From contig JBBUAP010000002.1 of assembly GCA_038058635.1 (NCBI GenBank), positions 20,948 through 84,947 of the forward strand: a stretch of 64,000 nt of DNA. Direction: 5' to 3'. The notes under the pieces were generated by a model. It saw only the letters and a program-made list of their open reading frames with translations. It searched no databases and was not told the DNA's origin. This document shows positions 1 through 64,000 of this stretch, one piece after another. Every line of letters begins with the position of its first letter. Within the stretch, counting starts at the first letter, position 1. Origin of the DNA: Patescibacteria group bacterium. GTDB taxonomy: Bacteria; Patescibacteriota; UBA1384; 2-12-FULL-50-11. The position numbers were made by a program, and so were the translations under genes.

Positions 1-66
1 TCCCATTCTCCTGGCCGGGTTTGAGTATTGAGCGGATTCAAGTTCGGGCGCTTCGGCGCCCACTTT

Positions 67-498
67 TTAATATTTTGAGAGGATAGCTACTCCTAACAAT
101 GCGAATAAGATACCAACGATTTTTACTGGCGACATCGGCTCATGCAAAAAGATGGTCGACATAATTACGGCTAGCGCTACTGCCAAAGCGAAAATCAGCG
201 GCAAGACAACATTTAGTGATTGACCGCGGGAAAACAGTATTAGGTACAGCAGGTCGGCGACACCCGTTGCAATTCCAGCGAGGATAATGAAGGTTAACCC
301 GCTTTTACTAGTTTGGACAACCGGCAGATAATTCAGTGCCCGTAAAATTAGCAAGGTTATACCACTAACAACAGTTGCGGTTAAGGTTAGGTAGAATACT
401 GCCAAAAAGGGGTTGATCTTGTCGGCCGCGACCTTAAGAAAGAAGTTGTAAAGGGCGAATCCTACTGAAGTCGTTAGCGCCAGTGCCAGCCAATTCAT
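67..498 (-). CDS. small integral membrane protein, EamA/DMT-like (4 TM)
   Basis: 143 aa with four hydrophobic helices. Family assignment rests on composition only. Confidence 0.4.
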   Translation of the reverse strand: MNWLALALTTSVGFALYNFFLKVAADKINPFLAVFYLTLTATVVSGITLLILRALNYLPVVQTSKSGLTFIILAGIATGVADLLYLILFSRGQSLNVVLPLIFALAVALAVIMSTIFLHEPMSPVKIVGILFALLGVAILSKY

Positions 499-586
499 AC
501 TCCCATCCTAGACAATGGAAGGCTTTCTATCAAATCGAATGGGTTTGGTTTGTGCGAGCCTTACTTTCCCCCTAATATAGATATTC

Positions 587-2455
587 ATGTCAGAGTCCAA
601 AGATTTATTTGAGGGTTTGAACCCGCCACAGCAAGAAGCAGTTAAGACAACCGAAGGGCCAGTCTTGATTTTTGCTGGGGCTGGCTCGGGTAAAACTAAG
701 TGCCTGACACACCGATTGGCCTATTTGATCGAGCAAAAATTGGCCGCGCCCGATCAGATCTTGGCTATAACATTTACGAATAAAAGTGCCGGTGAACTTG
801 CGCAGAGAATTCTTAAGCTTCTTGGCCAAGAGCACTTACTAGAGGTGAAGCACAGTCAGCTGGCCATTCGCCGGCTCTTACCCTGGGTTGGGACATTCCA
901 CTCCATCTGCGTTCGGATTTTACGCAACGAAGCGACCAATATTGGGTTAAATCAGAACTTTACTATTTACGACACCACTGACACCCTGTCGCTAATCCGC
1001 CAGATTCTAAAGGAAATGAATCTAGACAGTAAGCAGTACTCGCCGCAGGCCATTAAGTCGATCATTGGTTCGGCCAAAAACGAGCTAATGAGCCCCGAGC
1101 AGTACGCTCCGTACGCGGAAGGGCATTTCCAGGGAATCGCGCTCGAGGTCTACAAAAAATACCAAGCCGAACTCAACAAGGTTGGGGGATTGGATTTTGA
1201 CGATTTAATTATGCGGACAGTCAAAATGCTGGAATCCGACAGTACTATTCGGGCGCAATATCAGGAGCGATTCCGTTATGTGATGGTCGATGAGTATCAA
1301 GATACCAACCAAGCCCAGTATCGTTTGACGGCACTCTTGACCAATCCCACCAGCCGTAATCTTTGTGTGGTCGGGGACGACTTTCAAAGCATTTACTCCT
1401 GGCGGGGGGCCAATTTCCAGAACATTTTGAACTTTCAAAAAGATTTTCCTAACACCCAAGTCTTTAAGCTTGAACAAAACTATCGTTCGACTAAAACTAT
1501 TCTCTCTGGCGCTGGCCACATCATCGAACGCGTCAAGCGTAAGAGTCAAAAGAAACTTTGGACCGATAACGAAGCCGGTCCGCCGATTACTATTTTCGAA
1601 GCCAACAACGCCTACAGTGAGGCCGATTTTATCTGCAGTGAAGTCCGGACACTCCGAGGTCTGGGTTATGACTGGAACGATTTTGCCGTTTTATATCGAA
1701 CCAACGCCCAATCGCGGGTTTTGGAAGAAGTCCTGCTGGCCGAAGGTCTGCCGTACCGTCTTGTCGGCGCCATCCGTTTCTACGAGCGTAAAGAAGTCAA
1801 AGATATGCTGTCGTACCTGCGTTTTATCTTTAACCCAGATGATTCCGTCGCAATGAGCCGCATTGTCAATGTCCCGCCACGAGGAATTGGGCCGGTTGCC
1901 CTCAAAAAGGGTGGCTCGAAATTGGAAGGTTTTTATGAGGCGATGGCCAATGTTAGAGACAAGGCCTTGTCAGTCACTCCACTAGCGGCGCTGGAGCTGA
2001 TAATAAAGGAAACTAAGTACCAAAAGTTTCTCGATGACGGTTCGCCAGAAGGCGAGGAGCGTTGGCAGAATGTCGAGGAGTTACTCAATTTAGCCAGTGA
2101 ATTTGAGCGGGTAGAAGAATTTTTGGAGCACGTCGCGTTGGTGAGTGATGTTGATAACTACGATGGCTCGTCTGACGCCGTTACTTTGATGACTTTGCAC
2201 TCATCCAAGGGATTAGAGTTTACGGTTGTTTATATGACCGGTTTGGAAGAAGGGCTGTTTCCTCATATGCGCTCGCTCGAGGACGACAACGAAATGGATG
2301 AGGAGCGACGGCTTTGCTATGTCGGCATGACTCGGGCTAAGAAACGGCTCTATATGACTCACGCCCGTAGCCGTATAATTCACGGCGGTCTAACCGCCAC
2401 CATGCCCAGCCGATTCTTGCGCGAAATCGACGAAAGCCTATTAGATCGGGTTTAA
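587..2455 (+). CDS. uvrD: UvrD/PcrA/Rep-family ATP-dependent DNA helicase (short form, 622 aa)
   Basis: Walker A GAGSGKT, helicase motifs TFTNKSAGEL and VDEYQDTNQAQY, and QNYRST, followed by a C-terminal UvrD_C-like region. Confidence 0.9.
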   Translation: MSESKDLFEGLNPPQQEAVKTTEGPVLIFAGAGSGKTKCLTHRLAYLIEQKLAAPDQILAITFTNKSAGELAQRILKLLGQEHLLEVKHSQLAIRRLLPWVGTFHSICVRILRNEATNIGLNQNFTIYDTTDTLSLIRQILKEMNLDSKQYSPQAIKSIIGSAKNELMSPEQYAPYAEGHFQGIALEVYKKYQAELNKVGGLDFDDLIMRTVKMLESDSTIRAQYQERFRYVMVDEYQDTNQAQYRLTALLTNPTSRNLCVVGDDFQSIYSWRGANFQNILNFQKDFPNTQVFKLEQNYRSTKTILSGAGHIIERVKRKSQKKLWTDNEAGPPITIFEANNAYSEADFICSEVRTLRGLGYDWNDFAVLYRTNAQSRVLEEVLLAEGLPYRLVGAIRFYERKEVKDMLSYLRFIFNPDDSVAMSRIVNVPPRGIGPVALKKGGSKLEGFYEAMANVRDKALSVTPLAALELIIKETKYQKFLDDGSPEGEERWQNVEELLNLASEFERVEEFLEHVALVSDVDNYDGSSDAVTLMTLHSSKGLEFTVVYMTGLEEGLFPHMRSLEDDNEMDEERRLCYVGMTRAKKRLYMTHARSRIIHGGLTATMPSRFLREIDESLLDRV

Positions 2456-2797
2456 AATCGTCGCCCCGACCGGTGAAGGCCGGGGCGCTTGAAAAAGGAT
2501 GGCTAACCGCCGCAGAAGCACGGCGGCCTGATCCACTTCAAGGCCTGCCTCACCATCAGTTGGTGACGAAGCGGCATCGATGGTGGAGGCCGTTCCCGGA
2601 AACGGCTGGGTGCAATGCAGTAAGGTTCGAAGTCGAAGTCCAAACAAGCTAACGCAAAAGCAAAGTGTGCAAAAATTGACATACTCGCGCTTTCCCTCCC
2701 TTGGGATAGTTAGTATTCTATGCCTGTTTGTCAAATTTTTCCAGCGATTGGCTTGACACCATCCGCTAGTCGGCTAGTGTAGATAGTACGCAATAAT

Positions 2798-3796
2798 ATG
2801 ACGACCACGAAGAAGTGGGGGGTGGGAACTTTATTGATTTCAGCATTAGGCCTACTGGCCTTTTTCACTGTCACCTCACCCGAAGGTAACGGCAGTGTAA
2901 CATTCGCCCAAGACGCCACGCTGATTAGTGCCGCGACCGATTTTCATCCGACCGAAGTTTTCTCGGTTTTTCATCAAGCTAATTCGCTCCTAGAAGCATT
3001 TCAGGCGGCCGGAGTCGAATACTTCCCCGAAGATAAAATCGCCTATTTTCCCGACCCGAGTTTGGGTATCGGGACTGTCATCACTGCCCAGCGCGCTCTG
3101 CCGGTAACCGTCATTGACGGTAAGAGAACCAAGGTCTTACGAACCTGGGTGACGACTGTCGGCGAACTATTGAATGAGAAAAAGATCGAACTCGGCACCG
3201 ACGACAAAATCGCCCCGACTCTTGTCACACCTTTGGCCAAAGATACGGTCATCACCATCACCCGAGTCGCTCGCACCAACGTCACCGAGACTGAAGTCGT
3301 CCCATTCAAGACTACTATCGAAAAAGATTACAGTCAGTTCGTCGGTCCACAAACAGTGGTCAAAGCCGGGGCTAACGGCCAGCTGGAAAAAATATATCTT
3401 CTAATTAGAGAAGACGGTGAATTGGTCAGCAAGACTCTAGTTTCCACCAAAACGACCAAGCCAGCCGTCACGGCACAGGTGCGTCAGGGTGGGTTGAACC
3501 CGGTGCCGAAGCAGTGTCTGTCGATGAAAGACTGGGTGGTTGATGCCAGCACCAAAAACAAAATCGATCCAAACGCTCTCTTCTATCGAATTGTTCGCGA
3601 AAGCAACTGCCATCCAAACTCGTCTGGGGCCGGCGGGAAGTATTTAGGGCTTTTACAGTACGATCCTTATTTCTGGAATTCAGTCTCTGCGAAGGCGGGT
3701 TATCCGGGTGGTGACATTTGGGATGCCCGAACCCAGATTTATGTGACCGCCTGGGCTTGGGCACATGGTTTCCGCGGCCGCTGGCCAGCGCCGTAA
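2798..3796 (+). CDS. RpfB-like secreted cell-wall protein (DUF348 + G5 + transglycosylase-like C-terminal domain)
   Basis: N-terminal TM anchor. DUF348-like segment VTVIDGKRTKVLRTWVTTVGELL...ITITRV. G5-like segment TETEVVPFKTTIEKDY...VRQG. C-terminal CHPNSSGAGGKYLGLLQYDPYFW resembles the Rpf lysozyme-like domain. Confidence 0.55.
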   Translation: MTTTKKWGVGTLLISALGLLAFFTVTSPEGNGSVTFAQDATLISAATDFHPTEVFSVFHQANSLLEAFQAAGVEYFPEDKIAYFPDPSLGIGTVITAQRALPVTVIDGKRTKVLRTWVTTVGELLNEKKIELGTDDKIAPTLVTPLAKDTVITITRVARTNVTETEVVPFKTTIEKDYSQFVGPQTVVKAGANGQLEKIYLLIREDGELVSKTLVSTKTTKPAVTAQVRQGGLNPVPKQCLSMKDWVVDASTKNKIDPNALFYRIVRESNCHPNSSGAGGKYLGLLQYDPYFWNSVSAKAGYPGGDIWDARTQIYVTAWAWAHGFRGRWPAP

Positions 3797-3885
3797 ACGG
3801 CAGAATCAAGATTTAAGAATCTAGATTTAAGAGCAAGAATCCGAGCGCCCCTTCTTGAATCTTAAATAATAAATCTCTATTCTTC
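3797..3885. repeat. AT-rich imperfect palindrome of AGATTTAAGA / TCTTAAAT words between the rpfB-like gene and rsmA
   Basis: gaatcaagatttaagaatctagatttaagagcaagaatc...cttcttgaatcttaaataataaatctctattcttc. Confidence 0.45.
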
Positions 3886-3889
3886 TCCT

Positions 3890-4705
3890 ATGAAGCCCGC
3901 TGAGATTCTACGAGACTTGAAGAAATTCCCGAAAAAGCTTTTGGGGCAGAATTTTTTGGTGGACGAATCGGTTATTCGCGATATGATTGCCGCAGCCGAG
4001 ATTACGCCAGAGGATACTGTCGTCGAAATTGGTCCGGGTCTTGGGGCGCTGACCGACGAGCTGGCAAAAAGCGCGAGGCAAGTGCTGGCAATCGAAATGG
4101 ATCAGGAGTTGGCAGATTACTTACGGCAGAAAAAACGACGCCAGGTCAAAATTATTCACGGTGACGCCTTGAAAATAGATTGGGCAGTGACACTCGACGG
4201 TCCGTACCGGATCGTTGCCAACATTCCGTACTCGATCACCTCTCCGCTGCTCCGGAAAATATTTAGCATAGAGAATCGGCCGACTAAGGTCGTTCTGCTG
4301 GTTCAAAAAGAAATGGCCGTTCGAATTACGGCCGAGCCTGGTTCGAGCGAGCGCGGATTTTTAACCTTGCTTTGCGAAGCCGCCGCCAAAGTTAAAATTA
4401 TTCGAACCGTCAAACCAGGCAGTTTTTATCCTAGTCCCAAAACCGATTCGGCCATCATTGCGCTGACATTACTGCCAGAAAACCGAGCCGATCAGATCTA
4501 CTGGCCAGCTATCGAAGCTGGTTTCAGTCACAAGCGCCAAACCCTTTGTAACGGCATCAATAAAGATTTGAAAATTTCCAAAGCCGAAATCATCGCCATT
4601 TTGGAATCTGCCAAGCTCGACCCGCTCATTCGTTCCCAGAACCTGTCCTTTGACGACTGGATAATCGTTTCCAGACGGATTGAAAAGTTGATAAAAAAGA
4701 GTTAA
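3890..4705 (+). CDS. rsmA: 16S rRNA (adenine1518/1519-N6)-dimethyltransferase RsmA/KsgA
   Basis: LGQNFLVDESVI, SAM motif VVEIGPGLGALT, and catalytic NIPYSITSP. Confidence 0.9.
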   Translation: MKPAEILRDLKKFPKKLLGQNFLVDESVIRDMIAAAEITPEDTVVEIGPGLGALTDELAKSARQVLAIEMDQELADYLRQKKRRQVKIIHGDALKIDWAVTLDGPYRIVANIPYSITSPLLRKIFSIENRPTKVVLLVQKEMAVRITAEPGSSERGFLTLLCEAAAKVKIIRTVKPGSFYPSPKTDSAIIALTLLPENRADQIYWPAIEAGFSHKRQTLCNGINKDLKISKAEIIAILESAKLDPLIRSQNLSFDDWIIVSRRIEKLIKKS

Positions 4706-4733
4706 TATTCTCTCGAAGCCGAAAGGCGAGGAG

Positions 4734-5201
4734 GTGGATATGAACAGTACAATTGACTCGTGGGCGGAAATCTTAATCGCTCTGGTTGTTGGCGTTATCG
4801 TGGCCGGCTTGGCCAGCTGGCTTTGGCTGGGCTCGTTCAGTCCGCCAGTGCTAGTCATTTTCGTCAGCGTGACCGTTTTGGTGATGTTGTGGTTTGCTCT
4901 GCCGAGACGACCCATGAAGAGGCGTTATCAAGGATCAAGAGCTCGAGCGAATCTTGAAGATCGAGGAGGCAGGAAAGTGAAGAAAATCAATAAGCATCAT
5001 ACCGCCTTATTTGGCCGGTTGATCGTCTCGACGATTGTGGCGGTGGTTGTCTGGGTCATCGCCTGCTTGTTCGCTGACTGGTGGACGCGACCGAGTACGA
5101 TCGCCTTCGTGGTCGCATTCTTGATTGCCTACATCCTTCTGACAAAGTTGGAAGCGGTTATCGACCGCGAAGATCAGGCGGCCAGGGGCGAGCTGGTTTA
5201 G
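4734..5201 (+). CDS. hypothetical membrane protein (4 TM)
   Basis: 155-aa ORF with an AGGAGG SD (gcgaggaggtggatATG) and hydrophobic helices. It overlaps the upstream part of the rsmI ORF. Confidence 0.35.
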   Translation: MDMNSTIDSWAEILIALVVGVIVAGLASWLWLGSFSPPVLVIFVSVTVLVMLWFALPRRPMKRRYQGSRARANLEDRGGRKVKKINKHHTALFGRLIVSTIVAVVVWVIACLFADWWTRPSTIAFVVAFLIAYILLTKLEAVIDREDQAARGELV

Positions 5202-5266
5202 CCACGTTTCGTTGTCCCAAGACCGGCCTGATGACTTCGGGCCGGTATTCTCCTATACTAACGCTA

Positions 5267-5917
5267 ATGCTTTACATCATCGCCACACCGATTGGTAATT
5301 TGGGGGACATTACATTTCGAGCAATCGAAACGCTCAAAAGTGTTGAAAAAATTTATTGCGAAGATACTCGCCGCACCGCCAAACTATTGGCCCATTTTGA
5401 GATTAAAAAACCGCTCGAAAGTTTTCACGAGCATTCGGAAGGCAAGATCGAGCGAATTGTGACCGAACTCAAACAAGGCGGCGAGATTGCCTATGTTTCT
5501 GATGCCGGAACGCCCGGCATTAACGATCCTGGCGGCAAACTGGTCGCCGCCGCCCGCGCAGCCGGAATTGATATTTCGCCGATTCCTGGCGCCTCGGCTG
5601 TGACAGCACTGCTTTCGGTTGCCGGTATCGCCGCCGACAAGTTCTGCTATATGGGTTTTGTGCCGACTAAAAAAGGTCGCGAGACATTCATCAAAAAAAT
5701 GCTCTCCTCCGAGATGTCGGTGGTTTTCTTCGAAACCGCCCCACGGCTACCCAAACTTTTCGACCAATTAATCGCTCTGGGCGGAGAGAGCCGAACTCTA
5801 ATCGTCGGCCGCGAGCTAACAAAGAAGTTTGAAGAAATCCAAACTGGCACACCGGTCGAGCTAAAAGACTACTTCTCCAAACCCCTCGGGGAATTCGTCC
5901 TTGTCTTAACAACTTAA
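5267..5917 (+). CDS. rsmI: rRNA small subunit 2'-O-methyltransferase RsmI (tetrapyrrole methylase fold)
   Basis: MLYIIATPIGNLGDIT...IYCEDTRRT...AYVSDAGTPGINDPG. Start chosen at the internal Met that fits the family N-terminus. Confidence 0.8.
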   Translation: MLYIIATPIGNLGDITFRAIETLKSVEKIYCEDTRRTAKLLAHFEIKKPLESFHEHSEGKIERIVTELKQGGEIAYVSDAGTPGINDPGGKLVAAARAAGIDISPIPGASAVTALLSVAGIAADKFCYMGFVPTKKGRETFIKKMLSSEMSVVFFETAPRLPKLFDQLIALGGESRTLIVGRELTKKFEEIQTGTPVELKDYFSKPLGEFVLVLTT

Positions 5918-6019
5918 TTTCAGGCATAATACAGGGGTGAAAAACACTTATATCACCACCAGCATCGCTTACTGGAAAAGCTTGTACCAACAAGTCTTTT
6001 CAAGATGTGATGGAGAATA

Positions 6020-7390
6020 ATGAATAAATTATATATCACTACCTCTATTGCATATGTTAATGCCGAGCCACATATCGGTTTTTTGTACGAGCTCTTGGCG
6101 GGGGATGTATTAAAGCGCTACCACCAATCTCTGGGAGAGGAAGTCTTTTTCCTGACCGGCACCGATGAGCATGGCATTAAGGTCGCTCAAGCGGCGGAAA
6201 AGTCCGGCCTAGAACCGCAACAATTCGTCGACGAAATTTCCAAAAAGTTTGAACAATTAGGCCAGGATTTTAACATAGGTTTCGACTACTTCATCCGCAC
6301 TACCAATCCCGACCATCAAAAATTCGTTCAAGAAAAGTGGCTACAACTGGAAAAAGCCGGGGTCTTGGAAAAGAAAAAATACAGCGGTCTTTATTGCTCC
6401 GGTTGCGAGGCGTTCAAAACCGAAGGCGAGATCGAGGACAGTAAATGCACGATCCACGAAAAAGCACTCGAGTTGGTTGAGGAAGAGAACTGGTTTTTGG
6501 TAATAGCGAAATACAAATCACGAATAACGGATTGGATTAATGAATCGGTTTTTCCAGAGAGTCGCCGACAAGAGGTGATAAACATTCTCAACTCGGGTGC
6601 TTACGACAAGGTGTCGCTGTCGCGTTCGCGCGAGCGCTACGGTTGGGGCGTGCCAGTGCCGGGCGACGAAAGCCAAGTCATGTATGTCTGGGCGGACGCT
6701 TTGTTCAACTACATTTCGGCCCTGGAAATAAACGGCAAAACTGATTTATGGCCGGCGGATATTCAGATTGTCGGTAAAGATATTCTAAAGTTTCACGCTA
6801 TTATTTGGCCGGCCTTGCTGTTGGCCTGCGGCTATGAACTACCCAAGAAACTACTGGTGCACGGGTTTATTAATGTTGACGGCAAAAAGATGTCTAAAAG
6901 CTTGGGTAATGTTATCGCTCCCCAACAGCTACTCGAGCGCTACGGTGTGGAGGCAACGCGTTACCTAATTTTCCGCGGCCTGTCCTTTGACGACGATAGC
7001 AATTTTACCTGGGAGGATTTCGATCACTTATATAACGGAGAGTTGGCTAACGGGCTAGGTAATTTGGTCGCCAGAGTTATTGGGATTGGTAAAAAAGCCG
7101 GTAAATTTGCGTTACCCAAGAGGGCAGAAACGGCGAACGAAACAGAATTTAGTTTCAAATCTTCGCTCGAGAAGGCCAATGCTCTAATAAACCAAGCAGA
7201 TGGAGTCATCACCGCCGAGAAACTCTGGGAAAACCCCAGCGACAAAATCGCGAAGCTTGAGGAAGCTGTCTGTTGCTTGCTACAAGCTACTAACCATCTC
7301 GCCCCCTTTATGCCTGATACCGCCAAAGAAATCCACCGCCAATTGACCGAGCTGGACTCCCAGCCTCTCTTCCCTCGACTAGTAAAGTAA
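6020..7390 (+). CDS. metG: methionyl-tRNA synthetase (class I, short core form)
   Basis: HIGF (HIGH variant) near the N-terminus, LTGTDEHG, and KMSKS. SD ggagaataATG. Confidence 0.85.
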   Translation: MNKLYITTSIAYVNAEPHIGFLYELLAGDVLKRYHQSLGEEVFFLTGTDEHGIKVAQAAEKSGLEPQQFVDEISKKFEQLGQDFNIGFDYFIRTTNPDHQKFVQEKWLQLEKAGVLEKKKYSGLYCSGCEAFKTEGEIEDSKCTIHEKALELVEEENWFLVIAKYKSRITDWINESVFPESRRQEVINILNSGAYDKVSLSRSRERYGWGVPVPGDESQVMYVWADALFNYISALEINGKTDLWPADIQIVGKDILKFHAIIWPALLLACGYELPKKLLVHGFINVDGKKMSKSLGNVIAPQQLLERYGVEATRYLIFRGLSFDDDSNFTWEDFDHLYNGELANGLGNLVARVIGIGKKAGKFALPKRAETANETEFSFKSSLEKANALINQADGVITAEKLWENPSDKIAKLEEAVCCLLQATNHLAPFMPDTAKEIHRQLTELDSQPLFPRLVK

Positions 7391-7475
7391 AAGGGGAGGA
7401 TTAATCCTCCCAAGATTCCTTCATTCTTAAGTCTTAATTCCTAAATCGTAAATCTTGCTCTACTATTAGTAGAGA

Positions 7476-8324
7476 ATGTTCTCTGCACTCATCTCCGCGG
7501 TTTCGGCCGCGGGGGGCTTGATTATAGACAAAATCATCCTGTCTCGGCGGAGCGTACCCTTGCGGATTTTTATTCCTGTCGTTTTCACCTTTCTGTTTGC
7601 TTTCACCATCATTTTCACCCCGCTCTTTGGCTTCATCGATTGGCAGACGGCTCTCTTGCCCAACAACCTCTTTCTTACCCTACTGATGATCGTGATCGCC
7701 GTTGCTTGGAATGTCTTGGCCTACCAAAGCTTGCAGCGCGAGTCGGTTCACCAACACGAAGTCATTCTAATGACCGGGCCGATTGTGACGATATTGCTAG
7801 CGGCGCTGTTCTTCCAGGAAGAATTTAACCTCGTAATTTTCATTCTCGGGTTGGTCGCCAGCTTGGCGATGTTGATTGCTCGAACAGAGAAGCACCATTT
7901 TAAGTTCGACAAGATTACTTACAATCTTTTCTTGGCCGTTATTCTGATGTCGATTGAAAGTATTATTATTCGGGAGCTGCTCTATTCCTACTCGCCGATT
8001 TCGCTCTACGCCATCCGGACTTTCTTTTTGGCGGGATTTTTCTGGCTCTATTATCACCCGAAGCTTCCGGAAGTTGGTCGGTCGCCGGTCTGGCTATTAG
8101 GGCTGTCCGGAGCTGTTGGGGCGTTGTCGATGATTACCCGCTTTTACGCCTTTGGTTCGCTTGGCGTCATTTTCACTACCCTCATTTCGACCCTAGCGCC
8201 AATCATTGTTTTCATCGGCTCGTGGGAGATTCTTCACGAACGAATCCGACCGCGTGTGATTGTCGCCTCGATAATTATTTTAATCTGTGTGGCAGTGGCA
8301 ACAGCGCTGACTAATATTCTCTGA
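7476..8324 (+). CDS. polytopic membrane protein (about 10 TM, possibly DMT/EamA-like)
   Basis: 282 aa, hydrophobic throughout. Confidence 0.4.
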   Translation: MFSALISAVSAAGGLIIDKIILSRRSVPLRIFIPVVFTFLFAFTIIFTPLFGFIDWQTALLPNNLFLTLLMIVIAVAWNVLAYQSLQRESVHQHEVILMTGPIVTILLAALFFQEEFNLVIFILGLVASLAMLIARTEKHHFKFDKITYNLFLAVILMSIESIIIRELLYSYSPISLYAIRTFFLAGFFWLYYHPKLPEVGRSPVWLLGLSGAVGALSMITRFYAFGSLGVIFTTLISTLAPIIVFIGSWEILHERIRPRVIVASIIILICVAVATALTNIL

Positions 8325-9106
8325 TGCGCGCTATCGACACCCACGCCCATCTAGATTTTCCGCAGTTTGACGAGGATCGAGCTGCCCTGATTTCCCAACT
8401 GGCCGAGGAAGAAATCGGGGTGATTAATATCGCTACTGATTTTGAATCTAATCAAAAGGTCATTGACTTAGCCAGTACCAACAGCTTAATTTGGGCGACG
8501 GTTGGCATTCATCCAACAGAAATCAACTCTACTACTCTGGCTGGTCTAGCCGATCAATTAGAATCGCTAAAAGCCCTGGCTGAATCTAGCCCAAAAGTGG
8601 TTGCCATTGGTGAGGTTGGGCTGGATTACTACCGAAAAGAATCGGCTAGTCAGGCCGAGACCCAAAAAGCGGTTCTGCGTCAGTTTCTAACACTCGCCAG
8701 CGAAATAAATTTACCGGTAGTTTTTCACTGTCGTGAAGCTTACGGCGATTTACTAACGATGTTGGCGGATTACCCGGGCACAAGAGGGGTGATGCACTGC
8801 TTCACCGGTACAGTCAAAGAAGCCAAAAGTTTCTTGGATCTGGGAATGTATGTCTCGTTCACGGCCACGGTTACCTACCCGGCAAACGATACCCAACGCG
8901 AAACAATCGCCAGCGTGCCACTAGAAAAAATGTTCCTAGAAACTGACTGTCCTTTCTTGGTTACTCAAGCGCGTCGGGGAACTCGCAACGACCCCCGAAC
9001 CATCTTTGAAGTCGCCCAAACAATCGCCGCGGTTAAGAAAATAAGTGAGGAAGAGGTTTTGAAACAAACAACGCAAAATGCGATAGCATTTTTCGGTTTA
9101 AAATGA
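8324..9106 (+). CDS. tatD: TatD-family metal-dependent hydrolase/DNase
   Basis: IDTHAHLD at the N-terminus, EVGLDYY, HCF/HCR motifs. Confidence 0.85.
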   Translation: MRAIDTHAHLDFPQFDEDRAALISQLAEEEIGVINIATDFESNQKVIDLASTNSLIWATVGIHPTEINSTTLAGLADQLESLKALAESSPKVVAIGEVGLDYYRKESASQAETQKAVLRQFLTLASEINLPVVFHCREAYGDLLTMLADYPGTRGVMHCFTGTVKEAKSFLDLGMYVSFTATVTYPANDTQRETIASVPLEKMFLETDCPFLVTQARRGTRNDPRTIFEVAQTIAAVKKISEEEVLKQTTQNAIAFFGLK

Positions 9107-9110
9107 CAAT

Positions 9111-9150
9111 TCCTTACTTCAGACTTCAGCCTTTAGACTTTAGACTTCTG
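9111..9150. repeat. solo 3'-arm of the AGACTT-word element
   Basis: cttacttcagacttcagcctttagactttagacttctg, between tatD and the CvpA-CAP gene. Confidence 0.5.
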
Positions 9151-9164
9151 CCCGGAGGGCAGTC

Positions 9165-10139
9165 ATGAACTGGGTTGACCTTCTTATTCTCGGAGCGTTT
9201 CTGTTCTACTTCTTCGAAGGTATTCGTCGAGGATTTATTGAGCAATCACTGGAACTGATCGGGTTTTTCATCACCATTTTTCTAGCTCTGCTTGGCTATC
9301 ACTACTTTGGGGCCGTAGTGATGGAAAAAACCGGCATTCAAAAACAAGCGGCCGACCCGATTGCTTTTATTATTCTTTGGTTCATTTACCAAGTTATATA
9401 CTCGCTGATATTACGCTACAGCTACCCCAACATTCCGGCCCGGATCCGCAATACCTTGCCCAATAAGCTAGCGGGATTGATTCCAGCGTTTCTGAAAGGG
9501 ATGGTTATCCTTTCGGTGATACTGACCGTGGTTATCTCCGTACCAGTACCTCCGAAGCTGAAATCGGAAATCAGCAACTCATGGCTCGGCAGTCGATTCA
9601 TCAACAATTCGGCCACGGTCGAGCAGTATATTAATACCATTGTCGGTGGCGATTTAAAGGAGTCGTTAACATTCTTGACGGTTCCGGCTCAAACCGAACA
9701 GATTATCGACCCGAGCGAAAAAGTCGATCTAAAATTTACTACCACCGAAACAACAGTTGATGCCACTTCCGAAAGTAAAATGTTCCAATGGGTTAATGAG
9801 GAGCGAGCCAAGGCCGGCGTCAAACCGTTAGTAGTCGATGCTGGGTTAACAGGAGTGGCTCGAGCGCACTCAAAGGATATGTTCAATCGCGGCTTTTTTG
9901 CCCACGAAAACCCCGATGGCCTCTCGCCATTTGATCGAATGGATAAGGGTGGTGTCAGTTTCCAAGTCGCCGGTGAGAACATTGCTTACGCCCCAACAGT
10001 TGAACTGGCCCATAACGGCCTGATGCGCTCGCCTGGGCACCGAAAAAATATCTTGAGTCCGGATTACGGCCGAGTTGGCTACGGCATCATCGACGCCGGC
10101 ATCTACGGCAAGATGTTTGCGCAAGAGTTTGCGGACTAG
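9165..10139 (+). CDS. CvpA-like membrane domain fused to a CAP/SCP (YkwD-like) extracellular domain
   Basis: N-terminal 4-TM region (CvpA-like) followed by a CAP domain (HSKDMFNRGFFAHENPDG...GENIAYA...GHRKNIL). Confidence 0.6.
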   Translation: MNWVDLLILGAFLFYFFEGIRRGFIEQSLELIGFFITIFLALLGYHYFGAVVMEKTGIQKQAADPIAFIILWFIYQVIYSLILRYSYPNIPARIRNTLPNKLAGLIPAFLKGMVILSVILTVVISVPVPPKLKSEISNSWLGSRFINNSATVEQYINTIVGGDLKESLTFLTVPAQTEQIIDPSEKVDLKFTTTETTVDATSESKMFQWVNEERAKAGVKPLVVDAGLTGVARAHSKDMFNRGFFAHENPDGLSPFDRMDKGGVSFQVAGENIAYAPTVELAHNGLMRSPGHRKNILSPDYGRVGYGIIDAGIYGKMFAQEFAD

Positions 10140-10272
10140 GTTTTAGTAAAAACCTTCTTACTTCGCGGCTTGCAGCCGCCTGGCTTCAGCGAGAACCAGG
10201 GGGCTAATTTGCGAAGCCGCCCCCTAAGTTCTCGCGCTCTTTACCCCCGCACGCTACCCTTTGGGGAGAGGT

Positions 10273-10325
10273 GAAAAACCGCTCGCTGACCTGCTTTTGA
10301 TGGGTCATGGCTCGCGGTTTTTCGG
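10273..10325. repeat. 53-nt conserved hairpin element (copy A), shaped like a bidirectional terminator
   Basis: gAAAAACCGC-tcgctgacctgcttttgatgggtcatggctc-GCGGTTTTTc. A 10-bp outer stem and an inner TGACC/GGTCA stem. Lies between convergent genes. Confidence 0.6.
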
Positions 10326-10410
10326 TTAGTTAGGATAAAAGAAGGGCCGGGCGAGACTTGCGTTCCGTCCGGCCTGATGAACCAAGATAGTGTTCTTGAA
10401 TTGAGACCCC

Positions 10411-10758
10411 CTAGGAATATTTCTCGGCTTGGGCAATAGCCGACTCGCACCATTCGCGCTCTCCATCAGAGAGCTCTATGAGCGATTCTTCGCCGAGATC
10501 CCAGTAACCTACCCAGTTTCGACTGCGTTCAGTGGCGCCTTCTGGCCCGACTCCGCCGATTTCGCAAGTAAAAAACTGGAGTTTTCCATCCCTCCGTCTC
10601 AGGCAGAGTAGGTTCGTGTCGAGCGCTAGTGTGACCCCCGGCCTGAACCCTAAACTTTTCTCCGCCTTGTCGAGAACTCTCTCGAACAATACATTGACAT
10701 GCTCCCGAATCTCATCAGCTTCCAATAACGGTGCTGGTATTAAGGGACGAGTTTCCAT
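10411..10758 (-). CDS. hypothetical protein
   Basis: 115-aa ORF with a strong SD (GGAGGTGATGG immediately before the ATG) in an unusually GC-rich segment. No recognisable motif. Confidence 0.45.
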   Translation of the reverse strand: METRPLIPAPLLEADEIREHVNVLFERVLDKAEKSLGFRPGVTLALDTNLLCLRRRDGKLQFFTCEIGGVGPEGATERSRNWVGYWDLGEESLIELSDGEREWCESAIAQAEKYS

Positions 10759-10845
10759 CCATCACCTCCATGACGACTTGCCGCAACTATAGGGGTTTAC
10801 CGTCTTACTGACAATCCCCAAATCTTCAGATACAATTGACATCAA

Positions 10846-12144
10846 ATGTCACGGGTGGCGATGTTAATGAGTGGGGGAGTAGATTCTTCGGTTTCGGCCG
10901 CGCTTTTAAAGGAGCAGGGCTACGAAGTGATTGGCTTCTACATTTTAGGGTGGCTTGGCACACCGGAATTTCCGTGTCCGTGGCAGAAAGAGGAGAAGGA
11001 TGCCCGGGCCGTCGCCGATTTGCTTGGTATTCCATTTCACACCATCAATCTGTCGAAAGTTTACGAGCGTGAAGTAATTGACAGGTTCTTTGCCGGCTAT
11101 CAGGCCGGGGTAACACCTAATCCGGATATTTTATGTAATCGAGAGATTAAATTCAAAGCTCTCTGGCAGGCGGTCCGGCAGTTTGAGTGCGATTTCTTGG
11201 CAAGCGGGCATTACGCCCGTTGCCAACAAGTTCCAAGTCTCAAGGCTAAAGTCTCATTTGTCGCTGGCGCTCGCTTTTCACCGCCTCCGCCAGTTGGCGG
11301 AAGGCGATCGGTTCAAAGTAAGGCTCAAGTATCAAGTATTAAATCAAATGACAACCATCCACACTTCAGACTTCAGACTTCAGACTTAGAGCCTTCTTAT
11401 CCAGCTATTTTCAAGCCCGCGGATAAGGAAAAGGACCAGACCTATTTTCTCTGGGGGATTGAGAAGGCGATGTTGCCGAAAATCATTTTCCCTCTCGGCG
11501 AGCTGACCAAGCCGGAAGTTCGCCAACTTGCTAAGAAATATAAGCTCCCGACTGCTACCAAGAAGGATAGTCAGGGGATCTGTTTTGTCGGGCCACTGAA
11601 AGTTCGGCAGTTTCTCGCTTCCAGAGTCAAAACCAAACCTGGCGATGTCTACTTAACTGACGGGCGGAAAGTGGCGACTCACGAGGGCGTTGAACTCTAC
11701 ACCATCGGCCAGCGATTAGCCGCCGGTTCGGTCGACTGGACAGGCGATGTCCCGCCGCTGTTCGTGATCGCTAAAGACATTACCAATAATCGTTTGATTG
11801 TCGGCGCCGATTCCCAAACATTCGGCATCAAATTAACGGCGGGCTCGTTGATTTGGCTGTGCGACTCACCCTTCGATTCCGCTCAGGGTGGCTTTCACCA
11901 CGAAATTGTGGCGAAAGCCAAAATCCGGTATCGTCAAGAAGATGAAGCCGTTCACATCCGCCAAGTTAACGCCAAATTATCAGTTGAATTTGTCAGGCCT
12001 GTCCGCGCCCTTACGGCCGGTCAATCAATCGTTTTCTACTCAACTGAAGGACAATTACTCGGCGGCGGAATTATCGAACTAGTACCAGAGCAAGATGAGA
12101 CAGTTCAACAACTTACCAAGGCTCTCGACCAAACCAAAATTTAG
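10846..12144 (+). CDS. mnmA: tRNA-specific 2-thiouridylase MnmA, carrying a roughly 55-aa in-frame insertion
   Basis: PP-loop SGGVDSS, CNREIKF, GHYAR, DQTYFLW and the C-terminal beta-barrel. The segment between GHYAR and DQTYFL is about 50 aa longer than in canonical MnmA and is encoded by a repeat element (see repeat at 11232). Confidence 0.88.
   Translation: MSRVAMLMSGGVDSSVSAALLKEQGYEVIGFYILGWLGTPEFPCPWQKEEKDARAVADLLGIPFHTINLSKVYEREVIDRFFAGYQAGVTPNPDILCNREIKFKALWQAVRQFECDFLASGHYARCQQVPSLKAKVSFVAGARFSPPPPVGGRRSVQSKAQVSSIKSNDNHPHFRLQTSDLEPSYPAIFKPADKEKDQTYFLWGIEKAMLPKIIFPLGELTKPEVRQLAKKYKLPTATKKDSQGICFVGPLKVRQFLASRVKTKPGDVYLTDGRKVATHEGVELYTIGQRLAAGSVDWTGDVPPLFVIAKDITNNRLIVGADSQTFGIKLTAGSLIWLCDSPFDSAQGGFHHEIVAKAKIRYRQEDEAVHIRQVNAKLSVEFVRPVRALTAGQSIVFYSTEGQLLGGGIIELVPEQDETVQQLTKALDQTKI
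11232..11395. repeat. AGACTT-word palindromic element (MITE/RPE-like), copy inserted in-frame in mnmA, inverted relative to the intergenic copies
   Basis: ccaagtctcaaggctaaagtctca...gcgctcgcttttcac...ggttcaaagtaag...cacttcagacttcagacttcagactt matches the reverse complement of 13285..13427 arm-for-arm and core-for-core, plus an extra 28-nt GC hairpin. Confidence 0.7.
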
Positions 12145-13273
12145 ATATCTTCGCCAGCTTCTTTTAACCTTAGTGCTGGTGCTAGTCCTCGGAGCCGGCT
12201 ATGTTCTGGGCACGACCGCCACCAATGCTCGCCAGCAACTGGATTTAAATCAATTCTGGCAAGTATACGACATCATTAATCGACGCTTTGTCGGTTCATT
12301 GGATCAGTCCAAGGCCTCCGAGGGCGCGGCAATTGGGTTGGTTCAAAGTCTCGGCGATCCTTACAGTATGTATTTACCCGCCCAGGCCAGGAAAGACTTA
12401 GACGCAGAACTTAAGGGCGAATTTGAGGGCATCGGCGCCGAATTAACCCAAAAGGACGGCCTAATTACGGTTGTGGCACCACTCGATAGCTCACCAGCGG
12501 CCAAGGCCGGATTGATGCCTCAAGATATAGTATTGAAGATCGGCGACGAATCGACCGAAGGCATGACGATCGATGTAGCAGTCAGTAAGATTCGTGGCCC
12601 CAAAGGCACAACCGTCACTCTGGAGGTGGCTCGCCTCAAAGTTAACGAGCCGCTGAAGCTGGCGATTACTCGCGAGGCCATTCATATTGACAGCGTGGAG
12701 TACAAGATGCTCGAAGGCAATATCGGCTACCTAGAAATTCGCCAATTCGGTGATGACACAGTCGATTTAGTCCAAAAGGCGGTGGCCGAGTTAGCCAAGA
12801 GCCAGCCCAAAGCCGTTATTATTGATTTACGCAACAACCCCGGCGGTTATTTGGACGATGTTGCCCCGATTGCCGGCCAGTTTATCGCTCCTAATGTCGT
12901 CGTTAAAGAACGATACAAAGACGGCCGAACTGATTTGCTCCGTTCAACCGAAGTGCCGGTTCTGCCCAACACCCCGCTCTACATTTTGGTTAACGGCGGC
13001 TCGGCTTCAGCGGCCGAGATATTGGCTGGCGCCCTGCAGGATTACAAACGAGCAACCTTGGTCGGACAAAAGACCTTCGGCAAGGGCTCGGTTCAAGATA
13101 TTATCCCACTCAAAGCTGGTGCCGCCTTGCGGCTGACAATTGCTGAATGGCTGACGCCCAACGATCGTCAAATCAGCAAGAAAGGCATCGATCCCGATGT
13201 CGTCGTTGAGGGGAACAAGTCGTCCGACAGCGATCCGGTGTTGGCGAAAGCGCTCGAGCTGGCAGGCAAGTAA
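12095..13273 (+). CDS. ctpA: C-terminal processing (tail-specific) peptidase, family S41, with PDZ domain
   Basis: GFEGIGAEL, PDZ segment, IDLRNNPGG, GGSASAAEIL, and the catalytic Ser/Lys context. N-terminal TM. Confidence 0.85.
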   Translation: MRQFNNLPRLSTKPKFRYLRQLLLTLVLVLVLGAGYVLGTTATNARQQLDLNQFWQVYDIINRRFVGSLDQSKASEGAAIGLVQSLGDPYSMYLPAQARKDLDAELKGEFEGIGAELTQKDGLITVVAPLDSSPAAKAGLMPQDIVLKIGDESTEGMTIDVAVSKIRGPKGTTVTLEVARLKVNEPLKLAITREAIHIDSVEYKMLEGNIGYLEIRQFGDDTVDLVQKAVAELAKSQPKAVIIDLRNNPGGYLDDVAPIAGQFIAPNVVVKERYKDGRTDLLRSTEVPVLPNTPLYILVNGGSASAAEILAGALQDYKRATLVGQKTFGKGSVQDIIPLKAGAALRLTIAEWLTPNDRQISKKGIDPDVVVEGNKSSDSDPVLAKALELAGK

Positions 13274-13284
13274 CCAGCAGTGAT

Positions 13285-13427
13285 CAAGTCTGAAGGCTAA
13301 AGTCTAAAGTAAGTCTTAATTATCAAGTTTCAAGTAAATAACACTTGATACTTGTACTTACTTTGAACGAAGTGAAAAGCGAGCGCTAGAGACAAATCAG
13401 ACTTCAGACCTGAAGCTTTAGACTTGT
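13285..13427. repeat. AGACTT-word palindromic element, intergenic copy 1 (12 nt after the ctpA stop)
   Basis: 5' arm caagtctgaaggctaaagtctaaag. Conserved core tacttactttgaacgaagtgaaaagcgagcgctagagac. 3' arm cagacttcagacctgaagctttagacttg. The arms are imperfect inverted repeats. Confidence 0.7.
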
Positions 13428-13477
13428 CGGTAAAATGATGGGTTGCTTATTGCGGTCATATTACCGATGATAAACGT

Positions 13478-13708
13478 ATGGCAGAATCACTCATTACTCT
13501 CCGTGAGGCGGATGAAATTGTAAGCGCCCCAACTGGTGCGGCTAAACAGCTTCGAACCCCAATGATGGTTATTCTGGGTGCGCTGATGATAGTAATAGCC
13601 ACCCTCCTAATTTTGGTCATCTTATCTCTGATTGGCTCGCGAACTGGTTGGGAGTCGATTCTGCCCTTTTTAGATTCCCAGCCGACCAACAGCTTGCAAA
13701 CAAATTAG
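13478..13708 (+). CDS. small hypothetical membrane protein
   Basis: 76-aa ORF with one long hydrophobic helix, immediately upstream of lemA. Confidence 0.3.
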   Translation: MAESLITLREADEIVSAPTGAAKQLRTPMMVILGALMIVIATLLILVILSLIGSRTGWESILPFLDSQPTNSLQTN

Positions 13709-13728
13709 CGAACAACTAAAATCATAAT

Positions 13729-14283
13729 ATGACAACAACGATTTGGATTATTCTCGGTTTAGTCGTTCTCTTTCTCCTTTGGCTCGTCGCCACCTACAAT
13801 AGCTTGGTCCGCCTCAAGAATCGAACCGACGAAGCGGCCAGCGATATTGATGTCCAAACCAAGCGTCGTTATGACTTAATTCCGAATTTGGTTGAAACTG
13901 TTAAGGGCGTCGCCAAGCAAGAGCAGACTGTTTTCATTAAAGTCACCGAAGCTCGAGCTGCCGCTATGGGAGCGCACGGAATGGCCGATAAAGCCGAGAA
14001 GGAAAATATGTTGAGCGAAACGCTGAAGTCGTTGTTCGCTGTTTCGGAAAACTATCCTGATTTGAAATCGTCCCAGAACTATCTTCAGCTTCAAACCGAA
14101 TTAACCGATACCGAGGACAAAATTCAGGCCTCAAGACGTTTCTACAACGCCAATGTCCGCGATATCAACATCAAGATCGAGCAGTTTCCAACCTCGATCT
14201 TTGCTGGCATGCTCGGCTACATTAAACGCGAATTCTTCGAAGCCGCCGGCGCGGAAAAAGAACCAGTCAAAGTTGCGTTCTAG
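13729..14283 (+). CDS. lemA: LemA-family membrane protein
   Basis: N-terminal TM, then YNSLVRLKNRTDEAASDIDVQTKRRYDLIPNLVETVK...FIKVTEARA, typical of LemA. Confidence 0.85.
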   Translation: MTTTIWIILGLVVLFLLWLVATYNSLVRLKNRTDEAASDIDVQTKRRYDLIPNLVETVKGVAKQEQTVFIKVTEARAAAMGAHGMADKAEKENMLSETLKSLFAVSENYPDLKSSQNYLQLQTELTDTEDKIQASRRFYNANVRDINIKIEQFPTSIFAGMLGYIKREFFEAAGAEKEPVKVAF

Positions 14284-14405
14284 TTTTTGAGGCGGTGGAG
14301 GTGGCGGCGGGAGCTAGTGAAGCCCGGTCACAGCTGAATCAAGTTCACGTCTAGACAGTATGAAGCGACGCCTCGCTGAAGCGAAGCGTCGTTGTGTTGG
14401 TCGGG

Positions 14406-14606
14406 CTACGACCCCGTTGGTATGTCGCTGCCGTCGTCGGGCAACTCCCTTTCCATGATTGTGAAGTGGATTTGTTTGTCGGGGTTCGATTCACCGTTCG
14501 TACCATAGCCCGCAAGCCTGAAACCTTCGCTGCCACTTTCGTTGAGTTGCCTCTCTAACGACCCAGCATTATAAGCCTCAAGGACCTCGAATTGAAACTT
14601 CCTCAT
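14406..14606 (-). CDS. small hypothetical protein (DUF4177-like?)
   Basis: 66-aa ORF with a perfect AGGAGG SD 5 nt upstream of the ATG. Confidence 0.4.
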   Translation of the reverse strand: MRKFQFEVLEAYNAGSLERQLNESGSEGFRLAGYGTNGESNPDKQIHFTIMERELPDDGSDIPTGS

Positions 14607-14663
14607 CTCGCCCTCCTGGACAGAATGTCCTTCGAATAGTACCTCAAAACAGGTAGAATATCA

Positions 14664-17880
<3,217 letters not shown>

Positions 17881-17888
<8 letters not shown>

Positions 17889-19185
17889 AGATCTTAATAT
17901 CTTTCTTCATAAAGATCTAGAGCCGATTGAGGGCAGTGAGGGCACTCTTAAGGGAGTGAAGCTGGCGATTAAGGATAATCTAATGGTTAAGGATTGGCCG
18001 GCTACAGCCGGGTCAAAGATTTTGGAGGGATTCGTGGCGCCGTACGACGCTACGGTCATTAAGCGCTTGAAAGCGGCCGGTGCGACGCTGATCGGTAAAA
18101 CTAACCTGGACGAGTTCGCCATGGGCTCGAGCACCGAAAACTCGGCTTTCGGACCAACCAAAAACCCGTGGGATCCAAAACGCGTCCCAGGCGGTTCGTC
18201 AGGCGGCTCGGCCGCCGCCGTTGCTGCTGATTTGTGCGATGCCTCGCTCGGTTCCGATACCGGCGGATCAATCCGTCAGCCAGCCGCTTTCTGTGGTGTC
18301 ACTGGACTCAAACCGACCTACGGCTCGGTCTCACGCTACGGTTTAATCGCTCTGGCCTCATCGCTCGATGTTATCGGCCCGATGGCTCGCGACGCTGAAA
18401 CCGTCGAGAAAGTTTTCGTCGCCATCTCGGGTGCTGACAACAACGACCAAACTACTTTTGACTATACTTACAAACCCGTCGATACCGACCTAGCTAAACT
18501 AAAGGTTGGTTTACCCAAAGAACTTTGGGATCTCGAGATTGACCCAGAGATTAAGACCGCCGTCCGAACTGTTGTCGACTGGTTGGCCGCCAAAGGGGCG
18601 AAAATCATCGATGTTTCCTTGCCGTCAGTTGTCTACGCCCTACCGGCTTACTATGTTATTCTGCCGGCCGAGGCCTCGGCTAATTTGTCGCGCTACGACG
18701 GCATTCGCTCCCGCCAGTCGGTGATGAAAGATGGCCAAAAATTGCTTGAGCGCTATATGGACACCCGGGCCCTGTTTGGCAGTGAGGTCAAGCGCCGAAT
18801 TCTAATTGGCACTTTTGCCTTATCGGTCGGTCATTACGACGCTTACTACCAAACGGCTGTTAATGTTAAAGACAAAATTGCCGCTGATCACGAGCGGGTT
18901 TTTAAGGAAGTTGATGTTCTATTGACGCCAACGACGCCCGGTTTACCGTTTGAGTTTGGCGCCAAAAGCGATCCGGTCGAAATGTACAAGTCTGATTTAA
19001 TGACCGTCGCCGCCAATTTGGCCGGAGTACCAGCAATTTCATTACCGTGCGGATTTAGTCAGAGCAACCTGCCGATTGGGGCGCAGTTGATCGCCGCCAA
19101 CGCTCAAGAGAACTTGCTACTATCAGTTGTCAAGAAATATCAAAAAGAAACTGATTATCATTTGAAAAAACCGGGTAATATCTAA
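17881..19185 (+). CDS. gatA: Asp-tRNA(Asn)/Glu-tRNA(Gln) amidotransferase subunit A (amidase family)
   Basis: Amidase signature GGSSGGSAAAVAA, with the Ser-cisSer-Lys triad context. Confidence 0.9.
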
Positions 19186-19406
19186 TGGGAAAAAGAGCCA
19201 GACTAAAAAAACAGGCGAAAATTGAAAAGATTCTCGAGCAAAGACAGCAAATTGAGCAACGAAAAGTTGTCGCTCGTTCGCCGATGATCCATATGCTGAA
19301 GCGTTTGTTGCTGGTGGTGATTGTGACTCTCGCCCTGCTTTATGTTGGTCAAACTGTCAACCAGAAGATTGCTAAAGCCGAAAGTAAAATTGAGGTTACA
19401 AAATGA
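19185..19406 (+). CDS. small hypothetical protein with C-terminal TM helix
   Basis: 73 aa, basic N-terminus. ATGA overlap with the next ORF. Confidence 0.3.
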   Translation: MGKRARLKKQAKIEKILEQRQQIEQRKVVARSPMIHMLKRLLLVVIVTLALLYVGQTVNQKIAKAESKIEVTK

Positions 19407-19792
19407 TGTCTTTCTTGCGTTGGCTTTTTGGTATCGGGAAAACGACGAAGGCCAAAATTGATTGGCTTGAAATCGAATCTCGACAGAGGCAGATCGACGC
19501 CATAGCGGCCCAAAACAACCAGCTGGCTTTTAAGCAAACGATTATCGAGTCAGACAAACTGATTGACTCGATAATGAAGAATTTAGCAGCGGGAGCAACT
19601 TTTGCTGATCGGCTCAAGGCGCTCCGACCCAAATTCCCCCGCGGGTCTTACGACCAGCTCTGGAAAGCTCATATCAAACGGAATGAATTGGTTCACGACA
19701 ACGGTAGTTTTGTGGCTGATTGGGAACTCTCGACTCATATGCGGACATACAGAGAGATCGTGTCGGTGTTGAGAGGAATTAGCTTAGGATGA
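19403..19792 (+). CDS. hypothetical helical protein with an Rx4H (KRNELVH) motif, possibly HEPN-like
   Basis: 129-aa ORF inserted between gatA and gatB. Contains R-N-x3-H near the C-terminus, the HEPN RNase motif pattern. Confidence 0.35.
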   Translation: MMSFLRWLFGIGKTTKAKIDWLEIESRQRQIDAIAAQNNQLAFKQTIIESDKLIDSIMKNLAAGATFADRLKALRPKFPRGSYDQLWKAHIKRNELVHDNGSFVADWELSTHMRTYREIVSVLRGISLG

Positions 19793-19794
19793 GA

Positions 19795-19905
19795 AAATCC
19801 CAAATCCCAAATCCCAAATCCCAAACAAAAAACAAACTCCAAATCTCCAAATATTTGGATAATTTGAATTTCGGTAATTGGGATTTGTTTGGTGCTTGGG
19901 ATTTT
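19795..19905. repeat. long imperfect palindrome built from AAATCCC / GGGATTT words
   Basis: (aaatccc)x4...caaactccaaatctccaaat | atttggataatttgaatttcggtaattgggatttgtttggtgcttgggattttggtgattggagttt. Roughly a 50-bp imperfect stem inside the gat operon, just upstream of gatB. Confidence 0.6.
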
Positions 19906-19910
19906 GGTGA

Positions 19911-21272
19911 TTGGAGTTTCCGATGAGTCAATACAAATTGACCATCGGCTTGGAGGTTCATGTTGAACTAAAAACTAAAACAAAAATGTTTTGTGGTTGT
20001 GCCAACGATCCTTTTGACTCAAAACCCAATGTTAACGTTTGTCCGGTCTGTTACGGCCTACCTGGGTCATTGCCACTATTAAACAAGGAAGCGATTAGGC
20101 TGACAGTTGAATTGGGCCAAGCTTTAAACGGCCAGATTGCCCCGGCTACTTTTTGGGCGCGAAAGAATTATTTTTACCCCGATCTGCCGAAGGGCTATCA
20201 GATTTCTCAATCTACTGCGCCAATCGTCGAGCATGCCAGTATTGAAATCGATGGTGTCAAACATAATATTCAACGGATTCATCTGGAAGAAGATGCAGGC
20301 AAGTCGGTTCACCAAGCCGACCAATTGGCTTCACTGGTGAATTTTAATCGTGCCGGGGTGCCACTCATGGAGATGGTGACCGAACCAGATTTCCATACGG
20401 CCGAAGACGCCAAACGCTTTTGCCAGGAAATTCAACGAATTGTTCGTGCGCTCAATATTTCTGACGCAGATATGGAAAAAGGCCAGATGCGCTGTGAGGC
20501 CAATATATCAGTGTCAAAAACAGAAAAACTTGGCGAAAAAGTTGAGGTCAAAAATATTAATTCCTTTCGAGCTGTTGAGAAAGCCATTACTCACGAGTAC
20601 GAGCGACAAACGGAATTGTTAGACAAAGGAGGGTCTGTTACACACGAGACTCGTACCTGGGACAGTATTGCTAGCAAAACAGTATCTATGCGCTCCAAGG
20701 AGACCAGCGCCGACTACCGTTACTTTCCTGAGCCAGACTTGCCGATCGTAGAGATAGAGGTTGGGGCGGTAAAAAGTGCGCAGCTTCCGGAAGATCGACG
20801 TCGAGCACTGGAGGCGATTGGTACTCCAGCGGCGATCGCTCAATCTTTGGTAGATAAACAACTCGACAGTAGAGTACTGGTAATCAACAACCGAGAGCCC
20901 GAGTTAACTAAAGAAGCGGCTCATTTGATGTTAGAGTCGACGGCCTTCGCTAGTTTGGATCTTGAAGATCAGACCAAGCTCTTAAGCGCCAAGAAGTCGG
21001 GCGGTTGGACAAAAGATACCCTCGCCGTCGCGATGAAAGAGATCGGTATCGGCAAGACAGCCGAAGAGGTAATCGCTACCTACTCCGAGAAGTTTGTACT
21101 GGAACCGATTATTGTTGAGGCGATCACGGCCAACCAACCAGCTGTCAATGACTACACCGCAGGCAAAGAGAACGCTCTCCACTTCTTGGTGGGTCAGGTG
21201 ATGGCCAGAACTAAGGGTAAGGCCAATATTAACGAAGTTCGAACTCAATTGAAGGATATTCTCGACCGGTAG
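19911..21272 (+). CDS. gatB: Asp-tRNA(Asn)/Glu-tRNA(Gln) amidotransferase subunit B
   Basis: KLTIGLEVHVEL, CPVCYGLPGSLP, and a GatB/YqeY C-terminal domain. Confidence 0.9.
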   Translation: MEFPMSQYKLTIGLEVHVELKTKTKMFCGCANDPFDSKPNVNVCPVCYGLPGSLPLLNKEAIRLTVELGQALNGQIAPATFWARKNYFYPDLPKGYQISQSTAPIVEHASIEIDGVKHNIQRIHLEEDAGKSVHQADQLASLVNFNRAGVPLMEMVTEPDFHTAEDAKRFCQEIQRIVRALNISDADMEKGQMRCEANISVSKTEKLGEKVEVKNINSFRAVEKAITHEYERQTELLDKGGSVTHETRTWDSIASKTVSMRSKETSADYRYFPEPDLPIVEIEVGAVKSAQLPEDRRRALEAIGTPAAIAQSLVDKQLDSRVLVINNREPELTKEAAHLMLESTAFASLDLEDQTKLLSAKKSGGWTKDTLAVAMKEIGIGKTAEEVIATYSEKFVLEPIIVEAITANQPAVNDYTAGKENALHFLVGQVMARTKGKANINEVRTQLKDILDR

Positions 21273-21300
21273 CGGTATGCTTGTGGTACGCTGTTAATTA

Positions 21301-21822
21301 ATGGCAGTCACATCTTTTTCCGATCGGATTTTTGAGCTGTTGGCCAAATCGTGGGATCGATTACCCCAGTTATTGCTAACCATCGTCGTTGGCTACATTA
21401 TTATTAAGTTAATTAAGGCCTTTCTGCGAGGCTTGATTGGCTACTCAAAAGCCAATTCGGCGCTCAAGGGGATTGTCTTGTCAGTTCTAGACGTGGCCCT
21501 TTGGATTTTTCTAATAGCGGCGCTCTTACAACAGGTTGGCTTGACCCAAATATCATTGGCGCTATCCGGTACGGTCGCTATTTCGGCGCTGGCCTTATCG
21601 GCCGGTTCGACGGCCTTCATTCAAGACTTGGTAGCTGGTATTTTTCTGGCTCAAGACCCAGACTTTAGCGCTGGTGATCGGGTGAAGGTTGACGAAGTCG
21701 AGGGCATTGTGGAGCGGATGGATGCCCGCAAAATTCGCTTGCGTGACGACAAAGGCATCCTCCACATCTTTCCCAATTCACATTTCGACCGCACGGCTTG
21801 GATGGTTCTGAAAAAACGCTAA
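21301..21822 (+). CDS. small MscS-like mechanosensitive channel family protein
   Basis: 3 TM, then GDRVKVDEVEGIVERMDARKIRLRDDKGILHIFPNSHF (MscS beta-domain pattern). Confidence 0.5.
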   Translation: MAVTSFSDRIFELLAKSWDRLPQLLLTIVVGYIIIKLIKAFLRGLIGYSKANSALKGIVLSVLDVALWIFLIAALLQQVGLTQISLALSGTVAISALALSAGSTAFIQDLVAGIFLAQDPDFSAGDRVKVDEVEGIVERMDARKIRLRDDKGILHIFPNSHFDRTAWMVLKKR

Positions 21823-21840
21823 AATGGTTTTAGGAGGTAG

Positions 21841-22116
21841 ATGTTAACAGAAGACTGGATTAACTGGCTTTCGATCATAGTTTTGCTCGGTTTTTTGGTG
21901 GCCCTGATCTACTTTATTGTTGTGCTCCATCGAGCCAATCGCGTCATTACCCGCCTGGATAACCTGACTGGGACTTTTGGAGGATTTGTGCAAGAAATTG
22001 TCCCAGCGATTGTTAATATGGGTACTGTCGTGACTGCCGTGCAGTCGATTTTGCGTCACTTAGTTGTTCAGGACGACGACCAGAAGAAAGTTAAGAAATT
22101 AGGAGGTAAAAAGTAG
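21841..22116 (+). CDS. small hypothetical membrane protein
   Basis: 91 aa, AGGAGG SD, one TM, Lys-rich tail. Confidence 0.35.
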   Translation: MLTEDWINWLSIIVLLGFLVALIYFIVVLHRANRVITRLDNLTGTFGGFVQEIVPAIVNMGTVVTAVQSILRHLVVQDDDQKKVKKLGGKK

Positions 22117-22118
22117 CA

Positions 22119-23330
22119 ATGCAATTAAATTCGACTCAAAAACTGAAACCGTGGCAATCATTTAACAGTAACCACAAAGCCAAGTGGTGGAAATTTTTTG
22201 GTGGGGTACTGGTAGTAATTGCCATCGCTTTTGCCGGTTCGCTTTGGACTCTTTATATGCTTTCCGGCACGGCCGGAGGCGCGAAATTACGCGAACAGCT
22301 AGGTATTAACAGTGTCAATGGCATTAATGTTCAATCGACTCGAACCGACAAAATTATTATTGAAGAATCTTCGGCAATTATCGACGCTTCCAAAAAAGTC
22401 GGTCAAGCGGTTGTTAGTATCACTAGTACCAGTAACGCCACCCGGGATGTGTTTGGCTTCGGCCAGATTCGAGCCCCCCAGACTAGCGGTACTGGCTTCA
22501 TCGTTACAACCGATGGTCTGATCGCCACCAACAAGCATGTTATTTCCTCTGGCGATACCTTTACCGTTACCACCGCTGAAGGCAAAACATTTGACGGCAA
22601 GCTAGTCGCCAAAGACCCGACCAACGATTTGGCCCTGTTGAAAATTGAAGCTCGAGGATTGCCAGTTGTGGAGATCGGGGATTCGGATAAGGTTGAAGTT
22701 GGCCAGTGGGTGATTGCTATCGGCAACGCCTTAGGGGAGCTGCAAAACTCCGTCACCGTTGGCGTTATTTCGGCTAAAGAACGCGTTGCCACACCATCAG
22801 ATGGGGCTGGCAATGTCGAAAATTTGGCCGGACTATTCCAAACCGACACCGCTATCAACCCTGGTAACTCCGGCGGCCCGCTTCTGACTCTGGCCGGTCA
22901 AGTGATTGGCATCAATACGGCTGTGGCTGGCAACGCCCAGAATATCGGCTTTGCTATTCCGGTTATGGACTTGAAGAAAGATCTAGAGTCGTACAACAAA
23001 AACGGCAAAATTATCCAGCCGTATATTGGCGTAAATCACCAGCCAATTACCAAAGTCATTGCCAAGAACTACTCCTTACCAGTGGAGCAAGGGGCGTGGC
23101 TAGTGACTGGCGACGGGACAACGGCTATTGCCGTTAATTCTCCAGCTGCTGCGGCCGGATTGAAGGATAACGACATCATCACCAAGATTAACGACGACAA
23201 AGTGACCGAGACAACGCCGTTGGCGCGTCTGGTACGAAAATATAATCCGGGCGACACTGTCACCCTGACGGTCTTGCGAGATAAAGCGGAGATTTCTGTC
23301 AAACTGACGCTTGGTTCGCTGGGGCAGTAA
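22119..23330 (+). CDS. htrA: HtrA/DegP-family serine protease with PDZ domain
   Basis: N-terminal TM, His/Asp context, GNSGGPL catalytic Ser motif, and a C-terminal PDZ. Confidence 0.88.
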   Translation: MQLNSTQKLKPWQSFNSNHKAKWWKFFGGVLVVIAIAFAGSLWTLYMLSGTAGGAKLREQLGINSVNGINVQSTRTDKIIIEESSAIIDASKKVGQAVVSITSTSNATRDVFGFGQIRAPQTSGTGFIVTTDGLIATNKHVISSGDTFTVTTAEGKTFDGKLVAKDPTNDLALLKIEARGLPVVEIGDSDKVEVGQWVIAIGNALGELQNSVTVGVISAKERVATPSDGAGNVENLAGLFQTDTAINPGNSGGPLLTLAGQVIGINTAVAGNAQNIGFAIPVMDLKKDLESYNKNGKIIQPYIGVNHQPITKVIAKNYSLPVEQGAWLVTGDGTTAIAVNSPAAAAGLKDNDIITKINDDKVTETTPLARLVRKYNPGDTVTLTVLRDKAEISVKLTLGSLGQ

Positions 23331-23402
23331 CTTGAGTTTGTATTGGGGGAGAGTAAGCTTGGGGTAGTTTGTTGTGGTCAGAGGCCATAACGAGGAGGTT
23401 CG

Positions 23403-23628
23403 AGTGGATTGGTTCATTAATCATCAGTGGGAATGCTTCGGAGCACTAATACTCGTCGAGGCCCTTATTGCCCTTATAGCGTTCCGTTACGCGAACTCGG
23501 ATGAACATCGGCGTCGGGGGGAGCGTCAGGATCAAAAACCAGAGCTCCAGGGGACAATGTTTGGTTACATGGATCCAGTCACAGGCGTAGTGACCGAGCT
23601 GCCTCGTGAGCAGATACGGGATCTATAG
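23403..23628 (+). CDS. hypothetical small protein (GTG start after a GAGGAGG SD)
   Basis: The ORF track begins at 23374. A GAGGAGG SD sits 5 nt before the GTG at 23403. Confidence 0.3.
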
Positions 23629-23645
23629 GTTGACGGCATCATTCT

Positions 23646-23677
23646 GGCCGGCGCATGAGCGCCGGCCTTTACTTTGT
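23646..23677. terminator. bidirectional intrinsic terminator between convergent genes
   Basis: ggccggcgc-atga-gcgccggcc followed by tttactttgtt. It overlaps the prmC stop. Confidence 0.6.
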
Positions 23678-24331
23678 TGGGCAAGCAAAGCAAAAGCGGT
23701 CTCTGCGGGCTAAATCCTGTTCAACAGTGACCTTGTGGTTCGGTAGGGCGGATTGAAGGAGCTTCTGAACTCGCGGACCGTGGGTGTCGTCTATTTCTAA
23801 AGCAACTAAGCTTCGCTTATTGAGGTACGGGCCAACTTGCGCGCAAAACCGTCTGATCCACTTCAAGCCGTCTCTACCAGCAATAATGGCATCCTTTGGC
23901 TCGAAATCTCGAACCTGACTTTCGAGAAATCTCCAGCGAGCGGCCGGAACATAGGGCAGATTAGCGATTATTAAGTCAAATTTACCTTTGATCGGCTCAA
24001 ACAGATTACCGCTCTGAAAAGTTATCTCCACTTGATTCGTTTTGGCGTTTGCTCTTGCCGTTTCAAATACCGTTAATGATATATCCGTCGCCTGTACCAC
24101 GGAATTAGGCAATAGCTTTTTCAAGGTGATTGCTATCACGCCCGAACCTGTCCCAACATCGAGAATTCGTGGGTGGTCGGAAAGATATTTTTTTACCAAT
24201 ACAACCGTTTTCTCCACTAGTTGTTCCGTTTCTGGACGGGGGATGAGGGTATGCTTATTGACGACGAAATCGTAACCGTAGAAGTTAGCAGTTCCTTCAC
24301 GATAAGCCCGTGGAGTAGAATTAAGAATCAT
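23669..24331 (-). CDS. prmC: release-factor glutamine N5-methyltransferase PrmC/HemK (short form)
   Basis: SAM motif LDVGTGSGVIAI, NLPYV (NPPY-type), located immediately downstream of prfA. Confidence 0.8.
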   Translation of the reverse strand: MILNSTPRAYREGTANFYGYDFVVNKHTLIPRPETEQLVEKTVVLVKKYLSDHPRILDVGTGSGVIAITLKKLLPNSVVQATDISLTVFETARANAKTNQVEITFQSGNLFEPIKGKFDLIIANLPYVPAARWRFLESQVRDFEPKDAIIAGRDGLKWIRRFCAQVGPYLNKRSLVALEIDDTHGPRVQKLLQSALPNHKVTVEQDLARRDRFCFACPTK

Positions 24332-24400
24332 GAATTTAGAATTAAGAATAATTGGATCATCTTCTCCCTAATCTTAATTCCCGATTCTAGATTCTTAATT
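24330..24400. repeat. inverted repeat tagaattaagaat ... attcttaattcta between prfA and prmC
   Basis: 13-bp perfect arms separated by about 45 nt. The AATTAAGAAT word is reused. Confidence 0.55.
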
Positions 24401-25282
24401 CTTCTCGGCTTCGGCGAAGCCGAGATTTGCTTCTTGGAGAGATTCAACTATTTGCTCAATAGCACCATCCATTATTCTTTCAATATTGTGCCAGGATTTA
24501 TTGATGCGATGGTCAGTCACCCGGCTTTGGGGAAAATTGTAAGTTCGAATTTTGTCACTTCGGTCGCCGGATTTGATCATGGCGCGGCGAGTATCGCCGA
24601 TATCTTGGTTTTGTTCGGCCCGAGCCGCCTCCCAAAGTTTACTGCGTAAGACGGCCATCGCTTTGGTTTTATTTTTCAGTTGTGATCGTTCATCTTGGCA
24701 GGCGATGACGATGCCAGTTGGAATATGGGTGATTCGAACGGCCGAGTCGGTAGTGTTGACGGACTGGCCACCAGCGCCGCTGGAGTGGTAAACATCAATC
24801 CGTAAATCGCCCGGGTTAATATGGACATCAACATCTTCGGCTTCAGGCATTACAACGACTGAAGCGGCCGAAGTGTGAATGCGACCAGACTTCTCGGTTT
24901 TTGGGACGCGCTGGACTCGATGTACGCCACCCTCGAACCGCAAAGCGGCGTAAGCCCGAGGTGATTTAACTAGCATTGTGGCCGATTTTACCCCGCCAAT
25001 CGAATTATTACTTTCGTCAACTAATTCAATTTTCCAACCCTGTTGCTCGCTGTAGCGCTGGTACATTCGGAGCAATTCAGCGGCAAAAAGCTCGGCTTCA
25101 TCGCCACCCGAACCAGAACGAACCTCAATAATAGCGTTGCGCTGGTTTTCCGGCTGGCTCAAATCAACCTGCCGGCGCAATCTTAAAATCTCTTCGCGAG
25201 CCAATTCCTTAATGTCTTTGTCTTCCGTCTGCTCAAAAAGTGTTTCGGCTTCTTTGAGTTGACGCAACATTTCTTTGTCCAT
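24395..25282 (-). CDS. prfA: peptide chain release factor 1 (short N-terminus)
   Basis: GGQ motif (SGAGGQSVNTTDSAVRITHIPTGI) and an RF1-type tripeptide region RVQRVPKTEKSGRIHTSAASV (PxT). Confidence 0.8.
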   Translation of the reverse strand: MDKEMLRQLKEAETLFEQTEDKDIKELAREEILRLRRQVDLSQPENQRNAIIEVRSGSGGDEAELFAAELLRMYQRYSEQQGWKIELVDESNNSIGGVKSATMLVKSPRAYAALRFEGGVHRVQRVPKTEKSGRIHTSAASVVVMPEAEDVDVHINPGDLRIDVYHSSGAGGQSVNTTDSAVRITHIPTGIVIACQDERSQLKNKTKAMAVLRSKLWEAARAEQNQDIGDTRRAMIKSGDRSDKIRTYNFPQSRVTDHRINKSWHNIERIMDGAIEQIVESLQEANLGFAEAEKN

Positions 25283-25497
25283 CCCTGTTATTTTACCAGA
25301 AACACACCTGGAAGTCAGTAATATTTAATGGGCCGGGCGCGAACGCCCGACCCACGACCCATTCGGGCGTCTATCAACCGATAAGTTGGATACACGCCCC
25401 GAATAACCCGATACTATCCATCGACCCAAAGATTGTCAAACAAGCATCCGGGTGTTGAAGGTACGCATCTGGTTTGATACAATTGCTAAAGCAAATC

Positions 25498-25707
25498 ATG
25501 AAGAAAGAGATTCATCCCGAATATTTTCCAGAGGCCAAAGTCACATGCTCATGTGGCAACACTTTCACGCTTGGCGCCACTGTTTCAGAAATGCGGGTGG
25601 AAATTTGCTCTAACTGCCACCCACTCTACACCGGTAAAATGAAACTTGTTGATACTGCCGGCCGAGTTGATCGATTCAAAATGCGACAAGAAAAAGCCAA
25701 AAAGTAA
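25498..25707 (+). CDS. rpmE: 50S ribosomal protein L31
   Basis: [23 protein letters not shown]...[10 protein letters not shown] zinc ribbon. Confidence 0.88.
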
Positions 25708-25710
25708 TGC

Positions 25711-25800
25711 AAAACTCAAAGCTCAAAGCTCAAAACTACAACTCAAAACCAACTAGTTTTAAGTTAGTAGCTAAAATTTTGACTTTTGACTTTTGCGTTT
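25711..25800. repeat. imperfect palindromic word repeat (CTCAAAG / TTGACTTTT words)
   Basis: gcaaaactcaaagctcaaagctcaaaac...ctagttttaag...aaattttgacttttgacttttgcg. The arms are approximately reverse-complementary. Lies between rpmE and rpsB. Confidence 0.5.
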
Positions 25801-25831
25801 TAACTTATCTTCAAACCGGAGGTTTTTACTA

Positions 25832-26683
25832 ATGTTGCCAACCTTAATTGAACTAGCAAAATCTGGAGCCCATTACGGTCATCACCGCTCTTTTGTTTAT
25901 CCCAAAGCCCAGCGCTTTGTTTTTGGGGTTCGTAAGAATATCGCTTTAATTGACCTCGAGAAAACCCTCGAACAACTGACCGAAGCCCAAAAAGTGATCG
26001 GGGCGAATCGCGCCGAGGGCAAGACTGTCCTATTTGTTGGCACTCGCCGTGGCGTCAAGGAAATCGTCAAGAGAGTCGCTGAAGAGTTCGGGGAGCCGTA
26101 TGTCACCGAACGCTGGCTCGGCGGATTCTTAACCAACTTTGAAGGCATCCACGAGAATATCAAGAAAATGAACGAGTTGGACGAATACTTGGCCAGCGAG
26201 CATTCCAAGGGCTTGACCAAAATCGAGCGATTGCGACAAACCAACAAACTGGCTCGCTACCACCGCTTCTTGGCTGGTGTTACTAAACTTAATGCCGTAC
26301 CTGGTTTAATGGTGATGGCCAGTGCCAGCGAAGACAAAATTGCCCTCAAAGAAGCCAATTTACTCGGTATCCCAGTCATTGCCATCTGCGACACCGATAC
26401 CAATCCCGACAAAATCACCTATCCGATTCCGGCCAACGACGACGCCGCAACAGCCGTCGAGCTGATTCTACGAGCGCTAGTCGCGGCTCCCATTAAAACA
26501 GTTAAAGCGACGAAAGTTGAAGGCGAAGTATCACCAGCTGAAGAACCGGTCGTGGAGACTGCCACTAAAAAGATTCTAAAGCCAAAAGCAGTCAAGAAAA
26601 TTACAGCCAAAAAAGTTACCTCGGAGAAAAAATCGACTGCCAGAACCAAGCCCGTAGCCAGAAAAACCAAATCTTCAATCTAA
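25832..26683 (+). CDS. rpsB: 30S ribosomal protein S2 with a Lys-rich C-terminal extension
   Basis: MLPTLIELAKSGAHYGHHRSFVYPKAQRFVFGVRKNIALIDLEKT. GGAGG SD before the internal Met chosen as start. Confidence 0.9.
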   Translation: MLPTLIELAKSGAHYGHHRSFVYPKAQRFVFGVRKNIALIDLEKTLEQLTEAQKVIGANRAEGKTVLFVGTRRGVKEIVKRVAEEFGEPYVTERWLGGFLTNFEGIHENIKKMNELDEYLASEHSKGLTKIERLRQTNKLARYHRFLAGVTKLNAVPGLMVMASASEDKIALKEANLLGIPVIAICDTDTNPDKITYPIPANDDAATAVELILRALVAAPIKTVKATKVEGEVSPAEEPVVETATKKILKPKAVKKITAKKVTSEKKSTARTKPVARKTKSSI

Positions 26684-27138
26684 TGACAGTCACTGTCGAA
26701 CAGATCAAAAATCTTCGAGCCAAAACCGGCCTGGGTATTCATGATGTTAAGAATGCCCTCGAGGAATCCGGCGGCGACGAAACCAAAGCCTTGGCCTGGC
26801 TCAAAGAAAAAGGTCTATCAACTGTGGCTAAAAAATCCGATCGAGCGACTTCCCAGGGCCTGGTCGAATCGTATGTTCATGGCGGCCGTCTCGGCGCAAT
26901 GGTTGAAGTCAACTGCGAGACCGATTTTGTGGCTCGTAATGAGGAGTTCAAACAATTCGTTAAAGATATTGCTATGCAAGTGGCCTCGATGAATCCGGAG
27001 AATATTGACGAACTCTTGAAGCAAGATTATTTCCGCGACCCCTCGATGACCATCCAGGATTTACTTAACGATACCATCACCAAAATCGGGGAGAATATCA
27101 AAATCTCCAAAATCTCCCGTTTCGAATTGGGAGTGTAG
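26683..27138 (+). CDS. tsf: elongation factor Ts (short, 151 aa)
   Basis: UBA-like N-terminus VEQIKNLRAKTGLGIHDVKNALEE, TDFVARNEEF, and GENIKISKISRFELG. Confidence 0.8.
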   Translation: MTVTVEQIKNLRAKTGLGIHDVKNALEESGGDETKALAWLKEKGLSTVAKKSDRATSQGLVESYVHGGRLGAMVEVNCETDFVARNEEFKQFVKDIAMQVASMNPENIDELLKQDYFRDPSMTIQDLLNDTITKIGENIKISKISRFELGV

Positions 27139-27173
27139 TTGCTTGTTGGCTAAATTTAAGAAAAGATATATTT

Positions 27174-27914
27174 ATGGCTAAATTATCAATCGGACAAGCT
27201 CTTAGAATCAGCTGGCAGAGTAGCAAGCGTGATTGGCGCATCTGGCTATTAGTCTCACTGATATTTATGTTGGCGAACCTACCCGGAGCGATATTCGACC
27301 TCAATAAAGTTGATGTATTTTCGTTTCAAAGCCTGCTTTGGCTAGCCGTTGGGCTGGTGATAATGGCATTGTTCTCGCCCGGTATCCAACAGAATGGCCT
27401 ACTGGTCGCCCGTGGTAGCGTCCCAACCATTCAGACTCTGACCGGACAGTTTAAATTAGCTGGCAAGTTTGTATTATTCTACTTGCTTTATGCTTTGATC
27501 ACGACACTTGGTTTTATTGCATTGATCATTCCTGGCCTGTACTTGATGGCTCGTTACTCAATGACACCATTTATTATGCTTGATAACCCGACCTTAGGAG
27601 TTGCTGAAGCGATGAGCCAGAGCTCGAAACTGACGAAGGATAAAATTTGGCAATTGTTTGTGGCCTATTTTGTGATTGGAATCACCTATATGGTATTAGC
27701 CACAGCCAGCGGACTGATTTTAGGCATATTCCTGGCATTCTTTATTGATGGAAACACCGTCACTAACTTAATTATTTCCAATATCCTCTTTTTGATCCCG
27801 TCGGCGCTGATTATGCCTTTCAGTACCGTCGGTCCGGCCTCAATCTACGAGCAGGTAAAATCCCAGCCGACAACCGTCGCAACAGCCGACCCCGTTACAG
27901 CTGCCGCTGTCTGA
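27174..27914 (+). CDS. hypothetical polytopic membrane protein
   Basis: 246 aa, 5-6 TM. Sits between tsf and frr where pyrH is usually found. Confidence 0.4.
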   Translation: MAKLSIGQALRISWQSSKRDWRIWLLVSLIFMLANLPGAIFDLNKVDVFSFQSLLWLAVGLVIMALFSPGIQQNGLLVARGSVPTIQTLTGQFKLAGKFVLFYLLYALITTLGFIALIIPGLYLMARYSMTPFIMLDNPTLGVAEAMSQSSKLTKDKIWQLFVAYFVIGITYMVLATASGLILGIFLAFFIDGNTVTNLIISNILFLIPSALIMPFSTVGPASIYEQVKSQPTTVATADPVTAAAV

Positions 27915-27956
27915 ATCTTGGCATTATCCTCAATTCTCGGTTAAGATAAGGCGGTA

Positions 27957-28505
27957 ATGACAATATCTACTATTAAACAAGAAATGGAGAAAGTTTTGCA
28001 GTTGCTCGAGGGCGACCTACGGACTTTGCGCCCTGGGCGAGCCAGCGGCGAGCTAGTTGGGACGCTGCCAGTGGAATGTTACGGCAGTTCGATGCCGCTC
28101 AATCAAGTCGCGTCGATATCGGCCAACGAGCAGGGCCAGATTATCATTGCTCCGTTTGACAAAGCCGTCATTGCCGCCATTGATACCGCTATTCGTCAGA
28201 GCCAACTCGGCTTTTCTGTCGTTAACGAAGGAGCCCAACTTCGCTTGAGCGTCCCGCCATTAAGCCAAGAACGCCGAACCGAAATGGTTAAGTTAGTCGG
28301 TCAAAAAGGCGAAGCGGCCCGAATTCAATTACGCCAATTACGGGGTGATGCCCACCAAAAAGCGACAAAAGAGAAAACGGCTGGCACCATGCGCGAAGAC
28401 GAACTCAATCGCTTCACTAAAGATATAGACGAAGCAATTGCGGGGTTCAATACCAAAGTCAAAGAGTTAGTTGAGCGCAAAGAAAGAGAACTGATGACCG
28501 TTTAA
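27957..28505 (+). CDS. frr: ribosome recycling factor
   Basis: Full-length RRF pattern (LRTLRPGRASGELVGTLPVECYGSSMPLNQVA...VPPLSQERR). Confidence 0.9.
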   Translation: MTISTIKQEMEKVLQLLEGDLRTLRPGRASGELVGTLPVECYGSSMPLNQVASISANEQGQIIIAPFDKAVIAAIDTAIRQSQLGFSVVNEGAQLRLSVPPLSQERRTEMVKLVGQKGEAARIQLRQLRGDAHQKATKEKTAGTMREDELNRFTKDIDEAIAGFNTKVKELVERKERELMTV

Positions 28506-29596
28506 TGATCATTACCCTCCTCGTTTTTCTCGCCGTACTTGGCTTTATGGTATTTGTTCACGAGTTAGGGCATTTTCTAGTCGCCAAAAAGAGCGGGGTT
28601 ATGGTCGAAGAATTCGCCTTCGGCTTTCGACCAAAACTTTGGAGTAAAAAGATTGGCGAGACAACTTACGCCATCAATCTAATTCCGTTAGGTGGCTATG
28701 TAAAGATGTTTGGGGAAGCTGACGGTAAAACCGGTCCCAGGTCGTTTAAGTCTCAAAAACCGTTTTCGCGCTTAGCAATTCTTGTGGCTGGAGCAACAAT
28801 GAATCTGCTGATGGCCTGGATTATTTTTACAATTTTGTTTATCACGGGCTTTCAGCCTTTTGCCCCTAACGCGGCAAGAAACCCGTTCATTTCCGAGCGA
28901 CCGACTCCCACTATTGCCAAAATTGTCGAGGATAGCCCAGCCGAAATTAGCGGATTCCAACTCAATGATCAAATATTAGCCGTCAACGGCCAACAACTAG
29001 ATGGCGGAGCAGGTTTCGTTGAGGAAATACGCGCTCTGAATGGCCAAAGCGCCACCGTCACAATCAGACGCGGCGAGGATACGTTAGATTTAACGGTCAC
29101 GCCGAGGGTAAATCCACCAACCGGCCAAGGAGCGATTGGAGTGGCTATCGGCCAAACCGGAGAGGTCAGATCTCTTTGGTACAAGGCGCCGGTTGCCGCC
29201 CTTTACGAAACAGGAAGGATAATTGGAATCTCGGCAGTTGGATTTGTGGATTTTATAAAGAATTTTGTGATTAAGCAGGAAGTGTCCGAAGATGTCACAG
29301 GAATCGTCGGCGTCGGAGCGCTGACCGGTGTGGCTAGACGAATGGGTTTTGAATACCTGGCTCAATTAGTCGCGTTAATATCAATCGGCTTGGGCGTAGT
29401 TAACTTGATGCCAATTCTGCCGCTTGATGGTGGCCACATAGCGGTCTTGGCCTACGAGAGAGTCACTCGACGACCACTCACCGAGCGACAGTTCTCCATT
29501 TTTGCAACGGCTGGATTAGCTTTCATCTTGCTAATGTTCGTTGTCGTCACCCTTAAGGACTTTATACGCTTCGATGTCTTCGGGAGGTTGTTCTGA
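28505..29596 (+). CDS. rseP: RseP/Eep-like site-2 protease (M50) with PDZ domain
   Basis: HELGHFLVAKK (HExxH) in TM1, a PDZ region, and C-terminal TMs with an LDGGH motif. Confidence 0.85.
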   Translation: MIITLLVFLAVLGFMVFVHELGHFLVAKKSGVMVEEFAFGFRPKLWSKKIGETTYAINLIPLGGYVKMFGEADGKTGPRSFKSQKPFSRLAILVAGATMNLLMAWIIFTILFITGFQPFAPNAARNPFISERPTPTIAKIVEDSPAEISGFQLNDQILAVNGQQLDGGAGFVEEIRALNGQSATVTIRRGEDTLDLTVTPRVNPPTGQGAIGVAIGQTGEVRSLWYKAPVAALYETGRIIGISAVGFVDFIKNFVIKQEVSEDVTGIVGVGALTGVARRMGFEYLAQLVALISIGLGVVNLMPILPLDGGHIAVLAYERVTRRPLTERQFSIFATAGLAFILLMFVVVTLKDFIRFDVFGRLF

Positions 29597-30819
29597 TGAG
29601 GTTGAGCAATTTCTACACCAAAACCCGTCGCTCGATGGCGGCGCAAGATTCAAAAAACGCCTACTTGCTCGAGAAAGCCGGCTATATTAGCCAGGTCGCG
29701 GCTGGGGTCTACGCTTTCTTACCGCTTGCGGTGCGCTCACTCCAAAAGATCGAAACTATCGTTCGAGAAGAAATGAACGCTCTTGGTGGCTCGGAAGTTA
29801 TATTTTCCGCTCTCCAACCGAAATCCACCTGGGAAAAATCCGGGCGCTGGGAAGATAAAAACTTCCGCCAGATTGTTTATCTAGACCCAGAAGCCGATAT
29901 GACTTTTGGGGCGACGCACGAGGAGCCGATGACCATTGCCCTTAAACAAAGCGTCCAGTCGTACCGCGATCTGCCAGTTATTCTTTTTCAGTTTCAAACT
30001 AAGTTTCGCAAGGAATTGCGGGCCAAATCCGGCCTGCTACGAGGGAGAGAGTTTCGAATGAAAGACCTATATAGCTTTCACCCAGACGAAGAATCTCATC
30101 ACAAATTTTATGAAGACGCCGCCAAGACCTACTTAAAAGTATTCGAGCGACTAGGACTCGATGCTTATCGGGTCAAAGCCAGTGGCGGTGTATTTACCGA
30201 TGAATTTTCTGACGAGTTCCAGGTAATCTGTGAAACTGGCGAGGACGAGATACTGGTTAACCACAAAACAAAGACTGGTTTCAACAAAGAAGTTGAGGAT
30301 AAGTTGAAAGAAACGGACAAGAAGAAACTGGAGCGAGTGAAGGCCATCGAAGTAGGGAATATTTTTCCTCTTGGAACCAAGTATTCTGACGCTTTTGACC
30401 TAAAATACCTCGATGCCTCCGGCGATCGACAATCGGTTTGGATGGGTTCGTACGGCATCGGCATTAGCCGGTTACTTGGGACGCTGGCGGAACTTTTCAA
30501 CGACGAGCACGGCCTAAAACTACCGAGTCAAGTCGCGCCGTTTGAAGCAGTTGTTATCAATCTTACCAGCTCTAAAACAGGCGAGAAGATTTACAGCGAT
30601 CTTACGGAGCAGGGTGTGGAAGTGTTACTCGATGACCGAGACGAGATGGCCGGAACAAAATTGGTTGATGCCGACTTAATCGGCTACCCAATCAGGTTGG
30701 TTTACAGCGCCAAAACGGCGCAGGATGGCAAAATCGAGATTAAAGAGCGCGGCTCTGGCAAAGTGACGCTGGTTAATTTGGAAGATGTTGTCGGGCGGGT
30801 GCAGAAACTACTGTCGTAG
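29596..30819 (+). CDS. proS: prolyl-tRNA synthetase (class II, short form)
   Basis: Class II motifs. N-terminus MRLSNFYTKTRRS...YLLEKAGYISQVAAGVYAFLPLAVRSL is typical of ProRS. C-terminal anticodon-binding domain. Confidence 0.85.
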   Translation: MRLSNFYTKTRRSMAAQDSKNAYLLEKAGYISQVAAGVYAFLPLAVRSLQKIETIVREEMNALGGSEVIFSALQPKSTWEKSGRWEDKNFRQIVYLDPEADMTFGATHEEPMTIALKQSVQSYRDLPVILFQFQTKFRKELRAKSGLLRGREFRMKDLYSFHPDEESHHKFYEDAAKTYLKVFERLGLDAYRVKASGGVFTDEFSDEFQVICETGEDEILVNHKTKTGFNKEVEDKLKETDKKKLERVKAIEVGNIFPLGTKYSDAFDLKYLDASGDRQSVWMGSYGIGISRLLGTLAELFNDEHGLKLPSQVAPFEAVVINLTSSKTGEKIYSDLTEQGVEVLLDDRDEMAGTKLVDADLIGYPIRLVYSAKTAQDGKIEIKERGSGKVTLVNLEDVVGRVQKLLS

Positions 30820-30832
30820 GCTAAAAAATCTT

Positions 30833-30990
30833 AAGTCTAAAGGCTCAAGTCTAACTTAAGTTCCAAGTAATAATTTCCAAGTAATGAGCCCCAAATACTT
30901 AATACTTAAAACTTGTTACTTACTTTGAACGGAGTGATAAGCGAGCACTAGCGACAAATTAGACCTTAGACTTGCCACTTTAGACTTGAC
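30833..30990. repeat. AGACTT-word palindromic element, intergenic copy 2 (about 12 nt after the proS stop)
   Basis: Arms taagtctaaaggctcaagtctaac / agaccttagacttgccactttagacttgac. Core ttacttactttgaacggagtgataagcgagcactagcgac is about 90% identical to the copy-1 core. Confidence 0.7.
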
Positions 30991-31084
30991 AGTACCCCCA
31001 ACCTGTTGTTACTCTGTAAAAAGGTAAGCGCCCGATCAGGGCATCCCCGCAAATTCGCGGGGGTTAAATGTTAAGGAGGTTCAT

Positions 31085-31243
31085 ATGAATCCAGACGAGA
31101 CACCAGCAGTAGATACGGAAGAAACCCCAGTTGACGGTGTTGAAACACCAGAAGTCAAAGAAGACGGTGACGAAGAAGAAACAGCTCCAGAAGCCGGCGC
31201 AATGCCAGCTGAAGACGGCGACAAGTCAGACGCCGCCATCTAA
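31085..31243 (+). CDS. small highly acidic protein (52 aa)
   Basis: Perfect SD (taaggaggttcatATG). MNPDETPAVDTEETPVDGVETPEVKEDGDEEETAPEAGAMPAEDGDKSDAAI. Followed by an intrinsic terminator. Below the ORF-track length cut-off. Confidence 0.45.
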   Translation: MNPDETPAVDTEETPVDGVETPEVKEDGDEEETAPEAGAMPAEDGDKSDAAI

Positions 31244-31263
31244 GTAAAGCTTTTTAGAAAAAG

Positions 31264-31290
31264 GCCTCCTAACACGCGGAGGCTTTTTCG
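31264..31290 (+). terminator. rho-independent terminator
   Basis: gcctcc-taacacgc-ggaggc followed by ttttt. Confidence 0.7.
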
Positions 31291-31407
31291 TTTGGGCTCG
31301 TCCCGCACCTCGAAACCTGATTGCAAATTTCTGACATCAGAATATTGCCAGAGGTTGAGCTGGTGTAGGGGCTTTTTTGTTTCCTCAAAACCATCTAATC
31401 TGAAGAT

Positions 31408-32187
31408 ATGAACAAGCTAATTGTTGGCAACTGGAAAATGTATCCAACCCTGTCGGATTCGCTAGTTCTGGCCGCGTCTCTCAAGAGATCTCTCGAAGAC
31501 ATTAACGGTGTTGAGGTTGTGCTAGCGCCACCGACGGCTTGGTTAGTGCCGATTGCCGAATCTTGGCGCCATAAACCCCAACATATATCTCTGGCCGCCC
31601 AAAATGTCTGGCCAAACGATCAAGGAGCTTACACCGGAGAAGTTTCGGCCTATATGCTTCGCAACATCGTCCAATACGCTATTGTTGGCCATTCCGAGCG
31701 TCGAGAGTACGCTGGTGAGGACAACGACCTGATCCATCAAAAAATGCAGGCCTGCCTGCAGTGGGGGATTAAACCAATTCTTTGTGTTGGCGAAAACAAG
31801 CGGATGATCGACTCTGAAGGTGTTTTTGACGCTTACCAGCTGGGTAAGGTAGTCGAGCAGTTGCTTGAGGGTATGAACGCGGTCAAGAAGGACAATTTTG
31901 ACAAAGTAACGGTCGCTTACGAGCCGATCTTCGCGATCGGGACCGGTGAGGCGGCGACGCCCGAGTACACCTTAAGGGTTATAACTAAGCTGAAAGAAAA
32001 ATTAACCGACAAATTTGGCGAGGGTCCGGCCGGAATGGTTCGCTTTATCTACGGCGGTTCGGTCACCACCACCAATGCCGCCGAGTACTTACGTTACCCG
32101 GACATTGCTGGTCTGCTCGCCGGCGGCATCTCTGTCAAAGCCCAAGATTTTATTAAGGTGTGCCAAATTGCTTCTAAGATTTCCTAA
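31408..32187 (+). CDS. tpiA: triosephosphate isomerase
   Basis: LIVGNWKMY, HSERR, AYEPIFAIGTG and IYGGSV motifs. Confidence 0.9.
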   Translation: MNKLIVGNWKMYPTLSDSLVLAASLKRSLEDINGVEVVLAPPTAWLVPIAESWRHKPQHISLAAQNVWPNDQGAYTGEVSAYMLRNIVQYAIVGHSERREYAGEDNDLIHQKMQACLQWGIKPILCVGENKRMIDSEGVFDAYQLGKVVEQLLEGMNAVKKDNFDKVTVAYEPIFAIGTGEAATPEYTLRVITKLKEKLTDKFGEGPAGMVRFIYGGSVTTTNAAEYLRYPDIAGLLAGGISVKAQDFIKVCQIASKIS

Positions 32188-32244
32188 ATTAATCGCTGAC
32201 GCTCATGATTTACTCACTTAGCGTTCGCCAAATGGAGTCGAGCA

Positions 32245-33222
32245 ATGCGTAAAAGCGTTGTCATCGTTGGCGACTCACCGCTATCGGTTCTAGTCGCGAG
32301 AATCCTTGATCGCGATCTAGCGCGAGAAACTCACCTGGAAGTTACCCATCTAACCCGAGACGACTCATTTATCTATACACCGGCGCTAGCGACTCTGTTA
32401 GGACGCAACACCTTTCCGTCAAAAAGTAAGTTGTATGGCAATGTTAATTGCCAAAAAACTACGGTCAAACAAATCAATCTAATTGACCGTCGAGTAATTA
32501 CGACTAACGGAGTGCTTGATTACGACTGTTTGTTCCTAGACTTAACTCCAAGCTTTCTGTCACCAGAAATAACCAAGATGTCCCAGCAGGCGGCTCGTCT
32601 TATTAGCGAAGTTAAAGCCAAGCTAAATACCGGTCGCCAACTGCGGGCAAGGGTCACTTTTGCCGGTGTGGACGCGATGTCGTGGCAGTTGGCCCTGGCC
32701 TTAGCCACTGATATCAGCGCCTACCCAGCCGCTGTTCAGAGGGCGATAACTGTTCAAGCGCAGTACCCAGCGATCGCAAAACTGAAAGACTTTTTAACCG
32801 AAAACGGCGTACTTTCTCGCAAATCCGTGGCTCTACTCCCCGGGCTGACGATTAATGCCCCAACTACACCTGTTAAAAGCCGTCTGGTGCGAGGCGCGCT
32901 GTTAGACGAGAAAGGCAATTTTGTGCTTCGCGACACCCTTAACCCCGAAGGGCATCCAGAAACCATCGTCATCGACGGTAACGGGAGAAGCCAACAAAAC
33001 ATTCTCCGAGTCGATCAAACTCTGGCTGTCCAAATCGCGGCCAATATCGAACGCTTTTTAGCTGGTGACCGACAACGAACCATTAGTCACCCACGACCTT
33101 CGGGGATTTTGAAGGGTCAGGCCGGCAAATTTGTTTGGCTGGGCGCGCTCCAGAGTCGACGCCTAAAGGCGAAGATAATCTCTACTCTTGATAGTAAATT
33201 TTACAGACAACTGATCGGCTAG
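32245..33222 (+). CDS. hypothetical protein
   Basis: 325 aa with no confident motif. Confidence 0.3.
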   Translation: MRKSVVIVGDSPLSVLVARILDRDLARETHLEVTHLTRDDSFIYTPALATLLGRNTFPSKSKLYGNVNCQKTTVKQINLIDRRVITTNGVLDYDCLFLDLTPSFLSPEITKMSQQAARLISEVKAKLNTGRQLRARVTFAGVDAMSWQLALALATDISAYPAAVQRAITVQAQYPAIAKLKDFLTENGVLSRKSVALLPGLTINAPTTPVKSRLVRGALLDEKGNFVLRDTLNPEGHPETIVIDGNGRSQQNILRVDQTLAVQIAANIERFLAGDRQRTISHPRPSGILKGQAGKFVWLGALQSRRLKAKIISTLDSKFYRQLIG

Positions 33223-34184
33223 CTCTTGGGTACCAGCGTCGCGTGGTGGATTTTGCTAATAATTCCTAGCACCAACAACGCCACGCCGGAGACTAAAAAG
33301 CCAATACTGATGTTGCCCATCACCGTTTTCATGGCGCCAAGAATCACCGATGCCAAATCGATTACTATCGGCGCAATCGATTTTGCTTCGCCCGAGCCAC
33401 CCACAAAGTCACCAATCGTTTTAGTGATCCAATCCCAGCCGACCAAACTGAAGGCAATTTGGAGTAACCCGACCAAGAGAAAACAAATAGCGAGCGAAAT
33501 AAATCCCGCAGAGCGAAATATTAGTAAGTACAACAGTCCCAATAAGAGCGTTGCCCCCCAAATGGCGTAGATGATTTTAAAGGCCAGCGCCACCTTTATC
33601 TTTGCAGCCGCCAGCGAGGGCGATACTTGACTAGCCGAGAGCGTGTCGGGTAAAGCTTCAGTCAGTTTGGAAGCGGCTACATTAGTTGAGTTGGTGATAC
33701 TTTTTGCCTGGAGAGTGCCGGCGGCTAATTGGCAGGAGGGCAAACTGTTCTCAAAACTCCAGTTTCTAAGCCCAGCGGTAGTACAAAGCGGTAAGCTGTA
33801 ATACTTGGCCGAAAGTTTGGCAGCAGTTGCACCCTCCAGCTTTTGTTTCACTCCGCCTAGCGGGTAGCTGTAAGCGAGCGAATCGGTCTGACCGGTCAGC
33901 CACGGTAGATACGCACCGAGAACCACCCCAGTTAAATCGTAGAACTGTTCGCCATCAAAGCCGGATTTCAAAATGTCTGTGACATCAGCATTTGTTAAGC
34001 CAAAACTTTTCAATTCCTCGGAGGGGATGAACTGCCCGACATTGCCGACCAAACGCCCGTAAAGATTAACTGAACGGGCTTGCGAAATAACAAATTCGGG
34101 GTCTTGGAGTCGGTAGACCACATAGCCCAAACTGGCCAAAAACAACAGGATAGTCAAAAGAAAGATGAAGAATGATTTGATCAC
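33219..34184 (-). CDS. hypothetical polytopic membrane protein
   Basis: 321 aa. N-terminal TM, an extracellular region, then a C-terminal 4-5 TM bundle. Confidence 0.4.
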   Translation of the reverse strand: MIKSFFIFLLTILLFLASLGYVVYRLQDPEFVISQARSVNLYGRLVGNVGQFIPSEELKSFGLTNADVTDILKSGFDGEQFYDLTGVVLGAYLPWLTGQTDSLAYSYPLGGVKQKLEGATAAKLSAKYYSLPLCTTAGLRNWSFENSLPSCQLAAGTLQAKSITNSTNVAASKLTEALPDTLSASQVSPSLAAAKIKVALAFKIIYAIWGATLLLGLLYLLIFRSAGFISLAICFLLVGLLQIAFSLVGWDWITKTIGDFVGGSGEAKSIAPIVIDLASVILGAMKTVMGNISIGFLVSGVALLVLGIISKIHHATLVPKS

Positions 34185-34427
34185 CTTAATAGCATATCAA
34201 AAGTTAACTATGTCCGGTTCCATCGGCAAAGGTTTGCGACTGCGTCGCGGCTTTTTTGTGAGGGTGGAGGGGGTAAAGCCAAAGGAACCCGGGGCTTCGG
34301 CATTCTTTCAGAATAGGCCTCAGCCCGTTCGACCGGTTCGAACTAAAGCAGTTTAGTTCTCTACTGCGGTCTCACCCCTAGCCCCCTCACACCCCATACC
34401 CTGTCACGCTTCTCACAGAGGTAAGGA

Positions 34428-34480
34428 GAAAAACGGCTCGCTGACCTGCTTTTGATGGGTCACGGCTCGCGGTTTTTCGG
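34428..34480. repeat. 53-nt conserved hairpin element (copy B), 51/53 identical to copy A
   Basis: gaaaaacggctcgctgacctgcttttgatgggtcacggctcgcggtttttcgg, with about 30 nt of additional upstream similarity (cacgct...gaggt..ggag). Lies 45 nt upstream of pgk. Confidence 0.6.
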
Positions 34481-34524
34481 CTAATCATAGTGGGAATGAG
34501 AATGACAGCTGGTATATTAAGAAT

Positions 34525-35637
34525 ATGAGGTCTTTGGAGGATGCGGCGCTAGCAAGTAAAGTAGTTTTAGTTCGGATCGACGCCGATGTTCCGTTGACGT
34601 TCGGCGATTCAGTCGAGGTGGCCAACGACTACCGCCTACAAAGGTTACTACCAACCATCTTCTTTCTAATGAACCACCGAGCCAAGATTATTCTCTGTGG
34701 TCATGTCGGACGGCCACTGGCGAAAGTCGACCCAAAATTGAGCATGAAGCCGGTTTTTACCCATCTATCGGCGTTGACTAACAAAAAAATCTTGTTTGCC
34801 ACCGACCCCTTCTCGCCCTTAACCAAGAAAACGATTGACGAGCTCAAAGAAGGAGAAATGATCGGGCTAGAGAATATTCGCTTTTTTAAAGGCGAAGAAG
34901 ATAACTCTCGTACCTTTGCTCGTAAACTCGCTAATCTTGCCGATATCTATGTTAACGACGCTTTCGGCACCTCGCACCGTGAAGCGGCCTCCGTGGTGGC
35001 AATAACGGAGTTTCTACCATCGTACGCTGGCTTACAGCTTGAACGGGAAATGGAAGTGCTGACAAGTTTAACTCGCCACCCCGCCCATCCGTTTATTGCT
35101 CTCGTCGGTGGGGCCAAGATTTCTGATAAATTACCAGTGATCCGAAACCTTCTACCTAAGGTTGATCGAGTCATTGTTGGCGGAGGAGTGGCTAACACCT
35201 TTTTAGCTAGCCAGGGCGTAGACATAAAAAACTCTAAGGTAGAGAAAGACTATGTTGACCGGGCTGGCGAAATGCTCAAGAATTCTAAGGGCAAAATCGT
35301 TCTCCCGGCCGATTATGTTTGGGAAAATGACATGATCCTTGATGTCGGCGAGAAATCGACGCTCCAAACTATTCAATACATAAAATCGGCCAAAACCATC
35401 CTCTGGAGCGGCGTGCCCGGCAAAATTGAACAGCCACCGTTTGATAAGGCATCTACTGCCATTGCTAAAGCTATTGCCAACTCACCGGCCACCAGCATTG
35501 TCGGTGGCGGCGATACCGTCGGTTTCATTGACGGCTTGGGATTGGCCCACAAGTATTCCTTCGTTTCGACCGGTGGCTCAGCTCTGCTCGAGCTATTGGG
35601 TGGGCGGGCTCTGCCCGGCATCCGGGCCTTGGGGTAA
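34525..35637 (+). CDS. pgk: phosphoglycerate kinase (short form)
   Basis: VLVRIDADVPL N-terminal substrate motif, the GGAKISDK hinge region, and VGGGDTV near the C-terminus. Confidence 0.85.
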   Translation: MRSLEDAALASKVVLVRIDADVPLTFGDSVEVANDYRLQRLLPTIFFLMNHRAKIILCGHVGRPLAKVDPKLSMKPVFTHLSALTNKKILFATDPFSPLTKKTIDELKEGEMIGLENIRFFKGEEDNSRTFARKLANLADIYVNDAFGTSHREAASVVAITEFLPSYAGLQLEREMEVLTSLTRHPAHPFIALVGGAKISDKLPVIRNLLPKVDRVIVGGGVANTFLASQGVDIKNSKVEKDYVDRAGEMLKNSKGKIVLPADYVWENDMILDVGEKSTLQTIQYIKSAKTILWSGVPGKIEQPPFDKASTAIAKAIANSPATSIVGGGDTVGFIDGLGLAHKYSFVSTGGSALLELLGGRALPGIRALG

Positions 35638-36552
35638 GGCGGGCGAAGTCACCTCGGGAGTTTGCAGGGCCAGGCCCTCCGTAGGGCCTGGCCCTGTGGG
35701 AGGTATGAGAGGCGTGGGTAGTGCAGGTGGTGGGGTCGGCGATTCGATCTGTCGGACCTCCTGTTCAATAACGGCCGCGGTTTGGACAACCCGGCTTTCT
35801 AGCTGGTAAATTTTTGCCAGCAACTCCTGTTCTTTGGCTAGGGCCAGTTTTTCAGCCGCGAATCCGCGACGAACCTTGCGGCTCAAGCGCAGAATCAAGA
35901 TAATCAGGACTGGTTCGGTCAAGAAGAAGAGAATGATGACCAATAAAACCCAAAATGGTATTTGCAGCTCCACATCGGTGTTAACCAGTCGTTCGTTGGC
36001 TGGTTTCGAGGGTTTGGGTTTAGCCGGCTCGAGTACTGTTAACTGACCACCGCCAGGAAGATTTATTTTAATTGTTAAATTAGTTAGAAACGGCAGGGGG
36101 GTGAATGTGACCGTTGGTTTATCATCGAGCGTCACCCCTTCGGCAACAGCGGTGAAGGTGGAGTTGCCAGGCACTTCGGAGCTTGCAGCACAACGAGCCT
36201 TACCCTCGGTATCGGTAACGGTCGCTCGGCTGTTGGTGAGGGTACTGCCTGAGTAGCAAAGAATAGTATCGACATCGCCTCGATTAGAGCTAACAGACAC
36301 CTGCTTGTTCGGTAGGGCCAGACCCTCTTTAGATAGGATAGTGGCAGTCAAAACGACGGCCGATTTACCATCGGCCGGTAACTGGACAATGTCGCTAACA
36401 AAAGTGGAAATCCCGGCATTGACCGACGAGACAACGGTGGCATTAACCGTTGTGTTTTGAGCCAAGACAATTGCTGGGATAACGACCAGGAAAGCCAGTG
36501 TCGCCAGAGAAAGCCTCGCACTTAAAGATTGGAAGCAGGTTTTGAGCTTCAT
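35593..36552 (-). CDS. secreted Ig-like (Big-like) domain protein with TM anchor, cytoplasmic coiled-coil and Pro-rich tail
   Basis: Signal peptide, then a roughly 130-aa beta-rich domain resembling bacterial Ig-like folds (SAVVLTATILSKEG...ATVTDTEGKARCAASSE), a TM helix (FWVLLVIILFFLTEPVLIILIL), KVRR, a heptad-like region, and a P/T-rich end. Last gene of the minus-strand surface operon. Confidence 0.5.
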   Translation of the reverse strand: MKLKTCFQSLSARLSLATLAFLVVIPAIVLAQNTTVNATVVSSVNAGISTFVSDIVQLPADGKSAVVLTATILSKEGLALPNKQVSVSSNRGDVDTILCYSGSTLTNSRATVTDTEGKARCAASSEVPGNSTFTAVAEGVTLDDKPTVTFTPLPFLTNLTIKINLPGGGQLTVLEPAKPKPSKPANERLVNTDVELQIPFWVLLVIILFFLTEPVLIILILRLSRKVRRGFAAEKLALAKEQELLAKIYQLESRVVQTAAVIEQEVRQIESPTPPPALPTPLIPPTGPGPTEGLALQTPEVTSPALPQGPDAGQSPPTQ

Positions 36553-36554
36553 CG

Positions 36555-37532
36555 CTAACGAATCACAATCCTGGGTGGTGCTGAAATAGTGGTCGGTGGT
36601 GGGGGAGGCGGTAAAACAACTGTCTTCTGGCGGCGTTTTTTGTAAACTGCAAAAGCAATTCGCAGAGCCAACAATGTCAGCGCGACAATGAACCAGATCG
36701 GAATGATCACAAAACTGCGAGTGGCAAGGAGTTGCTTTTCCTCGGTTCCGTAGTAGAGGGCAGTGGTAGCAGTATATTTACCAATCGCTTTCCAGTTAAA
36801 GCCCCAACTGGTTTCAAAGCGTCGTTTACTGTCTGGCAAGACATTACCTTCGCCCTCATTTATTTTGATGGCGGCAGAAGTGTCGCCAAACCAGTTTCTG
36901 ATCTTCAGCTCTCCCTTCGGTCGGAGGTGAATATTGCCGGTATTAGAAAACAGGACCGAAAAATTAGCCGGTGGCGCAATTAAGATTCTGGGGGCAACAA
37001 ATTCTTCCAGCGTTAGTCGCTCGATGATATCGCCCGGGACTTTGGCTAACATTAGCGTTCCAACTAGGCCGACTACTCCGATCTGGCTGACATCCTCTTC
37101 TAAGGATGGTGCTTCGGTTGAAAACAAAACCGCGGCGTAGTGGCCGCCCGGATCGGCGTTTTCTGGGACGGTGATGGTGACATCGAATTTCTCGTCCTCG
37201 CCTGGTGTCACCCGAATAAAGGGTTTGGAGAAAGTTATCCACTGAGACATCGTCCAGCGCGAGGTTTTGTCCTTGGGGGTAAAGAAACTTGGCTGACCTT
37301 TATTGTTGTCGGTGTGAAAGTCCAGAGCTCTAGGGTAAAGAGTAACTTCCTTGGCAACAGGGTTTATCACTCGCAGAGTTCGGGTGGTTACTTTGCCTGG
37401 GACAACATCAAAAGTTTCAGTGACTGGGGTGACGGTAATACCGGCGGCGTCTTGGGCCTTAATGCTCGATTGGGGCGCAATCAAAATAATCGCTAACACT
37501 CCTAGGAGTAACAGCCGGTTAAGAAACCTCAT
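36555..37532 (-). CDS. secreted protein with C-terminal TM anchor and poly-Pro cytoplasmic tail (DUF916-like architecture)
   Basis: Signal peptide (LLLGVLAIILIAPQSSIKAQD), a roughly 260-aa extracellular domain, a C-terminal TM (IIPIWFIVALTLLALRIAFAV), then YKKRRQK and PPPPPP. Start codon lies 2 nt after the upstream gene's stop. Confidence 0.5.
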   Translation of the reverse strand: MRFLNRLLLLGVLAIILIAPQSSIKAQDAAGITVTPVTETFDVVPGKVTTRTLRVINPVAKEVTLYPRALDFHTDNNKGQPSFFTPKDKTSRWTMSQWITFSKPFIRVTPGEDEKFDVTITVPENADPGGHYAAVLFSTEAPSLEEDVSQIGVVGLVGTLMLAKVPGDIIERLTLEEFVAPRILIAPPANFSVLFSNTGNIHLRPKGELKIRNWFGDTSAAIKINEGEGNVLPDSKRRFETSWGFNWKAIGKYTATTALYYGTEEKQLLATRSFVIIPIWFIVALTLLALRIAFAVYKKRRQKTVVLPPPPPPTTISAPPRIVIR

Positions 37533-37533
37533 G

Positions 37534-38772
37534 CTAGTAAGTCGCTGTGCAAACGTAGGTAATAGTGTCGGTATAGGATCCCGCCGGTGCCAAACCTGAA
37601 ACAGCGGCTTTATGGACGATGGTCAGGACTCTACTGGCTAGAGCACCGGTGGAAGCAGCGATGGGAACTGCAGCGCCTGCCCCAACTTCCAGGCCACCCA
37701 TCTCGTTAGCACCGCCAGAAGCGTCGAAACGACCATCAACCGTTAAGGCGGCACCGGAACCACTGGCACTGGAGGCCGATACCCCAAAACCATCGGTTCC
37801 AGCCGCCAGTGTGGCGGTATTAGCGTAAGACGAATCGGCTGAACCGATTAAGTATGTTGTCGTGGATGATTTATATAAGCCTGGGTTGGTAGTATCTCCG
37901 GCGTCATAGACGATGATATTCAAACCGCCCTGACCGTTAGAGCTGGCGGTGATGGTAGTACTAGTATCAGAAGTTGAGACTGCGCCAGTCGTCAGCGAGG
38001 AAAAAGTGGTGGTTAGTCCGGTGAAAGTACAAGTGATGGAAGGATCGACAGTGGCGTTAACTGTCACATCGTTGTCGGCGATGACTTCGAGGGCCAGGGT
38101 GCCAGTATCAGTAAAACCACCACCGCCGGTTAGGGTGACTTTAGCGTCAGTGACATTTTGGGCCGCTGATTGGTTGGTGATTTGGTCGTTACCAGCCGAG
38201 CCACTAGTAGCATTAGTGCCAATTTCAATGGTGACGACTGATGAGGCAGCAATAGTGGCGTCAGTAGCACATCGAGTAAAAGTAAAGCCAATTGGGTCGA
38301 TGATATCGGCAGTGGTAATTTCAATCTCAATGGCCGCTCCAGAACAACCGCCGCTAGCAACCATTGTTTGATCTACTCCGTCATCAGTGACATCAAAATC
38401 TTCTGGTTCACTGTTCAGAAACCCAGCCGCACTAAAACCAGCCGGAAAAGCTAGCGCCAAGGTTTCACCAGCCACCCAAGTGTCGGCAATGGTAAAGGTG
38501 AAGGTATGGTTGGCGACAACGGACTCCTTCATCGTCGACAAGACATCAGAAAACGATGTTACCGGGGCGGCAAAAGCCGAGGGTGTATAAGGTAAGAGTA
38601 AGCTAAAAGTCACGACCAGTACCACCAGTCGAGTCAACTTGACCCACAGATTGTTCTTTCCCCCTCGTCGCATTCTTGTACTCAGCTTCCTGCTCTTTAT
38701 TGAGAATGTCAAGGGTTTTTGAAGAAATTTAATTGGTAATCCGCCTCCGACCGGTTGGCGGATGGCAGACAA
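37534..38772 (-). CDS. secreted T/S/G-rich surface protein sharing a C-terminal 32-aa motif with the giant protein
   Basis: Sec signal peptide (likely real start at Met34, about 38673: MRRGGKNNLWVKLTRLVVLVVTFSLLLPYTPSAFA|AP), a low-complexity T/S/G/A-rich body, and a C-terminus ...RVLTIVHKAAVSGLAPAGSYTDTITYVCTATY. Confidence 0.5.
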   Translation of the reverse strand: MSAIRQPVGGGLPIKFLQKPLTFSIKSRKLSTRMRRGGKNNLWVKLTRLVVLVVTFSLLLPYTPSAFAAPVTSFSDVLSTMKESVVANHTFTFTIADTWVAGETLALAFPAGFSAAGFLNSEPEDFDVTDDGVDQTMVASGGCSGAAIEIEITTADIIDPIGFTFTRCATDATIAASSVVTIEIGTNATSGSAGNDQITNQSAAQNVTDAKVTLTGGGGFTDTGTLALEVIADNDVTVNATVDPSITCTFTGLTTTFSSLTTGAVSTSDTSTTITASSNGQGGLNIIVYDAGDTTNPGLYKSSTTTYLIGSADSSYANTATLAAGTDGFGVSASSASGSGAALTVDGRFDASGGANEMGGLEVGAGAAVPIAASTGALASRVLTIVHKAAVSGLAPAGSYTDTITYVCTATY

Positions 38773-38787
38773 AATTCAAAACTCCGA

Positions 38788-38816
38788 GATCTTCAAAGGC
38801 CTGGCCTTTGAAGATC
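38788..38816. repeat. REP-like perfect palindrome (type a) between the giant gene and the downstream operon
   Basis: gatcttcaaaggcc-t-ggcctttgaagatc, a 14-bp stem. Same family as 53806 and 54546. Confidence 0.8.
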
Positions 38817-38874
38817 CTTCCCCCTCGTCGCATTTTTAATCCAGCGTTGCTCTCCTCGCTGAATCTGTCAAGCA

Positions 38875-41800
38875 TCAGAATGTCCCGGTCAATATATATA
38901 GTACCTCTGTTGTATACGGATTGGCTTCTTGAAGTTCGCTAACCGAGACTTTGTGGGTGATGGTGAACGCTTCGTTGGTGACAGGACCGCTGGTGCCGTC
39001 AACGGCGGTGGTGTGATCGGCGATGATATCGCCAAAGGCCGTCAGACTTAACGGTGCGTAGAGCGTGCCGGTGCTAAACTTGTTGACACCCTGAATGGTG
39101 GTGTCGTCCGAGGTGTAGCCGTAGCCACAGTTGGTGCTAGGCGTACAAGTACCACCTGGCCAGGCGCCGGGTGAGGCGTAGGTGCCACCCTCAAACATCG
39201 GAATGGTTTTGACGCCTTTAGTCAGGAGGGAGCTAGCGTATTGGCGAATAACATAACCGCCGTAGGCGTTAGTGCTGGAGGTCAAGACCAAGGTCTTGGA
39301 GTCGCTCCGATTATTACCGTTATTGAGGTTGGCGAAGGTAATTGTAACCGCGCCGAGCGACAAGCTAATCGTTGGCAGAACCGACTGGCCGTTCGATGAA
39401 GTGACGCCCGAAGTATTGGTGGCGTTGTCGACCGCTCGAACATTGAAGAAGTAATTCTGGTTGGTTCGCAGAATCAAGCTACCCGATGTGACCGATTCGG
39501 TCGTCGAGTTATCGGTCCAGGCCTTGATATCGGTCCCACCGCTAGTCGTACCAATAGAGTATTGATACTTATTCAACCCGGAAACGGTGCAGGTGAAAGC
39601 ATCCCAGTTAGCCGAGACGGCAGTGAGCGACCCATCGTTATATGAAGCGTCAACATCTTCGACCGTGCCATCATAGATACTTGAGCCGTAAGTGCAGGCG
39701 GTCGTGTCAACGCCAAAGTCACGATTGGCCTCTGGATTGGCGCCAAACGAGATCCAACCAGAGTAGCCACCAAAGGTATCCTTAACTCTGGCTTGCCAGT
39801 GGTACTCGTTGGCATCAGTGATTCCGGCAATAGTAAGGACGACCGTTACTGGTGTGCCAGAGTAGGCGACACCCGAACCGCAGGAATCCTCGGTGTTGGC
39901 AAAAGCATCGGCGATCAGATCTTTCTCGACACACAAGTACAAAGTGTCGGGATTGTCGGTATCCGAGGCGGTGGCGGTGAACTTAACTGAAGTCTCGTTA
40001 GTCCAATCCCCAACGGCCAAAACCGTGTCGTCGGTCTTCTTTTGGGCCAGGGCAGAGGGATCATTCGGGTTGGTGTTAACTTGCCAGTGGAGGAAACCAA
40101 GACTATCGCTACCGCCGTCTCCGGTGTCGGAATCGGAGGCTTCACAATCGCTCCAGCCGGTACAGGTGGAAGGATACAAGGCCCAGTAGTTGCCAGCCGC
40201 TGGAGCGCCGGTGGCTGTTTGAGTAACGGAGTATTCTGGGACATTGTCAGAGGCCTCAAGGAAGGTCATATTGTCCCAAGTTTTGGCTGGAGCACCGGTG
40301 CCTATTAACGAGCCGTGGACTGTGATGTAGGTATCGGTTGCCCCGACATTCTGGAAGTTATCGAATTCGCCGTCATCAAGATTGGTCAGCGTCGCCCCAG
40401 ATTGAAGGTCGAGGCCGTTACCGCCGCTGGTACCGCCAAGGTAACTAAATTTGTAGTACTGGGCGTCGATTGTTCCGGCCACATCGAAGTGGTAGCCACC
40501 GGAGGCCCCACGAGTAACAGTGGAGAGATTAGTTGAAGTGGTTTGGCCTTTCAGCTCGAGTGTTTTGCCCGAGCCAACGGTGAAGATGTCGCCATCCTGC
40601 ATCATCGTCATTGGCTTAATGGTCGAGGTAGAGTTGTCGGCGTCAAAGGCAGCGAAGGTGTAAGTGGCGTTTAGAGCGTAGGGAGTGGCACCACAGTCAA
40701 CGGTGAACTTGGTATTAACGGCACCAGTCGAATCAGTGAACAATGTCCCGGTCGTTAGATCACCAACATCGGTACCGTTCCGGTAAACATCCATTACCGC
40801 TTGGCTAGTGACACAGCTGGCTCCGACACCGGCGGTTTTGGTGACAAGCATGTAAGCATACGGACCGGCCGACAAGTCAGCCGGAGCCGACAGGTCGTAA
40901 GCAAGGTTCGTGTCTTCGGTGCCAGTCCCAGAATACCCGTGCGCCGTAACCGATTTTTCCCACAAATTGTTGGCGTAGTTGAATTTGTCAGTACTCTCCA
41001 CTTGTGGCGTTTCGGCTGTATCGGCCGGAATGGCATACTCGCCCCAGAGCTTGGTTGCGCCAGCCGAGGTGTCGTGCTTGCGAGAAACAATATATGCCCC
41101 AGCAACAGTTACCCCAGTCACTTCAGTAGAAGAAGAGAGAGTGGTGTTGTAGAGAGAAAGGGTGTGAGCGTTAGTTCCGGCAAAAATAATGTCCGCCGTA
41201 GTATTGGCAGTTGCGCCATAGACATCATTAATGATGACATTGCCGGTTGAGGCAGTATTGTCGCTAACATATAAACCATACGACTGACCGCCGCTCTGAT
41301 TTCCGATTAATGTGTTGTTGTTAGAGATACTAAGACGAAAGCCCCAGCTGCCGTTACCCGTGGAAGTATTGGAACTTAATATATTATTACTGGAGCTGAC
41401 ATTCAGGAGAAAACCAGATGAAATATTGCCGGTGGCAGAGTTGCTCATTAGGATATTGTTGGTGGAAGTAGTGATAATAAACCCATATAGACTGTTGCCA
41501 ATAGCGGTATTAGATGTCAGGGAGTTATTTGAGCTAGAGTCGATAAGGAAACCGTAGTTAACATTGCCGGTGGAGGTATTAGATGTCAGGGTGTTATTGT
41601 TGGCGCTGGAGTCGATACGGAAACCGTAGGAGGCGTTGCCAGTGGCGGAATTGGAAGTCAGGGTGTTATTGGCGCTGGCGTTGAGATAAAAGCCAGCAGT
41701 AGTATTACCTATAGCCGTATTGCTCGTCAGGGTATTGCTATTGGAGCTGACCTGAAGGTAGAAGCCGTAGCTGGTATTACCCGAAGCGATATTGTTAGAC

Positions 41801-44800
41801 AAGGTATTGCTGTTGGCACTGCCGTTGAGATTAAATCCATAGAGAGTGTTACCAGCTGCCGAGCTGTTAGTGATACCCTTAGCGTTAGCGGTGTTGTTGT
41901 TGAGGGAGGCGGACAGTCGAGCGCCACGGTGGCCACTTCGTAAGCGCGATCGGTCAATGGTCACACCCTCGCTGGCGTTGGCGCCGTTGACAGAGTCGAA
42001 TGTTACCCCAAATTTTAAGCTAGCATTGCGGCCTAGATCACAGACATCGGCGTAATTCATAACTGTTTCCGAACCAGCGTTGGCATGAATATAACTTTCG
42101 CCAGCCTCATCATTCGTTGCGGTACAGGCAACGCCGTCTTCGGCGGTGACATTGGCGTAGTCATAAATTTCAAAATTATCTCCAGGTCTAACTCCGTCAG
42201 AGATATCTACCGTATCTCCGGAAGTGAAACCGGAGAAAACATCGGGGGACTCAACGACTTTCAGAAGATCGTTGGTACCGGTACAAGAGGCATCGTCATT
42301 AGCCGAGTCAACAATTTGGAAGTAGCCCTTGGTACCGGTGAAGTCACGCATATACGAGCCAATTTTTTGATTATCAGCGGTGATCGAGTCGGGAATACAG
42401 ACACTCATTATGCCGTTGTTGTTGGAGAGAGTCTTACTAGCACTAACGACACTAGCGGTTGAGGTATCGGCGCGGGTGATGGAGTCGTGGGTGCCGGTAT
42501 CGCACTGGGCATCGTCAGTGGTGGTGGCGGTAATCGCGTAGATCTGACCGATGGCTAGACCGCTCGTTGTTCGAACATGTTTGCTAGTGTAGCCAACTGA
42601 GAAATCTGCATTAGCACAGATTTTTGTTTCGCGGTTGTCGTAGTCGGTAATGGCAGTGGAAGAAGTGGCAGCTAGTGAGAGGGCACCGGTGACATTAAGT
42701 TTGCCAGTTGAGGCGACTTCAACACCGGTGTCAGATGCGGTGGCACTCGATTTAGGAATTAGTTTCAAGATTCCGTTTTCGTTTATCGTTAAGGTGCCTT
42801 GGCCTGATCCTGATGAGGCCCCAACATCAACAATGCAGTTAGCGCATTGAGTAGAAGTATCTTTGTTGACTTGGAGGGTAATCGTACTGCCTTCAGCCAG
42901 TGCGTCCATCGTTTGCAAAATTGCAGTTTGGTCAGCGGTTGTGGCGATGTCAATCCCGCCATAAACCAACAAGTTGTCGGCGTCGCCGTTTCCGACAGTA
43001 ACCGTACCGTTACTAACTACCAATGTATCCGCTGCCGGAGTACCGGCTGAAGTATCCACCAACATCGGATCCTGGATCGTCCATGCTCCAGCAACCCCGT
43101 TAAAGATGACTTTGAAGAAGGCCGAAGTACCGTTTAGAGTTCCGGAGAGAGTGTTACCGGAGTCAGTGGCGTTGAAAGTGACAGTGCCAGAACGAGCGGT
43201 GAAGGTGCCGATGTTACTGTAGTTCCCGCCGATCGTTAGCCCCCAGTTGGAACCGGAGACAGTGTCTAATGTTGCCGGCACATCAATGGTGAGATCGTTC
43301 GTCACGGTCGTATTTCCCTCAAGATCGTAGGTCTCGATACAAAAAATATTCAAGCAGCCAGTATTTAAATTATAGTAAGTCGCAACTTGAACCGTTGTAT
43401 TACCTCCAGCGTTATTACCCCAGAAGCTGAAAGTAGAGGTGGCGGGAGTTAAGACTGCGGCCGGCGAAGCTAGCAGTTGGAACGGATCGCCGGCAGTACC
43501 ACTTAAAATCCAGGTGCGGTTACCGGCATTGAGAGTTGTTGTCGCTCCAGCGGCATCACCAGAGGCGCCGACCAAAAGGATTGAGGATACTGTGATTCCA
43601 CCAGAACCTCCAGTCTGGGTAGTTACGGTGAACGGACTAGAGGCGTGAGAATTCGAGAAAGTGAGACTGACGAAAGTCCAGGCATTAGAGCCACTAGTGG
43701 TGCCAAAATTTTTACTCGCCCCCACCCGTTGAGTAAAGAGACTCGAACCGCTCATTGTAATCGCCCCAACTCCCGTGGCACTGCCGTTGACGGTCACATC
43801 AACCCCGCCGCTCATCGTCCCACCGGCATTAGACAAATCGTTGGCAACTTGCAGTGCTGTCGTGCTGAGAGATAAGATACTGGCCCCAGAGTGAGTGAGA
43901 TTATAGAACTGCTTAGTACTACCAGTACCGCCAGTAATGACCGTTTGAGTACCACTAGTGCCGGCAAAATCAACCGTACTGGTGTCGGCGTTGAATACAG
44001 CGGCATTAGAGTTGGTCCAATTGCCCTTAACCGTTAAATTGGCGGCGCCCATAGTCAGAATAGCAGTGGTAGTAGTGAAGTCGATATTACCATTGACGGT
44101 GACAGTTTGACCGTTGAGGTTGGTAATATTCGCAAGACTACAGCAGCCACCAAGTGACATATTGCCAGTGAAAGTCGTAGTGCCCTGGAATATAATACTG
44201 TAGGTACTTGGTAATTGATTGACGAATCCGGAGTTATAGGTATAGGCAGGAAAATTGGTGTTAGCGGATCCCCCAAAGATGTAGATTTGCCCGTTGCCGG
44301 TTCCCCAAGTTCCCGAAAGAGAAAGGGGGTTTGTCGGAGGGGACTGTAAATAGAATGTTTTAGAGTTCAAATCGAAAGTACCAGCCCCTAATGTCAAAAC
44401 ATTATCTATACCGAACGATTGTAGCATCTGAGTGGTCTTGCCACCGGCTTGGCCGACATTGAGGTTGTAAAAACGAGGTTCATACGTATTTGTCACCCCG
44501 GTCGTTATTGTTTTAGTGCCAGCTCCGTCCATTATTACTGTCGATGTTCCTTCAACGATACTTAAGCTATCTGTCGCCACCGCCGAGGTATCCCAGTTGC
44601 CGGAAACGGTAATCGTTGAGGCCCTTTCGGTCAGTGACCAAGTACCGGCGTTACCAGTCAGGTTTCCACCAATAGTTAGCGCATAGTTAAAGGTGGTATT
44701 TGTATCGAAAGTGCCGTTAGTAATATCAAAGTTATTAGTAACGCTCATTGCGTCTTGCAATGTCCAACCCCCACCAACCCCATTAAACACAAGGTTGTAA

Positions 44801-47800
44801 AAACTCTGCCCGTTGGAGGTAATGGTTTTGCCAGTGGCGACAGCAGTCATATTAACCGTTGATGTTCCCGGATTGACATTGACGGTGCCTGTTCCATTTA
44901 AGAATTTAGTACTTCCATAAATATTGAAGGTAGAAGTCTGTAAGTTAAGCTGATTCGAAGTCCCACCGTTACTTACCACATAAAGTGAGTCACCAGTTGA
45001 GGTCAGGGTGACCGTGCTTGAACCAAAGTTGTGCGTAGTATCTCCTTTATAAGCCGTCGACGAGTTGATACCCATATAACTGGCATTGATGGCATAATTT
45101 TGAGTATTAAATATGTATCCGGTCAAACCGGTTGTAGCTCCGGTACGAACACCATTAGTTGTAGTTAAATCGCCACCTAGCTGAAGGACAGAATTGTTAC
45201 CACTCGATCGATTATTTAAATCGAGTAACCAGGAGCCGTAATTTCCTCCGGCGACTGTGTTAGTAATTGAGGCCGAGTTATTGATAAATGCCATATTGGT
45301 ACTGCCAGTAATTGTGGTGGCGCTGGCGAATACAACTGATGAACCGGTCGTCGTCCTGTATAAATCGATATAATTCTGTCCTGCACCGGCTACCGTACCG
45401 CCATTGAAGGTGAGCGTCCCATTGTTAAGTCTAAAATCCGCACCAGTTAATGTAGTAGTAAATCCTGTATAGCCAATAGACAAGTTATAGAAGTCGTAAC
45501 CCGATACCGTGGTAATGGTGCCAGTTCCATTAGCCGTAACTGTCGAAGTGCCATAAACAAATTTCTCGCCTGTATCCGTATAATGTCGGCTGACTGTAAT
45601 AGTCGAGCTCCCCGCCGTGTAGCTAACTCCCGCGGTATTGGCCAGCGTAAAGTCTCTCGTTACAGTTAGGGCTAAGTTGTTGGCTGTTACGGCGCCGTTG
45701 GTAACAGTGAAATCGTTGGTGGCGGCGACAGCATTGCTGTAAGTCCAACCACCAGCCACACCATCAAAGGTTAGGTTGTAGAACGAACTTGCACCGGTCA
45801 TTGTCCCAGCTAAGGTTTTGCCCGTAGCAGTGGAAGTGAAGGTAGTGGTGTTTGATGCCGAGGTAAAGGTGCCAGCATTGTTGTAAGAGCCGCCGATCGA
45901 AAGAGCATTACCACCCATACTAAGGGTGCCGACTATATGTAGGTCTCCGGCCAATCCAGTGGTGACGGTTCCACCCGGAGTGAAGGTCTTACCAGTTGTA
46001 ATGTGGAGCGCTTTACCGGCCGTCACACTTAAGTTTCCTGTCGTCACCGTAAAGAGCATATCGGTAGCGTTCTGATCGATGTCGTAAAGATCTAGTCCCG
46101 TATTTGTTTGCGGTCCAGCGTTGTCGTGTCTAACTGCAACTTGGTCGATGTAAATGTCGACGCCGGTTTCAGTAACGGCATTAGAAAGAGTAACGGCATT
46201 ACCCTTACTGGCGGAAGTTAAGTAGATCGTGACGGTCTGTCCGGCCGTTGGGGTTATTGCCAAGTAAACGGTGTAGGCGGCGGTGGAGGCAGAACAGGTA
46301 GCGGTGGCGGCCGATCCACCGTTGACCCTAGCGGTGATGATGGCGGTTGAGCCATCGCACGGCCCACCGTTACCAGAGGTGCCGATGGTCGATTCGTTCG
46401 TTAAGTAGACGATACCCTGGATACTAATACTGGAAGAGAAGTGTAAGAAGCCATAAGTATCTGCTCCGCCGTCACCGGTATCGGAATCAGAAGCTTCACA
46501 GTCCGTCCAGCCAGTACAGGTCGAGCCGAAGAACGACCAGTAGTTCCCAGCCGCTGGAGCGCCGGTGGCGGTTTGGGTGACGGTGTACTCTGGGACGTTG
46601 TCGGATGCTTCGAGGAAAATCATATTGTCCCAGGTCTTGGCTGGAGCGCCGGTCCCGATCAATGACCCATGAACCTTTATGTATGTATCTGTTGCGCCAA
46701 CATTCTGGAAGTTGTCGAACTGACCATCATCCAAATTAGTTAGCGTTGCCCCGCTTTGCAGATCCAAGCCATTTGCCCCACTGGTTCCACCAAGATTACT
46801 AAATTTGTAGTACTGGGCGTCAATGGTTCCAGCGACATCGAAATGGTAGCCGCCAGTGGCGCCACGAGTCACAGTTGTCAGGTTAGTGGCGGTCGTTTGG
46901 CCTTTCATCTCTAAAGTCTTTCCGGACCCAACCGTAAAGATGTCACCGTCAGTCATCATCGTCATGGGTTTGATGGTTGAAGTGGAGTTGTCGGCGTCGT
47001 AAGCAACAAAAGTGTAAGTAGCATTCAAGGCATACGGGGTGGCACCGCAGTCAACGGTGAATTTAGTGTTAACAGCCCCAGTCGAGTCGGTAAACAATGT
47101 CCCGGTGGTTAAGTCGCCAACATCAGTACCGTTACGGTAGACATCCATCACTGCTTGAGAAGTCACACAGCTGGCTCCGACACCAGCGGTCTTGGTAACA
47201 AGACGGTAGGCGTACGGGCCGGCCGACAAATCAGCCGGAGCCGACAAGTCGTAGCTCAAATTAGTATCTTCGGTGCCGGTGCCAGAATATCCGTGAGCGG
47301 TCATGGACTTCTCCCACAAATTGTTGGCGTAGTTGAATTTGTCAGTACTCTCCACTTGTGGCGTTTCGGCTGTATCGGCCGGAATGGCATACTCGCCCCA
47401 GAGCTTGGTTGCGCCAGCCGAGGTGTCGTGCTTGCGAGAAACAATATATGCCCCAGCAACAGTTACCCCAGTCACTTCAGTAGAAGAAGAGAGAGTGGTG
47501 TTGTAGAGAGAAAGGGTGTGAGCGTTAGTTCCGGCAAAAATAATGTCCGCCGTAGTATTGGCAGTTGCGCCATAGACATCATTAATGATGACATTGCCGG
47601 TTGAGGCAGTATTGTCGCTAACATATAAACCATACGACTGACCGCCGCTCTGATTTCCGATTAATGTGTTGTTGTTAGAGATACTAAGACGAAAGCCCCA
47701 GCTGCCGTTACCCGTGGAAGTATTGGAACTTAATATATTATTACTGGAGCTGACATTCAGGAGAAAACCAGATGAAATATTGCCGGTGGCAGAGTTGCTC

Positions 47801-50800
47801 ATTAGGATATTGTTGGTGGAAGTAGTGATAATAAACCCATATAGACTGTTGCCAATAGCGGTATTAGATGTCAGGGAGTTATTTGAGCTAGAGTCGATAA
47901 GGAAACCGTAGTTAACATTGCCGGTGGAGGTATTAGATGTCAGGGTGTTATTGTTGGCGCTGGAGTCGATACGGAAACCGTAGGAGGCGTTGCCAGTGGC
48001 GGAATTGGAAGTCAGGGTGTTATTGGCGCTGGCGTTGAGATAAAAGCCAGCAGTAGTATTACCTATAGCCGTATTGCTCGTCAGGGTATTGCTATTGGAG
48101 CTGACCTGAAGGTAGAAGCCGTAGCTGGTATTACCCGAAGCGATATTGTTAGACAAGGTATTGCTGTTGGCACTGCCGTTGAGATTAAATCCATAGAGAG
48201 TGTTACCAGCTGCCGAGCTGTTAGTGATACCCTTAGCGTTAGCGGTGTTGTTGTTGAGGGAGGCGGACAGTCGAGCGCCACGGTGGCCACTTCGTAAGCG
48301 CGATCGGTCAATGGTCACACCCTCGCTGGCGTTGGCGCCGTTGACAGAGTCGAATGTTACCCCAAATTTTAAGCTAGCATTGCGGCCTAGATCACAGACA
48401 TCGGCGTAATTCATAACTGTTTCCGAACCAGCGTTGGCATGAATATAACTTTCGCCAGCCTCATCATTCGTTGCGGTACAGGCAACGCCGTCTTCGGCGG
48501 TGACATTGGCGTAGTCATAAATTTCAAAATTATCTCCAGGTCTAACTCCGTCAGAGATATCTACCGTATCTCCGGAAGTGAAACCGGAGAATACATCGGG
48601 GGATTCGATGACTTTCAGGAGATCGTCGGTACCGGTACAGGAGGCAGAGTCGTTAGCGGAATCGGTGATCTGGAAGTAGCCCTTGGTGCTGGTAAAGTCA
48701 CGCATATACGAACCAATCTTTTGGTTATCTGCAGTAATGGAGTCAGGGATACAGACAGCCATAATGCCGTTATTGTTGGAGAGAGTTTTACTAGCGCTGA
48801 CAACGGAAGCGGTTGAGGTATCGGCTCTAGTAATGGAATCATAAGTAGCTGTATCACACTGAGCATCGTTGACGGTTGTGGCTGTGATGGCGTAGATCTG
48901 CCCGACAGCCAGACCACTTGTTGCTCGAACATGATTACCGTTGAACTGACTACTGGTGAAGGTGGAATTTGCGCAGAGCTTTGTTTCCCGGTTGTCGTAG
49001 TCGGTTATGGCGGTGGAGGTAGTTTCCGTAAGTGAAATTGCGCCGGTGACATTAAGTTTTCCGGTGGAAGCGACTTCCACACCGGTGTCAGATGCTGTCG
49101 CAGAGGATTTTGGAATGAGTTTGAGAATACCGTTTTCGTTGATGGTGAGAGTTCCTTGACCGCTACCGGAGCTTGCGCCGACATCAACTATACAGTTAGC
49201 GCATTGAGTGGCAGTATCTTTGTTGACTTGAACGGTGATGGTACTGCCTTCCGCCAGACCGTCTTTTGTTTGTAAAGTACCCGTTTCATTAGCGACGATA
49301 GCGATGTCAATACCGCCGTAAACAAGTAGGTTGTCGCCGTTACCATTACCAACCGTCACTGTACCGTTACTAACAACTAAGGTGTCAGCCGCTGGCGTAC
49401 CGGCTGAAGTGTCAACCAACATCGGGTCTTGAATGGTCCAAGCCCCAGCGACCCCGTTAAAGATAACTTTGAAGAAGGCCGAAGTACCGTTCAAAGTTCC
49501 GGAGATGGTATTACCGGCGTCAGTAGCGTTGAAGGTAATCGTACCGCTTCTGGCGGTGAAAGTGCCGGAGTTAGAGTAATTATTTCCTATTGTTAGAGCG
49601 TAGTTAGAAGCTGTCACATCCAAAATGGCGCTGGCATGGGTGATGGTTAAGTTGTTGGTAACGACGGTGTCGCCCTCCAGAACGAAAGTGTCGGCGGCGT
49701 TAAGTTCCAGATCGTAATACGAACTGGTCATAGATTGAATTGTGGTATTGCCTCCAGCATTGGCGCCGGTGTAGTAGAACTTGGAGGTGCCACCGACCAG
49801 AGCGCCGGCTGGGGAAGCGAGGAGTTGGAACGGATCGCCGCCGGTCCCGGAAAGAGTCCATGTGCGGTTACCGGCATTGAGGGTGGTTGTCGCTCCAGCG
49901 GCATCACCTGATTTACCAACCCTTAGAATATCCGAAACAGTAACACCTCCCGTCCCACCAGTTTGGGTGGTAACGGTAAACGGTGAAGAAGCATGGGAGT
50001 TAGAGAATGTTAAATCGTAGAAAGTCCAGGCAGTTGAACCAGAAGTAGTTCCGAAGTTCTTGGCCGCTCCAATTCGTTGTTCGAATGTCCCACCGGTCAA
50101 TGATATTATCCCGGCCGTCCCCGCCACCGCCCCATTAACAGTCACATTCTGCGTGCCATTCAGGGTTCCTGCGGTCATGGTCAGGTCGTTAGTAGCAATA
50201 AGAGCATCTTGGGGCGTCCAGCCACCACCCGAGCCGTCAAAGATGATGTCATAGAAAGACTGAGCGTTGGAAGTGATGGTTTTACCAGTGGCGACGGCGG
50301 CATAGGTAACGGTAGAAGTCCCTGGGGTTAAGGTTATTGTGCTACTGGAGTTGACGAATTTGGTGTTGCCGTAAACAGTAACGGAAGAGGTTTGGAGATT
50401 AAGGGCGTAGGCCGTGGTGCCAGTGGCGGTTGGTAGAAGCGAGTCGGTAGTGGAAGTCAGCGAAACGGTACTTGAACCAAAATTGGCCGTCATAGCGCCG
50501 ACACGAGAAGCGGTGTCACCCAGCTGAAAGTAACTGGCGGTCAGACTGAAGTTTCCAGTATTGAAGATACTACCGGTAACTGCGTTAGCCGCAACAGGAA
50601 TAAAATATCCAGTGGTGGTGACATTGCCAGAGAGCTGAGTCGTTGAGCCGTTACCCGAAGTGTGAAAAGCATATAAGTTCCAAGAACCGTAATTTCCAGC
50701 TGGAATACTGACGGTGATTGCAGCGGCGTTGGCGTAGCTAGCTAGCTGTCTCGTTCCTGTCAGCGTAGTGGCGGAAGCAAAAGCAATTGGGGTATTGCTG

Positions 50801-52818
50801 ACATTATTATAGATCTCGGTGTAGCTACTGGCGGAAGTGGCCGTACCGCCATTGAAGGTAAGAAGCGGAGTATTGCCGCTCGAACAGGCTAGGGTCTGGT
50901 AGCTGGAGAGCGTAGTGGTAAAGCCGGTGTAGGCAATGGAAAGTTTACAGAAGTATCCGTTAGTAATAGTGCCAGTGCCGTTCATTATCACCTGGTTTGC
51001 CCCCGAAGTATTGGCTTTTTGACCGACATCACTCCAGCTACCGCTAACGGTGATAGTGGAGCCACGGTACAAGAAACCAACGCCGGCGGTATTGGCGACG
51101 GTGACCGTGCCGGTGACGGTCAGGGCATAACTAGAAGTGCCGTTGGTATCGAATGAGCCGTTAGTAATGTCGAAATTATTGGCTGCTTCTAGAGCAGCGT
51201 TAAGGGTCCAGCCACCGGCGACGCCGTTAAAGACGATGTTGTAGAATTTTCCGGTAGCGCCGGTCATCGTGCCAGCTAATGTTTTGCCGGTAGCGGTGGA
51301 AGAAAATGTGACCGTACCGGTGGCGGCGGTGAAAGTGCCGGAGTTGGACCAGTTGCCGCTAACGGTGATGGCGTTAGTGGTGGAGACGGTAAGAGTTCCG
51401 CCAACATCAATCGTCACTCCTGCCACCGTGACCGAAGCGGTATCTTCAGTGATGTTGTGAGTATTTAATATCTGAACGGTATCTGCCGCTTGGGGAACCG
51501 TACCGCCACAGTTTTGCCATGATCCAGTCGCACTCCAGTTACCAGTGGCAAGTGACTGACAAGCGTTATCGGAAGCGATGAGCCAACTTCTGGGCTCCAC
51601 CCACTTCGTGGGATTGTTAGTTTCTAATACTTCTGAAGGACCTAACTCAAATAAATATGGTGATATATTAGGAGTTTTAAAGGTGTATGTCAGTGGGTAA
51701 GTTTGACCGGCCTTGGCATCGATATTCCAGCTCAACTTAGTTGGGCTATCCGCAGTCTTGGTTACTTCTGCTTTGGTATCTTTAATCTCAAAATTGCTGG
51801 GAACAAATTCATCCAAGCTGTAACTGCCGGCTTTCTTAGCTTCAAAATTCAAGGTGTAGTCGTAGTCGACTGGCGGGTAAGTTCTGGTGACGCCGACTCG
51901 TTGGAGGTAGAAATCTTGATTGGCTTTGACGCTGAACTGGTCGTGAAGGGTTCTGGTGCCTTCGCCGGCTTTGGCAATAATTTTGACCTCGTAGTCACCC
52001 TCAACCGATGGTTTGAAGTTGGCTTCGTAGTCGGGTCGATCAGTTTTACCGTAAACTTCACAGTCTTTGTTGACCCGAACGGTACCATCGGCAGTGTTGA
52101 GCGTTGTGGTTCTGCCGTTTGGATCGGTGACTTCAACAGTCATTGCGGCTGTACAGACCATTTTGCCACGATCATCGAGCACCGCCAGACTGAAGAAAGC
52201 ATCTTTGCCGACAGGGTAAACGGCGTAGTCGGGGTTGAAAGCTAACACTCCCCAAAGAACTTTTTGGTCGTTGAGGACAATGCCTGAATCTTTTTGGACT
52301 GTCTCGACTTTATAGGCGCCGGCTGTCAGCCCTTGATCTTTTGACTCGATAGTTAAGGCGTCTTCAGTTGTTGAAACAGAAATATCTTTGGTTCGGTCTT
52401 CAGCGCCGACTTCTTTGACAAGCTTAACTTCGGTCTGACTGATATTAGTGTCGGATTTCTCGAGCTTGATAGTATCTTCGGCTGGTACGACTTCGTAATT
52501 ACCCTCGAAATATTCGTTGGGCTGGCTGCTACGGGCGGTAACTTCGGCAACAGAGAGAAACTGTGAGTCGATATCGGTAGTTTCTACGATCTTGATTTGG
52601 CTCGTATTGTCAGGATTAACTGCCTTGTCGATTTGAGCTCGGATCGGACCAAAATAGGCCAGCACCCCAAGCCCAATAACTAGAGCAAAGAAGATTGAGA
52701 AAAATCTAACTGGATGATAGGCGTATTCAGACAACACCGTTGCCCGGGTCTGTCGGTAGATACCATCAAGACGAGTTTTGGCTTTTTCAACCCGCGCCGT
52801 CATCTGGCTTTCTCCCAT
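38875..52818 (-). CDS. giant (4,647 aa) membrane-anchored parallel beta-helix (PbH1/NosD-like) repeat surface protein with an internal 2,118-aa tandem duplication
   Basis: Uninterrupted 13.9-kb ORF. Probable start at Met6 (52803) after a GGGAGA SD. N-terminal TM (FFSIFFALVIGLGVLAYF). Two large repeat units, each containing T/S/G/N-rich beta-rich modules and 10 or more PbH1-type 22-23-aa repeats (NTLTSNTAIGN-x-YGFYL...). C-terminus ...EAFTITHKVSVSELQEANPYTTEVLYILTGTF. Confidence 0.8.
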   Translation of the reverse strand: MGESQMTARVEKAKTRLDGIYRQTRATVLSEYAYHPVRFFSIFFALVIGLGVLAYFGPIRAQIDKAVNPDNTSQIKIVETTDIDSQFLSVAEVTARSSQPNEYFEGNYEVVPAEDTIKLEKSDTNISQTEVKLVKEVGAEDRTKDISVSTTEDALTIESKDQGLTAGAYKVETVQKDSGIVLNDQKVLWGVLAFNPDYAVYPVGKDAFFSLAVLDDRGKMVCTAAMTVEVTDPNGRTTTLNTADGTVRVNKDCEVYGKTDRPDYEANFKPSVEGDYEVKIIAKAGEGTRTLHDQFSVKANQDFYLQRVGVTRTYPPVDYDYTLNFEAKKAGSYSLDEFVPSNFEIKDTKAEVTKTADSPTKLSWNIDAKAGQTYPLTYTFKTPNISPYLFELGPSEVLETNNPTKWVEPRSWLIASDNACQSLATGNWSATGSWQNCGGTVPQAADTVQILNTHNITEDTASVTVAGVTIDVGGTLTVSTTNAITVSGNWSNSGTFTAATGTVTFSSTATGKTLAGTMTGATGKFYNIVFNGVAGGWTLNAALEAANNFDITNGSFDTNGTSSYALTVTGTVTVANTAGVGFLYRGSTITVSGSWSDVGQKANTSGANQVIMNGTGTITNGYFCKLSIAYTGFTTTLSSYQTLACSSGNTPLLTFNGGTATSASSYTEIYNNVSNTPIAFASATTLTGTRQLASYANAAAITVSIPAGNYGSWNLYAFHTSGNGSTTQLSGNVTTTGYFIPVAANAVTGSIFNTGNFSLTASYFQLGDTASRVGAMTANFGSSTVSLTSTTDSLLPTATGTTAYALNLQTSSVTVYGNTKFVNSSSTITLTPGTSTVTYAAVATGKTITSNAQSFYDIIFDGSGGGWTPQDALIATNDLTMTAGTLNGTQNVTVNGAVAGTAGIISLTGGTFEQRIGAAKNFGTTSGSTAWTFYDLTFSNSHASSPFTVTTQTGGTGGVTVSDILRVGKSGDAAGATTTLNAGNRTWTLSGTGGDPFQLLASPAGALVGGTSKFYYTGANAGGNTTIQSMTSSYYDLELNAADTFVLEGDTVVTNNLTITHASAILDVTASNYALTIGNNYSNSGTFTARSGTITFNATDAGNTISGTLNGTSAFFKVIFNGVAGAWTIQDPMLVDTSAGTPAADTLVVSNGTVTVGNGNGDNLLVYGGIDIAIVANETGTLQTKDGLAEGSTITVQVNKDTATQCANCIVDVGASSGSGQGTLTINENGILKLIPKSSATASDTGVEVASTGKLNVTGAISLTETTSTAITDYDNRETKLCANSTFTSSQFNGNHVRATSGLAVGQIYAITATTVNDAQCDTATYDSITRADTSTASVVSASKTLSNNNGIMAVCIPDSITADNQKIGSYMRDFTSTKGYFQITDSANDSASCTGTDDLLKVIESPDVFSGFTSGDTVDISDGVRPGDNFEIYDYANVTAEDGVACTATNDEAGESYIHANAGSETVMNYADVCDLGRNASLKFGVTFDSVNGANASEGVTIDRSRLRSGHRGARLSASLNNNTANAKGITNSSAAGNTLYGFNLNGSANSNTLSNNIASGNTSYGFYLQVSSNSNTLTSNTAIGNTTAGFYLNASANNTLTSNSATGNASYGFRIDSSANNNTLTSNTSTGNVNYGFLIDSSSNNSLTSNTAIGNSLYGFIITTSTNNILMSNSATGNISSGFLLNVSSSNNILSSNTSTGNGSWGFRLSISNNNTLIGNQSGGQSYGLYVSDNTASTGNVIINDVYGATANTTADIIFAGTNAHTLSLYNTTLSSSTEVTGVTVAGAYIVSRKHDTSAGATKLWGEYAIPADTAETPQVESTDKFNYANNLWEKSMTAHGYSGTGTEDTNLSYDLSAPADLSAGPYAYRLVTKTAGVGASCVTSQAVMDVYRNGTDVGDLTTGTLFTDSTGAVNTKFTVDCGATPYALNATYTFVAYDADNSTSTIKPMTMMTDGDIFTVGSGKTLEMKGQTTATNLTTVTRGATGGYHFDVAGTIDAQYYKFSNLGGTSGANGLDLQSGATLTNLDDGQFDNFQNVGATDTYIKVHGSLIGTGAPAKTWDNMIFLEASDNVPEYTVTQTATGAPAAGNYWSFFGSTCTGWTDCEASDSDTGDGGADTYGFLHFSSSISIQGIVYLTNESTIGTSGNGGPCDGSTAIITARVNGGSAATATCSASTAAYTVYLAITPTAGQTVTIYLTSASKGNAVTLSNAVTETGVDIYIDQVAVRHDNAGPQTNTGLDLYDIDQNATDMLFTVTTGNLSVTAGKALHITTGKTFTPGGTVTTGLAGDLHIVGTLSMGGNALSIGGSYNNAGTFTSASNTTTFTSTATGKTLAGTMTGASSFYNLTFDGVAGGWTYSNAVAATNDFTVTNGAVTANNLALTVTRDFTLANTAGVSYTAGSSTITVSRHYTDTGEKFVYGTSTVTANGTGTITTVSGYDFYNLSIGYTGFTTTLTGADFRLNNGTLTFNGGTVAGAGQNYIDLYRTTTGSSVVFASATTITGSTNMAFINNSASITNTVAGGNYGSWLLDLNNRSSGNNSVLQLGGDLTTTNGVRTGATTGLTGYIFNTQNYAINASYMGINSSTAYKGDTTHNFGSSTVTLTSTGDSLYVVSNGGTSNQLNLQTSTFNIYGSTKFLNGTGTVNVNPGTSTVNMTAVATGKTITSNGQSFYNLVFNGVGGGWTLQDAMSVTNNFDITNGTFDTNTTFNYALTIGGNLTGNAGTWSLTERASTITVSGNWDTSAVATDSLSIVEGTSTVIMDGAGTKTITTGVTNTYEPRFYNLNVGQAGGKTTQMLQSFGIDNVLTLGAGTFDLNSKTFYLQSPPTNPLSLSGTWGTGNGQIYIFGGSANTNFPAYTYNSGFVNQLPSTYSIIFQGTTTFTGNMSLGGCCSLANITNLNGQTVTVNGNIDFTTTTAILTMGAANLTVKGNWTNSNAAVFNADTSTVDFAGTSGTQTVITGGTGSTKQFYNLTHSGASILSLSTTALQVANDLSNAGGTMSGGVDVTVNGSATGVGAITMSGSSLFTQRVGASKNFGTTSGSNAWTFVSLTFSNSHASSPFTVTTQTGGSGGITVSSILLVGASGDAAGATTTLNAGNRTWILSGTAGDPFQLLASPAAVLTPATSTFSFWGNNAGGNTTVQVATYYNLNTGCLNIFCIETYDLEGNTTVTNDLTIDVPATLDTVSGSNWGLTIGGNYSNIGTFTARSGTVTFNATDSGNTLSGTLNGTSAFFKVIFNGVAGAWTIQDPMLVDTSAGTPAADTLVVSNGTVTVGNGDADNLLVYGGIDIATTADQTAILQTMDALAEGSTITLQVNKDTSTQCANCIVDVGASSGSGQGTLTINENGILKLIPKSSATASDTGVEVASTGKLNVTGALSLAATSSTAITDYDNRETKICANADFSVGYTSKHVRTTSGLAIGQIYAITATTTDDAQCDTGTHDSITRADTSTASVVSASKTLSNNNGIMSVCIPDSITADNQKIGSYMRDFTGTKGYFQIVDSANDDASCTGTNDLLKVVESPDVFSGFTSGDTVDISDGVRPGDNFEIYDYANVTAEDGVACTATNDEAGESYIHANAGSETVMNYADVCDLGRNASLKFGVTFDSVNGANASEGVTIDRSRLRSGHRGARLSASLNNNTANAKGITNSSAAGNTLYGFNLNGSANSNTLSNNIASGNTSYGFYLQVSSNSNTLTSNTAIGNTTAGFYLNASANNTLTSNSATGNASYGFRIDSSANNNTLTSNTSTGNVNYGFLIDSSSNNSLTSNTAIGNSLYGFIITTSTNNILMSNSATGNISSGFLLNVSSSNNILSSNTSTGNGSWGFRLSISNNNTLIGNQSGGQSYGLYVSDNTASTGNVIINDVYGATANTTADIIFAGTNAHTLSLYNTTLSSSTEVTGVTVAGAYIVSRKHDTSAGATKLWGEYAIPADTAETPQVESTDKFNYANNLWEKSVTAHGYSGTGTEDTNLAYDLSAPADLSAGPYAYMLVTKTAGVGASCVTSQAVMDVYRNGTDVGDLTTGTLFTDSTGAVNTKFTVDCGATPYALNATYTFAAFDADNSTSTIKPMTMMQDGDIFTVGSGKTLELKGQTTSTNLSTVTRGASGGYHFDVAGTIDAQYYKFSYLGGTSGGNGLDLQSGATLTNLDDGEFDNFQNVGATDTYITVHGSLIGTGAPAKTWDNMTFLEASDNVPEYSVTQTATGAPAAGNYWALYPSTCTGWSDCEASDSDTGDGGSDSLGFLHWQVNTNPNDPSALAQKKTDDTVLAVGDWTNETSVKFTATASDTDNPDTLYLCVEKDLIADAFANTEDSCGSGVAYSGTPVTVVLTIAGITDANEYHWQARVKDTFGGYSGWISFGANPEANRDFGVDTTACTYGSSIYDGTVEDVDASYNDGSLTAVSANWDAFTCTVSGLNKYQYSIGTTSGGTDIKAWTDNSTTESVTSGSLILRTNQNYFFNVRAVDNATNTSGVTSSNGQSVLPTISLSLGAVTITFANLNNGNNRSDSKTLVLTSSTNAYGGYVIRQYASSLLTKGVKTIPMFEGGTYASPGAWPGGTCTPSTNCGYGYTSDDTTIQGVNKFSTGTLYAPLSLTAFGDIIADHTTAVDGTSGPVTNEAFTITHKVSVSELQEANPYTTEVLYILTGTF
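39400..51400. repeat. intragenic tandem duplication, period 6,354 bp (two copies), with a 1.28-kb block of apparent nucleotide identity
   Basis: Antisense ORF pairs are offset by exactly 6,354 nt (40801/47155, 41312/47666, 41727/48081, 41846/48200, 42085/48439) with identical translations over 40960..42238 vs 47314..48592. The flanks are diverged but homologous. Confidence 0.85.
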
Positions 52819-52825
52819 TCCGTGC

Positions 52826-52853
52826 TTGACATTTTGTGTCTATTTAGTATAAT
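52826..52853 (+). promoter_or_regulatory. consensus sigma70-type promoter TTGACA-N16-TATAAT on the plus strand, with no plus-strand ORF downstream
   Basis: cTTGACAttttgtgtctatttagTATAATtc. Followed at +13 and +25 by a C(UUCG)G hairpin (52866..52876) and a GAAA-loop hairpin gcctctac-gaaa-gtagaggc (52878..52897). Confidence 0.45.
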
Positions 52854-52936
52854 TCTCTTACAAAGGGCTTCGGCCTCGCCTCTACGAAAGTAGAGGCAAA
52901 CTCTCACTCTAGTTAGGGCTTTTTTACATCCTGATA

Positions 52937-52965
52937 TTGACATTTTTTGTGATAGGGGATATGAT
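52937..52965 (+). promoter_or_regulatory. second promoter-like element TTGACA-N17-TATGAT on the plus strand
   Basis: atTTGACAttttttgtgataggggaTATGATaa. It points into the 3' end of the minus-strand DUF3800 gene. Confidence 0.35.
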
Positions 52966-53080
52966 AACTGGGAAATAGCAACTGAATACTGCCCGTATCG
53001 GGTGGGTGGTCGTCGCAAGACAACATAGGTTGTTCCTCCCTCTGCCCTGGGCTGAAATGTCCGACGGTACGGAGGTTTTT

Positions 53081-53683
53081 TCATAGGTTTTTAGCTAAAT
53101 TATCTTTAACCATTTTTTTAACAATATCTTCAATCTCTTTGCCACCAGTATCTTTGTGGCGAATCAGACCGGCGATACTATCAGCCAACCTGATTAAGGC
53201 ACTACTTTGATCTTTGAGACCTCTAACTTTTCCGTGAATTCCGGCCCGATGCAGAATTTTGCTGGTCTTTTGTCTTTCCCTCTCATTTAGACCATCAACG
53301 ATAACCGTCGCTTTGTAGCTCTTGATATGGCGTGATTGGGCGTAGAGATTAAGGGCTTGAGTAATAACAATCGCTGTCAAATCTTGGTAGGATTTGGTGT
53401 CTGTGTATTCGCGATAGAATATTTTACCCTTAAGCCAGGTCGGCTTGAGTGAGAGTTCTAGATATTTGATTCGGCGGTCGGGTTTGGTATTTGTCCATTT
53501 GATCTTTCCTCGTCCGCTCTCATGTTCGCATCGCTCCAAAAACTCCTCTATTTTTTCTTTTTCCGTTCCCGTTACAACAGCAACTACAATAAAAAGCTTT
53601 CCAAGAGTATCTTGTCCTGTTTCGTCAACAAAACAGTAAAGCTTTTCAGTTTTCGAGGACGGCGACTTTTTTGACACAGTCAT
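53081..53683 (-). CDS. DUF3800-family protein
   Basis: N-terminus LYCFVDETGQDTLGKLFIVVAVV matches the DUF3800 DESG motif region. 200 aa. Confidence 0.55.
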   Translation of the reverse strand: MTVSKKSPSSKTEKLYCFVDETGQDTLGKLFIVVAVVTGTEKEKIEEFLERCEHESGRGKIKWTNTKPDRRIKYLELSLKPTWLKGKIFYREYTDTKSYQDLTAIVITQALNLYAQSRHIKSYKATVIVDGLNERERQKTSKILHRAGIHGKVRGLKDQSSALIRLADSIAGLIRHKDTGGKEIEDIVKKMVKDNLAKNL

Positions 53684-53805
53684 ACTCTAAAACTCCCCCT
53701 CTCCCCTGTAAGTGGATAAATTCAAACCCTCCATGTATATTTACCATGCCTACTTTTCTCGGGGTCGTCAACTAAATTAACAGGTTCAAAAAAAGAGATA
53801 CAACC

Positions 53806-53834
53806 AATCTTCAAAGGCCAGGCCTTTGAAGATT
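53806..53834. repeat. REP-like perfect palindrome (type a), abutting the stop of RAYT-like gene 1
   Basis: aatcttcaaaggcc-a-ggcctttgaagatt, a 14-bp stem. Confidence 0.85.
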
Positions 53835-53835
53835 C

Positions 53836-54522
53836 TTAATCAAGAGTCAAATGCTGGATTACCTCGAGATCGTCCTGTGCTTTGGCGTAGTCTTCGATGA
53901 AAAATTGATAATTACGACTGGTAGATCGTAGATCCCTCTTATCTTTAGCGGCAAATAACCCAAGAGGAATCCCTGGGTCTAGCCAAGGATTTTCGCGTCG
54001 TTCTAAGTAGTTCGCATATGAACAGTAGGGATAGTCGCGAAGTTCGTCTAGGGAAACGCCAAGATCTAAGGGGTTTAAGTTAATATAGCGCGATAAATGT
54101 GCTAATTGCTCATCGGTTTTTACCAGCACCGCCTTATACCTTCCTTGGAATAAACTACCGACTCGTTCGTAGCGCTTATTGAAGTAGACGCAATATCGAG
54201 ATGATAAGGACTGCAAGAAATCTTTCATTGCAGTCATATTGCTTTGATGAACAAGAAGGTGGAAATGGTTTGGCATTAAAGCGAATGCTTCAAGTGTTAT
54301 TACATCACCGTAGTTTCGTCGAGAATAATAATCTCCGCTCGTCTTGAGCTGGTCTTGCTTGGCATCGTTGAGAATCGGCTGGGATAGGTACTCTCTCAGA
54401 TAATTCAAAAAGACTTTATAGTCCTGAGGAGAGGCGAATATCTCCCTTTTTTCAACACCCCGATTATAGACATGATAATGGCCGTGTTCGACATATGTCT
54501 TTCGTGAATTTTTCTGAGGCAT
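53836..54522 (-). CDS. REP-associated tyrosine transposase-like protein (IS200/IS605 TnpA-like HuH Y1 family, COG1943-type), copy 1
   Basis: HuH motif in MPNHFHLLVHQ. C-terminal helix GSLFQGRYKAVLV...LSRYINLNPLD with the conserved Tyr, comparable to HVDYIYINPVKHG of RAYTs. N-terminus GHYHVYNRGVEKREIF. Flanked on both sides by palindromes. Confidence 0.75.
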   Translation of the reverse strand: MPQKNSRKTYVEHGHYHVYNRGVEKREIFASPQDYKVFLNYLREYLSQPILNDAKQDQLKTSGDYYSRRNYGDVITLEAFALMPNHFHLLVHQSNMTAMKDFLQSLSSRYCVYFNKRYERVGSLFQGRYKAVLVKTDEQLAHLSRYINLNPLDLGVSLDELRDYPYCSYANYLERRENPWLDPGIPLGLFAAKDKRDLRSTSRNYQFFIEDYAKAQDDLEVIQHLTLD

Positions 54523-54545
54523 ATATCCATATTAGTCAGGATTCT

Positions 54546-54578
54546 CCAATCTTCAAAGGCCTGGCCTTTGAAGATTGG
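54546..54578. repeat. REP-like perfect palindrome (type a), 24 nt upstream of the RAYT-1 start and 5 nt after the PEBP stop
   Basis: ccaatcttcaaaggcc-t-ggcctttgaagattgg, a 16-bp stem. Confidence 0.85.
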
Positions 54579-54582
54579 GTTT

Positions 54583-55263
54583 TTACTTTTTTGCGCGGGT
54601 GTAGCTGGCGGTGATCTTGTATTTGGCGATTGAGTTGTTTTCGATAACTTTTTTGGCTTCGGTCAGGCCGACATCGGAAGTAATGGGCAGAGAGTCTTTT
54701 TCAATGAAATATAGAGCGAAGACATACTTGTGGGTTTCGCCTTCTGGTGGGCAAGGACCGCCGTAAGCAAAATTGCCGAATATATTGCGACCGATCGTGC
54801 CAGGAGGACGAATGCCTTGGGTAAATTTTGTTGTAGAGGCGGGAATATTCCAAACCATCATGTGAGCTCGGTAAGGGGAGTCGGCAAACTCTTTCTTGTC
54901 CAAGTCTTGATCTTCGACGATAAAAGCCAAGCTCTTGGCTTCCGCGGGGGTATCCTTGATAGTGAACTCGGGACTAAGATTGTCGCCATCACAGGTAAAC
55001 TGGGCGGGCAGTGTACCACCATTTTTGAAGGAAGGACTACCGAGTTTATTTCCCGTTTCGGAATCGGCTTCACGCTGATTATTCCACGCCATACCAGAGA
55101 AACCGATTATCACAATCAAAATCAGCATAGCGATGTTGTAGGGGTTTCGGAAAAAACGAACTATCCATATCTGAGGTCGTCTCGGTAACCAGGTCAAAAT
55201 GATGGCTATGTTAGTCAGCCTCGGCAGTCGTAATTTTGGAAATGGTACTTTCGGTAGTCGCAT
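54583..55263 (-). CDS. YbhB/YbcL-type phosphatidylethanolamine-binding protein (PEBP/RKIP) family, membrane-anchored
   Basis: GGTLPAQFTCDGDNLSPEF...SLAFIVEDQD...VWNIPA...GPCPPEGETHKYVFALYF is the bacterial PEBP signature. N-terminal TM. The likely start is an internal Met (MLILIVIIGF...). Confidence 0.7.
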   Translation of the reverse strand: MRLPKVPFPKLRLPRLTNIAIILTWLPRRPQIWIVRFFRNPYNIAMLILIVIIGFSGMAWNNQREADSETGNKLGSPSFKNGGTLPAQFTCDGDNLSPEFTIKDTPAEAKSLAFIVEDQDLDKKEFADSPYRAHMMVWNIPASTTKFTQGIRPPGTIGRNIFGNFAYGGPCPPEGETHKYVFALYFIEKDSLPITSDVGLTEAKKVIENNSIAKYKITASYTRAKK

Positions 55264-55317
55264 GTTCTTAAGTAACCTTAACCAGCACTAAAGCACAAGC
55301 TGTATGGTTGCCTCAGA

Positions 55318-55360
55318 AAGTACCACACCATAAAGGCCAGGCCTTTATGGTGTGGTACTT
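55318..55360. repeat. REP-like perfect palindrome (type b), overlapping the stop codon of RAYT-like gene 2
   Basis: aagtaccacaccataaaggcc-a-ggcctttatggtgtggtactt, a roughly 21-bp stem. Same AAAGGCC-N-GGCCTTT core as type a. Confidence 0.85.
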
Positions 55361-56028
55361 AATCAATTATTAAGTGCTTAATAATTTCCGATTGTTTATT
55401 GTCTTCACCCTCAACAAACTGTCGGTAGAACCTCTCTGGAGTGCGATTCGCATTACCCCGAAACAGATCTAGAACGATATTCTTGTTCAGCCACGATTGG
55501 TGACGCTTGCCTAAATAGCCGGGGTATGAGGAGTATCTGAAGTCTTCAAGAGAGGTCACCGATTTGTCTAAATCGATCGGGTTCAGGTGAATATATCTCG
55601 AAAGATGGACAAGTTGCTCATCTGTCTTAACTGTAACCGCCTTGTACCTACCCTGGAATAAACTCCCAACCCGATCGTAGCGCTTATTGAAATAGACGGT
55701 GTAGCGCGTGGAGAGAGACTGAAGAAACTCTTGCATCGCATCGATGTTTTCTTGTCGAATCAATAAATGAAAGTGATTTGGCATTAAGACATAAGCTCCA
55801 AGCTGGATGACGTTGGTATAGCATTTTATCTGATAGCGTTTCTCGTTTGTATGAATATCATTACTCGAAGTGTCTAGAATGGGTGGGGAAAGATATTCAC
55901 GGAGGTAAGTTAGAAAAACTTTATAGTCTTGCTCTGAGTCAAAAATATTTCTCTTCTCAACACCTCGGTTGTAGATATGGTAATAACCATGCTCTAAATA
56001 TGTTTTGCGAGAATTGCGCTGAGGCATA
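55359..56028 (-). CDS. REP-associated tyrosine transposase-like protein (HuH Y1 family), copy 2
   Basis: MPQRNSRKTYLEHGYYHIYNRGVEKRNIF...MPNHFHLLIRQ...GSLFQGRYKAVTV...LSRYIHLNPIDL. About 65% identical to copy 1. The track ORF extends to 56141 through the upstream palindrome. Start set at the Met homologous to copy 1. Confidence 0.75.
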
Positions 56029-56045
56029 ATTAAATGGTACACCAT

Positions 56046-56088
56046 ACCACCACACCATAAAGGCCAGGCCTTTATGGTGTGGTGGTAG
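56046..56088. repeat. REP-like perfect palindrome (type b), upstream of RAYT-like gene 2
   Basis: taccaccacaccataaaggcc-a-ggcctttatggtgtggtggta, a 21-bp stem. Confidence 0.85.
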
Positions 56089-56126
56089 TAGAGACAGATA
56101 GGGTCACCTCTGTTACTATTGGTTGA

Positions 56127-57302
56127 ATGGAAATCAAGCATCAGCTGTTACCCAAATCACGACTTCAATATGTTGTTGAGCTCACAGCCGAGGAAGTAGC
56201 AGTGCATTTTGAGCACGCTCTTGAGCTTCTATCCAAGTCAGTTAAGTTAGCTGGTTTCCGTCCTGGTAAAGCCCCGGCTAATTTAGTCAAAGAACAGATC
56301 GAACAGACTAAACTTCGTGAAGAGGCGTACAGCTTAGCGGTACAAGCCGCTTGGCGCGAAATAATAAAAGACATAAAAGAAATTCCCATTCAGGATCCGG
56401 AAGTTGAGTTAAGAGACTTTGAAGATAATAAAGAAGCGACGATTGTTTTTGCTTTTGATGTCCGGCCGGAGGTTAAAGTTGGCTCGTGGCAAAAAATCAA
56501 ACTCAGCAAAACCAAAGAGGAAGAGGTGAACGACGCCGAAGTCAATGAACTGATTGATTCGCTCCGTCGAGCTCACGCCAAAACAATTGCTAAACTCACT
56601 CCCGCCGCGTCGGGCGACAAAGTCCATGTCAATTTCACCGGAGCACTTGGTGGTGTACGTCAAGATAAACTATCAAGTAAGGAGTTCCCTTTAATAATTG
56701 GCCAAGCTAACACCATCCCGGGTTTTGATGAACAAGTCATCGGGCTGAAAAAAGGCGACACCAAAAAGTTTGCACTAACCTTCCCTAAAGACCATTTTGA
56801 TAAAACTCTAGCGGCCAAGTTAGTCGATTTCGAAGCCGAAGTGACCGAAGTATTTGATGTTATTTTGCCGGAACTAAACGACGAGTTTGCCAAGCGTTTT
56901 GGCCATACAAAAGCCGAACAATTAATTAAAGCCATCCGAGAGGATATTGGTAACCGAAAGAAAGACGAACAATTTATTAGTCAAAAAGCTCGCTGGTTGT
57001 CAGAGTTTGAAAAGCTAGTGAAATGCGACTTGCCGGAATCATTGATTGCAGCCGAAGTGGAGCGCTCACGCGAGGCCTGGCGAGCATTTTTACAAGAGCG
57101 ACATATAAATGAGGGCGAGTGGCTGAAGACTCGGGAGATTACATTAGAGCAGTTAGAAAAGGATTGGCATAAGGCCGCTGAGTCCTCTGTTAAAATTGGC
57201 TTAGGTCTGGCGGAAGTCGCCAAAGAGATGAAGAAAGAGATGAAGTCCAACGAGGAATTTCAGGCACTTCTCGACGACCTCGTCAAGAAAGCGATTCAGT
57301 AA
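56127..57302 (+). CDS. tig: trigger factor (short, 391 aa)
   Basis: N-terminal ribosome-binding signature AGFRPGKAP, a PPIase-like middle domain, and a C-terminal helical arm. Confidence 0.9.
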   Translation: MEIKHQLLPKSRLQYVVELTAEEVAVHFEHALELLSKSVKLAGFRPGKAPANLVKEQIEQTKLREEAYSLAVQAAWREIIKDIKEIPIQDPEVELRDFEDNKEATIVFAFDVRPEVKVGSWQKIKLSKTKEEEVNDAEVNELIDSLRRAHAKTIAKLTPAASGDKVHVNFTGALGGVRQDKLSSKEFPLIIGQANTIPGFDEQVIGLKKGDTKKFALTFPKDHFDKTLAAKLVDFEAEVTEVFDVILPELNDEFAKRFGHTKAEQLIKAIREDIGNRKKDEQFISQKARWLSEFEKLVKCDLPESLIAAEVERSREAWRAFLQERHINEGEWLKTREITLEQLEKDWHKAAESSVKIGLGLAEVAKEMKKEMKSNEEFQALLDDLVKKAIQ

Positions 57303-57324
57303 CGGTTTGTGCTAAAATAACCTC

Positions 57325-57591
57325 ATGAGCAGAGAAGCGACTAAATTACTGCGTTACCGAGCGATTTTTCGACCCGAACCAGAAGGCGGCTTTACCGTGA
57401 CGGTGCCGTCGTTACCCGGTTGCATTACCTATGGTGAAAATTTAATCGAGGCCAAAGTTATGGGTCAAGAAGCAATCGAGCTTTATCTGGAAGATTTACA
57501 ATCTCGCAATGAGTCATTGCCAAACGACAACGATGCCTACATGACTGATATCGAGGTAGTTAGTCCCGAAAAAGTTCCGGCGCATGCCTGA
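57325..57591 (+). CDS. hicB: HicB-like (UPF0150) antitoxin-fold protein, copy 1
   Basis: YRAIFRPEPEGGFTVTVPSLPGCITYGENLIEAKVMGQEAIELYLED matches the UPF0150/HicB N-domain consensus. ATGCCTGA overlap with the following hicA reading frame. Confidence 0.6.
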   Translation: MSREATKLLRYRAIFRPEPEGGFTVTVPSLPGCITYGENLIEAKVMGQEAIELYLEDLQSRNESLPNDNDAYMTDIEVVSPEKVPAHA

Positions 57592-57941
57592 TTCATTGAC
57601 ATCAAGCCAGGTGATTAAGTTGCTCAAGCAAAATGGTTTTCTAGAGCTTGCTTACAATCTCATCAGATAGCTACAAACGGCTAATTTTGGCTACAAAATG
57701 CGAATTAATCGTCGAGGTAGTTACGACTATCACTCCTCATAATTCATCATTTTTCGCTCAAAATTATCTCGTTTTCGCTTCAAGAAAAGATTGTAAACAA
57801 GCTCTACTGACTCGCCAAAAAGGTAGTCATCAAATTTTCTACAACTCTACCACTAAACGACGAGTCACCGTCCCGTTTCACCGTCGCGATCTACCCAAAG
57901 GCACGCTCAACGACATTCTCAAACAAGCGGGTCTAAAGTAA
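57583..57941 (+). pseudogene. hicA: hicA-like toxin gene disrupted by a roughly 140-150-bp insertion with frame change
   Basis: N-terminal part MPDSLTSSQVIKLLKQNGFLE (57583..57645) ends at a stop. The C-terminal HicA part LTRQKGSHQIFYN...[27 protein letters not shown] continues in another frame (57648..57941) after inserted sequence. Confidence 0.5.
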
Positions 57942-57982
57942 TTCCATTGACCCATTGTCAAGTTTGCTTTACAATTTTCACC

Positions 57983-58579
57983 ATGCCTAAAGAGATTCAA
58001 AATCAGATACTAGTGCCGATGGTCATTGAGAAAACCCAGTTTGGCGAACGGGCTTACGATATCTTTTCCCGTCTGCTGAAAGACCGGATTATTTTTGTCG
58101 GAGGTGGGATTGACGATCATGTCGCTAATTTAATTATGGCCCAGCTACTCTTTTTGGAATCAGAAAATTCCACCAAAGATATCCAAATGTATATTAATTC
58201 CCCCGGCGGTTCAGTTTCGGCTGGCTTGGCGATTTACGACACGATGAACCACATCAAGCCGGATATTTCGACAATTTGTATGGGAATGGCCGCTTCGATG
58301 GGGGCATTTTTGCTCGCTGGCGGTGCAGCCGGTAAGCGTTTTTCACTGCCGAACGCGCGGATGATGTTACATCAAGTCGCCGGTGGTATGGAAGGTCAAG
58401 CCAGTGACATTGAGATTGAAGCCAAGGAGATCGTCCGGATTAAAAAGCTGATGAACGAAATCTTGGCCAAAAACACCGGCCAAAAACTGACCAAAGTGGA
58501 ACACGACACCGATCGAAATCTCTGGATGTCGCCCGACGAAGCCAAGACCTACGGGTTGATTGATAAAGTGCTGAGTTAG
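57983..58579 (+). CDS. clpP: ATP-dependent Clp protease proteolytic subunit
   Basis: [41 protein letters not shown]...[11 protein letters not shown] (Ser)...MLHQVAGG (His)...catalytic triad context. Confidence 0.92.
58521..58575. repeat. direct repeat copy 1 (clpP 3' end)
   Basis: tctggatgtcgcccgacgaagccaagacctacgggttg... is repeated at 59070 (41/42 identical, then more diverged). Confidence 0.8.
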
Positions 58580-58628
58580 CACCTCTTCCATATATCGAAC
58601 CAAAGATTTCTGTTAGCATAAAGCCATA

Positions 58629-58835
58629 ATGAAGCTATCAATTACTCTTTTTAAGGACGAGGACGGGATTTTTATTGCCGAGTGTCCTTCAATTCCTGGT
58701 TGTATTAGCCAAGGCAATACCGAAACAGAGGCATTGCGTAATGTTCGAGAGGCCATTAAAGATTGCTTAGAAGTTCGAGCGGAGCTCGGTCTTCCCAGCA
58801 CAGTTGCGACTAGGCAAGTTGAAGTCAGTGTCTAA
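58629..58835 (+). CDS. hicB: HicB-like (UPF0150) antitoxin-fold protein, copy 2
   Basis: MKLSITLFKDEDGIFIAECPSIPGCISQGNTETEALRNVREAIKDCLE. TAATG overlap with hicA. Confidence 0.6.
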   Translation: MKLSITLFKDEDGIFIAECPSIPGCISQGNTETEALRNVREAIKDCLEVRAELGLPSTVATRQVEVSV

Positions 58836-59062
58836 TGCCTTCCGTTCCGGTTTTGAAACCCCGGCAAGTCGTCAGGGCGTTTGAGAATCTGGGTTGGGAA
58901 GTTGCGAGACAAAAAGGTAGCCACATCATTTTAGTTAAGGAAGGGCAGATCGCGACTCTGTCAGTGCCGAATCACTCCGAGGTTGCCCGAGGGACTTTGA
59001 GAAGTTTAATTAACAGAGCTGGATTGACCATCGACGAATTTCTGATGGCTATCAAAAAATAA
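58835..59062 (+). CDS. hicA: HicA-family mRNA interferase toxin (intact)
   Basis: VVRAFENLGWEVARQKGSHIILVKEGQIATLSVPNHSEVARGTLRSLINRAGL matches YcfA/HicA. Confidence 0.7.
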   Translation: MPSVPVLKPRQVVRAFENLGWEVARQKGSHIILVKEGQIATLSVPNHSEVARGTLRSLINRAGLTIDEFLMAIKK

Positions 59063-59069
59063 TAAGAAT

Positions 59070-59128
59070 TCTGGATGTCGCCTGACGAAGCCAAGACCTA
59101 CGGGTTGGTAGACAAAGTTTTTTCTAAA
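59070..59128. repeat. direct repeat copy 2: displaced duplicate of the clpP 3' end (would encode ...[22 protein letters not shown])
   Basis: tctggatgtcgcctgacgaagccaagacctacgggttggtagacaaagtt. Brackets the 0.49-kb hicBA-2 cassette. Confidence 0.8.
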
Positions 59129-59143
59129 TTATGGCTATAAAAA

Positions 59144-59461
59144 CTACAAACACCCGATCCCATACGCACAGCCAACAAGTAGAAGAATTAACCACGATAC
59201 CGGGACAAGTATAAGGTTAAGTATAGCCAGCCACTTGAACGATTTTTTGATCGTCGCAGCAATGCTAAAGGCCAATGTGAGTGGTAGCAGAATGCTCGAC
59301 ATAATCTTGAAATCGAAGGCTTCACCATATGGAAGAAACATTGATTTAAGCGAAGTTATAAAGTAACCGAGCACAAAAATGGTGCCCAAAATCGCATACC
59401 ACCTTGAATGGTCCGTCTTGGCTGATTCTTGAGGGGGTCGAGTACTATCTTGTGAATCCAT
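59144..59461 (-). CDS. small hypothetical membrane protein (3 TM)
   Basis: 105 aa. Confidence 0.3.
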   Translation of the reverse strand: MDSQDSTRPPQESAKTDHSRWYAILGTIFVLGYFITSLKSMFLPYGEAFDFKIMSSILLPLTLAFSIAATIKKSFKWLAILNLILVPVSWLILLLVGCAYGIGCL

Positions 59462-59469
59462 ACTTTGCT

Positions 59470-59560
59470 AAATAATAGCTTGCATTTATATAAATTATAT
59501 AATAACTGAGAAGTGGGCGAAACAGCCCCTTGACGACTCGCTTTATATCTAATAAACTTC
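59470..59560 (+). promoter_or_regulatory. AT-rich putative rRNA promoter region (TTGCAT ... TATAAT; TTGACG ... TAATAA)
   Basis: Hexamers are visible but with sub-optimal spacing. Assignment is tentative. Confidence 0.3.
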
Positions 59561-59881
59561 TACTAAGTTCTAAGTCCTTTCCGACCACGGGGCCGAAACG
59601 GAATTACAATTAGCTTATTAACAATTGACACAACCGTCAGTTGAGTGTTTTCTGCCCCCGCAGAATCATTCAAGCATTTGGCGGTTGCAAGAATGCCAGT
59701 TTACGAGAATGGTTATTCTTCGCTTCATGCGAAGAAGATGCACCAAGGGCGTAAGCCCCTGGAGCATTATTTAACTCGTACCCCTGCGCAAAGCGCAGAG
59801 CTGCTAGCCACTGGCTGGTGGCTTCTAGCTGAGTACAGGGTGCACGGAAGCTTTATGCTTCTATATATGAGAGTTTGATCA

Positions 59882-59913
<32 letters not shown>

Positions 59914-60210
59914 AACATGCAAGTCGAATGGGTTAGACCCATGGCGAACGGGTGAGTAATGCACAAGAACTTGCTCCGAAGTTGGGGATATCCCCTCGAA
60001 AGAGGGAGTAACACCCAATGGTCTCAGCCCCAGTTTAAGGAAGAGACTACCAATAATTTGGTTAGTCGTTGCTTTAAACTGGAGCTGAGTAAAAATTTAT
60101 TGCTTCGGAAGAGGCTTGTGTCCTATCAGCTAGTTGGTGAGGTAATGGCTTACCAAGGCGATGACGGGTAGTTGGTCTGAGAGGATGACCAGCCACAGTG
60201 GAACTGAGAT

Positions 60211-60951
60211 AAAATTTTGTCTCCATGGTAAAGAAATTTCCATGTAAAATTTGGCTAATAACGGTGAAACCCTACTTCATATCAGGTATACTGATATGAG
60301 TATGAGGGCAATACCGTGGGAAGTCGGATGCATAAGTTAGGTAGTGAAAAGTTAGCCTACATTGCGGGGTTTCTTGACGGCGATGGCTGTATTGCCATCA
60401 ATTATGAAAAACGAGAAACCTGCAAATTAGGCTATCGAGTTAGGGTGCGAGTGAGTTTTACCCAAATCTCTACTCGCAGGAAAGTGCTTGATAAACTGTT
60501 TTCCTGGATTAAGTCGGGAACAGTTGATGAATATGAGCACAATCATATGGCGGAGTATGTTATTCGCGATCAGCAGGTTGTGAATAGCCTGCTCAACGAA
60601 TTATTACCCTTTCTCATTGTTAAGAAGGAACATGCGAAATTAGCACTGAAAGTTCTGGAACTAAAACAGGAAAAATACAGTGTCAAATCGCTCAATGAAA
60701 TGCGGCAGTGCGCCATTTCATTGCGAAGTTTAAATCACTACCCCAAACGAATCCATCTTGACCCCGTAACGACTGAGGCTTAAGTGCCGAGACTTCGACA
60801 ATTCGTTGTCGGGGTAAGACGCCAACCCCTCCTCCATACTCAAATATGGAAAGGGTGAAGATATACACTTCTAGCGAAGTGGTTTCTTCACTCCACGGTA
60901 GTGGAGAGGGTGAAGATATAGTCTGCGCCACTAGTAATAGTGGGTAACGTG
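60211..60951 (+). mobile_element. 16S intron 1 (after about E. coli position 328), group-I-like (5' exon ends in U, intron ends in G)
   Basis: Exon sequence ...GGAACTGAGAT | ... | ACGGTCCACACTCCTACGGG. Contains a repeated gggtgaagatata motif downstream of its ORF. Confidence 0.75.
60316..60783 (+). CDS. LAGLIDADG homing endonuclease (single-motif, homodimer type), intron 1
   Basis: LAYIAGFLDGDGCI motif. 155 aa. Confidence 0.8.
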   Translation: MGSRMHKLGSEKLAYIAGFLDGDGCIAINYEKRETCKLGYRVRVRVSFTQISTRRKVLDKLFSWIKSGTVDEYEHNHMAEYVIRDQQVVNSLLNELLPFLIVKKEHAKLALKVLELKQEKYSVKSLNEMRQCAISLRSLNHYPKRIHLDPVTTEA

Positions 60952-61019
60952 ACGGTCCACACTCCTACGGGAGGCAGCAGTTGGGAATCGTCGGCAATGC
61001 CCGAAAGGGTGACCGCGCG

Positions 61020-61057
<38 letters not shown>

Positions 61058-61114
61058 TCTTTTATGAGGGATGATTATGACAGTACCTCAAGAATAAGGG
61101 GCTGCTAACTACGT

Positions 61115-62078
61115 GAAACTTGAAATAAAGTTTGGCGCGTAGAAACCTGGTAACAGGTTAGAGAAAATTCCACTATATGCTGGAACACTCTGGAAATGAA
61201 CAAATACTCGCCCACCTGGGCAGTGAAAATTTTGTTTAAACCCGCAAAGTCCACCGCTGGACAGCAATGGGTTCTGGAGCAATCAGCAGGGAAGAGCATC
61301 TCGCTTGAAAAGCGAGGGTAAACTCCCCCCAGAGACTACACGTGGAACCCGATAATGCTAGGATGGTGATATGTCGCTGTTAACACAGCTCGTATCATCG
61401 TTCGATGATGATATGTCGCCGCTTTGCGGCTCGTATCATCACCTCGAGCACTCGGTGATGATATAGTCCAAGCAAGAAGAATGACAGAAAGAGTGAAAGA
61501 GATATTGATTGGTGTAACCCTAGGTGACGGATATTTAACGTCTTTTAGTGGGAAGAGCCAAAAATCCAGCCTAGATATGAAAGTGGCTGAAGATAAATAT
61601 CAGTATCTAAATTGGCTCCGTCACGAGCTCGCAGAGCTAGGCGGATCCGGACTGACTAAAAGAAGTGATAATAATCAATTCCGGCTAGTCACCCAAAGAA
61701 ATTTGGAGATTGGTCGAATACGAACACTTTTCTATCCTAACGGAAAGAAATGTATTCCAAGTAACATCGACCAACTTCTAATCAGTCCGTTAACATTGGC
61801 GATATGGTATCAGGATGATGGTACGCTCGATTATCGAGATAAGTATCATTACAACGCCTTGTTTGCCACTCACCGTTTCTCGCATTCCGGTTGCGAATTA
61901 TTGACATCGGCTCTTCAAAAAAACTTCGGACTTGATGTTCGAGTTTGCCGATGCCAGATGCGAGGCAAAGTTAATTATAGACTTTATGTCGTGTCGAAAA
62001 GCATGGATCGTTTTCTTGGCCTAATTCGGCCATATATCCATCCTTGCTTTCAATATAAAATTCGTGATCTGAAAGCAA
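61115..62078 (+). mobile_element. 16S intron 2 at the S516-equivalent site (CGU|GCCAGCAG)
   Basis: ...GGGGCTGCTAACTACGT | ... | GCCAGCAGCAGCGGTAATAC. The 5' end of the intron carries repeated tcgtatcatc / gatgatat hairpin words. Confidence 0.75.
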
Positions 62079-62095
62079 GCCAGCAGCAGCGGTAA
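61481..62095 (+). CDS. LAGLIDADG homing endonuclease (double-motif), intron 2. The ORF runs into the downstream exon.
   Basis: ILIGVTLGDGYL and LAIWYQDDGTL motifs. The stop TAA lies inside the exon sequence GGTAATAC. The track ORF starts at 61424. Confidence 0.75.
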   Translation: MTERVKEILIGVTLGDGYLTSFSGKSQKSSLDMKVAEDKYQYLNWLRHELAELGGSGLTKRSDNNQFRLVTQRNLEIGRIRTLFYPNGKKCIPSNIDQLLISPLTLAIWYQDDGTLDYRDKYHYNALFATHRFSHSGCELLTSALQKNFGLDVRVCRCQMRGKVNYRLYVVSKSMDRFLGLIRPYIHPCFQYKIRDLKASQQQR

Positions 62096-62351
62096 TACGT
62101 AGGCCCCGAGCGTTATCCGGAATTATTGGGCGTAAAGTGCGCGTAGGTGTTTTTGTAAGTCGGTCGTTAAATCTCACAGCTCAACTGCGAGACCGCGAGC
62201 GATACTACAAGAATTGAGTTTTGCAGGGGCTAGCAGAATTTCTGGAGTAGGGGTGAAATCCGTTGATACCAGAAGGAATACCAATGGCGAAGGCAGCTAG
62301 CTGGGCAATAACTGACACTGAGAGCGCGAAAGCGTGGGGAGCAAACGGGAT

Positions 62352-63421
62352 CGATGGTATCTGGTCCCCCGGTACGGTGACGTATCGGTAAAAATCTGTC
62401 TGTCTGGGTGCGATTTTCGCAAGAAAATTAAAATCCAGAAGACTGTAGTTTGTGCGAGAGCACAGACACAGGCTATATGCTGGAATCTCTGGTGTACTTA
62501 AGGAGCAATCCAACAAGTGCTTCTGTCGCAAGACGGGAACCAGACAATCAGCAGGAAACCGTTACTGATATGATAAAAGTAATGGGATCCTCAGAGACTA
62601 CACGCCAGATGACTCACATGAACCAGAAACTAGCTATGCTGTTAGGATTTCTCTATACAGATGGCTGTGTTTCTCCGAAAGGGAAGAGTTGGCGAATCTA
62701 TTTTGCCGTAAAATCTCAAGAATTAGTCGACTTGTTTCGGGATTGCGTAGTTACAACTTTCGCAATCGATCCGAAACGAGTTCGAGTGAGAGTTAGAACT
62801 TCAGGCCTAACGGCCGCTGTAGTTGACTCGAAGTCTATCGGCACCTACCTAACGACACGATTCGGAACATTCCGAACCTTGAAGTTTGAAAATGGTGACT
62901 TACCGAAGACGAAATTGCCCGTATCCGCCCTGAAAAAGAGTGGCTACGTGGAGGACTTCTTGAGAGTCGCATTCAGCTGTGACGGAGGCGTAAGTCTTTA
63001 TCCAGCAATGCGAAACAGCAAAAACGGAAAAACCAAATGGTTGATTAGAACGGTTTTTATCTCTTGTGCCCATCCACAGATGCGATCGGATTATCTAGCT
63101 TTATTAAAAAGTCTGGGTATCTATGTTCGCAATGTAGCAACGGATGGCAAGCTTAAGATTGAGCGAGAACGAGATATTCGTCTCTTCGCTAAAAAAATCG
63201 GCTTCGTTGATGGAGTGAAAGCAACGCTAGACTCCAAGTTCTGGAGTGGATACGAGAAAAATGAAGTTCTACGGATCCTCATCAACTCGTACGGCCAACC
63301 AGCAACAATCTATCAACTACCCAAATTCAGTGAGTCAATGATATAGTCCGACCTCTGCAGCGATGCAGAGAGATGCGACAATTACCGCAAGTCGTGTCCA
63401 TCGAAAGATGTAACAATATTG
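62352..63421 (+). mobile_element. 16S intron 3 at the S788-equivalent site (GGAU|UAGAUACCC), group-I-like
   Basis: ...GGGGAGCAAACGGGAT | ... G | TAGATACCCCGGTAGTCC. 5' exon ends in U and the intron ends in G. Confidence 0.8.
62450..63346 (+). CDS. LAGLIDADG homing endonuclease (double-motif), intron 3
   Basis: LLGFLYTDGCV and FLRVAFSCDGGV motifs. The real start is probably an internal Met (about 62570, MIKVMGS...). Confidence 0.7.
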   Translation: MCESTDTGYMLESLVYLRSNPTSASVARREPDNQQETVTDMIKVMGSSETTRQMTHMNQKLAMLLGFLYTDGCVSPKGKSWRIYFAVKSQELVDLFRDCVVTTFAIDPKRVRVRVRTSGLTAAVVDSKSIGTYLTTRFGTFRTLKFENGDLPKTKLPVSALKKSGYVEDFLRVAFSCDGGVSLYPAMRNSKNGKTKWLIRTVFISCAHPQMRSDYLALLKSLGIYVRNVATDGKLKIERERDIRLFAKKIGFVDGVKATLDSKFWSGYEKNEVLRILINSYGQPATIYQLPKFSESMI

Positions 63422-63918
63422 TAGATACCCCGGTAGTCCACGCCCTAAACTATGTCTACTAGCGATAGGAAGAGTCGACCCTTTCTGTCGCGAAGCTAAC
63501 GCGTCAAGTAGACCGCCTGGGAAGTACGATCGCAAGATTAAAACTCAAATGAATTGGCGGGGGCTCGCACAAGTGGTGGAGCATGTGGTTTAATTCGACA
63601 GTAAGCGAAAACCTTATCCCAGATTTGACATCTAGCGAATCCCCAAGAAACTGGGGAGTGCCCGTAAGGGAGCGCTAAGACAGGTATTGCACGGTCGTCG
63701 TCAGTTCGTGGCGTGAGCTGTGAGGTTAAGTCCTTAAACGAACGAAACCCTTGTCCTATGTTGGATTTTCATAGGAGACTGCCCTGGTAACAGGGAGGAA
63801 GGTGGGGATGACGTCAGATCCGCGTGGTCTTTATGTCTGGGGCTACACACGTGCTACAATCCTATCGACAATGGGTCGCCAAGCCGCAAGGCGGAGCTAA
63901 TCCCATCAAAAGATAGGT

Positions 63919-63963
<45 letters not shown>

Positions 63964-64000
63964 ACTAGTAATCGTGGATCAGAACGCCACGGTGAATACG

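Follow-up and report, generated by a model that had tools for sequence, protein, structure and literature searches.

Two diverged Y1 HUH genes with cognate perfect palindromes in a Patescibacteria genome: a probable low-copy variant of the REP/RAYT arrangement

RAYT proteins and the REP elements associated with them are the standard example of a bacterial transposase that became domesticated. To our knowledge, work on these systems has been confined almost entirely to Proteobacteria and has dealt solely with REPs that are GTAG-tagged. We also know of no DNA partner for the largest group of RAYT-like proteins, subclass 2.1 (group 1). Our literature searches found no paper on RAYT, Y1 or REP in Patescibacteria/CPR.

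The context of the tyrosine distinguishes class 2 proteins (Y---NP) from IS200 transposases (Y---Q) (PMC6006769). Subclass 2.1 is characterized by the motifs NH[YF]H / FQ / Y[IV]HLNP / SS and a median length of 238 aa, and was reported to be without REPs; in subclass 2.4 REPs are found in frame inside the tnpAREP gene (PMC6006769). REPs that are perfect palindromes are known in one REPtron group (PMC8266576). The frequency of flanking repeats is low in group 1 (PMC5581495), and some TIRs are described in the TIRYT/TIRtron literature as self-complementary and moderately repeated.

We analyzed a stretch of 64,000 nucleotides from the contig JBBUAP010000002.1 of a Patescibacteria group bacterium, which is called the window below. 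Its features that are relevant to this work are as follows.

35665..35696, no strand: solo inverted doublet (AGGGCC-A-GGCCCT)ccgt(AGGGCC-T-GGCCCT), a third hairpin type
38788..38816, no strand: solo type-a palindrome with 14-nt arms, between a giant beta-helix gene and the next gene
53806..53834, no strand: type-a perfect palindrome AATCTTCAAAGGCC-A-GGCCTTTGAAGATT with 14-nt arms; ssDNA fold -12.6 kcal/mol, z = -6.2
53836..54522, minus strand: RAYT1, a 228-aa Y1 HUH protein (motifs NHFH, FQ, YINLNP, CSY)
54546..54578, no strand: type-a perfect palindrome with 16-nt arms, 23 nt 5' of the start of RAYT1; it follows the PEBP stop codon after 4 nt
54583..55263, minus strand: PEBP/YbhB-family gene between the two cassettes (Pfam PBP, E = 2.6e-28)
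55318..55360, no strand: type-b perfect palindrome with 21-nt arms; ssDNA fold -22.3 kcal/mol, z = -9.1
55359..56027, minus strand: RAYT2, a 222-aa Y1 HUH paralogue (motifs NHFH, FQ, YIHLNP, SSY)
56045..56087, no strand: type-b perfect palindrome with 21-nt arms in the divergent tig/RAYT2 intergenic region, 17 nt 5' of the RAYT2 start

Both RAYT genes are intact. RAYT2 starts with MPQR at 56027, and the listed 260-aa ORF is an upstream extension of it. A sequence-only reading of this DNA had described two paralogous minus-strand ORFs with the HuH motif and the tyrosine. This description holds, since H86 and H88 of the HuH motif, FQ and Y146-I-x-x-N-P are invariant across 36 family members; the paralogues, however, are 59% identical, which replaces the earlier figure of about 65%. 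The motifs of the family can be written as NHFH, FQ, YI[HN]LNP and [CS]SY. The neighbours of the RAYT genes are DUF3800, PEBP and trigger factor (tig) genes, and tnpB is absent.

The arms of all five type-a and type-b palindromes are 100% complementary and are separated by one central base. The core AAAGGCCNGGCCTTT (AAAGGCC-N-GGCCTTT) occurs five times in the window against an expected number of 0.02, and none of 100 shuffles reaches five copies. The proposed bracketing of the genes by perfect palindromes with this core is thus well founded. The third type-a palindrome, said to lie about 15 kb away, is indeed present at 38788-38816; a 23-nt direct repeat stands on either side of it. Together with the AGGGCC doublet at 35665 it makes two solo elements within 64 kb. 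The hairpins are placed very close to the gene ends: the RAYT1 stop is 1 nt from the 3' hairpin and the RAYT1 start is 23 nt from the 5' hairpin, while the RAYT2 stop codon overlaps a type-b hairpin by 2 nt and the other hairpin is 17 nt from the start. As ssDNA, the hairpins of the window fold with -12.6 to -23.7 kcal/mol (z = -6 to -9), and all of them are stable. No internal in-frame hairpin copy was found within RAYT1 or RAYT2. A reading of the elements as promoters or terminators was tried and rejected: the counts of a consensus scan do not exceed those in shuffles, and of two terminator-like type-a copies one lies antisense to the genes.

Both proteins match the Pfam profile Y1_Tnp (PF01797) above its gathering threshold, with 36.7 and 37.6 bits against a cut-off of 23 (E = 5e-9 and 3e-9), as was anticipated from the sequence. 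The expectation of a RAYT profile match was borne out in part. The sole NCBIfam match of both proteins is the RAYT model REP_Tyr_transpos (NF047646), but the scores of 44.4 and 49.8 bits are below its cut-off of 80. Searches of the PDB by sequence alone were marginal (E of about 0.03-0.04), and the structural match was obtained by a fold search. In this search the top PDB match of the AF2 model of RAYT1 (pLDDT 86.8) is 4er8_A, the E. coli RAYT-REP complex (E = 2.4e-7); the predicted fold further resembles the TnpA proteins of ISDra2 and IS608 (2xo6, 2vjv) and also IS200 TnpA. HuH and Y146 align to ISDra2 TnpA, Y146 with the region of its catalytic tyrosine.

The tyrosine motif of both proteins is the Y---NP of class 2, unlike the Y---Q of IS200 transposases. 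By inspection against Table 1 of PMC6006769, the motif set and the length of 222-228 aa fit TnpAY1 subclass 2.1 (group 1 RAYT, TIRYT). A length of 220-230 aa had been taken for a hallmark of RAYTs, which is incorrect, as the median of the classic subclass 2.2 is 165 aa (PMC6006769). Pfam at E <= 10 gives Y1_Tnp only, with none of the C-terminal HTH-like domains looked for (Bac_DnaA_C, HTH_23, HTH_28). All clade members with names are CPR bacteria. Unless the assignment by motifs is mistaken, this CPR clade is an exception to the REP-less subclass 2.1.

The closest likeness is to the REPtrons of E. coli, Pseudomonas and Stenotrophomonas (subclasses 2.2 and 2.5). In both cases there are Y1 HUH proteins with the Y---NP motif, encoded by low-copy diverged paralogues, each with a cognate palindrome family at both ends, and solo and doublet (REPIN-like) copies occur elsewhere; the top structural match, 4er8, is of the same kind. 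Unlike REPtron proteins, which have about 150-165 aa and usually W[EQ], the proteins described here have 222-228 aa and FQ, and do not reach the cut-off of the NCBIfam RAYT model. Their hairpins have no GTAG/GTGG foot, only a handful of copies is seen instead of more than 100 per genome, and the host belongs to the CPR. The REP/RAYT (REPtron) layout that the sequence-only reading had assigned to the locus is therefore retained as far as a gene with cognate palindromes is concerned, which is a family-wide arrangement, but not as regards the RAYT cut-off and the GTAG foot.

Subclass 2.1 (group 1 RAYT, TIRYT, TIRtron; PMC6006769, PMC5581495, PMC3733652) shares with our proteins the motif signature and a length of about 238 aa, and two identical palindromes that flank a gene also count as terminal inverted repeats. 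It differs in that REP-like hairpins, which in the literature were not found for 2.1, are present here with a common AGG..CCT apex, whereas the TIR motif GGGGWSAS is absent and no Bac_DnaA_C, HTH_23 or HTH_28 C-terminal domain was detected. Relatives of the window genes resemble subclass 2.4 (Cyanobacteria, Bacteroidetes) in having their own hairpin in frame inside the gene. The genes of the window, however, have no internal copy; the motifs of subclass 2.4 are WQ and YIxNNP, and its REPs have GT[AG]G feet. In the relatives the insertions either precede the HuH strand or directly follow YIxLNP, rather than falling in the stretch from HuH to Y. The TnpA-only elements of IS200 (IS200/IS605, subclass 1.1) are also similar, in that a HUH Y1 gene of about 0.7 kb lies between hairpins and the fold matches include IS608, ISDra2 and IS200 TnpA. 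Their transposases, unlike those studied here, are Y---Q proteins of about 150 aa. IS200 is further marked by many near-identical copies and by directly oriented, imperfect subterminal hairpins, and our locus shows none of these traits. The Y---NP motif, the lack of identical copies and the lack of a tnpB neighbour thus separate the locus from IS200/IS605.

Related genomes provide data on the age of the arrangement. Type-a hairpins surround the RAYT1 orthologue of genome L108, which is 75% identical and placed after PEBP, and a type-b hairpin follows the RAYT2 orthologue of genome L013, which is 70% identical and stands beside tig. Each paralogue therefore keeps its own hairpin subtype in its orthologue, which upholds the idea that the subtypes diversified with the paralogues. 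The order tig-RAYT2-PEBP is syntenic in L013 (about 78% nucleotide identity), where RAYT1 and the type-a hairpins are absent. The site without RAYT1 in L013 gave no clean junction, as the intergenic DNA is too diverged. Since PEBP is kept beside the RAYT2 orthologue in L013 without RAYT1, it is a conserved neighbour, a bystander between two cassettes, and not a cargo as was suggested earlier. Between orthologues pN is 0.14-0.18 versus a saturated pS of 0.74-0.84. The positions of the orthologues and the saturation of synonymous sites point to a long vertical residence of the RAYT genes.

Hairpins are conserved even at this degree of divergence: the type-a hairpin has an unchanged sequence in L108 and also in the Berkelbacteria genome L003, where it abuts the murB stop codon. 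In type b, the window and L013 differ in both arms of the outer stem. Gain and loss of hairpins and hybrid b/a hairpins were observed between close relatives, which suggests an ongoing strand exchange. Homologue clusters have one genomic context each across many samples (24 contigs read per protein), and many homologues are on very short contigs.

A survey of the family covered 88 homologue genes, 75 of them with both flanks evaluable. Among the latter, 53 (71%) have a flanking AGG-apex palindrome under a broader definition of the palindrome, and about 29% have no perfect flanking palindrome. The density of AGG-apex palindromes is 4.68 per kb in the flanks and 0.091 per kb in the background, i.e., about 50 times lower. 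Perfect hairpins with a stem of at least 9 bp give 2.79 per kb at up to 150 nt from the gene ends versus 0.133 per kb elsewhere. The flank enrichment is thus about 20- to 80-fold depending on the hairpin definition, and it is specific to the flanks of the Y1 gene family. Perfect hairpins with stems of this length are located on both sides of 16 genes, and in 13 of the 16 both have the same sequence. The AGG..CCT apex is common to the family, and the apex type tracks protein similarity: none of 5000 permutations reaches the observed difference, and 67 of 5000 do so without the window clade. In relatives, in-frame cognate hairpin units inside the gene cluster at aa 52-64 and aa 149-172. Whether the loops of the 5' and 3' hairpins are inverted or direct relative to each other varies from locus to locus, without a fixed rule.

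The presence of a conserved 5' tetranucleotide had also been suggested as a check. No conserved foot or guide motif, be it GTAG, GT[AG]G or any other, was found beside 65 flanking hairpins, so the cleavage site cannot be placed. The type-a copies share only GG, after three of the four copies compared, L003 included. Solo hairpin copies, few in number, also occur in L003, L013, L042, L047 and L056. Perfect palindromes similar to types a and b number only 1-3 per GTDB species-representative genome, the species of the window not being among these; the scan of the representatives with a degenerate a/b pattern gave 10 matches, five of which are non-palindromic chance matches inside genes. Hence the view of the palindromes as dispersed REPs is right in that solo copies exist, but the copy number in the GTDB representatives is low.

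We regard the locus as two resident, diverged class-2 Y1 HUH paralogues, each in a REPtron-like cassette with its cognate palindromes, and we give this reading a probability of about 0.6. The system is a low-copy relative of the proteobacterial REP/RAYT systems, a variant of the REPtron. The hairpins are probably ssDNA substrates of the Y1 enzyme. By analogy with E. coli TnpAREP and IS608/ISDra2 TnpA, the palindromes would fold to hairpins once the DNA is single-stranded, and the Y1 protein would bind the apical AGG/CCT stem. It would cleave nearby, using a metal ion coordinated by H86/H88 and attaching itself covalently through Tyr146 (5'-phosphotyrosine), and would then rejoin the strands. 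As a result hairpins may be copied, exchanged or deleted, mostly in cis, while the Y1 gene itself is presumably handed down vertically instead of moving as an insertion sequence. Such copying and exchange in cis would account for the occurrence of hairpins 5' and 3' of the gene, for their presence in many relatives in two loops that tolerate insertions, and for the few copies in intergenic DNA nearby. Since the hairpins adjoin stop codons and occupy promoter regions, they may also, or instead, act on the RNA level or in regulation.

Three other explanations were considered. According to one, the Y1 proteins are fully domesticated hairpin binders that do not mobilize DNA (autoregulators or accessories of cruciform replication or repair), and solo hairpins are relics. 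In its favour, each gene occupies a single locus, is passed on vertically and evolves under purifying selection, hairpin copy numbers are low, and group 1 RAYTs have housekeeping-like distributions (PMC5581495). We nevertheless find it unlikely, because the catalytic HuH and Tyr are invariant, cognate copies are present inside the gene's own loops, and the gain, loss and b/a hybrids of hairpins imply that strands are still exchanged. Moreover, the palindromes have stayed perfect although neutral sites are saturated, which points to continual regeneration. A somewhat less probable explanation is that the palindromes act mainly on the RNA or transcriptional level, as terminators, stabilizers of mRNA 3' ends or operators of a dimeric regulator, and thus say nothing about the enzyme substrate. 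The same hairpin sequence is found both 5' and 3' of the gene, the gene strand lacks a T-tract, and terminators do not explain in-frame copies in two fixed loops of the relatives' genes; the enrichment specific to the Y1 family flanks and the agreement between apex type and protein are against it as well. It is favoured by hairpins that abut the stops of RAYT1, RAYT2, PEBP and, in L003, murB, by the terminator-like appearance of two type-a copies in the consensus scan, and by the 56045 copy, which occupies the divergent tig/RAYT2 promoter region. Proteobacterial REPs have secondary roles of this kind.

The least probable of the three is that each hairpin-gene-hairpin unit of about 770 bp is an autonomous IS200-like insertion sequence of the peel-and-paste kind, and that two of them landed by chance on either side of PEBP. 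The size and the TnpA-only layout do resemble IS200, the RAYT1 unit with both type-a hairpins is absent from the syntenic region of L013, and short contigs, on which many homologues are found, are often so for repeats. However, the motif is not the Y---Q of IS200, near-identical copies are absent (even the paralogues are only 59% identical), and the orthologues of L108 and L013 are at kept sites with saturated synonymous positions. The single context per cluster and the "empty site" of L013, which has no clean junction, also disagree with this explanation.

The main reading, two resident cassettes with cognate palindromes, offers a candidate DNA partner for proteins with the 2.1 signature, namely short perfect palindromes with an AGG..CCT apex, as seen at this locus and in the 88 related genes. 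We tentatively suggest, while considering it doubtful, that the CPR clade has the missing DNA substrate of the largest and least understood RAYT group (2.1/group 1). This substrate would be AGG-NN-N-NN-CCT hairpins with no GTAG guide and a strong cis action that marks gene ends and the gene's own loops, and the protein would be a hairpin-specific ssDNA recombinase, kept by vertical inheritance in minimal genomes. The hosts have very small genomes, in which retained repeats are notable. A single genome here offers two cognate enzyme-hairpin pairs, RAYT1/type a and RAYT2/type b, set apart by the outer stem alone, and the pairing can be tested directly.

For the AGGGCC doublet at 35665, the cognate gene was not found in the 64-kb window. 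In the relative L110, a unit of the AGGGCC-N-GGCCCT type stands on both sides of the homologue P0009. Another homologue, P0008, is RAYT2 of the window's own genome.

The locus lies in a Berkelbacteria-like Patescibacteria (CPR) MAG and is found in GCA_964366935.1 and also in ERZ1292638. It contains two Y1 HUH genes, RAYT1 and RAYT2, and palindromes of two subtypes, type a and type b. Five perfect palindromes in the window have the core AAAGGCC-N-GGCCTTT in common, with 0.02 expected by chance.

Genes and hairpins of the window
53836..54522, minus strand: ORF, RAYT1, Y1 gene, 228 aa
54583..55263, minus strand: ORF, PEBP/YbhB gene between the two Y1 genes
55359..56027, minus strand: ORF, RAYT2, Y1 gene, 222 aa
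53806-53834, 54546-54578: type a palindromes (..ATCTTCAAAGGCC)
38788-38816: solo type a palindrome
55318-55360, 56045-56087: type b palindromes (..ACCACACCATAAAGGCC), 21-nt arms
35665-35696: solo inverted doublet (AGGGCC-A-GGCCCT)ccgt(AGGGCC-T-GGCCCT), 28 nt past the PGK stop

The sequence-only reading described the two genes and their bracketing palindromes accurately; its sole inaccuracy of observation was an overstated identity between the two proteins, which is 59%. The hairpins lie 1 nt from the stop and 23 nt from the start of RAYT1; at RAYT2 one shares 2 nt with the stop codon, while the other is 17 nt from the start. Folded as single-stranded DNA, the window hairpins reach -12.6 to -23.7 kcal/mol (z = -6 to -9).

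Both proteins pass the Pfam Y1_Tnp cut-off (36.7 and 37.6 bits against 23), as the sequence-only reading had anticipated. Their more specific assignment to RAYTs holds in part: REP_Tyr_transpos is the only NCBIfam match, at 44-50 bits, well under its 80-bit cut-off. The HUH/Tyr enzyme is intact, and the proposed HuH and Tyr residues are indeed invariant in the 36-member family alignment (N85-H86-x-H88, F125-Q126, Y146-I147-x-x-N150-P151, and S168). The closest PDB match of the AlphaFold model (pLDDT 86.8) is 4er8 (E = 2.4e-7), the structure of E. coli RAYT in complex with a REP hairpin; ISDra2, IS608, and IS200 TnpA come next. The motifs NHFH, FQ, YI[HN]LNP, and SSY, together with a protein length near 225 aa, agree with the subclass 2.1 row in Table 1 of Quentin et al. 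2018 and do not fit the classic RAYT subclasses 2.2 and 2.5. TnpAY1 subclass 2.1 is the same as Bertels group 1, and its counterpart in Di Nocera's work is the TIRYTs; Quentin et al. state that this subclass yielded no REP-like sequences (PMC6006769). The window clade differs from this description in having cognate hairpins; we found no paper on a RAYT-like gene and hairpin system in CPR bacteria. The window proteins show no detectable HTH-like distal domain, a typical feature of 2.1. The close family is large: among cluster representatives at 50% identity, 183 are matched at E <= 1e-30 and 8122 at E <= 1e-10. All family members with a source name are from CPR bacteria.

The coupling of hairpins to genes was assessed in 88 non-redundant homologue genes, obtained by a metagenome scan for relatives and look-ups of homologue-encoding contigs. 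The density of perfect hairpins (stems of 9 bp or more) is 2.79 per kb in the 150 nt next to gene ends vs 0.133 per kb elsewhere. Sixteen genes are flanked by such hairpins at both ends, and in 13 of them the two sequences are the same. The sequence is particular to each gene, e.g. ACCTTGCAAGGAG-N-CTCCTTGCAAGGT at locus L020 and CCTGCAGGGCC-A-GGCCCTGCAGG at L042. What these hairpins have in common is the apical unit AGG-xy-N-y'x'-CCT (2.45 per kb in flanks vs 0.031 per kb in the background). When the hairpin is defined more broadly, one or more palindromes flank 53 of the 75 genes whose two flanks could be evaluated (71%), and 31 genes have a palindrome at each end. Genes sharing an apex type have more similar proteins; the observed difference was reached in 0 of 5000 permutations, and in 67 of 5000 when the window clade was left out. 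RAYT1-like genes keep type a, with identical arms in the relative L108 despite saturated synonymous sites, and RAYT2-like genes keep type b, with the outer stem altered on both arms in L013 (GCA_024653705.1, about 78% nucleotide identity), which supports the suggested co-diversification of hairpin subtypes and paralogues. The gene-specific palindromes are kept beyond neutral expectation.

Hairpin turnover and chimerism between relatives are also observed. L003, a Berkelbacteria genome, has an identical type-a hairpin 13 nt past murB, and its 8-kb locus contains no Y1 gene. L013 has hybrid hairpins at 2997-3025 and 5843-5873, whose left arm is of type b (CCCCATAAAGGCC) and whose right arm resembles type a (GGCCTTTTTGAAG / GGCCTTTTAGGATTGG); RAYT1 is missing from the syntenic site of this genome. 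The pattern suggests that hairpin types exchanged strands at their common core. Additional cognate copies are found in L042/L043, L047, and L056. In many relatives (L020, L028, L029, L047, L068, and L099 among them) the gene itself also contains the cognate unit, in frame, in two tight clusters (aa 52-64 and aa 149-172) and encoding peptides such as LQGASFKG; 16 loci have a single internal copy and ten have two or three, while RAYT1 and RAYT2 have none. In the model, DSSP assigns almost no regular secondary structure to these two stretches, and aa 52-64 is also of low confidence. A similar self-insertion was described for subclass 2.4 (Quentin et al., PMC6006769). Away from the Y1 genes the unit is rare (about 1 per 30-60 kb), and GTDB species-representative genomes with any perfect palindrome of the a/b-like pattern have only 1-3.

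The layout works like a REPtron, i.e., a RAYT gene flanked by REP hairpins, and the REP/RAYT reading stands to that extent. As a canonical RAYT/REP system it fails: the family threshold is missed, and neither GTAG nor any other foot motif, such as the 5' tetranucleotide that had been proposed for search, is conserved beside the 65 flanking hairpins compared. The copies seen in the window and at the relatives' loci number only a handful, short of demonstrated abundance. Among the larger palindromes, many consist of two inverted copies of the small unit and resemble REPINs. By analogy with the biochemistry of TnpAREP in E. coli (PMC3333891, PMC8266576) and with the structures of IS608 and ISDra2, the palindromes would fold when the DNA is single-stranded, and the enzyme would bind the AGG/CCT apical stem, cleave via Tyr146, and rejoin. 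It would act mostly in cis, so that hairpins would build up beside and inside its own gene, with an occasional copy close by.

A domesticated hairpin binder that mobilises nothing is an unlikely alternative to this cis-acting enzyme. That the hairpins serve primarily at the RNA level or in regulation is rather improbable; consensus promoter and terminator scans do not account for them. Slightly less probable still is an autonomous IS200-like mini-IS. The system is no IS200: the Y motif is wrong for one, and identical copies are absent. L013 keeps the order tig (trigger factor), RAYT2 orthologue (70% aa identity), PEBP, and lacks RAYT1 and both type-a hairpins; in L108 a RAYT1 orthologue (75% identical) again follows PEBP. 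Orthologues differ at saturated synonymous sites (pS 0.74-0.84) with pN of 0.14-0.18, so the genes have long been resident and are under purifying selection. The other members of the family each have a single genomic context over 24 contigs read per member, from different samples. Synteny, old residence, and constant context argue against active insertion sequences and against the sequence-only reading of PEBP as cargo.

The solo doublet at 35665-35696 lies within the C-terminal part of a Big_1-domain ORF, 35593..36552(-). Its AGGGCC unit also flanks the homologue P0009 in L110, a 56%-identical relative whose hairpin is AGGGCC-N-GGCCCT, and the doublet has the look of a solitary, REPIN-like element belonging to a third hairpin type, for which the window has no cognate gene. 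The solo type-a hairpin is bracketed by a 23-nt direct repeat (38655-38677 and 38815-38837; 91% identical, 160 nt apart). Each copy seems to belong to a promoter/SD-like leader, TTGACA...GAGGGGGAA, of the 412-aa gene that follows, and the arrangement suggests that a local duplication was linked to the hairpin.

Two diverged Y1 paralogues 2-5 kb apart also occur in other CPR genomes (L017, 789-1478 and 6001-6687; L053; L089), so paralogue clustering may be a family trait. Stuttered partial left-arm copies (gaatcttcaaagg, ttttaaggcc) precede complete hairpins in L108 (170-260) and L109 (590-650 and 1360-1422), contigs that stop within palindromes; they could be real slippage, aborted joining, or an assembly effect. 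Perfect 25-nt palindromes ACTTTAAAGGCC-N-GGCCTTTAAAGT (in L006, TCTTT.../...AAAGA) occur within long ORFs of the AT-rich MAGs L006, L008, L011, and L012. Insertion of hairpins into genes may explain them. One MAG of this set carries a Gammaproteobacteria label but shares an orthologous locus with a Patescibacteria MAG, and may be mislabelled.

A 16S rRNA gene with group I introns is typical of CPR bacteria; that of the window (59871-64000) is split by two (61105-61479 and 62392-63370), with ORFs matching LAGLIDADG genes called in homologous contigs. A giant 4647-aa NosD/beta-helix repeat protein (38875-52818) has a large internal duplication, and its gene contains identical imperfect inverted repeats at 41214-41245 and 47568-47599, 6354 nt apart. 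A 123-nt leader (53670-53791; 4546-4668 in L013) is 88% identical, exceeding the flanking genes, and is followed by DUF3800 in the window and by small ORFs and an NYN-domain gene in L013; it looks like a conserved promoter or leader before a variable gene slot.

Follow-up and report, generated by a model that had tools for sequence, protein, structure and literature searches.

Why the last codons of a housekeeping protease gene should occur twice, on either side of a toxin–antitoxin pair, is the question raised by the clpP locus of this genome from an uncultivated member of the Berkelbacteria. Throughout, the window is the whole 64-kb stretch of DNA that was analysed, the two copies of the clpP end are referred to as T1 and T2, and the loci of relatives are denoted by L numbers. 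The reading we favour, with a probability of about 0.55, is that clpP and the rRNA promoter enclose a recombination hotspot of Berkelbacteria, in which small modules are swapped and stacked by a process of 'tail displacement'. The window cassette is one of several modules stacked at the clpP site.

Organisation of the clpP locus

The features of the locus, in order, are as follows.

56127 to 57302, plus strand: tig, encoding trigger factor (Pfam Trigger_N, FKBP_C and Trigger_C)
57325 to 57591, plus strand: hicB1, the intact antitoxin gene of an older pair, hicBA-1 (PF15919, 38.6 bits)
57584 to 57941, plus strand: hicA1, the disrupted toxin gene of that pair (HicA_toxin match to the 3' part only)
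57983 to 58579, plus strand: clpP, 198 aa (PF00574, 279.9 bits; Berkelbacteria ClpP proteins 78–94% identical)
58521 to 58558, plus strand: T1 block A, the 38-nt repeat copy within functional clpP (37/38 to 59070–59107)
58559 to 58628, plus strand: new cassette-linked clpP end (last 7 codons, IDKVLS*) and a 49-nt spacer
58629 to 58835, plus strand: hicB2, single-domain HicB-like antitoxin, 68 aa (PF15919, 28.4 bits)
58835 to 59062, plus strand: hicA2, HicA toxin, 75 aa (PF07927, 68.1 bits; G28-S29-H30 motif)
59063 to 59069, plus strand: right cassette junction, TAAGAAT, directly 5' of T2
59070 to 59140, plus strand: T2, the displaced former clpP 3' end (Pfam, nhmmer and collinearity with L091)
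59144 to 59461, minus strand: ORF105, small predicted membrane protein, 105 aa, convergent with T2 and 3 nt away from it
59530 to 59558, plus strand: promoter of the rRNA operon, marking the conserved right edge of the variable interval (promoter scan)

The conserved upstream neighbour is tig, which is syntenic in L008–L017. Between tig and clpP lies the second, decayed hicBA pair that the initial annotation had reported, in which hicB1 is intact (86–91% identical to its orthologues in L008, L009 and L090) and hicA1 is split by a MITE-like insertion of about 161 nt at about 57644–57804. This insertion carries terminal inverted repeats of 17–19 nt and apparently duplicates a TA; it is 70% self-complementary, occurs once in the window and is missing from the hicA1 orthologues of L008 and L009. 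Repeat searches of the window revealed no duplication of the tig tail around hicBA-1. A promoter-like site precedes clpP at 57947–57975 (promoter scan), and the gene remains intact at 198 aa despite the repeat-flanked insert behind it. As had been noted, clpX is absent 3' of clpP; what comes next is the minus-strand membrane ORF of 105 aa, the rRNA promoter and the 16S gene, which starts at 59871 (Rfam SSU match).

Two copies of the clpP 3' end

The 3' end of clpP at 58521–58558 recurs at 59070–59107 with 37 of 38 positions identical, and a repeat search returns a single family here, pairing 58521–58569 with 59070–59118 (49 nt, 92%). The duplication described initially is therefore present, but its near-identical part is 38 nt long rather than 55, and the identity first given, 41/42, was slightly too high (39/42 when the 38 nt are extended). 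The core TCTGGATGTCGCCYGACGAAGCCAAGACCTACGGGTTG has exactly two occurrences in the 64 kb, and with 0 copies expected in 100 shuffles a chance repeat is out. Among direct repeats of at least 24 nt lying within 5 kb of each other, the clpP tail is the sole gene-end duplication in the whole window, so that gene-end duplication is not a general habit of this genome.

The two copies form a mosaic, in which 1 of the first 38 positions differs and then 10 of the next 21, identity past nucleotide 38 falling to 11/21 (Fisher p = 4.9e-5). T1 block A is also 37/38 identical to the clpP tail of L091. T2 comprises the block A copy at 59070–59107 and an old tail at 59108–59140, no longer ending in its own stop codon and prolonged by KLWL*. 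The suggestion that the second copy encodes a plausible ClpP C-terminus holds, since the translation of 59066–59140 matches Pfam CLP_protease positions 161–180 (E = 6.6e-5) and T2 matches an nhmmer profile of clpP tails at E = 5e-12. Neither T2 nor the spacer is a structured RNA, with fold z-scores of +0.29 and +0.47. For annotators, short clpP-like fragments 3' of clpP are best treated with caution, as footprints and not genes.

The genome is metagenome-derived and short repeats are open to mis-joining, which is what an assembly or chimeric-binning origin of the second copy would draw on. That origin is effectively refuted: five assemblies, independent of one another and built with different pipelines (ENA ERZ1292638, GCA_964366935.1 and three Logan run assemblies), agree at 100% over the 3.6-kb locus, the same architecture is found in other species, and the sequences of T1 and T2 differ and so do not represent a collapsed or duplicated read path. 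All contigs carrying exactly this ClpP, HicA or ORF105 have the same arrangement, and no conspecific empty allele was found among them.

The hicBA-2 cassette

Between the repeat copies lie, as first described, a HicB-like gene and an intact HicA gene, in the order hicB2 then hicA2, with a TAATG overlap at 58833–58837. The profile searches that had been proposed place both above the cut-off of 27, marginally in the case of HicB2 (28.4 bits) and clearly in that of HicA2 (68.1 bits, profile positions 2–58 of 58). HicB2 is a single-domain HicB of the UPF0150 type, which matches the PDB HicB structure 6g1c over residues 2–56 (E = 9.8e-6), and within its 68 aa there is no second domain, neither an RHH nor an HTH DNA-binding domain at the C-terminus. 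HicA2 matches the PDB entries 1whz (E = 1.3e-4), 9svk (1.4e-3) and 4p78_C (7e-3), and its sequence carries the conserved catalytic histidine in a G-S-H motif (G28-S29-H30).

The pair shares with the type II HicAB systems of Yersinia pestis (HicA3B3, 4p78) and Burkholderia pseudomallei (6g1c/6g1n) the GSH catalytic motif of HicA, the N-terminal HicB-like fold and an antitoxin gene that comes first and overlaps the toxin gene. It differs in that HicB2, at 68 aa, is without the C-terminal DNA-binding domain of canonical HicB. There is no terminator between clpP and hicBA, and co-transcription of hicBA-2 with clpP is therefore probable. The predicted toxin–antitoxin pair would behave as selfish or stabilising cargo.

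The HicA2 subfamily is 75–89% identical across many phyla, and hicB2 is 80–85% identical to the copies adjoining clpP in relatives. No recent donor of the window cassette was found among the sampled genomes, where the best matches reach a nucleotide identity of about 80%.

The end of clpP itself goes with this cassette. Its final 21 nt (58559–58579) match the clpP tail of L010, a carrier of the same cassette subtype, at 20 of 21 positions, against 11 of 21 for T2. In L010, L093, L168 and L181 the same 21 nt form an unbroken unit with the spacer and hicB, in L179 and L180 the unit sits behind tail fragments, and overall it is found downstream of clpP in five to seven other Berkelbacteria lineages. 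That 58559–58579 stays contiguous with the spacer and hicB in relatives links this clpP end to the cassette. On the right, the junction AGAAT followed by T(C/T)TGGAT also occurs in L171 and L181.

Empty sites, remnants and exchange in relatives

Comparison with related loci, which had been recommended as a check, yields equivalents of an empty site. T2 and ORF105 are collinear with the clpP tail and downstream ORF of L091 (69% over 346 nt, E = 4e-36), where the functional clpP tail abuts the ORF105 homologue with no hicBA between them, and in L008 clpP directly adjoins the rRNA promoter. Together with the cassette-linked new tail, these arrangements support what was first proposed, namely that an insertion at the clpP 3' end restored the end of the gene. 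Duplicated tails without a cassette, which had been named as contrary evidence, were searched for, and tails were found duplicated only around cargo and never empty.

ORF105 is itself an older module of the same hotspot. Its homologue in L091 (48.6% amino acid identity over 105 residues) directly follows functional clpP and is in turn followed by another clpP-tail remnant, and the ORF is absent from L008, L009 and L010. The L091 homologue, detected by tblastn, is the only one found, and a word-indexed protein database gave none. The rRNA promoter beyond it is homologous in L008, L009, L010, L093 and L168, and in L008 and L012 the clpP stop codon directly abuts it.

Additional clpP-tail remnants number two in L093 and one each in L095, L091, L180, L171 and L181, while L179 has one besides a clpP end at the contig edge, plus an unrecognisable stretch after hicA. 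The profile search with nhmmer detects those in L093 (two), L095, L179, L171, L091, L181 and the window, and every one of them is on the plus strand. All remnants lie in clpP orientation between clpP and the rRNA promoter and bracket different cargo, and hicBA occurs in at least four different downstream backgrounds. One 140-nt module, that of L090 and L095, has no Rfam match even at E = 1. The left boundaries of remnants fall at codons −33, −21, −17/−16, −13, −11 and −8 from the clpP end, and the switch points in the window and L168, together with the L091 remnant boundary, at codons −9 to −7. The repeats flank cargo and the gene is regenerated, but the label attL/attR-like need not imply site-specific recombination, and the boundaries of tail remnants differ between events.

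Two comparisons capture exchange more directly. L091 and L168, from the same aquifer well, show 1 difference over 572 positions of clpP and 6 over the 25 that end it (p = 2e-8), after which their downstream sequences are unrelated, with the ORF105 homologue in L091 and hicBA in L168; they are two haplotypes in one population with a breakpoint in the clpP tail. L168 and L181 have cassettes that are 96% identical and clpP bodies that are 78% identical (p = 5e-15), with breakpoints in the clpP tail on the left and inside hicA on the right, positions which indicate homologous exchange, and this demonstrates that the cassette was exchanged recently between species.

The window, L171 and L181 have one and the same hicA–T2 junction. 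The T2 copies of L171 and L181 are heavily decayed and share derived changes, and are therefore old, whereas that of the window is pristine at the same junction. The motif TYTGGAT is kept at the start of the old copies and could have served as microhomology. Block A is 36–37/38 identical between the window species and the species of L091 and L168, against only 82% for clpP overall, although on a rough estimate the excess over what conserved amino acids impose is marginal (about p = 0.04).

Outside Berkelbacteria, the clpP tail is duplicated in 1 of 101 clpP loci. This one, the distant CPR locus L148, has a hicBA of another family behind clpP, with a 56-nt tail repeat at 94.6% that is likewise in clpP orientation. 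No empty-site partner for it was found among L152, L153 and L025, which are of a different species (90% clpP) and have unrelated flanks.

Search for a recombinase

In agreement with the statement that no integrase lies nearby, the search of window ORFs with 130 aa or more gave no integrase or recombinase domain, and inspection of roughly 25 Berkelbacteria loci gave no integrase either. Transposase-like genes are limited to a pair of IS200-like Y1_Tnp genes 2.4–4.7 kb upstream. They were rejected as agents: no hairpin ends of their kind and no inverted repeat of at least 14 nt are seen in the cassette, and the copy adjoining tig is syntenic in L009. A phage-borne attP was likewise rejected after a degenerate clpP-tail pattern gave 0 matches in viral contigs, in which HicA had only one distant match (58%). 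The circular-excision junction predicted for the cassette is hicA-AGAAT-blockA-ATTGATAAAGTGCTGAGTTAG-spacer, the predicted excision/attP junction reads '…GCTATCAAAAAATAATAAGAATTCTGGATGTCGCCYGACGAAGCCAAGACCTACGGGTTGATTGATAAAGTGCTGAGTTAGCACCTC', and the predicted empty site is the clpP body plus '…ACCTACGGGTTGGTAGACAAAGTTTTTTCT'.

How the modules may have entered

In the account we favour, the ancestor would have had clpP running into the minus-strand ORF105, as L091 has now, and would have received DNA of a related cell carrying a clpP end, spacer, hicB and hicA, uptake of DNA presumably preceding recombination. The left joint would have formed by homology inside the conserved clpP 3' region, with the switch at 58558/58559, and the right joint, through short homology or microhomology, possibly with a tail remnant that already followed hicA in the donors (…AGAAT|TYTGGAT…), at the Trp codon that stands 20 codons before the clpP end. 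The outcome would be a functional clpP with the donor's last 7 codons, followed by hicBA, the orphaned but intact resident tail T2 and ORF105. A pristine T2 behind an old junction, as in the window, would follow from a new joint at the short retained TYTGGAT homology. Donor-type sequence that starts inside the anchor gene and runs into heterologous cargo is seen at 58558/9 in the window, in L091/L168 and in L168/L181. The structure, the foreign new tail, the empty-site equivalents, the recurrence of the pattern and the inter-species exchange are observed directly; that recombination of the RecA type was at work, anchored in homology and completed by an illegitimate or short-homology second joint, as in homology-facilitated illegitimate recombination (HFIR), rather than a dedicated integrase, is the mechanism we consider slightly better than an even bet. 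The window has no competence or recA genes.

The strongest competitor, which we hold to be somewhat unlikely, is a decayed or trans-mobilised site-specific integrative element resembling a CIME, for which an integrase of the tyrosine or serine type, encoded away from the locus (in the genome, on a phage or on an ICE), would use the clpP 3' end as attB and a clpP-tail copy of the element as attP, leaving T1 as attL and T2 as attR and building tandem arrays by successive integrations. Direct repeats around cargo and a regenerated gene end are what it predicts, and an arrangement with the functional tail proximal and remnants distal is that of ICE/IME/CIME accretion (PMC5704250) and of ssrA islands (PMC3146451). 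It would also predict two features that count against tail displacement: the clustering of switch points at codons −9 to −7 (window, L168, L091) and the hicA–T2 junction common to the window, L171 and L181. The near-identical block A resembles an element-borne att core, and the hicBA of another family behind clpP in L148 hints at target specificity. Such an element is nevertheless hard to square with the lack of an integrase in the 64 kb and in the roughly 25 Berkelbacteria loci, with modules of only 0.14–1.6 kb, with remnant left boundaries that range from −33 to −8, with a clpP-tail pattern that is found in no viral contig, and with the single duplicated tail among 101 clpP loci outside Berkelbacteria.

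Quite unlikely, in our estimation, is one ancient insertion of hicBA with T2 that was inherited vertically and lost repeatedly by T1 × T2 recombination, the near-identity of block A then reflecting gene conversion from T1 and not recency. The cassette is about 20% diverged from every sampled relative, as clpP itself is; the hicA–T2 junction is common to three lineages, with T2 heavily decayed in L171 and L181; the right part of T2 in the window has no stop codon; and deletion between direct repeats would yield an allele like that of L091. Several losses would nevertheless be needed, since L008, L009, L090 and L091, which ClpP and Tig identity place closer to the window, are without hicBA-2, and neither the at least four downstream backgrounds of hicBA nor the recent transfer between the species of L168 and L181 fits a single event, while conversion of a 38-nt tract without homology on its left flank would be inefficient.

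Relation to known systems

The closest parallels to tail displacement are the 3'-end displacement arrays of rhs, cdiA and T6SS effector–immunity loci, for which PMC5361080 proposes HFIR (citing Jackson 2009 and Poole 2011, PMC3150448), a process that is rare in experiments (PMC5361080, PMC3240628). In both, the homology anchor is a conserved 5' gene body, the incoming segment brings a new 3' end and cargo, the old 3' end is pushed downstream and orphaned in the same orientation, and repeated events yield strings of orphans with no integrase. Unlike those loci, the anchor here is a housekeeping protease gene in a CPR bacterium, the new and old clpP ends have the same function with no diversification of a toxin tip, the displaced pieces are just 8–33 codons long, and the cargo has nothing to do with the anchor gene, being a toxin–antitoxin pair, an Xre-type regulator, an RNA-like module or small membrane ORFs.

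Tandem accretion of ICEs, IMEs and CIMEs at the 3' ends of conserved genes, for example of ICESt1/ICESt3 at fda (PMC5704250), and the ssrA-targeting islands of Dehalococcoides (PMC3146451) likewise involve insertion into a conserved gene end that is regenerated, direct repeats of that end around the cargo and multi-repeat arrays, and integrase-less derivatives (CIMEs) exist. The present modules differ from ICEs, IMEs and CIMEs in that no integrase was found, in being 10–100 times smaller and in having repeat boundaries that are not constant. In the IME review, which does not cover every target that is known, clpP is not named.

Implications for gene gain in CPR bacteria

Bacteria of the CPR have tiny genomes with few recognised mobile elements, and the ways in which they acquire accessory genes are poorly understood. 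This locus offers a concrete route, open to checking from sequence alone, in which modules enter at a conserved gene end near the rRNA operon together with a replacement for that end, and the orphaned ends leave a trail by which events can be ordered in time. The two haplotypes of L091 and L168, and a cassette 96% identical across species whose clpP is 78% identical, show that the process is ongoing.

A bolder and rather doubtful reading is that the conserved last ~60 nt of clpP are a dedicated CPR landing pad for very small integrase-less cassettes that carry their own clpP end, built on homology to a housekeeping gene end and not, as in an integron, on attC and IntI. That these would bring in toxin–antitoxin pairs, an Xre-type regulator and a structured RNA as well as small membrane proteins, spreading between species and forming arrays, is speculative to the same degree. 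Were it true, the presence of hicBA of two unrelated subfamilies behind clpP in two distant CPR lineages would reflect real targeting or, alternatively, a functional coupling of HicB turnover to ClpP. If the process proves to be integrase-free, "C-terminal displacement" would reach beyond polymorphic toxin loci and take in housekeeping genes as well.

A duplicated clpP end around a hicBA cassette

ClpP in this window is 78–94% identical to homologues in MAGs labelled Berkelbacteria, and the host is a Berkelbacteria-type CPR bacterium. The locus runs tig, hicB1, a disrupted hicA1, clpP, hicB2, hicA2, T2, ORF105 (-), rRNA promoter and 16S, where T2 is a second, displaced copy of the clpP tail, T1 the copy inside functional clpP, and ORF105 a small predicted membrane-protein ORF. 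The central features are as follows.

57983-58579, clpP (PF00574, 280 bits)
58629-58835, hicB2, between the repeat copies (PF15919, 28.4 bits)
58835-59062, hicA2, between the repeat copies (PF07927, 68.1 bits)
59066-59140, T2
59530, rRNA promoter
from 59871, 16S gene with LAGLIDADG and group I insertions

The terminal part of clpP is present again 549 nt further downstream, and a repeat search aligned 58521-58569 with 59070-59118 at 92% over 49 nt. The window has exactly two copies of the 38-nt core (block A), against 0 expected from shuffled sequences. T1 and T2 differ at 1/38 positions and then at 10/21 immediately after (Fisher p = 4.9e-5); the two copies thus form a mosaic, not an evenly diverged duplicate, and the initial annotation's 41/42 was slightly generous. 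In-frame translation of T2 is still recognised as a CLP_protease C-terminus (E = 6.6e-5), and its nucleotides match a clpP-tail profile (nhmmer, E = 5e-12), in line with the proposed coding potential of the second copy. Assembly duplication, the artefact considered in the initial annotation, is ruled out as its source because the region is 100% identical across five independent assemblies.

The profile matches bear out the hicBA module described between the repeats, with its TAATG overlap. HicB2 and HicA2 are each similar to solved HicB and HicA chains, the usual HicB DNA-binding domain is absent from HicB2, and toxin–antitoxin activity is predicted solely from family membership. The pair between tig and clpP, annotated as decayed, is so only in part: hicA1 (57584-57941) is broken at about 57644-57804 by a ~161-nt MITE-like element that has 17–19-nt inverted repeats at its ends (TAGAGCTTGCTTACAATCT / AGATTGTAAACAAGCTCTA), apparently duplicated its TA target and is 70% self-complementary along its length, while hicB1 is intact, an orphan antitoxin left beside it. 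The element has one copy in the window and is missing from the hicA1 orthologues of two relatives, L008 and L009.

Immediately upstream of tig (53804-56141), a PEBP gene lies between two IS200-like Y1_Tnp paralogues (53836-54522 and 55359-56141, both (-)). Palindromic hairpins of ~31–35 nt (at 53804, 54546, 55323 and 56050) enclose each of the two, which resemble REP/RAYT-like or IS200-like units, and L009 shares the second pair's hairpin. The 16S gene (59871-64000), still incomplete at the window end, is split by several insertions, namely LAGLIDADG ORFs (60316-60783, 61424-62095, 62450-63346) and called group I introns (61105-61479, 62392-63370); their content varies among otherwise identical assemblies (155-aa ORF vs 151 aa). 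Elsewhere, a giant ORF of 4647 aa (38875-52818, (-)) with NosD/beta-helix repeats carries a ~6.2 kb internal duplication, with its 72-nt repeat families at 41456-41668 and 47810-48022, and a short CTTCAGACTTCAG-type repeat occurs three times between genes, ~2 kb apart (9111-9140, 11358-11387, 13396-13425).

Empty and filled sites in relatives

The comparison with relatives found empty sites in L008, L088 and L089 (ClpP 94%), where the rRNA promoter directly follows the clpP stop codon and the whole of window 58580-59526 is missing. In several Berkelbacteria (L008 4595-4610; L012 4598-4612) the clpP stop touches or overlaps the rRNA operon promoter at its -35 box CCCTTGACG, so that insertions behind clpP part the gene from this promoter. 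In L091 (ClpP 90%) the functional tail, ending TYGLVDKVLG-stop, runs directly into an ORF105 homologue (ORF105h, (-)). Window 59066-59411 (T2 and ORF105) aligns with this arrangement at 69% identity (E = 4e-36); T2 is therefore the leftover of a clpP end that formerly abutted ORF105.

Homologues of hicB2/hicA2 (80–88% aa) lie directly after clpP in L093, L172-176, L168-170 and L181 (hicB alone in L010), in L179 and L180 behind fragments of the clpP tail, and at a contig edge that cuts the left flank in L171. In all of these carriers, L171 excepted, hicB is contiguous with the spacer and the final ~21 nt of clpP, which come in two cassette-linked types. Window 58559-58579 is identical to L010 at 20/21 positions and the preceding 38 nt at just 29/38; the clpP end in present use arrived with the cassette.

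The clpP genes of L091 and L168, from the same aquifer well, differ at 1/572 positions and then at 6/25 at the end (p = 2e-8), past which their content is unrelated (ORF105h and hicBA, respectively). Between L168 and L181, clpP bodies are 78% and the cassette 96% identical (p = 5e-15), the latter stretch running from the clpP tail to mid-hicA. This is a recent inter-species exchange, and its right end inside hicA shows that it was driven by homology. Recombination at the clpP tail is ongoing, with breakpoints in the tail itself.

Serial tail remnants

Further remnants, sought with the clpP-tail profile and a peptide-pattern scan, all lie in clpP orientation between clpP and the rRNA promoter, an interval in which the pattern is serial.

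Arrangements behind clpP in relatives
L093: clpP, hicBA, remnant, ORF109 (-), Xre-like gene, L009-type remnant, Cys-rich ORF70, promoter
L095: clpP, 140-nt structured module, remnant SPTEALDYGIVDKILD-stop, promoter
L091: ORF105h, then GLIDKVL-stop remnant
L179: tail, ORF197 (-), tail fragment, hicBA, decayed stretch, promoter
L180: 33-codon clpP fragment before hicBA; HicB-like gene (-) upstream
L171, L181: after hicA, AGAAT/TYTGGAT junction as in the window, then heavily decayed T2

The decayed T2 copies of L171 and L181 have derived changes in common. Left boundaries of remnants, in codons counted back from the clpP end, fall at -33, -21, -17/-16, -13, -11 and -8. The ~140-nt module, immediately 3' of clpP in L095 (4077-4216, with clpP-tail copies on both sides) and L090 (3878-4000), folds into a pair of strong hairpins (MFE z = -5.5 and -3.7) with compensatory changes between the two species, and matches nothing in Rfam, even at E = 1; it is possibly a new small RNA.

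Outside Berkelbacteria, 1/101 clpP loci has a duplicated tail. This locus, L148 82-1202 from a distant CPR bacterium (ClpP 68%), comprises clpP, hicB, hicA and, once more, the final ~80 nt of clpP, the repeat around hicBA being 56 nt at 94.6% identity. Its hicB (88 aa) is HicB1-like and its hicBA of another subfamily than hicBA-2, and the duplication is independent.

Origin of the displaced tail

The window structure is best read as tail displacement, with a new clpP end in and the resident end out. The proposed insertion at the clpP 3' end with regeneration of the gene end is upheld by the L010-like new tail and the L091-like displaced T2 and ORF105. An incoming segment (clpP end, spacer, hicBA) would have replaced the extreme 3' end of resident clpP, thereby shifting that end and ORF105 downstream. 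Crossing an L168-like haplotype (clpP, cassette tail, hicBA, old remnant) with one like L091 (clpP, own tail, ORF105), with the joint at the TYTGGAT that old remnants retain at their start, would yield exactly this structure and a pristine T2 identical to resident clpP over its first 38 nt. The geometry is like the 'C-terminal displacement' proposed for rhs, cdi and T6SS effector–immunity arrays and attributed to homology-facilitated illegitimate recombination (PMC5361080).

On this sequence evidence we favour recombination that was anchored by homology and closed on the right by a short-homology or illegitimate joint, because breakpoints sit where clpP homology ends, homologous exchange of the cassette from one species to another is directly visible, remnant boundaries are variable, the modules are tiny and heterogeneous, and, as the initial annotation had remarked of integrases, no tyrosine/serine recombinase domain was found among ORFs of at least 130 aa across the 64-kb window. 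The last point and the variable boundaries also count against the main rival, a trans-acting site-specific integrase and accretion of the kind reported for ICE/IME/CIME (PMC5704250) and ssrA islands (PMC3146451), although such an enzyme would suit the constant hicA–T2 junction, the fact that two switch points and one remnant boundary cluster at codons -9 to -7, the highly similar block A of two species and the independent L148 case. An ancient insertion with block A kept identical by gene conversion would require several losses and fits poorly with hicBA in four different downstream backgrounds.

Insertion at the 3' end of a gene with that end regenerated is already well known, and so are direct repeats and strings of displaced ends. 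The new elements are clpP beside an rRNA operon as the target, CPR as the host group, the integrase-less and very small modules, and the clear evidence at both population and inter-species level.
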